From the IMG/VR virus record IMGVR_UViG_3300037458_001531, positions 1-36,389 of that record: DNA of 36,389 nucleotides; one strand, written 5' to 3'. The notes below the pieces were generated by a model. It was not told where the DNA came from. It did no database searches and worked only from the letters and a program-made list of their open reading frames with translations. This DNA comes from a virus (taxonomy: Duplodnaviria > Caudoviricetes). This document shows, in pieces, positions 1-36,389 of the stretch; the first letter of the stretch is position 1, and every line of letters begins with the position of its first letter. A program made the position numbers and the translations under genes.

Positions 1-92
1 TCGACCGGGACGCGACTGACCAGGGACAGCGGGGCCGTCAGTCTGGCGGCCAGCTCGTCGTCCTCACCGTGCAGCAGTCCGTAGACGCTCAC
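1..92 (-). CDS. 5' part of the gene downstream of the tape measure (probable distal tail/tail-tip protein), truncated by the window edge
   Basis: GTG at 92 overlaps the TMP stop (GTGA) with AAGGAG upstream; open frame MSVYGLLHGEDDELAARLTAPLSLVSRVPV... runs off the window; identity from synteny only. Confidence 0.55.
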   Translation of the reverse strand, partial: MSVYGLLHGEDDELAARLTAPLSLVSRVPV

Positions 93-3000
93 GGCTTGTA
101 TCCCTTCTCCTTGTTGTGCACGTTGACGCCCTCGGCTATCCGGGGCAGCATCTGCATGACCTCCATGCGCGTCTGCCGGCTGACATCGCCCGTTATATTC
201 AGATTGACGATAACCGGAGAGGCCCTGGAGCCGCCGGACTGCACCGGCCTCACGGCCTCGCCGCGCCTGGTCACCATGCCTCCGTCGGAGAATCCGCGTA
301 TGCTGCCCGCGTTAATGGCGGTAAGAAGGGGCAGGAACCGCTTGGTCTGGGCGGCGTTCACCACGAACTCCCCGTCGCTGAGCATGGCGGGTATGGAGTC
401 GGAGGTCGGGGTGCCCGGCCCGGACACGGGGCCGCCGGAGGCAAACACGCCCGCCACCGCCGTGGTGGCCTGCAGGGACAGTATGGCGCCGACTATCATC
501 GACGTGGAGCTGTATATGGCCGACGTTATCAGTCCGGTGGAAGCCGTCGTGGCCGCCAGCTGGGCCTGCGCGGTCGCCGTCTGCGCCGTCTGGCCGAAAA
601 CCATCGTGGAGAAGAATCCCGAGATGGCCGTCAAGATCGGCGCCAGTGCGCCGGTCTGGTCTACGGATCCCTCGGCCTCCCCCGGGGCCGCGCCCGTCCC
701 CATGGCCTCCCCGCCGGGGGCCCCTGCGCCGGAGAACAGGCCGAACACGCCCTTCACCAGACCGGCCCCCGCGGAGAATATCTCCTTCCCGGCGGCCTCG
801 ACGAGTCCCTTTCCGGCGGTCTCCTTTATGCCCTGGATGAATCCGTCTATGAACTGGTCTATTATCGCGTTGGTGACGCCGTCCATTACGGTGTTCAGGA
901 AATTCCGGAATATGCCGATGCTCTCGTCCTGCTTCCTCGCCCTGAACAGGTCCGCGAAGGACTGCTTTATGGAGCCCTCTATACCCTCCACGAACCGCCT
1001 CCCCGCCCCTAGGAAGTTCTTCCTGCCGCTGTCCAGGCTCTCCACCAGGTCGGACAGGCCGAACCGAAGCGCCTCCGCCTGGGTGGCGTACAGCCTGCGC
1101 GTCTCTTCTGGCAGAGTCTTGTCGAAACGTATCGCCCTGACCTTGGCGTCTATCTCGTCCGCGTACGAGGACAGAAGAGCGAGCTGGGCGTCCGTGCTGG
1201 CGTACAGGACCTCCGGGTCCAGGGAGACACCGACCTTCGCCAGCTTCAGCCTGGCCGCGTCGAACGCGTCGTAAACGCTCTCCACGCCGCTGGCCACAGC
1301 GCCCCTGAGGGCCTCCGTCCTGGCGGTGATGGACCGCTGTATGGTCGCGTCATCCACGCCTGCAGTCTCGGACGGCACCCCGGGCGCCGCCGGGGACGCG
1401 ATGTACCCGACGGCCGGGGCCGGGCCCCTGGAGACACCCCTGAAGGCGTCCTCCAGATGCTTCACGGCGTCGGTCAGATTCTCCATCGCCATTATCTGCT
1501 TCGCCTCCGGGCTCTCGTTCAGGGACTCCAGGCTGCGTCTGAAGTGGTCCTCGAACAAAGGTCCCAGTCTCTCCAGCACCTCTACCGGCGACATCGTGGC
1601 GTCCGCCAGGAGGGCGCGCATCTCCTTCACGCGGGCCAGGCCCAGCGGGTCCGACTCCAGCTCGTCGGTGACGTTCAGCAGGCCGGACTCGAAGACGTCG
1701 CCTATGGTCTTTATGGCTGCGGCCTGCTTCTGGAAGAAGGCTCGCTGCTTGGCGCTCAGGCCCACGTAGTCCTCGAACTCCAGCTGCAGGTCCTTTATGA
1801 CGGACGACACGCGCTCGAAGCCGGCCCTGGCCCCCTCGTATGTCATGCGCTCCAGGTCCGCGCGGTAGTTCGCGAGTATACCCTGGAGCCGGAACCCGGC
1901 GGAGATCCTGTCCAGCCGCTGGAACACGGACCGCATCTGGTCCTCGGTGAACACGTCGGAGGCCTTGATGTCCTTCATTACCAGATCGAAGTACTTAGCC
2001 GCGGCCGTCATGGCCCCGCGCAGCCTCGGCGATATCTCCAGAAGCGCCCTCTCGGGTATCTGCGTCTCGAACACGTTGCTGATGAGTCCGGCGATATCCT
2101 CAACGGAACTCATTACGAGTGTCTTGGCGCGCTCGAACTGGCGCTCTATCCGGGCCATATCCCGCACCGTGGCCGTGAGCCCCCTGTCGTCAGTCCGGCT
2201 CAGCGTGCGCTGCCTGGAGGCTCCCAGCTCGGACAGCTTACGAAGATCACTCTCCCCGATCCGGAGCATCGACCTGTACGAATCTCCGACGACCTCTCTG
2301 GCGTTGTTCAGCACCTTGGAGGGTGTATTGTTGAGCGTCTTTTCGTACTCCGCCCGCAGCTCCCTGAGGGCCTTCTTCTGGCGCTCGGCCAGAGCCCGCA
2401 GCTCGTCGAAGCTGAGGTTCTTCGAATTCTCCCTGGACATCAATTTGTTAACGGTGTACAGCTCCGTGGACAGTTTGCGCAGATCCTCCAGCGTGCCGTC
2501 TCCCAGCTTGACCATGTCCTCGAGCGTGAAGGAGAACCCGCCGGAGGAGAGATCCGACATCATGTCGGACAGGGTCCTCGCGGGCTCCAGTGCGTCCTGG
2601 ATGGACAGCCGGAGCTCCTCCATGCGCACGATCTGGGGCCCGGTGGCGTCGCCGAACTTCGTCTTGCTCGTCAGATCATTCAGCTCCATGATCTGGCCGT
2701 TCAGGGCGTCTATCTCGGCCTGAGTCTTGCGCAGCAGAATATTGGCCGGGACGGTGAATCCGAGCCGCGTGGCTATGTCTCTGACGCCCAGGGACACGCC
2801 CTCCCGGCCGGAGAAGGCCCCGGTGACCGCCCGGTCCAGCTCGCGGCTCTTGGCGGCTATGAGATCGTCCAGTTTTCCCTCGGTCACGGCCGACTGTAGG
2901 TCCAGACTGTTCCACACGTTCAGCTCGGGCACCTGGACCACCAGATTCTTCTCGCGGATCTTCCCAACGGCCTTGTCGACCGCCTCAAGCTGCAGCTCGT

Positions 3001-6000
3001 TTAGCGTCGCGATGTCCCTGGCGATCCGTTCGGTCTCGGCCGCCAGTCCCGCCCTGTTGACGGCCGCCACGGTGTTCTTGCCGAAATCGGCGCCTATCGC
3101 CGAGAAGGACAGCTCCAGATTGGACAGGCTGCTCCTGAGAATCCTCTTGGCGTCCTCGGCTATCTTCTCGATGTTTTCCCGGGATATGGCCAGCTTTATC
3201 AGTATCTCATTGCGCTCCTCCGCGCTCCGAACCTGTTTCAGCCGCTTCGACAGCCTCTCAACCTCCCTCGAGATCTCTCGGATGCGGTCCAGATCGGGGC
3301 TGCCCGACACGAACAGCTCCTTGGTATCCAGAGAGATCCCGCCCTGCTGCAGCCTGTTCTGTATCTCCGCGATGTCCTTGGCGAATGCCGACGCCTCTCG
3401 GGCCCTGCGGTCGAACTCCACGAGCCTGTTCAGGGCCGCCTCCGCTGCCGAACTGTACAGATCATAGGTCTGCAGCAGCTGCGGGTCCACCTTGGACGGG
3501 TCGTAGAAGCCCTTCCAGTTTACAGCCTGTTTGTTTATCTCGGTCTGAACGGCTTGATACCTCTGTAGTGCCCTGGTGACCTCCTCTATTATCTCCGGGT
3601 CTTCCGTCTTGACCACTCTGGCCTTCTTTATCAGCTCATCTATCCTGGACTCCTGGCTCGACAAGGGGCGGTACTCGGCAGAGTAGGATTTATTCAGGAA
3701 CGCCGCATTTATCCGATTAATCTCCTGCTGGTAGAAGCGGACCATATCCTTATTGCCGGAGTCCCGCGCCTTACTTTGCAGGTCACGCAAGACCTCTATA
3801 TCTCGTTTGTACAGCCTCTGTAGAGGTTTCTCCTCGAATTGCCCGGAAAGGAATCTTTGAACTAGACTGACCCGCTCCAATTTTCTGAACCCATTGGAGA
3901 TCTCCTGCGTTATCTCATTGAAGTCCTTTGCTCCGCGCTGTGCCAACTTTTCTACGAATTTATTGAATGCGCGGTTCTGATTGAGGATTTCCTGTCGGGT
4001 GGCCTCCGTGACCGCACCCTCGAAATAATCCTCTTTCTTGGCCTTTAAAATGGTTTCCTCGAGTTCCTTTCTCTTCTCCTCGAATTGCTTCTTCTCCTCG
4101 GCACCGATCTTACCGAGATTGACTCTGGATAGATCGTAACCCACCCCGAGACTGAGCTGCTCGTTGGCCTGATAAGCGGCCTCGGACATCCCGAGCGGGT
4201 TCTTTGGGGCCGTCTTCCACAAACCAGTTATCTTACCGACCCAGGCCCAGATGTCCTTCAGCGTCTCTATCGGATTATCCTTGCCGAACAGTAGCAATGC
4301 CACCAGGCCGATGCCCCCCAGTAAGAGAGCCTTGAAACTGAACACAAAGGATGCTATCGCCAATAATATTCTGCCCAGGGCCCCAAATATACCTTTAAAT
4401 ATAGCGCCCGGTAACGCCTGGGCCAGCATGGAGGCCACTACACCTGCCACGACGCTCCACACCTCGTCCGCACCGAAAACACTGGCCATGAAGCCGACCA
4501 CCAGACCGGTCAGCGGTCCTCTCGCGCTAACGAACGCCCGGGCCAGACTACCTAGCACACCCTTACCGGCCATGGCCAGCGCGAACCTGGCTGCGATGTC
4601 CTCCGCAAGCTGTTTGAACGCATTGCCCAGCAGTCTGAAGGTACTGGGTATTGTCTTCAGTAGCACGTCTTTCAGGGCCACCACCATCTCGCCGGATATA
4701 GACTGTACCAAGGCACCTACGATCACCCCGGCCACCGTGCTCCATATCGCATCTGCCCCCAGTGCGCTGGCCAGCAGTCCCGCCACCGCGCCGGCCAGAG
4801 TGCCGCGAAGTGCGGCTAGTGAGTACAAAAGACCGCCTAATATCCCCTTTCCGGCTAGTACCGCGGCCGCCTTTTCCGCTAGTGTGGACAGCAGAGCCGG
4901 GACGGCCTTACGCAGGAACGCAACAGCAGCCAGTAACCCGGCAATTAGGGTCCTACTGAAACCGAACAGGCGGCGTGTAGCCAAACTCCACGCCACCTCC
5001 ACCGCGGCGAACACGTACAAGGCATAGTCCAGAAAGTCTTGGAAAAGCCACTTCGTTTTGCGGAGCCACGTCTCTGTCGCGGTCTCCTGCGAACGCAGCG
5101 CCGATACCCTCTCGTTGAAACCCTCGAACAGAATGTCCCTATCGCCCAGAGAGCCTTGACCTCCCTTAGCCAGAGCGGCTGTCGACAATAGCGCCAGACC
5201 GCCCAGCAGGGCTCCACCCAACAGCCACTTCGCGTTCTTACCGAGTAACAGATTGCCAAGCAGACCGTGGGGACCCGCCCTTGCGGACATGGCCGTGACG
5301 CGAGAATTAATCTTGTCCAGGGCACTGGTGACGGAGGACACGAGGTTAGTGCCGACCCCTCTGTTGAACAGGAAACTCATGTCGGCCAACATCCTGCCAA
5401 ACCCGCTCCGGACATCCTTCGCAGCCTCTTTGAATCCTCTGAAGGTGTTTTTCCATAGCCCTCGCGCGCGTGATCCCACCATGTCTAATGTCTTAATCCA
5501 TTCGGGACCGAATATCAGTTGCATCAGCTTGCCGCCAAATGTTCCGCCCAGCGACGTCGCGGCCTCTATGGACTTTTTGATGAATACGTCTATCGCCGCC
5601 TGTCCGAACTTGATAGCACGGGTGGACACAGACTGACTCGGGTCTCCCCCGAACAGGGCGTCGAACAGGGGGGCGAGAGACGGTCCCGCAAGGAACTTCT
5701 TCGCCTGATCTGTTAATAGATTTTTCAGAGGTAGTGTGACATTCTCCGCGAACAGAGAAGTGATCTTGTCCAGCCCCCTATTGCCGGTAAGTAGCAGGAA
5801 CAATGACGCGGTGTCTAGCATCAACTTGGTAAACGGCGCCTTGGACAGTACCGAGTCGAAGGCACCCAGAGCCGAGGCGATGCTAGTAAGGCCGGCCACG
5901 ATCCTCACGGGTCCGGGTCCTCCGTACAGAAATTCCCCGATGGCGCCCCAGTTCTTCCCACGCGAACTCATGAACTTCTGCAGTGTCTCGAACAGGCCCT

Positions 6001-9000
6001 CGACGCCACCCTTGGCACCCTTAGTGACTTTAAAGAAGTCTTTGATTGTCTTCCCAAATAGGAAGGCCCCAAAAATTCCTAATGGTCCCGACAGTCCGGT
6101 GTACTTGTCTAGTACCTGGAATATGGACTGGAAGACCTTACCGACACTCAGTGGCAGATTCTCCAGCAACCCTCTGCCTAGACCGGAGAAGAATGCCCCC
6201 AATGCATTTATAATCTCCGGGAGTTCCGTGCCTATATTGGAGATCACCAGAGCCACGAATTTCCCAGCCTTCTTGGCGGCCACCTCCAGAAGGCTCTCGC
6301 CGAACAGGGCCAGTCCTAGTCGCTCCCCGATAACCGCCAGGTGCGGAAGCATGGCCCCTCCGAGGGCGGCGCTAAGTGACGCCCTTATCAACCCAGGTTC
6401 GAACAAGCTGTTAACGAGAACCAAACCGGCACCCTGCAAAGACACCTGCAGTAGTGATGGAAAGGTCTCGAACACCTTCTGTGCCACAGCCCTGATTTTC
6501 TGGAAGACGTCTACAACGGCCTTCACGACGGGCTGCGTCTGCACCAGCTCTCCCACGTCCACCCGACGCACATCCTTCAGACCTATAACATCAAGACTGA
6601 GTCTGCCGCTTTTGGCCTTCCTATAGATCTCCGCGAATACGTCGGACACACCGGTCTTGAATCTCATGAAATCGGGCGCGACACTGTTCCACAGGCTCTT
6701 GGAGTCGGATTTGACACTGTCGATAGTGTCGGTCCACCAGGAACCTCCGATCACGTCCTCGTAGATATCCTCGAAATACCCTATCACTCTCTCGGCAAAC
6801 CGCTCCACGTAGTCGGCCGCGGAGGCAAGTTTCTCCCTGGCCAGTTTCTCCATATCAGGGAAGAACTTGTGTAGAAAATACATTCCGGCGAATGCCGCAG
6901 GTATCAGGGTGCCGAACACCAAGACCGCCATTGACAGCTGTCCTAAAAGACCCAGAGCAGACTTCAGGCCAACTTGCAGTGGCAGCAGGGCCAGTGCGAA
7001 CAGCCTTCCCGTCTTCGGAAGGTCCCTCAAACCGGCCTTAAGTTGCCTGAACATCCCGCCCAGCAGTCCGGATGCGGCGAAAAGCGGTATAAACACCTTG
7101 GAGGCGTCTCTTACCACACTTCCGAAGTCCCTGAAGTATTCCTCCACGTCCTCTACACCGCTCTTGATCCCCTCCACAGTGTCCGTCCACCAGGAGTGCC
7201 CTATCACCTCGTCGTAGAGATCCCGGAAGTATCCGATGAAGTCCCGAGTGAATCTGCGGACAGAGCGAGAGATCCCGCTGAAATCGAAGTCGAGCAGGGA
7301 CGACTCTTTCAGCAGTCCCAGAGAGCGCAACACACGCTTGGTGCCCGCGTTTATCGTGTCGACGAACGTGTCGAAGAAGGTCCTGTTCGCCTTCATCGTG
7401 AAACCGAGTGTGAAGGCCAAATCCAGGAATTGACCTTTCATGTCCTTCAGCAGCCAGGCGGCCGCCGTGAGGATCTCGGCACTACCGAAAGCCTCCTCCA
7501 GGATCAGTTTGAGTCTGTTGAGCATGGTCTCTATGATCGCCAGTGTGGCGTTAACCAGCTGCAGCAGCAATCCCGGGAGTTTGAACACTACCTTATAGGT
7601 GGTCAAGATCAGCGCGGCCAGCGCGGGACCGAATATCTCGGTGAACAGACGGCCTATTTCATACAGCCGTACCCCGGTGTCCGTGAGACCCTGGAGTATA
7701 TTATTTATGGAACCGTAGATCGGCGACAGTAGACCGGTCTTGACGGCCACCAGTGTGTCAGGAATGAGACCGAAGTACCTCAACATCCTCCTCCAGACGA
7801 TCCCGATGTCCCTGTCTAACGTGGCTATATTGACGCGTATCGCCCTGGAATCCTCTGACAGACCCTGTGTGAATCTGGAGAACACGGCCAGGAAGGCGTC
7901 TAGGTACTTCCTGCTGAATATGCGCTCGAAAGTCTGTCTGTCGAAACCGCCGGAGGCTATCCAATTCGCCGGTAGGAGACGCCTGAACGCACGCACGGCC
8001 TTCTCGGTGGTGGACTCGATGGTCCACAGGTAGGACAGGCGAAAGTTCCTGATGATCGTCAAGGCGCCGCCGAGGGAATCATCCAGAAGCCGTATGTACT
8101 CCCTGGTCTCGCCCCTTAGGGTGTTCGTAACGAAGAAGCCTGGTACGGCCAGTTTCACTTTCTCTCCCAGGGTCCCCAGGAAATCTAGAACGGGACCGCC
8201 GACAGATTTTATCGAGGCTATACCACCCACTACCTTAGTCCTAATCGAGCCCCCGAGGTCCTCCGCGGACTCGGCCGCCAGTCTCATCTTGACGGTCAGA
8301 TCACCGACACCGGCCGATATACCCCTGGTGAGACCCAGTCCCTTGTCCAGGTTGTACACGTACGTCCTGAACGCGGAGGACAGCGCCCCCTCCAGCTGCT
8401 GCAGTGTCGGAGTGAACTTGGCAAACTCCGCCCCGAGTTTGTCCGCGTTGTTTATCAGCGATGTGAAGATGAAGTCGGACGTCAGTTTGCCCTGCTCGGC
8501 CACAGTCCGGAGCTGTCCCACACTGATATCCAGCTCCTCCGCCAGGAGCTGCGCGAACCTCGGCATCTGCTCCATCACGGACGCCAGCTCCTCCCCGCGG
8601 AGCGCGCCCGCCGAGAGCCCCTGCCCCAGCTGGATTATCGCCCTGGAGGCGGACTCCGCGCTGCCACCGGAAATGGCTATGCTTTGATTCAGGGCTTGTG
8701 TCGCCTGCATCAGACGGCGCTCGGATACCCCGGCTCTCGACAGCGCCGTGCTTAGCTTGTAGTAGACGTCTACCGTGTCCCCAACGGAGGTCCTTGTGTC
8801 TCGCGCTATTCCGGCCAGGCGCTTTTCCACGCGGCCCAGGTCCTCCAGGTCCTTCGTGATTAGCGACAGCCTGTTCTGGATGGAGGTGAACTCCTGATTC
8901 ACACTCTTCAGCACCGCGTACGTTCCGCCCGCAATGAACGCCGAACCTATCGTCTTGCCCAAAGCCGCCAGCGCCGCCGCGGCCTTATTTGTGGACGTCT

Positions 9001-9088
9001 CGATGTTTTTGACGGAATCGCTGACCTTATTGAGCTCGCGCGCAGAGTCGTGCGTTCTGGCGTTTACATCGATCAGGATACCGGACAT
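89..9088 (-). CDS. Tail tape measure protein (2999 aa)
   Basis: N-terminal tape-measure domain (IIQLGQGLSAGALRGEELASVMEQMP), Ala/Gly/Leu-rich helical body with hydrophobic segments, typical C-terminal FASGGPVSGPGTPTSDSIPAMLSDGEFVVNA motif; lies downstream of the tail chaperones; GGAG SD. Confidence 0.95.
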   Translation of the reverse strand: MSGILIDVNARTHDSARELNKVSDSVKNIETSTNKAAAALAALGKTIGSAFIAGGTYAVLKSVNQEFTSIQNRLSLITKDLEDLGRVEKRLAGIARDTRTSVGDTVDVYYKLSTALSRAGVSERRLMQATQALNQSIAISGGSAESASRAIIQLGQGLSAGALRGEELASVMEQMPRFAQLLAEELDISVGQLRTVAEQGKLTSDFIFTSLINNADKLGAEFAKFTPTLQQLEGALSSAFRTYVYNLDKGLGLTRGISAGVGDLTVKMRLAAESAEDLGGSIRTKVVGGIASIKSVGGPVLDFLGTLGEKVKLAVPGFFVTNTLRGETREYIRLLDDSLGGALTIIRNFRLSYLWTIESTTEKAVRAFRRLLPANWIASGGFDRQTFERIFSRKYLDAFLAVFSRFTQGLSEDSRAIRVNIATLDRDIGIVWRRMLRYFGLIPDTLVAVKTGLLSPIYGSINNILQGLTDTGVRLYEIGRLFTEIFGPALAALILTTYKVVFKLPGLLLQLVNATLAIIETMLNRLKLILEEAFGSAEILTAAAWLLKDMKGQFLDLAFTLGFTMKANRTFFDTFVDTINAGTKRVLRSLGLLKESSLLDFDFSGISRSVRRFTRDFIGYFRDLYDEVIGHSWWTDTVEGIKSGVEDVEEYFRDFGSVVRDASKVFIPLFAASGLLGGMFRQLKAGLRDLPKTGRLFALALLPLQVGLKSALGLLGQLSMAVLVFGTLIPAAFAGMYFLHKFFPDMEKLAREKLASAADYVERFAERVIGYFEDIYEDVIGGSWWTDTIDSVKSDSKSLWNSVAPDFMRFKTGVSDVFAEIYRKAKSGRLSLDVIGLKDVRRVDVGELVQTQPVVKAVVDVFQKIRAVAQKVFETFPSLLQVSLQGAGLVLVNSLFEPGLIRASLSAALGGAMLPHLAVIGERLGLALFGESLLEVAAKKAGKFVALVISNIGTELPEIINALGAFFSGLGRGLLENLPLSVGKVFQSIFQVLDKYTGLSGPLGIFGAFLFGKTIKDFFKVTKGAKGGVEGLFETLQKFMSSRGKNWGAIGEFLYGGPGPVRIVAGLTSIASALGAFDSVLSKAPFTKLMLDTASLFLLLTGNRGLDKITSLFAENVTLPLKNLLTDQAKKFLAGPSLAPLFDALFGGDPSQSVSTRAIKFGQAAIDVFIKKSIEAATSLGGTFGGKLMQLIFGPEWIKTLDMVGSRARGLWKNTFRGFKEAAKDVRSGFGRMLADMSFLFNRGVGTNLVSSVTSALDKINSRVTAMSARAGPHGLLGNLLLGKNAKWLLGGALLGGLALLSTAALAKGGQGSLGDRDILFEGFNERVSALRSQETATETWLRKTKWLFQDFLDYALYVFAAVEVAWSLATRRLFGFSRTLIAGLLAAVAFLRKAVPALLSTLAEKAAAVLAGKGILGGLLYSLAALRGTLAGAVAGLLASALGADAIWSTVAGVIVGALVQSISGEMVVALKDVLLKTIPSTFRLLGNAFKQLAEDIAARFALAMAGKGVLGSLARAFVSARGPLTGLVVGFMASVFGADEVWSVVAGVVASMLAQALPGAIFKGIFGALGRILLAIASFVFSFKALLLGGIGLVALLLFGKDNPIETLKDIWAWVGKITGLWKTAPKNPLGMSEAAYQANEQLSLGVGYDLSRVNLGKIGAEEKKQFEEKRKELEETILKAKKEDYFEGAVTEATRQEILNQNRAFNKFVEKLAQRGAKDFNEITQEISNGFRKLERVSLVQRFLSGQFEEKPLQRLYKRDIEVLRDLQSKARDSGNKDMVRFYQQEINRINAAFLNKSYSAEYRPLSSQESRIDELIKKARVVKTEDPEIIEEVTRALQRYQAVQTEINKQAVNWKGFYDPSKVDPQLLQTYDLYSSAAEAALNRLVEFDRRAREASAFAKDIAEIQNRLQQGGISLDTKELFVSGSPDLDRIREISREVERLSKRLKQVRSAEERNEILIKLAISRENIEKIAEDAKRILRSSLSNLELSFSAIGADFGKNTVAAVNRAGLAAETERIARDIATLNELQLEAVDKAVGKIREKNLVVQVPELNVWNSLDLQSAVTEGKLDDLIAAKSRELDRAVTGAFSGREGVSLGVRDIATRLGFTVPANILLRKTQAEIDALNGQIMELNDLTSKTKFGDATGPQIVRMEELRLSIQDALEPARTLSDMMSDLSSGGFSFTLEDMVKLGDGTLEDLRKLSTELYTVNKLMSRENSKNLSFDELRALAERQKKALRELRAEYEKTLNNTPSKVLNNAREVVGDSYRSMLRIGESDLRKLSELGASRQRTLSRTDDRGLTATVRDMARIERQFERAKTLVMSSVEDIAGLISNVFETQIPERALLEISPRLRGAMTAAAKYFDLVMKDIKASDVFTEDQMRSVFQRLDRISAGFRLQGILANYRADLERMTYEGARAGFERVSSVIKDLQLEFEDYVGLSAKQRAFFQKQAAAIKTIGDVFESGLLNVTDELESDPLGLARVKEMRALLADATMSPVEVLERLGPLFEDHFRRSLESLNESPEAKQIMAMENLTDAVKHLEDAFRGVSRGPAPAVGYIASPAAPGVPSETAGVDDATIQRSITARTEALRGAVASGVESVYDAFDAARLKLAKVGVSLDPEVLYASTDAQLALLSSYADEIDAKVRAIRFDKTLPEETRRLYATQAEALRFGLSDLVESLDSGRKNFLGAGRRFVEGIEGSIKQSFADLFRARKQDESIGIFRNFLNTVMDGVTNAIIDQFIDGFIQGIKETAGKGLVEAAGKEIFSAGAGLVKGVFGLFSGAGAPGGEAMGTGAAPGEAEGSVDQTGALAPILTAISGFFSTMVFGQTAQTATAQAQLAATTASTGLITSAIYSSTSMIVGAILSLQATTAVAGVFASGGPVSGPGTPTSDSIPAMLSDGEFVVNAAQTKRFLPLLTAINAGSIRGFSDGGMVTRRGEAVRPVQSGGSRASPVIVNLNITGDVSRQTRMEVMQMLPRIAEGVNVHNKEKGYKP

Positions 9089-9104
9089 CTGCTACTCCGA
9101 TTTT

Positions 9105-9440
9105 TTACCCGCCGGGACGATCGGCGGGCGTTTGTTTCTCGGTTACGATGGTTCCATTCGGCGACACTCCTGGTTGCAACAGAAGTGTTTTCTCTATGAA
9201 GTACGGGGGCGCCTGGCGCGATGTCCCTCTGTTGAGATCATCCACGTACTCCACGTCATTGCAGATGGCCCCGCCACTCGCATACCATCCGTCCCTGGCT
9301 CTCCCGGTGTCCACTGGGGTGGCGTCTCTGAGCTCAGACACGAGAGAGGCCGTCTTGCGCGACAGCTGCTCCGCCACCGCCCTGTCCGCGAAGGAGCGCA
9401 GTTCCAGAAGCGTCTTCTTCACCCCTGTAATTTTGACCAT
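9105..9440 (-). CDS. HK97 gp10-like tail completion/neck protein
   Basis: TPVDTGRARDGW and N.VEYV..LN.GTSRQAP..F motifs characteristic of the HK97-gp10-like family. Confidence 0.75.
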   Translation of the reverse strand: MVKITGVKKTLLELRSFADRAVAEQLSRKTASLVSELRDATPVDTGRARDGWYASGGAICNDVEYVDDLNRGTSRQAPPYFIEKTLLLQPGVSPNGTIVTEKQTPADRPGG

Positions 9441-9775
9441 ATGTCGAGCTTATCCCCTCCCGTTGCGGAAATCATCTTGGAAAACATGACGGAGGATCTG
9501 AAATTGCGCATGTCCAGCACCCCGGCCGCGGCCGGCGGGGACTCTCTCACGGCGGCCAGAGATGGGAATATCTCCTCCGGCCGCTGCTTAACGCCCTGGG
9601 CTTGCAGCAGACGCATGGTGCGCTCGTCGTCGCGCCAGCCCACCGGGCGCCTCTCGAAATAGGCCATCCACCCCAGGAACTCGTCGTAGGGCATTCTCTC
9701 CATGAGCTCGTGCACGGTGATCCCCACATTGAAGGCCAGCTCGTACACGGCGAGTTCCTCCGAGGAGAGCATCAC
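9419..9775 (-). CDS. Tail assembly chaperone, C-terminal (gpT-like) part reached by -1 frameshift
   Basis: Begins exactly at the GGGAAAG slippery site in the -1 frame; MPYDEFLGWMAYF resembles gpT-like segments; position before the TMP. Confidence 0.8.
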   Translation of the reverse strand: MMLSSEELAVYELAFNVGITVHELMERMPYDEFLGWMAYFERRPVGWRDDERTMRLLQAQGVKQRPEEIFPSLAAVRESPPAAAGVLDMRNFRSSVMFSKMISATGGDKLDIWSKLQG

Positions 9776-10080
9776 TTTCCCTGGTCTTGGGCGATCCCGG
9801 AGTGCTTCATGATCTCGCTGGACAGCTTGGTCAGCTCGTCCAGAGGAAACGCCGAGAAGTCCTCATCGGACAGGTCCTTGGCGCCCTCAACGCTGGCCCG
9901 GATCACCGTCCGCAGCACCTCCAGGCCCTTGTCCTCCCCGCCGCTCTCCATCTCCCTGACCCTGGCCTGCACATCCATCACCTCCGCCACGCTCATCTTG
10001 TGTATCTTCACGTCCTCGCCCATGAACTTCACCTGCTTGGACATCTTGCGCCCCACGAGACGCTTTAGATCGTCGGCCAT
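9772..10080 (-). CDS. Tail assembly chaperone (gpG-like), 102 aa
   Basis: Start MADDLK at 10080 with AAGGA SD; acidic, ends in GK at the slippery site; lies between major tail protein and TMP. Confidence 0.85.
   Translation of the reverse strand: MADDLKRLVGRKMSKQVKFMGEDVKIHKMSVAEVMDVQARVREMESGGEDKGLEVLRTVIRASVEGAKDLSDEDFSAFPLDELTKLSSEIMKHSGIAQDQGK
9775..9781 (-). other. Programmed -1 ribosomal frameshift site G GGA AAG
   Basis: Minus strand reads CAG GGA AAG TGA; the heptamer is the same as the lambda gpG/gpGT site; the -1 frame continues ...K V M L S S E E L. Confidence 0.88.
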
Positions 10081-10315
10081 ATCTGTATTCCTTTCCGCTC
10101 TGATTTTGGGAACCATTTGATAAGCTCTTCCTCAATCCGTGCAACAGGGCCAGAGTCTCGAAGACCTCCCGGGACTTGTCCCTGTCATCGACGAATTCCG
10201 GCAGCCTCTCCATCGTCTTCTCGATGCTGAAATCCACACTACGTCTCATGTGATGCAAGGTGACACGCATCACGAAGTCGAGAGTGAAAGGCCTCTTGTA
10301 CTGGAATTCGCCCAT
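9887..10315 (-). CDS. Hypothetical protein; N-terminal ~70 aa look protein-like, C-terminal half overlaps the chaperone gene in another frame
   Basis: Fills the gap between major tail gene and chaperone; amphipathic helical N-terminus (RPFTLDFVMRVTLHHMRRSVDFSIEKTMERL); no stop until 9887. Confidence 0.6.
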   Translation of the reverse strand: MGEFQYKRPFTLDFVMRVTLHHMRRSVDFSIEKTMERLPEFVDDRDKSREVFETLALLHGLRKSLSNGSQNQSGKEYRYGRRSKASRGAQDVQAGEVHGRGREDTQDERGGGDGCAGQGQGDGERRGGQGPGGAADGDPGQR

Positions 10316-10324
10316 GGCATCTAT

Positions 10325-10353
10325 CGGGCGGGGGGAACGATGTCCCCCGCCCG
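10325..10353 (-). terminator. GC-rich hairpin downstream of the major tail gene (terminator or mRNA stabiliser)
   Basis: CGGGCGGGGG / CCCCCGCCCG 10-bp inverted repeat 7 nt after the stop; no U-tract. Confidence 0.5.
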
Positions 10354-10360
10354 CCCGGCA

Positions 10361-10945
10361 TTACGCCGCCGTGTACGCGCCGAAGAACGACGACTGCAGC
10401 GAGATCGTCAAAGTCGCCGTGTTGGCGTCAGTGAGCTGCGGGTTGACCAGCAGCGCCTCGATCTTGCCGACCCAGTAGTAGTACGTGTTCTCGTTCGCGG
10501 GGGTGCCGGCGGTGCCGCCCTTAGCCGTGCCGAGCCCCGCTACGGCCGATCCGTACGCCGCCGGCTCCGAGTTCAGCAGCGCGAAGCGGAACGCCTTCTG
10601 CTTGCCGTCGCCGACCATCGAGCCCAGCACGGTACCACTGGCCCATGCGGACGGGATGTAGTTGATGGTGATTTCCATCGTGGGCGCGTCCGCCTGTCCC
10701 TGAATCTGCTGCGAGGTCTTCTGGCCGTACGTCGGGACGTTCACGATGTTCGGCGGGGTGCCCATCGCCGGGAACTCGCGGACGTTCTTGATGCGGCTGA
10801 ACGTTCCCACGGCCGGCGTGTCCGTCTCCGTGACGAACAGCGCATCGAACTCGGCCTGAGTGTCGAGCCCCGTGAGCGACGTGGTGTGGTTGTGAACGGC
10901 GAGGTCCGAGAACATGCCCGCGCCGATCGAGGTGATGTGTGCCAT
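10361..10945 (-). CDS. Major tail (tube) protein, 194 aa
   Basis: Thr/Ala/Gly-rich beta-type sequence, IKNVREFPAMGTPPNIVNVPTYGQKTSQQIQGQADAPTMEITINY typical of siphoviral tube proteins; synteny. Confidence 0.88.
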   Translation of the reverse strand: MAHITSIGAGMFSDLAVHNHTTSLTGLDTQAEFDALFVTETDTPAVGTFSRIKNVREFPAMGTPPNIVNVPTYGQKTSQQIQGQADAPTMEITINYIPSAWASGTVLGSMVGDGKQKAFRFALLNSEPAAYGSAVAGLGTAKGGTAGTPANENTYYYWVGKIEALLVNPQLTDANTATLTISLQSSFFGAYTAA

Positions 10946-11353
10946 CTAACTTGCTCCGTAGTGGTTGAATTGGACTGAGTACCGCGACCGGTGCAGCGCG
11001 GGGTTGTCCCTGTCCGCCCCCGAGTGGCCCAGCGCGCTATTTCCGAACTGGGTCACCCTCCCGGGCTGCGTGGACAGGCTCTTCCCCACGAGGAACTGGT
11101 CTAGCTTGTCGGCGATTAGGCTGGCCCTGGACGGGCCCATGCCTGCCTCCGTGAATATGTCGACTATCATCAGGCCTGACGCGGACCGGAGATTTAGACC
11201 GGCGCCGGACGGCACGATGGACACGCGGATGAACTCCGCCCCGGCATCGTCGGGGACAAAGTTGGACGGGTAGGTGTTTATCTTCTCGGCCTTCCAGGGC
11301 GCTCCGCCGAATACCGAGAACACATCGGACTCCAGCGTGGCGTACTTGGACAC
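10946..11353 (-). CDS. Tail terminator/completion protein, 135 aa
   Basis: Size, G.MIVDIFT..G.G....IADKL pattern and position just upstream of the tube gene. Confidence 0.7.
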   Translation of the reverse strand: MSKYATLESDVFSVFGGAPWKAEKINTYPSNFVPDDAGAEFIRVSIVPSGAGLNLRSASGLMIVDIFTEAGMGPSRASLIADKLDQFLVGKSLSTQPGRVTQFGNSALGHSGADRDNPALHRSRYSVQFNHYGAS

Positions 11354-11354
11354 C

Positions 11355-11708
11355 TCAGATCTCCCGGGTGACGTACGCCAGGGTGACGTAGCCGTCCGAC
11401 TGAAGGACCGGGCCGAACTTCCACGGGTTCCCGTCCAGGATCACCGTGTCGTACACGCCCAGATCGGCGTGGTCTTTTGTCTTCATGAGGATCTGTCGGC
11501 GGGCGGAATTGTGCTCCCGGGCCAGCTTTTCGTGCTCCGTGACGACCACCCGCGCCGGGACGGACGTGCTCCCGGACTTGCGCAGGGCCCCCTTGGAGAA
11601 GTCGAAGGACACCGTGTCCCTGGACACCAGCTCCGTGTCCACGGCCAGGTCCCCGAGCAGCCTGAAGGCCAGATCCAGGTTGCTGTTGATCAGCTGCCTG
11701 TAGCCCAT
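11355..11708 (-). CDS. Head closure/head-tail joining protein, 117 aa
   Basis: Start MGYRQLI overlaps the upstream stop (TGATG); beta-rich; synteny between adaptor and tail terminator. Confidence 0.65.
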   Translation of the reverse strand: MGYRQLINSNLDLAFRLLGDLAVDTELVSRDTVSFDFSKGALRKSGSTSVPARVVVTEHEKLAREHNSARRQILMKTKDHADLGVYDTVILDGNPWKFGPVLQSDGYVTLAYVTREI

Positions 11709-12184
11709 CAGTTCGCCCTCCACCAGACGCGGGCGCCCGAGTTGACCAGAAGAGGCCTTATCAGGTTCTTCACGTCCGACGGGATGCGGCTGGCCTTCTG
11801 GATGAATTCCAGACGTATCGAGCCCACCGACAAATTGCGGACCTCGCCGGACGACTCCAGGGCGGAGTCCTCGGACAGGTAGTGGCTGGCCAGCTCGAAC
11901 GCGGCCTTGACCACCCTTCCGGGCACGCCGGCACCCATCTCCACCTCGGCCCCGACGAACGGGTCGAAGAACCACCCGTTCCTAGGGAACGCCATCTTCT
12001 GGTCCTGAGACACAGCCTCACCGGACCAGGACATGCCGTCGAGAATGGACGAGGCCGTCACGAGCGCCTGGGCCTTCTGCTCATCCGACGCCTCTCCCCA
12101 GGCGGCGGCGCCGAGTCGGTCCGCGAAGTACGCGTCGGCCTCGCGGACCGTGGCGTACGAGTTGGTTCCCTTCGACAGCGCCAC
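11708..12184 (-). CDS. Head-tail adaptor (DnaT-like phage family), 158 aa
   Basis: NSYATVREADAYFADR ... AL..AS..LD ... Q.MAFPR ... VP..V..A..ELA motifs; directly after the major capsid gene. Confidence 0.8.
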   Translation of the reverse strand: MALSKGTNSYATVREADAYFADRLGAAAWGEASDEQKAQALVTASSILDGMSWSGEAVSQDQKMAFPRNGWFFDPFVGAEVEMGAGVPGRVVKAAFELASHYLSEDSALESSGEVRNLSVGSIRLEFIQKASRIPSDVKNLIRPLLVNSGARVWWRAN

Positions 12185-12193
12185 CGCCTTTCC

Positions 12194-13402
12194 TCAGCCG
12201 TGGAAGACCGGGAGGATTCCCAGAGACAGCGCCGAGTTGGACTTGCGCACCCAGGTGCCGGTCGCGTTCGCGATCGTGGTGACGTCCGTGATGGCCTTGG
12301 CCGTGCCGCTCTCCACCGCGTAGCCGTACTCGGCGTCCGAGGGGAACTTGTCGGCGCTGCCCGCCCAGTTGTACCCGGCCGGCGCGAGGATGTAGCCCCA
12401 GCGGTACCAGACCGTGGTCGTGCCGCCGCCCCTGTAGGCCCCGGCGTTGCGGTCGATCTCGACGGGCTCGGGCATCACCAGAGGCACCATCGCCAGCGCG
12501 CCGGGCAGCACGATGAACGAGGTCTTCGTGCCGACGATGTCCACGCCCGCCCCGGTGTTCACCTTGGTCAGGTCGGCCGTGGCCATGCCCTGCGCGGCGC
12601 GGGTCTGCAGCAACCGGAACTTGCCCTGGAAGATCGTCGGGAAGTCGAGGTTGCCGTCGCGGACGCGGTCGCTGTCGACCAGGTTGGCCGAGCGCAGCGA
12701 CGCGAGGACCTCGGGACTAGTGACCAGATACGCCCACTCGGGCTCGTGGTCCTTGTACGCCTTCCCGAAGGCCTCCAGGAATCCCTCGGCGCGCTGGGCT
12801 CCGACGTAGGCCGCGTTGGCCGTGGTGCCGTCCGCCTGGTACCCCACCTTGTTGATGAGGCGGGACGCGCCCATGTCCACGTAGAAGCCGTACTTCTTGT
12901 CCGTGGGATCGTTGGTGAAGGTCTGACCGCCCAGACCGGTTCCGCCGCCGGCCGACGCTGCGCCGTTCAGCGCCTCCGCCAGCGCGACACCCTTCAGCAC
13001 CGCCAGGATCGCGTTGTGCTCGTCCTGGGTGCGGTGCTCCACGAAGTCCCGGGAGATCTTCGCCAGCCCGTCCTTCTGCGTCACCAGCTGCTGCAGATTG
13101 ACCTTCGTGCCGCCATAGGTGCGGGCGGTCTTGACGTACGTCAGGTAGTCCGAGGCGTACGTTGAGGTCGTTCCCGCGGTGCTGTCCGTCAAGGACGCGA
13201 CGTTGATCGTCGGGTTCATCGGCTTGAACCAGCGGAGCTGACCGACGTAGGTCTCGGTGTCGCGGTTCACGTTCGGGTTGTCGCTGACGATGCCTGTGCC
13301 CGAGAGCTTCTTGGCATTCGTGTATGCTTCATCGGTGTAAGCGCCGATCGCCTCCTGGAGGACGAAATTCGTGGCGCCGCCGACGTCGGTGCGAGCGGTC
13401 AT
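12194..13402 (-). CDS. Major capsid protein, 402 aa
   Basis: Size, strongly biased codon usage, AAAGGAAA SD, position after scaffold; C-terminal VEIDRNA...GGG.TTVWYRWGYILAPAGYNW pattern. Confidence 0.88.
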   Translation of the reverse strand: MTARTDVGGATNFVLQEAIGAYTDEAYTNAKKLSGTGIVSDNPNVNRDTETYVGQLRWFKPMNPTINVASLTDSTAGTTSTYASDYLTYVKTARTYGGTKVNLQQLVTQKDGLAKISRDFVEHRTQDEHNAILAVLKGVALAEALNGAASAGGGTGLGGQTFTNDPTDKKYGFYVDMGASRLINKVGYQADGTTANAAYVGAQRAEGFLEAFGKAYKDHEPEWAYLVTSPEVLASLRSANLVDSDRVRDGNLDFPTIFQGKFRLLQTRAAQGMATADLTKVNTGAGVDIVGTKTSFIVLPGALAMVPLVMPEPVEIDRNAGAYRGGGTTTVWYRWGYILAPAGYNWAGSADKFPSDAEYGYAVESGTAKAITDVTTIANATGTWVRKSNSALSLGILPVFHG

Positions 13403-13425
13403 TCTGGTGTTTCCTTTAGGTTAGG

Positions 13426-14091
13426 TCATGTGGGCGCACGCCTTAGCTGCCCGGCGGCGGCGCGTCGTAGTACTTCGTCCTGCGGTAGAGCGAATAGCGA
13501 AGAGCTGGATCCGGACGTATCGGGCGGCAAAGAGTCCCCGGCCGAGCCCGTTCCGGTAGATGTTTTGGATTTGAACAGAAAGGAGTTGTTCTCGTCCTCG
13601 GCGAAAGTCTTGATGAAGTCAGGCACGCTGACGCCGGATTTGTGCACCCACTCGCCCTGCTCGTTCTTGACGAGTAATGCCGTTATCTCCTTGAAGGCCA
13701 TGTCGAACGACCTCGCGTTTCTGAAGGGCAGAGCCTGCATCGCGCCCTTCACGGTGATGTCCCGCGTAAGCTCGATGTTCCTCTGCTCCAGCTCCTGCCT
13801 TGCCGCGCGCTCGGCCGCCAGCTCCTGCTCGAAGGCCTCGCGATGCTTCCCCTCATCTTTCAGCCGCTGGACCTCGGCCGCGCGCAGATCCGCCTCGTAC
13901 TTGGCCAGCTTCTTGATGGCCTCGTCCCGGGCTGCGTACGCCTTGTCCAGATTCGCCTTTATCGGCGCCAGCTGCGCTTCCACGAGTTTCTGGAGGCGAT
14001 CCTGCGAAGGGTCGCCTCCGGTATTCTCGCTCGAGCTCTCAGCGGACGATTCCGCCGCCGATTCTTCCGGTTTGCTCTCTGTATCGCTCAT
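13426..14091 (-). CDS. Capsid scaffolding protein, 221 aa
   Basis: Start MSDTES at 14091 with AGAGGA SD; acidic disordered N-terminus, coiled coil, SFLFK.K...G.G C-terminal motif; directly before MCP. Confidence 0.85.
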   Translation of the reverse strand: MSDTESKPEESAAESSAESSSENTGGDPSQDRLQKLVEAQLAPIKANLDKAYAARDEAIKKLAKYEADLRAAEVQRLKDEGKHREAFEQELAAERAARQELEQRNIELTRDITVKGAMQALPFRNARSFDMAFKEITALLVKNEQGEWVHKSGVSVPDFIKTFAEDENNSFLFKSKTSTGTGSAGDSLPPDTSGSSSSLFALPQDEVLRRAAAGQLRRAPT

Positions 14092-14103
14092 CTGTATTCC
14101 TCT

Positions 14104-14179
14104 GAGTACAACTCGATGTGACCGACGGCACAGCCGCGGCCGGCTTGTTTCCAAGGCACAGTCTGTTTTTGTGCAGACT
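14104..14179. promoter_or_regulatory. Cluster of short hairpins in the RNAP-scaffold intergenic region
   Basis: GAGT-ACA-ACTC (14104-14114), CGGC-ACA-GCCG (14126-14136), AGGC-ACA-GTCT (14154-14164, G-T wobble), plus AGTCTG...CAGACT (14160-14179). Confidence 0.45.
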
Positions 14180-14208
14180 CTCGCCTGGGTTAATTCAACG
14201 GGGTGCGA

Positions 14209-17200
14209 TCAGTTGACTCCATACCACCCGAAATTCTCGAAGAAGTCGTCGGGAATTTCCCTGAGCACATCTTCCCTCGTCAAAATGTCCGAATCTTTCA
14301 TCAGTTTCCCCCCGATTCTGGACTTGCCGGGGACCGGTATCAGGCCCAGTTCTATGGCCTCTTCCAGATACGCGTCGTATTTGGCCTTCGGCAGCCCCCT
14401 CGCCCTCATCTCGTCCAGAGTCAGCCTTATGACGTTTCTATCCATAGCCCTGGCATATATTTCCCGCAGGGCCGCCCGGGCCTTGATCATGTCGGCCGCG
14501 TTGGTGAAGAAAGCGTCGTGCACCGTGGACGTCTGCACGCCGCTGCCCCGGCCCCACAGATGGAACCGTTTGACCAGCACCGCGTCGTTGGAGTGATTGC
14601 CGTTCACCGCGAACGCCGTGCGGGCCTTGGTTGTGTCGGCGATGTCGTTGATCTTGCCCGACTTGTTGATGGCCTGCTCCCACCAAGTGGCCTCCGTCTT
14701 CTGCGGCACCTGTAGGATGTTCTTTATCCAGTTGCCGGCCTCGTCGCGGTAATTCAGCCGCTCCTCGAAGGACTGCGTGAAATGCTGCTCCAGCACTTTC
14801 CCGTCGAAATTGACCCAGGGCACGTTAGTCCAGCTCTTCGGGAGCTTGTTGGCATACAGGACCGGCACGCCGTCGAATCCGACCTCGCGGCCCAGCGCCC
14901 TCTTCTCGAAGTCGGGTATCGGTACGGGAAAGTCGAATTTGAGATAGGTGGCCCCGGTGCGCCTGGTCTCCGGAAGCTCCACGCCGTAAACTATGTCCCT
15001 CAGAGTGCCCTGCGGGTTCCAGAAGGCGAGCCGCTTGAGCAGCTTCTCGCTTACCGGCTCACCCGCCTTCAGGCCCAGCATCTCGCTGAGCCTGTCGGGC
15101 AGAACGTACCCCTTCTTCCTGGTGCCGAGCACGGCTATCTTTCCGATGGACTCCCAGTCGAATGCGGCCTGCGACGGCTTGGCCTCGTTCAGGAACTCCT
15201 CGGCCAGTCTTCCAAGGAACCGCGTGAAATTCTTCAGCACAGGGACCTGCTCCTGCAGGTGCTCGCTCATTATGGCCGCTATCTGCTTGAAGTCGTCCGG
15301 CGTCACGACGCGATCGTACGCGGAGGACATTTTGTCGACCAGGTCGCGCGTCTTGGAGTCCAGAAACCAGAGCTCCTCCATGATGTCCTCGCCGGGGCTC
15401 ACGCCCCTGTCGAAGATGTCCTTGACATTCTTACGCAGCTGGGAGAGCTCCTCGTACAGCTCTGGGTCCAGCTTCTCGTACCTGGCCATCCTGGCCGATA
15501 TCTCCGCCAGCACCGTGTCCCTGTCCGACGTCTTCACGACGAGAGTTCCCGTGTCCTTCTCCAGGACCTTCGACAGCTTCCCCTCGACGTTCAGGGTGCC
15601 GGTGCGCTCCCCTGCGCCGTACAGAGTGACCATGTTCTGCGCCTTGGCGGCCTTCCGCAGGTCTTTCTCCGTCAGGCCCAGCCGCTCGTTCATGCGTCTG
15701 AACCTCGGATCGTTGTACGTGGCCGCCGCGATCTCGTCGTACAGGCGCTTCTTATAGGACGTGGGCACCACGTTGCTCAGCTCCGCCAGCTGCTTGTTCC
15801 GCGTGGTGAGGGCTATTATCTGCGCGCCGGAGGACGAGGCATCCTGCTCCAGGGCCAGCGCGGTCCTATAGCCGGACAGCGTCTCAAGGGCGCCCTTGGT
15901 GTAGTCCCCCCTGAGAAAGTTGTCCAGTTTGGCCGTCTCCATGGCCAGACGGAAGAACTTACCCAGCTCCTCCCCATCCACTCGGGCCACCAGATCGGAG
16001 TCCAGCACGGCGCGTATGTCGTTGGGCTTTCCCCTGAGCATGTGATTTCCCAGGCGGACCAGCTCCGGCCTCCATCTCTCGGCGATCTTCTGCCTCCCCG
16101 TGAAGGTCAGCGAGTCGTGCCTCCCCTCGAAGTAATCGCTCAGCCCGCCGAGAAAAGAGCCCACCTGGTCCTGGAAGTTTCGGAAGTCCCTCGGGCTGAA
16201 CGCCTTCGCCTCCGCCGTGTTCAGGAACGGTCTGAACGTCTCGCCCGCCTGCGGGCCGACCAGCCCGCGCTCGTAGATGCGCGCCCTGTGGTCCAGGAAC
16301 GGCATGCTGGAGAACTTCTTGTCGCCGTCCACGAGCCATTCCATCGCCTTGAAGCGCTCGTAAGAGTCCCCGCGGGAGGCGATGTACTTCCGGTACGTGT
16401 TCAGGTCCTCGTACCTCTGCGCCGCGCCCCTGTCGTCCCGGAAGTATAGGAGCTTTCTCACGAAATCGTAGTAATCGCGGTCCACGCGGAACTCCGCCCT
16501 CGCGGCCCAGTTCAGGGCGTCCGCCATCTCCCGGTCGACGGCGGACTCGGGAAACTCCGAGAAGCTGGAGGAGGACACGATCGGGATACGGGTGTCCTCC
16601 AGGCCCAGAACACCTCTGTCCATGAAGTATGTCTTGTATCCGGGGCGCACTATGAGCCTGTTCTTCGGGTCCACGATGTTCACGCGCAGGCCCAGCTCCA
16701 CCCGCCTGGACAGCGCCGCGTATTCCAGCAGCCGCTTGTCCCTGAGCTCCACGTAGTACGACAGCGTGTCGTAGTACGGACCGAAGTACTTGCCGCTCAT
16801 TCTGCTCTTCATCCTGCGCTTCTGCACGCCGAAGGTCCCGAGCGAGAACAGCTTGTCCATCTTCTTGGCCTCCATCAGACGGAGACCCAGATTGAACCAC
16901 TGATTCCTTGACCCGTTCAGATTGGCCATGTTGTACAGGTCCCGGCCCAGTGAGACGGCCAGCGAGTCCCTGTCGGGCGAATCCGCCAGGCTGAGACGAT
17001 GGGCGAACCGCAGGTAGAACTGCTGCAGGTCCCTCTCGGACAGTCTCGCCCTTATCTTCAGGGGAATCTTGTAGTCGAAGATGTCGCGCATCTCGCGGGC
17101 GATCTTCGGGGCCGTGCTGTCCTCCCAGAGATTCTTCGCCAGGATATTCCCGAGAAATCCGTCGTGCAGCTCCTGCAGGGAGGTCGCGCCGAGCACCGGA

Positions 17201-18870
17201 TCTACGTACGCGTCCAGCTGCAGCTTGCGCAGCACGTCCGAGTCCTTGCGTATCTGCGTCTCGATATAGTCCGACACGTTGGTCACGTCGAACTTCATCT
17301 GCGCGTTGGAGGCGGCCTTGAAGCTGACCCAGGGCTCCGGGTTCCGCCGGTACCTGGAGAACAGTATGCGCAGATTCTCCGCCACCACCGCTCTCTCGTT
17401 GACGCCCATGCGGTCCTCCAGGGCGGCCACGGTCTTCCCGATGAACTCCGCGTCCCGCGGGAGCAGGTCGGCGCTGTCCCCGACGCGCCTCATGGCGGAC
17501 TCCAGAACCTCCGGTTTCGGCTGGTACACCCGCACGTCGTCGTACCTGCGCGTGAACGGGTTGAACACCGTCTGATCCTCTCGCGGAGGCGACGCCAGCA
17601 CCCGGTTCTTGGTGGCCCTCTTTACGTTGAGCAGCAGTCCCCTGTAGTTGGTCAGGGACAGATTACCGTCCAGGTCGCCTGACTGCAGCAGGTAGTAGTC
17701 CACGAGGGTGCGGGCCAGCCTGTCGTCCGAGATGAAGTCGTCCGGGGAGGAGGCGCCCAGCTGCATCGCGTCTAGACGCGCCTTGGCGGCGGCGAATCTG
17801 CGCGTGTCTCCGGGCACCAGGTATCCGGAGTCGGTCAACGCCCTGAGCTCCTTTATGCCCAGAGAGTTGCCCTCGTCATTGGTGAATTTGGACAGGTGCA
17901 GCTGCCCGCTCCTGAACAGGGATACCTTCTCGTACTCCCCGAGGTGCCTCAGCTGAACCTCGCGCGTCTGTCTGGATAGCCAGTCGTGGTAGCTTTCCCG
18001 CATCGGTGTCTGGCCGTCGTAGTAGGCCATCTGCTGCCGCGTCAGGCCCCTAACGTTGTTCCGGCGCACCTGCGCCACGCCCTCCAGAGACGCTATGTCC
18101 GCCCAAGACTTGAACACCGGGACGGTGGTGGACCGGCAGTTGTAGTGAGCCGGCGGCAGGTGCTCCGTGTCCTCCGGGGGATACACGGTGCCGTCCCTGT
18201 GAGCGCACAGCGGGGTGGTCCTGGAGTCCAGTATGGCCACGTATTGCCACCCCCGTATGGCCCTGGCGTTGGCGGCGTACACGGCGTGATCCGCCTGGGC
18301 CCTGACGCTCGTGACGGCCGTGACCACCAGGGCCCTGGAATGCATGCGTGTTATCTTGTGCACGTTGCCGCGCCTGACCTCTCTGGCCATCTCCTCCATG
18401 CTCAGGCCCTCGGCCATCCCGCGGCGTATCAGCGCCTCTATCCTCTGACGCTCCGAGATGCTGACGCCCGCCCACCCGGCGGCCAGCGTCCTGTCCGAGT
18501 ACAGCGGCCTCTGCAGGACTATCTCCTCGGACACGCGGCGCTCCGGGCGAGCCGTCCGCCAGATGCGGCCGACCGCGGCCTCCACGGTCTGGTACGCGTA
18601 GGAAAGCTGGTCGGAGGCCAGGTCCAGCAACGAGCGCCTGGTGACCGAGTACACCTCTCGGTACGTGCCCCTCAGCTCCCGGTCCACGGCCTCTCTGAGC
18701 CGCTCCAGCCCGCGCTGGGAGCGTTCCGCCTCCCGCACGAGGCGCTCCAGGCGCACAGCGTGGCCGTCCACAAGCAATTCCACCTTCCCGGCGACCCGCC
18801 TCTCGTACAGGCGGACCATCGCCGCGCGGTCCACGGCTCTGTCGAACACCGCCGTGTTGGCGTTGGTCAT
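14209..18870 (-). CDS. MuF/SPP1-gp7 minor head protein fused to a T7-like single-subunit DNA-directed RNA polymerase (1553 aa)
   Basis: N-terminal MuF motifs WQYVAILDSRTTPLC..RDG and PPAHYNCRS; C-terminal RNAP motifs DHRARIY (T7 DWRGRVY), EQDASSSGAQ (motif A), RKAAKAQNMVTLYG (motif B), AFAVNGNHSNDA (T7 IAPNFVHSQDG), TVHDAF (motif C), in the T7 order. Confidence 0.92.
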   Translation of the reverse strand: MTNANTAVFDRAVDRAAMVRLYERRVAGKVELLVDGHAVRLERLVREAERSQRGLERLREAVDRELRGTYREVYSVTRRSLLDLASDQLSYAYQTVEAAVGRIWRTARPERRVSEEIVLQRPLYSDRTLAAGWAGVSISERQRIEALIRRGMAEGLSMEEMAREVRRGNVHKITRMHSRALVVTAVTSVRAQADHAVYAANARAIRGWQYVAILDSRTTPLCAHRDGTVYPPEDTEHLPPAHYNCRSTTVPVFKSWADIASLEGVAQVRRNNVRGLTRQQMAYYDGQTPMRESYHDWLSRQTREVQLRHLGEYEKVSLFRSGQLHLSKFTNDEGNSLGIKELRALTDSGYLVPGDTRRFAAAKARLDAMQLGASSPDDFISDDRLARTLVDYYLLQSGDLDGNLSLTNYRGLLLNVKRATKNRVLASPPREDQTVFNPFTRRYDDVRVYQPKPEVLESAMRRVGDSADLLPRDAEFIGKTVAALEDRMGVNERAVVAENLRILFSRYRRNPEPWVSFKAASNAQMKFDVTNVSDYIETQIRKDSDVLRKLQLDAYVDPVLGATSLQELHDGFLGNILAKNLWEDSTAPKIAREMRDIFDYKIPLKIRARLSERDLQQFYLRFAHRLSLADSPDRDSLAVSLGRDLYNMANLNGSRNQWFNLGLRLMEAKKMDKLFSLGTFGVQKRRMKSRMSGKYFGPYYDTLSYYVELRDKRLLEYAALSRRVELGLRVNIVDPKNRLIVRPGYKTYFMDRGVLGLEDTRIPIVSSSSFSEFPESAVDREMADALNWAARAEFRVDRDYYDFVRKLLYFRDDRGAAQRYEDLNTYRKYIASRGDSYERFKAMEWLVDGDKKFSSMPFLDHRARIYERGLVGPQAGETFRPFLNTAEAKAFSPRDFRNFQDQVGSFLGGLSDYFEGRHDSLTFTGRQKIAERWRPELVRLGNHMLRGKPNDIRAVLDSDLVARVDGEELGKFFRLAMETAKLDNFLRGDYTKGALETLSGYRTALALEQDASSSGAQIIALTTRNKQLAELSNVVPTSYKKRLYDEIAAATYNDPRFRRMNERLGLTEKDLRKAAKAQNMVTLYGAGERTGTLNVEGKLSKVLEKDTGTLVVKTSDRDTVLAEISARMARYEKLDPELYEELSQLRKNVKDIFDRGVSPGEDIMEELWFLDSKTRDLVDKMSSAYDRVVTPDDFKQIAAIMSEHLQEQVPVLKNFTRFLGRLAEEFLNEAKPSQAAFDWESIGKIAVLGTRKKGYVLPDRLSEMLGLKAGEPVSEKLLKRLAFWNPQGTLRDIVYGVELPETRRTGATYLKFDFPVPIPDFEKRALGREVGFDGVPVLYANKLPKSWTNVPWVNFDGKVLEQHFTQSFEERLNYRDEAGNWIKNILQVPQKTEATWWEQAINKSGKINDIADTTKARTAFAVNGNHSNDAVLVKRFHLWGRGSGVQTSTVHDAFFTNAADMIKARAALREIYARAMDRNVIRLTLDEMRARGLPKAKYDAYLEEAIELGLIPVPGKSRIGGKLMKDSDILTREDVLREIPDDFFENFGWYGVN

Positions 18871-20408
18871 CTAGCAGGCGGCTTCGTCTCGGCAGACAAT
18901 TCTGCCGCGTAGTCCATCTCCCGCGCCCTCTTCTCCAGCAGAATGTCCATGTCCGCCTGGATCTCCTGCATGCCCTGCTTGTCGTCGTACTCCGAGGGCA
19001 GCATGTCGTTCTGCTTGAGCAGCTGCAGCCAGACAGAGCGCGGGATCTTGCCCGAGTCGTACCACTCGGTGGCCAGCCTCAGCCAGTCGGCGCCCAGTGG
19101 CGTCTGGTTGAAGTCCTCGGAGAGCGTGCATGACACCTCGGCGGCCGGAAACTCGGTGCCGTACCGCCAGGTCAGCATGAGGGAGATTACCTGCGACATA
19201 ACGGCGCCCACGCGCTCGTTCAGGGACCCCAGCTGGGCCGTCTGCGCCGCGTTGCGCAGGTGCAGGGCCACCCCGGACTGGTCCGTCTCCGGCGTGAGCA
19301 TACGGACGCCCAGCTTCGCTATCTCCTCTATCGAGGATGCGATCGCCCTGTCCATGTCCTGCAGCGCGGCGGTGGGGGTCTCCAGCACGCTGGCCTTCCC
19401 GTCCGGCGGCAGCTTCAGCCACGTGCCCAGCCCGCTCTCCACTATCTCGTCGAATTTCTCGTCAGTGATGTCGGCGCAGATGACCGGGGTATAGGTGGCC
19501 GCCCCGTACAGCAGGTGATTCCTGCGGCTCATCTTGTTGTACAGGGCCACCTCCTTGTTGATAATCGGCATGAGGGCGGGCTCCCTGGTGGCGATGCTGC
19601 CGTTCAGCGGCCAGGCCGGGATGTACGGCAGCGGCGCGCCCTCCATCAGCGGGACAACCGTCTCCTGCAGCACGAAGCCGGATTCTCCGGAGGCATTCTC
19701 CTCGGCCTGCGACTCGGGCTTCCTGTAGACCCTGACGCGGTACGCGCCCCCCGACACGTCGTGGACGCGGACGGTGTCCACGAACCGCGGGTGGAACTCG
19801 TCCGACGCTCGGTCCTCCACCAGCTCTCTCGTGACCACCATCCCGAGAACCAGCCTGCCGGTCATGTCCTTGTTGATCCGCCAGTTTATCACTTTCTCGG
19901 CTTTCCACACCACCGGATACGGCCTGTACTGCCTGCGCTCGTCCCGCGACAGATCCTCGTCCTCCACCTGGGGATAATCCACGTAGACCCAGGCCCTACT
20001 GGTCTGGATTTCCTCCCAGAGGGCCTCGTCCATGAACGCCGACAGGGTGCAGCCGTCCTGGCCGAATTCCTTGAGTATCCACTCGGAGGCGTCTTCCGGA
20101 ACTGACTCCGGCAGCGCGACCACCGGCGGCTTCCTGAGCAGCCCGCCCACCACCATCTTGGCGAACTCCGCCGTTATGCCCGGCAGCTCCGCCTCCGACC
20201 TGTACCAGTTGTACTGCGACTGGCTCATGGTCGGGGAGAACGGGGTCAGCAGATTGCTGAACGTGAACGAATCCAGGATCGCGTCCAGGCTCTTCACCGT
20301 CTGCTCCCCGGCGCACAGCGCTCTGGACCTCTTCCACAGCGGCACCCTGCGCTGGTACTCCACGCACGGCGTCGCGACGGTCTTCACAGCTCCGGGGGCG
20401 ACCGTCAT
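18867..20408 (-). CDS. Portal protein (DUF4055-like), 513 aa
   Basis: EY....PLW...RA...G...VK, W.YVDYP, YPVVWKAEKVINW, LPYIPAW motifs; position before MuF. Confidence 0.88.
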   Translation of the reverse strand: MTVAPGAVKTVATPCVEYQRRVPLWKRSRALCAGEQTVKSLDAILDSFTFSNLLTPFSPTMSQSQYNWYRSEAELPGITAEFAKMVVGGLLRKPPVVALPESVPEDASEWILKEFGQDGCTLSAFMDEALWEEIQTSRAWVYVDYPQVEDEDLSRDERRQYRPYPVVWKAEKVINWRINKDMTGRLVLGMVVTRELVEDRASDEFHPRFVDTVRVHDVSGGAYRVRVYRKPESQAEENASGESGFVLQETVVPLMEGAPLPYIPAWPLNGSIATREPALMPIINKEVALYNKMSRRNHLLYGAATYTPVICADITDEKFDEIVESGLGTWLKLPPDGKASVLETPTAALQDMDRAIASSIEEIAKLGVRMLTPETDQSGVALHLRNAAQTAQLGSLNERVGAVMSQVISLMLTWRYGTEFPAAEVSCTLSEDFNQTPLGADWLRLATEWYDSGKIPRSVWLQLLKQNDMLPSEYDDKQGMQEIQADMDILLEKRAREMDYAAELSAETKPPAR

Positions 20409-20409
20409 C

Positions 20410-20586
20410 TCAGGCCTTCATCAGCTCGTTGAACTCGGCGATTGTTCCCGAGAACGTCTCCTGGCCGCACGAGGCCACGATGCGTCCCTCCCCGGCCGGA
20501 CGGATGTCCCAGTCCGAGGGATTCCTGTTAGAGAACCGCATCGGCGCCTGCTCCGGCTCCCTGTCTTTCCTCACGTCTATCTTCAT
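20410..20586 (-). CDS. Small hypothetical protein, 58 aa (MKIDVRKDREPEQAPMRFSNRNPSDWDIRPAGEGRIVASCGQETFSGTIAEFNELMKA)
   Basis: Translated by hand; AAGGAG SD; fills the gap before the portal gene; below the ORF track length cutoff. Confidence 0.75.
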   Translation of the reverse strand: MKIDVRKDREPEQAPMRFSNRNPSDWDIRPAGEGRIVASCGQETFSGTIAEFNELMKA

Positions 20587-20598
20587 CTCAGCTCCTTG

Positions 20599-22722
20599 TC
20601 ACGTTACCACGAAATATCTGGCGCCAGCCACCCGCGCCGCGGAGGTCTGGAAGCCAGCGCCTGCGAAAAACTGCGCGGAGGCGTCCGATCCCGAGTAGGA
20701 CTCCCCGGCCTGCGCCGCACCCATCCCGTACGAGACAGACACCTCCGAGTGCAGAGAGGCCTGCAGAGACAGGCCGGCCCCGGCCCCGTGGGCGGAAGAG
20801 GCCGCGAGGACCGCCCCCGCCGAGTACAGATCAGCGGCGCCCGCGGCGTGATCCGACGCCGCGCTCGCCGCGGAGTCCGTCTGGGAGAAGAATCCCGCCC
20901 CCGCCCCCGCGGCCAGCGCGGCCGGGAGTGCGGAGGAGGCCTGATGCGAGTGCCCGGCACCGACACCGTGCCCCGACAGCACGGGATAGGACGCGGACGG
21001 CTGGAACAGCGCGCCGGCCCCCGCCGGGCTCAGGAGGGTTACAGGCAGGGAAAGATCGCCGATGCTGATGCCGCCGGCCCCGGCGCCGAAGGACACCGAC
21101 ACACCGTACGAAGACTGCGTCCCGAAGGAGACGGCCGCGCCGACCGACACGGCGTGCGCCGCTGTGGAGCCGGTGTCGCCGTCCCCCGAGTACCCCGCAC
21201 CCGCCGCCGCGGAGCACACCTCGTGGTACACGGCCGCGGTTCCGGCCGAGTAGCCGGCGCCGACTCGCCAGTCCTGAGACAGCTCCTGCGCCGCCGCGGA
21301 GGAGTCCGAGATCCCGGCGGACGAAGAATGGCTGCCCAGCAGGACGGCGACAGACAACGGATCGAACCCCGCGCCTGTCCGGCCCTCCGAGGACGCGACC
21401 AGGACGGAGGATCCCTGCGCAGTGCCCCCCGCCCCGGCCGCCGCGGACAGCGTCGCGGCCCGAACCACGTAGGAATCCGCCTGGAACCCTGCGCCCGAGG
21501 ACGAGGAAGCCTCCGCCAGCACGGACGCGACGGCGACCGCATAGGAAGAGACGCCCGCCCCGTGCTCGGAGGTTTCCTCCGACAGAGAATACAGCAAGAA
21601 CGCGGAGGATGCCCCGGCCTGGGCGCCCGTCTCGGACAGCAGTACCGCTGCGGCGGAGGCCGCGTCGGAGGCGCCCGAGGAGCCGCCCGCATCGGCCCGA
21701 AGGGCGGACTGCGCCGATACCGAGTCGGAGGCGCCGAGGGATTCCTGACCGGATGCCGCCGCGACCGACAGCGCGGCGACGATGTCCGAGGCCCCGGAAG
21801 ATTCCTCCGCGGAGACGGAGAGCGCGGCGGAGGCCTGCGCCTGGGCTCCCGCCCCGGCCGCGGGCGCGTGCGTCCTGTTCTGGTCCGCGACCGCCTTGAC
21901 GTCCAGGACCGCCCACGACACGCGGAGGTCCAGCGACGCGCTCGGTATCACCGTACCGTCTGTAGACCCGGAGGCCGCCGCGCCGCCCGCATGGGCCGCG
22001 CCCAGCACCAGCGAGCCGGCGGCAGAGCCGGCCGGCGCGCCCCCGCTGCTGTGGTCGCCCGACAGAACGGGCGCCGCCGGCCTCACCGCGACGGTTATGG
22101 CGACCCACTCGTCCGAGGCCGAGATGGTGAACGAATTGGGATTCTCGCTGGAGACCGCGTTGTCGCGCGTCGCCATGCCGAATCCGACGCCGTTTGTCGC
22201 GTTACTGACCGTCGTGGAATATTGATTATCCGCGTAACTGAGCGGCCACCCCGAGACTGTGCGGTTCGCGTCGCAGCCGAACGAGGCGATCCAGAGCGTG
22301 TCCTCTGTGACCCAGTTGGCCGGATCCAGCACGGGCGGATTGGGCGTGGTGCTGGTGCCGACGGCCACGTCGCCGACGACGGCGTCGGCCCAGGCGGATC
22401 CGCCGTACCACCCCGCCGCCGGGATCCGCGCGGTTCGGAATATCGCGGCCTCCGACGTGCCGGCGGTGACGTTGACCGTGGAGCCCTCGCTGCCGGTCGC
22501 CTTCTTCCCGTAGACTACGTGCAGGACCGCCGAGTTGTTCGTGCCGGCGATCAGGGTGTACTCGGTCGTCAGCGTCCCGGACAGCGCCGGATTGCCGTCG
22601 AACGTGCAGAACACCAGCAGCAGGTCGCCGGACGAGATCCCGGCGGGCAGCTGTATCGTGTGACTGGTACCGCTGGTCGCGTCGGTGCCGCTCGTGCTGG
22701 CGGCGATTGTAGGGAAGGCCAT
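20599..22722 (-). CDS. Putative virion fibre protein with ~20 imperfect 20-aa Ala/Ser/Gly repeats (707 aa)
   Basis: Start MAFPTIA overlaps the upstream stop (TGATG); N-terminal Thr-rich beta domain, then a periodic (S/A)GA(G/S) motif every 20 aa. Confidence 0.7.
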   Translation of the reverse strand: MAFPTIAASTSGTDATSGTSHTIQLPAGISSGDLLLVFCTFDGNPALSGTLTTEYTLIAGTNNSAVLHVVYGKKATGSEGSTVNVTAGTSEAAIFRTARIPAAGWYGGSAWADAVVGDVAVGTSTTPNPPVLDPANWVTEDTLWIASFGCDANRTVSGWPLSYADNQYSTTVSNATNGVGFGMATRDNAVSSENPNSFTISASDEWVAITVAVRPAAPVLSGDHSSGGAPAGSAAGSLVLGAAHAGGAAASGSTDGTVIPSASLDLRVSWAVLDVKAVADQNRTHAPAAGAGAQAQASAALSVSAEESSGASDIVAALSVAAASGQESLGASDSVSAQSALRADAGGSSGASDAASAAAVLLSETGAQAGASSAFLLYSLSEETSEHGAGVSSYAVAVASVLAEASSSSGAGFQADSYVVRAATLSAAAGAGGTAQGSSVLVASSEGRTGAGFDPLSVAVLLGSHSSSAGISDSSAAAQELSQDWRVGAGYSAGTAAVYHEVCSAAAGAGYSGDGDTGSTAAHAVSVGAAVSFGTQSSYGVSVSFGAGAGGISIGDLSLPVTLLSPAGAGALFQPSASYPVLSGHGVGAGHSHQASSALPAALAAGAGAGFFSQTDSAASAASDHAAGAADLYSAGAVLAASSAHGAGAGLSLQASLHSEVSVSYGMGAAQAGESYSGSDASAQFFAGAGFQTSAARVAGARYFVVT

Positions 22723-23339
22723 CAGACGCTCGCCACGAATTCCAGGTCCAGCGCGGTGTAGTCCGAGATCGCGTCGCGCTGCTCGCCGGTCAGCTCCAGC
22801 ACGCGCACGTCGTCGGCCGCGAGATCGGCGATGACCCACTCGGCGATCTGCGCGGCGCCGGAGTGCAGGCGCACGGTCAAAGTGCCGCTCGGCGTGTAGC
22901 CTGCCGGCGAGGCGACGGCGATCGCGTGCAGTGTGGGGCCGGGATCGTCGAGCTGCGTCAGCGCGACGCGCGCGGTGGCGGCGCCGGTGGCGCGGATGTA
23001 GCTCGCGTCGTCGCGGGCGTGCTCGTCCAGCGCCTCGTACAGCGACGCCTCCGTAGACGTCCAGCCGGAATTGGAGTCGTCGGCGACCGGGCGCCCGAAG
23101 CGGGCGTGCAGGGCGGACGACGCGGAGCCGGCGGTCGCCGGAACGACATCCGCGCCGAATAACGCGAGCGACGGCACCATAGCAACAGACGCAATGACCT
23201 GTGAGTCATGCGATCCGGTAAGTATTGCGCCGCCGCTGTCTGTCTCGTTAAAAAATGGGCCGCCCGGGACCTGGAATTCCAGCCCGCTCTGCCCATCGTC
23301 GATGAACGGGCCGCCTGGAATCTGGTACTGGAGCCCCAT
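22722..23339 (-). CDS. Putative virion structural protein (~205 aa)
   Basis: Probable start MGLQY just after the upstream stop; duplicated GL.(Y/F)Q.PGGPF motif; C-terminal beta-sandwich-like part ending AISDYTALDLEF. Confidence 0.65.
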   Translation of the reverse strand: MGLQYQIPGGPFIDDGQSGLEFQVPGGPFFNETDSGGAILTGSHDSQVIASVAMVPSLALFGADVVPATAGSASSALHARFGRPVADDSNSGWTSTEASLYEALDEHARDDASYIRATGAATARVALTQLDDPGPTLHAIAVASPAGYTPSGTLTVRLHSGAAQIAEWVIADLAADDVRVLELTGEQRDAISDYTALDLEFVASV

Positions 23340-23346
23340 CTCGGCA

Positions 23347-24930
23347 TCAACTGACAATCAATTGAGGGTTGGCGTATACGGTCTTGCTTGCCTTGAACAG
23401 CCGCAACCGGCCGACGAACGGACCGATCTCCTGCGGCGTGAACGTCACCGACACTTTCTGCTTATTCGGATTGCTTATTCCGGTCGTCGTCCACGTCGCA
23501 CCGCTTGAGGGCAGGTCCGAGCCGAGCGCAGGATAATCCGGTGCGCTAGAATACCAGCGGCCGTACGGAGTGCCAGATGTCGTCAGCGCGATGACCTCTA
23601 GCACGAGATCGCTCGCTTTCAAAGCGGTAGCGGAGTCGTGCAGCAGCTCGACAGTAACCGTAACCGACGAGCCGACCGCCGTATTGAACGGCGAAACCAA
23701 TTCGCCGGAATTCAGCGAAGTTGCCGGAAACGACGCTGCGGAGTTGGAGGCCAACGCCCACGAGATCGGCGTGACGCCGTTCGAAGCGCCGCCGGTCATG
23801 ACCCGCGTCGTCTCGCTGACCACGGAACCGACGCCGGTATGCCGCGCCTTTCGGTACTGCGTGTCAGCGGAGTCGCAGTTGTCCATGTCAACAATCACTT
23901 CCGGTCCCGTGACGGAAGTAACGACGCCGGCCAGAGAGGCGTTCAGCTTGCACGACCTGAACAGTATCCGCGCAGTTCCCGTTGTGTTTATTCCGCTGAC
24001 CAAATAGCAGCCCGATCCGAGTCCCGTCAGGTCGTACCCGTCCGCGACACAGACAGCCCCGTTCACGTTGGGGGCGAACAGGCTCACAGGCACGTCGGAC
24101 AAGGCGTGAAACAGCGGCAGGGCCGAGAAAGAGCGCAGCGTCAGAGACTGCGACTGCACCGAGAAGGCGTAATTGCCGAATGACGAGAAATAGAACTGGA
24201 CATCCTCAAGGATTACGTCATGCCTGTCGTCGCGGCCAGCCGCGCCCACCGAGCATTGGACGCCCGTCCCGGTCGCGGTGTTCCTGATGAGCGAGCGCCG
24301 AATGGTGGTTCCCTCATTGGCCGCCGCCTGCGCGACCGAGAGGTTGTAATTCGCGTTCTGCGCGTTGCCGAACTCGTAGTCGATCCCGTCGATGAACAGC
24401 GCCCCCTGAATCGACGCCGACCCGCTGTAGGTGGTTGTCACCTTCGCCCCTTCGGCAAAGGCCGTCGGCGGCGCGGCCGAGTCGTCAACGGAAATGGCCT
24501 TGACTGGATTGGTTGCGGTGCTCGGACCTACGAGCGCAAGCTGCACCGCGGTGCTCTCGTTGTGCGAGCTAGATACCCACACGTTATCGCCAGCCGCCAG
24601 CATGCCTGACGATCCGCACACGTACATCATGATCGGCGTGGCAAATGTCCAGTCCGCCGTCGTGCCGCTGCTGAATCCCGGCTGCCGCGCCCTGAAGACC
24701 GCGGTTCCGCTCGTCACCGTCGTTGAGTCCTTCGTGACGGAGGCGGGCCATGTCGGATTGCCCGCCGCGGTCGTTCCTGCGGTTGTGCACTCCCAAACCC
24801 ACCGTCTCGCGATGCCGTAGTTCGTGCCGGTGTCACCCGTGGCCGGCACGATCCGCTGCCCGGTCGAGTACGCGGTCGAGGCGGCGAATTGCGTGACGCC
24901 GCTGCCAGACTTCACGTAGTAGTCGGCCAT
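23347..24930 (-). CDS. Putative receptor-binding/fibre protein, 527 aa
   Basis: Thr/Ser/Gly-rich; N-terminal AYSTGQRIVP...WECTTAGTT...PTWP...TVTSGTAVF module typical of phage fibres; beta-helix-like middle region. Confidence 0.65.
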   Translation of the reverse strand: MADYYVKSGSGVTQFAASTAYSTGQRIVPATGDTGTNYGIARRWVWECTTAGTTAAGNPTWPASVTKDSTTVTSGTAVFRARQPGFSSGTTADWTFATPIMMYVCGSSGMLAAGDNVWVSSSHNESTAVQLALVGPSTATNPVKAISVDDSAAPPTAFAEGAKVTTTYSGSASIQGALFIDGIDYEFGNAQNANYNLSVAQAAANEGTTIRRSLIRNTATGTGVQCSVGAAGRDDRHDVILEDVQFYFSSFGNYAFSVQSQSLTLRSFSALPLFHALSDVPVSLFAPNVNGAVCVADGYDLTGLGSGCYLVSGINTTGTARILFRSCKLNASLAGVVTSVTGPEVIVDMDNCDSADTQYRKARHTGVGSVVSETTRVMTGGASNGVTPISWALASNSAASFPATSLNSGELVSPFNTAVGSSVTVTVELLHDSATALKASDLVLEVIALTTSGTPYGRWYSSAPDYPALGSDLPSSGATWTTTGISNPNKQKVSVTFTPQEIGPFVGRLRLFKASKTVYANPQLIVS

Positions 24931-25436
24931 CAGACCGACTCCTCGACCAGCATCGCCGCGTACCTATCGTGCGCCGGGGCGATGCGAGAAGACACGAGCG
25001 CGTTCCATTGCGTGGTATTTAGACTTTTGCCAAAGTGAAGGTTATAGCTGGCGCGCACGGCGTCGCTGGTCAGCCAGCCGTGGAGCACTTCCTCGTACAG
25101 CCACCACAGAAGCCGGGCGTACACCAGCTTGTCGCCGCTCCACGTTGCATCGACGGCGCCCCAAAATGCGTCGGCGAACTCGGCGTTGGTCTGATGCTGC
25201 AGCGAGATCGGGCCGGGATCGGAGTAGATCGTCCTGCGCTGCTCATCGCGCTTTAGCGCGTTGTTCAGATAGGGCACCCGCGCCTCCATGGCCGCGGAAT
25301 GGTCCGCCTCGGCCGCGGCCAAGTATCGATGCTCGATCGCACCTCCGGTCGTCAGCGCGTGCGTCTCAAGTACGTACACCCGGCCGTCTGATTGGGTGTG
25401 CGGGTCAACAGACAGCACACTTGAGGCTACCGGCAT
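24930..25436 (-). CDS. Hypothetical protein, 168 aa
   Basis: Coupled to the downstream gene (TGATG); protein-like composition. Confidence 0.7.
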   Translation of the reverse strand: MPVASSVLSVDPHTQSDGRVYVLETHALTTGGAIEHRYLAAAEADHSAAMEARVPYLNNALKRDEQRRTIYSDPGPISLQHQTNAEFADAFWGAVDATWSGDKLVYARLLWWLYEEVLHGWLTSDAVRASYNLHFGKSLNTTQWNALVSSRIAPAHDRYAAMLVEESV

Positions 25437-25451
25437 ATTCGGCCCCCGATG

Positions 25452-26063
25452 TCAGCCCACGTCCAGAGACAGCGACACGCTAACATTGAGCTGGTCGCCG
25501 TCGCCGGAGATCACCTTGTCGGACGAAAACGCCGCGACGGAGTAGATCAGGCCCGTCGTCGCGTACCGGGTGCCCGCCGAGGCCACGAAGCTGCCCTTCA
25601 GCGTGCCGGCCTCCGTGAAGACGAAGTTGACGGCGGAGGAGGAGTCCAGCACCACGGGATCGGCGTTCGTGGGCTCCCCGAACGAGACCGTGCCGCGGGC
25701 GGTGCCGGCCGGGGTGTCGTAGTTGGGAGCCTGCGACGCCCCGGCCTCGCGCCAGCCGTTGCTGCCGGCGATCTGCGCCGCGGTGTCGGTCTTGGCTATC
25801 GCCGTGTAGCTCACCGACGATATCAGGCCTATATACCACGTGGTCACCTGCGTCGCGCCGTCGAAGCCGACGTCCAGCAGGTGCTGGCCGCCCTCCTGCG
25901 TGACGAGGTTCCCGACGGTCCAGTCGTCCAGCAGGATCCCCCGCCTGTCGAGGTGCTTGAAGCGGAAGGAGAAGTGCGGCGCGCGGGCGCGTCCCGGGGC
26001 GCGATGCCTTTCGGCCAGTACTAGGCCCGCCCTCGCGGTCATGCCCGCTCTGAGCTTTCTCAT
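25452..26063 (-). CDS. Virion structural protein, paralog B of a tandem pair
   Basis: NLVTQEG..HLLDVGF...TQVTTWYIGLIS and DQLNVSVSLSL; clearly similar to 26074..26691. Confidence 0.75.
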   Translation of the reverse strand: MRKLRAGMTARAGLVLAERHRAPGRARAPHFSFRFKHLDRRGILLDDWTVGNLVTQEGGQHLLDVGFDGATQVTTWYIGLISSVSYTAIAKTDTAAQIAGSNGWREAGASQAPNYDTPAGTARGTVSFGEPTNADPVVLDSSSAVNFVFTEAGTLKGSFVASAGTRYATTGLIYSVAAFSSDKVISGDGDQLNVSVSLSLDVG

Positions 26064-26073
26064 GCGCACCCCG

Positions 26074-26691
26074 TCACGGCGTGTAGACCAGATCGAGGGA
26101 CACGGTGACCGTGACCTTCAGCTGGTCGTTGTCCACCACGGCCTTGTCTCCCGAGAACAGCGCGGCGGAATAGAGCGGTGCGGTCGTGGAGAGCCGGGTC
26201 GCCCCGGCCGCGATGAATGCGCCCTTCACGGTCCCGGTGTTGGAGAACGTGATGTCCACGGTGGCGGACGACGACAGGCTGACGGGGTCAGTGCCGGTCG
26301 GCTCCGCGAACGAGATCTGCGCCCGATCGGTGCCCGCCGGCGTGTCGTAGTTCGGCGCGTACGTGGCGGAGCACTCGGCCCAGCCGTTCCCCGCGGCCGA
26401 CAGGCTCGCCGCCGTGTTGCCGATGGCGGGAGGGGTCGTGTAGGAGGCCGAGGAGATCAGCCCCAGGTACCACGACGTGATCTGCGTCGCGGCGTCGAAG
26501 TACACGTCGAGCAGAGAGTAGGCCCCCTCCGTGGTTACGATGTTCTCGGCGGACCATCGGTCTATCTCCAGCCCGCCGCGCAGGTGCACGAACTCGTAGC
26601 GGAACCTGGGCACCGCGCTGAACGCGCCGCTCCCGGCTCCGCGGACCGCCCGCGCCTCGGCGGTCATGCCGATCTTTCCGTTGTCTTTCAA
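26074..26691 (-). CDS. Virion structural protein, paralog A of a tandem pair (205 aa)
   Basis: TTG start with GGGAG SD; NIVTTEG..SLLDVYF...TQITSWYLGLIS; shares APNYDTPAGT with paralog B. Confidence 0.75.
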   Translation of the reverse strand: MKDNGKIGMTAEARAVRGAGSGAFSAVPRFRYEFVHLRGGLEIDRWSAENIVTTEGAYSLLDVYFDAATQITSWYLGLISSASYTTPPAIGNTAASLSAAGNGWAECSATYAPNYDTPAGTDRAQISFAEPTGTDPVSLSSSATVDITFSNTGTVKGAFIAAGATRLSTTAPLYSAALFSGDKAVVDNDQLKVTVTVSLDLVYTP

Positions 26692-26713
26692 TTCTAGCTC
26701 CCGGTTGTTGTAG

Positions 26714-26887
26714 CTAACGCGATTTCTCGCCGCACTGCTGGACCCTGATCTCCAGCTCCACGATTCTGTCTGCCATGCGCAGACACCACCTCTGCATGGC
26801 GGCTATCTCCCGCCTCATAAGAGCGTTCTCCCCGGACAGTGCCGAGATTCTCTCGCGCAGCAGGGGCTCGTCGTCCCGCCCCGTCAT
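26714..26887 (-). CDS. Small coiled-coil protein, 57 aa (MTGRDDEPLLRERISALSGENALMRREIAAMQRWCLRMADRIVELEIRVQQCGEKSR)
   Basis: Translated by hand; ATGA overlap with the upstream gene; heptad pattern. Confidence 0.6.
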   Translation of the reverse strand: MTGRDDEPLLRERISALSGENALMRREIAAMQRWCLRMADRIVELEIRVQQCGEKSR

Positions 26888-27117
26888 CCGGGATCCCCGG
26901 GCGCCAGCTCCCGCGTCTCCGCGGAGGCGACCACGTCGCAGTGCACCACCCTGCCCACCGTCTTGATCACCGCGACCATCGGGCCGCGCTCGTCTACCTG
27001 AAAGATCTCCAGGGAAGTGATCCCGCGGATCTCCTCCCCGGTCTCCGCGTCCGTAACCACCGTGCGGGCGCCGGCCGGACGCTCCTCGTGGACCACCCGG
27101 ACGCGGCGCACCGCCAT
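26884..27117 (-). CDS. Hypothetical protein, 77 aa (MAVRRVRVVHEE...)
   Basis: TGATG coupling to the upstream gene; beta-rich; the longer ORF-track start overlaps the neighbouring gene. Confidence 0.65.
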   Translation of the reverse strand: MAVRRVRVVHEERPAGARTVVTDAETGEEIRGITSLEIFQVDERGPMVAVIKTVGRVVHCDVVASAETRELAPGDPG

Positions 27118-27518
27118 CAGTCGCCCCAGGGCCGGCTCTTGCCGCGCTGCCTGTTGGTCTCGGCCGCCGTGACCCTGGCGTCGAGCCACTGCACGCCCTT
27201 CCGCAGGATCTGGTTGACCCCGGCGAACGTGTGGTGCTCGGTCAGCACGGCCGGCTGCCCGTTCCAGCTCCACTCGATCGAGTAGGGGCACCTGGCCCCG
27301 CAGGTCTCGGGGTTCTGGCGGCGGCTGGCGTAATCCAGCGTCTCGAAGCCCGAGCGCTCAAGGGCCCGCGCCTGCGCCTCGGTCATGCCGAAGAACTGGC
27401 TCTGCTGGCAGTACACCTTGGAGCCCTGGTAAAGCACGCACAGCTGCGTGTTCACGTCGACGGCCAGGGCGGGCCCCGAAAGCAGCGCCGCGAGCAGCAG
27501 CGCGAAAATCCTCTTCAT
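27117..27518 (-). CDS. Secreted/periplasmic protein with Sec signal peptide, 133 aa
   Basis: MKRIFALLLAALLSGPALA-V: basic N-region, hydrophobic core, A-x-A cleavage site; four Cys; AAAGGAG SD. Confidence 0.75.
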   Translation of the reverse strand: MKRIFALLLAALLSGPALAVDVNTQLCVLYQGSKVYCQQSQFFGMTEAQARALERSGFETLDYASRRQNPETCGARCPYSIEWSWNGQPAVLTEHHTFAGVNQILRKGVQWLDARVTAAETNRQRGKSRPWGD

Positions 27519-27754
27519 TTCTGCTCCTTTATCAGTGGGTTCTCGGGGAGCCTGAGCCCCCTCGCGCCCCCGCCCATCATTCCCGCGAGCTTGGACTCGA
27601 GGACGGCCTGGGTGGGGTCTAGATCGTTCATTCCCTTGAGCTGCATCGCCAGGGCCGCCAGCTGCAGCACCTGCGTGGCCTGCTGGTTCGCCACGGCGTT
27701 AAGGGCCATGAGGTCCCGGACGAATTTGTCCGTGTCGCTTGATTCTACGGGCAT
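27515..27754 (-). CDS. Small Ala/Gln/Leu-rich protein, possible Reb-like paralog (79 aa)
   Basis: NAVANQQ and LDPTQAV motifs parallel DAVAHQR and VDATEAV in the upstream 105-aa protein; GGAGG SD. Confidence 0.55.
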   Translation of the reverse strand: MPVESSDTDKFVRDLMALNAVANQQATQVLQLAALAMQLKGMNDLDPTQAVLESKLAGMMGGGARGLRLPENPLIKEQK

Positions 27755-27778
27755 CTCTCAGCCTCCCGGCGCGGGCGC

Positions 27779-27806
27779 GGCGGGGCCCCGCGGAGGCGGC
27801 CCCGCC
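27779..27806 (-). terminator. GC-rich hairpin between the two Reb-like genes
   Basis: GGCGGGGCC / GGCCCCGCC 9-bp inverted repeat 6 nt after the stop; no U-tract. Confidence 0.5.
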
Positions 27807-27812
27807 ACTCCG

Positions 27813-35601: not shown

Positions 35602-35798
35602 GGTTTGTCCTCACCAACGTGAAAATCATGGTCGCCGCAATCACATTCTTGCTTGTATCCAGCGCAACAGTCCTCTCCGATTTGCCCGCATGGAGCAAGA
35701 TCATCGACTAAGCAAGCGCATTCGTTTGGTGAGTACAGGCCGTCGAACCCGTGCGCTGTCAAATACTGCTGAACGATCTTGATTACCGTTATGCTCAT
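35598..35798 (-). CDS. Small Cys-rich protein, 66 aa (MSITVIKIV...)
   Basis: YL...GFDGLY...ECAC..DDLAPCG....C..GY pattern; ATGA coupling. Confidence 0.7.
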   Translation of the reverse strand: MSITVIKIVQQYLTAHGFDGLYSPNECACLVDDLAPCGQIGEDCCAGYKQECDCGDHDFHVGEDKP

Positions 35799-36001
35799 GG
35801 CTTGCCCCTGAGAAGTTCGTCGGCGCGGCGCATGATCCAGTTGACTCCCTCGCTTCGGCAATCAGCGTTCCTTGCGCGCTCAATCTCAACGCGTTCGTCC
35901 ACCGCCTGCGAGACAGCGATGGCGCGGCGGATTTCGTTTGGGTGCATCTCGTCTAGGCTCGCGCCCATTCCATAGTTGTCGAACCGCTCAAGCAGCGTCA
36001 T
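35795..36001 (-). CDS. Hypothetical protein, 68 aa
   Basis: AAGGAG SD, ATGA coupling. Confidence 0.6.
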   Translation of the reverse strand: MTLLERFDNYGMGASLDEMHPNEIRRAIAVSQAVDERVEIERARNADCRSEGVNWIMRRADELLRGKP

Positions 36002-36389
36002 AGCTTCTCCTTGCCGAGCGCGGCGTCGATTTCATTGCACAACTCGACAATGGCTGTGCCGCCCGAGACTTCATATGTCTGGTAGTCGGAGTATTTGGTT
36101 GTTTCCGGTCCGAGGTACAGTCTCGCTCTTTTAAGCAACTCCCGCAGCGCATCGCGCTCCGCAATCAACTCACGTTCTCGCTGTTCGGCGTCGCGTCTTG
36201 CGCTCTTGTCGTCGCACAATTCGCAGTAAAGGAACTCGCCTGTCTCTGCCGAGTTGATTGCAAGCGACGCCGGGTGCCCGCATGGCAGTGCCGATTCAGG
36301 ACGGCCTAAGTCGGCCTTCGGCTCGTCCCATCCTCTTTCCAGCAGCGCATCGCGCTCAGCGCGCAAAGCCATCTCGCGGTCAACGGCTT
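35998..36389 (-). CDS. Hypothetical coiled-coil protein, probably 5'-truncated by the window
   Basis: Repeated AERDAL, PCGH...CELC metal-binding pattern; frame open to the window edge. Confidence 0.6.
   Translation of the reverse strand, partial: AVDREMALRAERDALLERGWDEPKADLGRPESALPCGHPASLAINSAETGEFLYCELCDDKSARRDAEQRERELIAERDALRELLKRARLYLGPETTKYSDYQTYEVSGGTAIVELCNEIDAALGKEKL

Follow-up and report, generated by a model that had tools for sequence, protein, structure and literature searches.

The stretch of viral DNA analysed here (36,389 nt; hereafter the window) carries a gene whose product couples a MuF-type head protein to a T7-like RNA polymerase (RNAP), raising the question of whether the virion contains a polymerase of its own that transcribes the earliest phage genes independently of the host enzyme. 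Few phage groups are known to have virion polymerases, and comparison of this sequence with those of its relatives makes such a role likely.

The fusion gene and its genomic setting

The following genes define the setting of the fusion:

14209..18870, minus strand: MuF-RNAP fusion gene (1553 aa, 177.6 kDa, pI 9.3)
18867..20408, minus strand: portal protein gene (phrog_145, E 3e-65), its stop codon overlapping the fusion ATG (ATGA)
13426..14154, minus strand: scaffold protein gene (phrog_206, E 2e-6)
12194..13402, minus strand: major capsid protein gene (phrog_247, E 4e-18)
30724..32274, minus strand: terminase large subunit gene (phrog_2, E 3e-30)
89..9088, minus strand: tape-measure protein gene (2999 aa; PF20155, E 9e-50)

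The original prediction of a single uninterrupted 1553-aa open reading frame in the slot between portal and scaffold was borne out, the sole stop codon being that at its end. The head module is ordered portal, fusion, scaffold and major capsid, with the tape-measure gene, which points to a long-tailed morphotype, located further downstream. The fusion is the sole MuF protein of the window, and family searches detected no prohead protease among the window ORFs scanned.

An artefactual origin of the gene, by misassembly or as a chance fusion, has a negligible probability. GC3 ranges from 0.85 to 0.91 across all ten full 150-codon blocks of the gene, without a break at the junction. The region 13000-20500 is present as one jointless contig in each of three DNA runs, which leaves misassembly some room as these runs may be the window's own source; however, 499 homologs were found, 49 of 79 loci contain the fusion from end to end, and two cultured phages carry it (DSS3_VP1 gp28 and DSS3_PM1 gp60), such that independent genomes refute this explanation. 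The DSS3_VP1 homolog is full-length, displays 32% identity and is annotated only as 'minor head protein-like'. In one RNA run, short contigs of low depth were observed on the fusion gene; these were not counted as expression because DNA carry-over is possible.

Domain architecture and catalytic residues

The fusion protein was divided into four parts:

17827..18870, minus strand: MuF/SPP1-gp7-type module, aa 1-348 (phrog_241 over aa 1-345, E 4.9e-64)
17806..17826, minus strand: linker, aa 349-355 (predicted flexible, pLDDT < 50; sequence differs among homologs)
16531..17805, minus strand: polymerase N-terminal part, aa 356-780 (structural alignment of the structure model to T7 RNAP)
14212..16530, minus strand: T7-type polymerase core, aa 781-1553 (motifs, homolog alignment and T7 structural alignment)

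Both predicted domains were detected by Pfam search on the same protein, i.e. Phage_Mu_F (PF04233) at aa 142-249 (54.7 bits against a cut-off of 29.6, E 2e-14) and RNA_pol (E 6.5e-11, over the cut-off). The proposed MuF/SPP1-gp7 signature in the first ~340 aa is additionally supported by TIGR01641 (SPP1 gp7; 66.9 against a cut-off of 39.65, E 1.8e-18) and by phrog_241, and its motifs were located at 18205-18249 (WQYVAILDSRTTPLC), 18190-18198 (RDG) and 18130-18156 (PPAHYNCRS). Residues C222, H242 and C245 are kept in all 111 homologs that cover this region, among the 120 listed. The structure model of the module is confident as far as the low-confidence linker, and Foldseek matches it to predicted minor capsid and head morphogenesis proteins; a Foldseek search of the PDB with a model of aa 1-700 returned no match at E <= 0.001. 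The PF04233 match above cut-off and the position of the gene directly downstream of portal place the protein in the MuF1/SPP1 gp7 family.

The polymerase motifs were likewise found where predicted: DHRARIY at 16273-16293, GLVGPQ at 16249-16266, EQDASSSGAQ at 15820-15849, RKAAKAQNMVTLYG at 15616-15657, WVNFDG at 14800-14817, AVNGNHSNDA at 14581-14610 and VHDAF at 14509-14523. The core residues comprise D860/R862/R864, D1010 (motif A), R1072/K1076/Y1084/G1085 (motif B), H1426 and H1451/D1452 (motif C), and hence include both catalytic Asp residues and the motif B Arg/Lys/Tyr. In the fetched T7 record, D1010 corresponds to D537, R1072/K1076/Y1084/G1085 to R627/K631/Y639/G640 and H1451/D1452 to H811/D812, all T7 residues with established catalytic roles. 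The polymerase had been proposed to occupy the last ~770 aa, which holds for the motifs but not for the extent of the domain: alignment to T7 begins already at aa ~566 (T7 residue 33), and a T7-type N-terminal domain therefore precedes the core. This domain (aa ~566-780) contains a predicted beta-hairpin at aa ~675-709, while a specificity-loop hairpin is located at aa ~1352-1390 of the core. The ~210 aa in between linker and alignment (aa 356-565) have no T7 counterpart, and a search of the ESM Atlas with aa 350-600 gave no usable match.

The AlphaFold model of aa 360-1553 (pLDDT 82, pTM 0.79) displays a predicted RNAP fold, matching T7 RNAP in Foldseek at E 7e-18 and in VIA at Z 23.4 (651 residues, rmsd 6.7, spanning T7 33-883 including the N-terminal domain), with a VIA Z of 17.8 against N4 mini-vRNAP. 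A profile built from the family recovers T7 RNAP (E 2e-19) and mitochondrial RNAP (4e-16). The predicted right-hand fold with N-terminal domain, thumb, palm and fingers, together with motifs A, B and C, assigns the domain to the single-subunit RNAP superfamily. As judged from the predicted structure, it is confirmed that the gene product combines a MuF head domain and a complete T7-fold polymerase domain in one protein.

It is highly unlikely that the polymerase domain has lost catalytic activity and is retained as a DNA-binding or structural part. Such a loss would accord with the weak Pfam score, with a DxRGR motif that reads DHRAR, and with four distant members that lack both the H811 equivalent and the DxRxR motif. 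However, D1010, K1076, Y1084, G1085, H1426, H1451 and D1452 are kept in 120 of the 120 listed homologs and R1072 in 119 (members of the DSS3-like subclade have another residue at the R627 position), and among these homologs conservation of the protein peaks in the motif A-B region (0.83-0.89 versus about 0.63 elsewhere). Furthermore, dN/dS relative to the closest locus (L009) is ~0.09 in the core, compared to ~0.18 in the MuF module and ~0.15 in the middle part.

Relatives, second polymerase and promoter-like motifs

A search for this architecture revealed that it is widespread, occurring in hundreds of contigs in addition to the two cultured phages: relatives were found in about 870 IMG/VR stretches, and the fusion is kept down to about 21% identity. 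All 24 representatives of at least 1200 aa that were retrieved using nothing but the polymerase part also have the MuF motif, with no stand-alone full-length member among them. For loci found via the capsid gene, the polymerase lies upstream in 20 of 23, the remaining three having no room for it. Only two contigs of the GTDB genome collection matched, and locus searches started from one distant protein at a time (P0133, P0234) gave no match. No description of a MuF-RNAP fusion was found in the literature covered, in which subscription journals are thinly represented and which the supplements of Iyer and of Jamet could extend with such a listing. A search for virion proteomics of DSS3 phages returned none.

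With respect to a second RNAP, whose presence had been raised as a check, a stand-alone T7-like enzyme is encoded by 14 of 14 near-complete relatives and by DSS3_VP1. The corresponding genome half lies outside the window, and we therefore infer the second RNAP and the M2 motif (see below) of the window's phage from these relatives. In the tree, the second RNAP groups with T7 gp1 (96/92), apart from the fused clade; a recent duplication as its origin was rejected on the basis of this tree and a cross-match of 13 bits. A hairpin with a U-run, identified by eye, precedes the second RNAP gene by 170-290 nt in 11 of the 14 genomes, and a plain transcript from M2 to this gene thus needs read-through. 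One genome (G010) instead carries a good sigma70-like site at this position.

The relatives carry two phage-type promoter-like motifs, M1 ahead of middle and late genes, and M2 in the early region. M1 (consensus CCCGTTRRATTAACCC) is represented in the window by two sites:

14186..14203, minus strand: M1 promoter-like motif (exact core match 14189-14201), directly after the fusion stop and ahead of the scaffold and capsid genes
32639..32656, minus strand: second M1-like site (1 mismatch), upstream of the terminase region

Taken alone, the window's two matches do not exceed chance expectation, as 18 of 100 shuffles contain at least two. M1 occupies the same post-fusion position in 13 of 14 genomes and 53 of 66 loci, and the site after the fusion stop is a candidate promoter of the second (non-virion) polymerase. 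The M2 consensus is GCG.AAA-N5-GTATCTTATAT|GA, and GAGAAAA-N5-GYATCTATAAT|GA in the DSS3-like subclade; its form changes with the subclade of the fused enzyme. M2 sites were found 35 times in sense and once in antisense orientation (reversed control, 0), 27 of the 35 being no more than 8 kb upstream of the second RNAP (in 14 of 14 genomes) and eight elsewhere; an M1 site also precedes most early M2 sites. A hairpin begins within 2 nt of the M2 G at 26 of 33 sites, a signal that fades 3 nt further on, which suggests a T7-like start site. The DSS3-like subclade displays the same M2 register in 9 of 14 records (control, 0) and a hairpin at the G in 9 of 15 distinct sites. When M2 was the only search criterion, ten long contigs were recovered, and all ten carry the fusion. 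As a single clade carries M2, the fusion and the second RNAP as a set, their co-occurrence is mute on which enzyme pairs with which motif, and G013 (n=1) is the single informative genome: it keeps M2 and lacks M1 even at three mismatches, its second RNAP is the most divergent (47%), and its fused enzyme is still 60% identical. A simple 12-mer search of G013 returned no replacement late motif. In G026, both polymerases are present and no motif was found at one mismatch.

M2 may also be read loosely as TTGCGG-N16-TATGAT, and its DSS3-type variant holds a perfect TATAAT, which would suit an alternative in which the polymerase is packaged and active, but the early motif is read by host sigma70 (perhaps with a phage activator). 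The fused enzyme would then act differently at entry, for instance by synthesizing primers or short RNAs, or by holding and pulling the genome end; the terminator-like element ahead of the second RNAP and the binding of DNA ends by 80alpha gp44 (PMC7290940) speak for this option. We nevertheless regard it as unlikely, since the -10-like hexamer is out of register between subclades while G.G.AAA, GYATCT and TGA are in register, and the hairpin begins at the G in both subclades. In the DSS3-like M2 this G lies immediately 3' of TATAAT, which is at odds with a sigma70 start. Additionally, hardly any variation is seen in the spacer bases between genomes of 35-63% GC, and sigma70-like sites scoring at least 10/12 between the last M2 and the second RNAP are present in only 3 of 14 genomes.

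The fused enzyme might, alternatively, never be delivered, and instead support late transcription or packaging in the infected cell, either tethered to proheads by MuF or cut off before head closure. The location of the gene in a late operon, the predicted flexibility and variability of the linker (aa 349-355) and the large size of the protein are compatible with this scenario. It is, however, distinctly unlikely given that the fused enzyme was conserved in the genome that lost the late-type M1 and whose second RNAP diverged (G013), that stand-alone full-length members are absent among the 24 long representatives, and that family searches of the scanned ORFs yielded no prohead protease.

A proposed polymerase relay and comparison with known systems

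Overall, the fusion protein is probably packaged and injected as an early polymerase that sets off a relay of two polymerases, functionally resembling N4 or P23-45 while belonging to neither family. The protein would be made late, loaded into the head at the portal through its MuF module in one or two copies, and ejected together with the DNA. These steps are modelled on SPP1 gp7, which binds the portal and is present in 1-2 copies per capsid (PMC5576092), and on 80alpha gp44, an ejected minor capsid protein (PMC7290940). At 178 kDa, the protein is some fourfold larger than its MuF module and must unfold to pass a long tail, which counts against this reading. Following entry, the fused enzyme would read M2 and start at the G, yielding mRNAs with a 5' stem-loop. 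The first genes transcribed would include that of the second, ordinary T7-like polymerase, reached by read-through of the terminator-like element, and this enzyme would in turn read M1 to express the replication, packaging and capsid genes (middle and late). The original proposal that MuF acts as a packaging tag and that early transcription is host-independent is supported indirectly, by the intact fold and catalytic residues, purifying selection and persistence of the fusion at low identity, and by the second RNAP of the relatives and an early motif that tracks the subclade of the fused enzyme. Transcription-driven DNA entry, which the one-strand gene order would favour, is speculation.

The best sequence and fold matches are T7 RNAP (Autographiviridae) and mitochondrial RNAP, with T7 motif spacing and an alignable specificity-loop hairpin, from which the enzyme differs by the extra ~210-aa region and by insertions in the fingers. 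T7 RNAP itself is unpackaged and made by the host RNAP. With the virion RNAP gp50 of coliphage N4 (accompanied by N4 RNAPII; Schitoviridae) the fusion shares the T7-superfamily fold, late encoding of a polymerase for which a virion role is proposed here, and the company of a second phage polymerase. However, N4 mini-vRNAP has no sequence likeness to it (2.6 bits, E 1, versus 44.8 bits for T7), the second RNAP is single-chain and close to T7, and the phage is presumably long-tailed. The hairpin follows a conserved box and varies in sequence, unlike the conserved promoter hairpin of N4. The layout also differs, as gp50 is about 3500 aa long with its own N-terminal injection and C-terminal encapsidation regions (PMC5512222), compared to 1553 aa here with an N-terminal MuF module and the polymerase at the end.

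Thermus phage P23-45 (virion RNAP gp96, and gp64) is also long-tailed, with a polymerase fused to a structural protein and a relay between virion and non-virion polymerases that involves two promoter motifs, and its virion enzyme transcribes the gene of the non-virion enzyme, as is proposed here (PMC10770324). Its polymerases are, however, two-barrel RNAPs that arose by duplication, with a tape-measure fusion (PMC10770324), in contrast to the T7-type enzyme, MuF fusion and distant second RNAP found here. MuF cargo proteins (SPP1 gp7, 80alpha gp44 and MuF toxins) share the N-terminal PF04233/TIGR01641 domain, the gene position directly after portal and an enzymatic C-terminal extension (PMC5576092, PMC5512222, PMC9503650). 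In the toxins the cargo is a toxin instead of a 1200-aa polymerase, and they are described from temperate phages (PMC5512222, PMC9503650), whereas the present group has only the two GTDB contigs and its cultured relatives are lytic.

The nearest described phages are Naomviridae (Noahvirus; DSS3_VP1 and DSS3_PM1; PMC8323127), to whose terminase (55-61%), portal (43%) and capsid (44%) those of the window are identical at the levels given. The core shared with DSS3_VP1 comprises head, tail and replication genes; its replication part is common to 14 of 14 relatives, the structural genes having been compared in the window itself, and the promoter motifs of the cultured phages are variants of the relatives' M1 and M2. 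The window and DSS3 fall into distinct subclades of the polymerase tree. A tie of the fusion to dU-DNA, in which dU replaces dT, was not supported, since a homolog of the dCTP deaminase that serves it in Naomviridae occurs in 1 of 14 close relatives, in a region beyond the window; none of 15 records contains ThyX, a result that is uninformative about dU.

If the proposed role is true, it adds a compact, single-chain, T7-type virion polymerase in a large aquatic lineage (the IMG/VR stretches above), and the common MuF head protein, of mostly unknown function, would be able to carry a 137-kDa enzyme through a long tail, which makes MuF-mediated protein delivery directly testable. DSS3_VP1 on Ruegeria pomeroyi offers a cultured and harmless test system with candidate promoters to hand, and the two enzyme-promoter pairs are candidate orthogonal tools for in vitro transcription.

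More tentatively, and with considerable doubt, the fusion may represent a third independent virion-polymerase design in long-tailed phages, in which MuF acts as a pilot that holds a T7-type enzyme at the leading end of the genome; once ejected, this enzyme would transcribe from M2 and reel in a one-strand-coded genome of 70-80 kb, the enzyme also carrying swappable ParB-, GNAT- and ADP-ribosyltransferase-like domains just before motif A. Pfam searches of 11 insert-bearing homologs returned no insert match over cut-off, FR47/GNAT reaching E 0.022 (below cut-off) in P0106, and the Atlas gave a lead of 0.76 from the P0045 insert to an ADP-ribosyltransferase-named cluster, a value that shuffled proteins reach as well. 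Inteins as the source of the ~140-aa inserts were rejected by eye, with no intein family match. Finally, the gene is broken within motif B in 10 of 79 loci, and group I introns were identified at these breaks in three of the five loci scanned.

The fused gene and its polymerase part

14209–18870 (−): MuF–RNAP fusion, 1553 aa (MuF aa 1–348, polymerase aa 356–1553)
89–9088 (−): tape-measure protein, very long (2999 aa), middle without family match

The uninterrupted reading frame of the original prediction was recovered as a single 1553-aa frame, each motif named there being present at its expected position, and both Phage_Mu_F (aa 142–249) and RNA_pol scored above the Pfam cut-off on this one chain. 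The presumed minor-head slot was likewise borne out, as PHROGs places the gene between the portal and scaffold/capsid genes, with the terminase upstream and the 2999-aa tape measure downstream. The fusion start overlaps the portal stop, GC3 is even over the MuF/polymerase junction, and the region lies on one contig without joints in three DNA runs, which may be the source of the window. In a second predicted model, the MuF module ends at a low-confidence linker (aa 349–355). No MuF besides the fusion was found in the window, which represents approximately 36 kb of a 76–80 kb genome.

The polymerase part is complete. Comparison of the fusion-family profile with the PDB identified T7 RNAP (E 2e-19), mitochondrial RNAPs and N4 RNAPII. 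An AlphaFold model of aa 360–1553 (pLDDT 82, pTM 0.79) was matched to T7 RNAP by Foldseek (E 7e-18), in agreement with the proposed fold, and by VIA-align (Z 23.4, 651 residues, rmsd 6.7) over T7 residues 33–883, beginning at fusion aa ~566; the yeast (Z 22.5) and human (Z 21.6) mitochondrial enzymes followed. The N4 mini-vRNAP resembles the fusion in fold (VIA-align Z 17.8) but not in sequence. Of 499 homologs, 120 were listed; the residues corresponding to T7 D537, K631, Y639, G640, H784, H811 and D812 do not vary among these, and the one corresponding to R627 is present in 119. In 22 further aligned members the R627 equivalent is substituted in 20, and four additionally lack the H811 equivalent and DxRxR; the motif C Asp is retained in 22/22 and the motif A Asp in 21/22. 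The homologs P0201, P0228, P0233 and P0260 constitute a rapidly evolving subclade in which motif C is altered (YDGF, FDAW) and DxRxR is absent, and which may have changed in function. Between the window fusion and its nearest locus, dN/dS is 0.09–0.18.

Distribution, ancestry and novelty

The MuF–polymerase fusion is widespread and of old origin. Most of the query is covered by matches in four phage records, which stand for three phages; the homologs of EBPR siphovirus 1 (59%) and of DSS3_VP1 and DSS3_PM1 (32%) bear head or minor-head annotations. When the polymerase part alone was used for searching, the MuF motif was present in 24/24 representatives of at least 1200 aa, and among 23 loci retrieved by means of the capsid gene the polymerase lies upstream in 20, the other three having no room. 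The extent of the architecture, left open originally, became apparent from a profile scan that suggested ~870 IMG/VR stretches, at least 605 of which were confirmed, as against two matching contigs among prokaryote genomes, a ratio that fits lytic phages.

In a 35-row tree, 19 of the fused enzymes are united on a separate long branch (support 100/99). Two short fused proteins, P0234 and P0258, fall outside it and may represent an early branch or a second origin of the fusion. Both are MuF–polymerase fusions (1264–1307 aa) whose core is closer to T7 (Pfam E 1e-25).

The architecture is real and conserved, and apparently unpublished. The MuF fusion partners given in the available parts of four papers are toxins and ART, Nudix, 2H, PBECR, RelA/SpoT, portal and protease domains, with no polymerase among them (PMC5512222, PMC9503650, PMC5576092, PMC7302621). 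In the Naomviridae paper, the supplement lists gp28 of DSS3_VP1 as 'minor head protein-like' and the main text lacks the term 'RNA polymerase' (PMC8323127); the available parts of PMC12697855 and bioRxiv 10.1101/2025.10.29.685362 do not address such a fusion. Our literature search returned no description of it, although supplements or subscription journals may hold one. As judged from its core genes, the window phage is a relative of the Naomviridae and perhaps a member of the family, but few of its closest relatives have the dU enzyme.

A second polymerase and the proposed relay

Of the second RNAP considered originally there is none in the window, whereas a stand-alone T7-like gene is present in 14/14 near-complete relatives and DSS3_VP1. 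It was also detected in 8/13 records, mostly partial, of the fused-enzyme subclade containing the DSS3 phages, and not in the partial EBPR siphovirus 1 record. These second RNAPs cluster with T7 gp1 (support 96/92, 35-row tree). Coding is nearly all on one strand in 5/5 relatives checked, the order being tail genes, small genes, second RNAP, replication genes, terminase, head and tail.

Two promoter-like motifs recur in the 14 genomes. M1, CCCGTTRRATTAACCC, has 60 sense and three antisense sites (reversed control: one and two) and directly follows the fusion stop in 13/14 genomes, 53/66 loci and the window; it is also found 3' of the second RNAP and of tail genes. It was not found in G013, the genome with the most divergent second RNAP, and DSS3_VP1 carries a different repeated motif at corresponding places. 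In the window, a GC-rich terminator-like hairpin followed by a 12-T run (~33000–33050, −) lies upstream of the second M1 site, at a distance of ~350 nt.

M2, GCG.AAA-N5-GTATCTTATATGA, occurs at 35 sites in sense orientation, of which 27, spread over 14/14 genomes, lie no more than 8 kb ahead of the second RNAP; it was not found in the window, outside which its region lies. Of 14 contigs found by M2 alone, ten were examined and all ten carry the fusion. The DSS3-like subclade has a variant in the same register, GAGAAAA-N5-GYATCTATAATGA, in 9/14 records (control 0), G026 of that subclade having no match. A hairpin of variable sequence starts no more than 2 nt away from the G in TATAT|G at 26/33 M2 sites, its energy averaging 2.7 kcal/mol below shuffles, with an excess of 1.0 one base later and about zero from 3–5 bases further on; in the variant it begins at the same G at 9/15 distinct sites. 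From this we infer a transcript start at the G, with a protective 5' stem-loop. Such a start would be T7-like and at odds with sigma70, which starts several bases downstream of its −10 box.

By analogy with SPP1 gp7 and 80alpha gp44, the fusion would be loaded at the portal and ejected. It is probably an early polymerase that the virion delivers and that sets off a relay to the second enzyme, since a polymerase made late would clearly be useful in the next infected cell and since the early motif provides a target that changes with the fused-enzyme subclade. Against this relay count the sigma70-like readings that the motif allows, the shared descent of all elements (fusion, second RNAP and motifs co-occur by descent) and a terminator-like hairpin and U-run seen by eye in 11/14 genomes, 170–290 nt ahead of the second RNAP gene, because of which read-through has to be assumed. 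In G002–G013 this hairpin and long U-run are conserved, with one or two tiny hydrophobic ORFs after them, and may attenuate expression of the second polymerase. Transcription-driven DNA entry, a speculative extension, would fit the one-strand layout but requires fixed genome ends.

The proposed relay would work like that of vRNAP and RNAPII in N4, but the fusion, which has no sequence likeness to the N4 mini-vRNAP, is not a member of that family. In P23-45, a tape-measure-fused vRNAP transcribes a non-virion RNAP gene from its own motif (PMC10770324); the proposed relay would resemble this, but enzyme class and carrier differ, and the fusion is therefore not of the P23-45 type. It would add a variant to the virion-polymerase strategy, for which DSS3_VP1 offers a ready test system.

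Introns, inserts and other genes

The polymerase gene is broken inside motif B in 10/79 loci (some near-copies) and likewise in EBPR siphovirus 1, where one group I intron holds an HNH gene. In 3/5 loci scanned, Rfam matched group I introns where the gene is broken. Split points lie within motif B and also near aa 1043 and at aa 1425; on account of these introns, the polymerase appears as two separate genes in the GenBank record.

L059:915–1140 and 2768–2976: group I introns, split polymerase
L062:10923–11157: same
L066:10809–11034: same
L001 (gp47/gp48/gp49): same

Eleven of the 120 listed homologs (P0026, P0045, P0051, P0076, P0082, P0089, P0091, P0098, P0101, P0106, P0107) carry a 60–230 aa insert in one loop right before motif A, after window aa ~989 (nt ~15900). 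By eye, and with weak tool support, we take three to be ParB-like (DGxHRL), five or six to be of one ADP-ribosyltransferase-like type and one GNAT-like; one is of no recognised type.

20410–30485 (−): probable tail-fibre or decoration genes, ~10 kb, between terminase and portal
27813–28130 (−): RebB-like ('killing trait', R-body) protein, PF11747 E 1e-7, above cut-off

The former region includes two phrog_8123 paralogs, a CBM_5_12-like gene and a 746-aa Ala/Ser/Gly-rich ORF; in DSS3_VP1 this slot holds host-specificity and lysis genes. The RebB-like gene, also between terminase and portal, adjoins a small gene of similar make-up (27515–27754, −). Relatives' tape measures, assigned by position and size, span 1655–3960 aa, and enzyme domains could be hidden in the middle of the protein. 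Tandem repeats with periods of ~132 and ~69 bp occur at contig ends of two relatives (G013:1–300 and 76800–77325; G007:1–250) and may lie close to an origin or a genome end.
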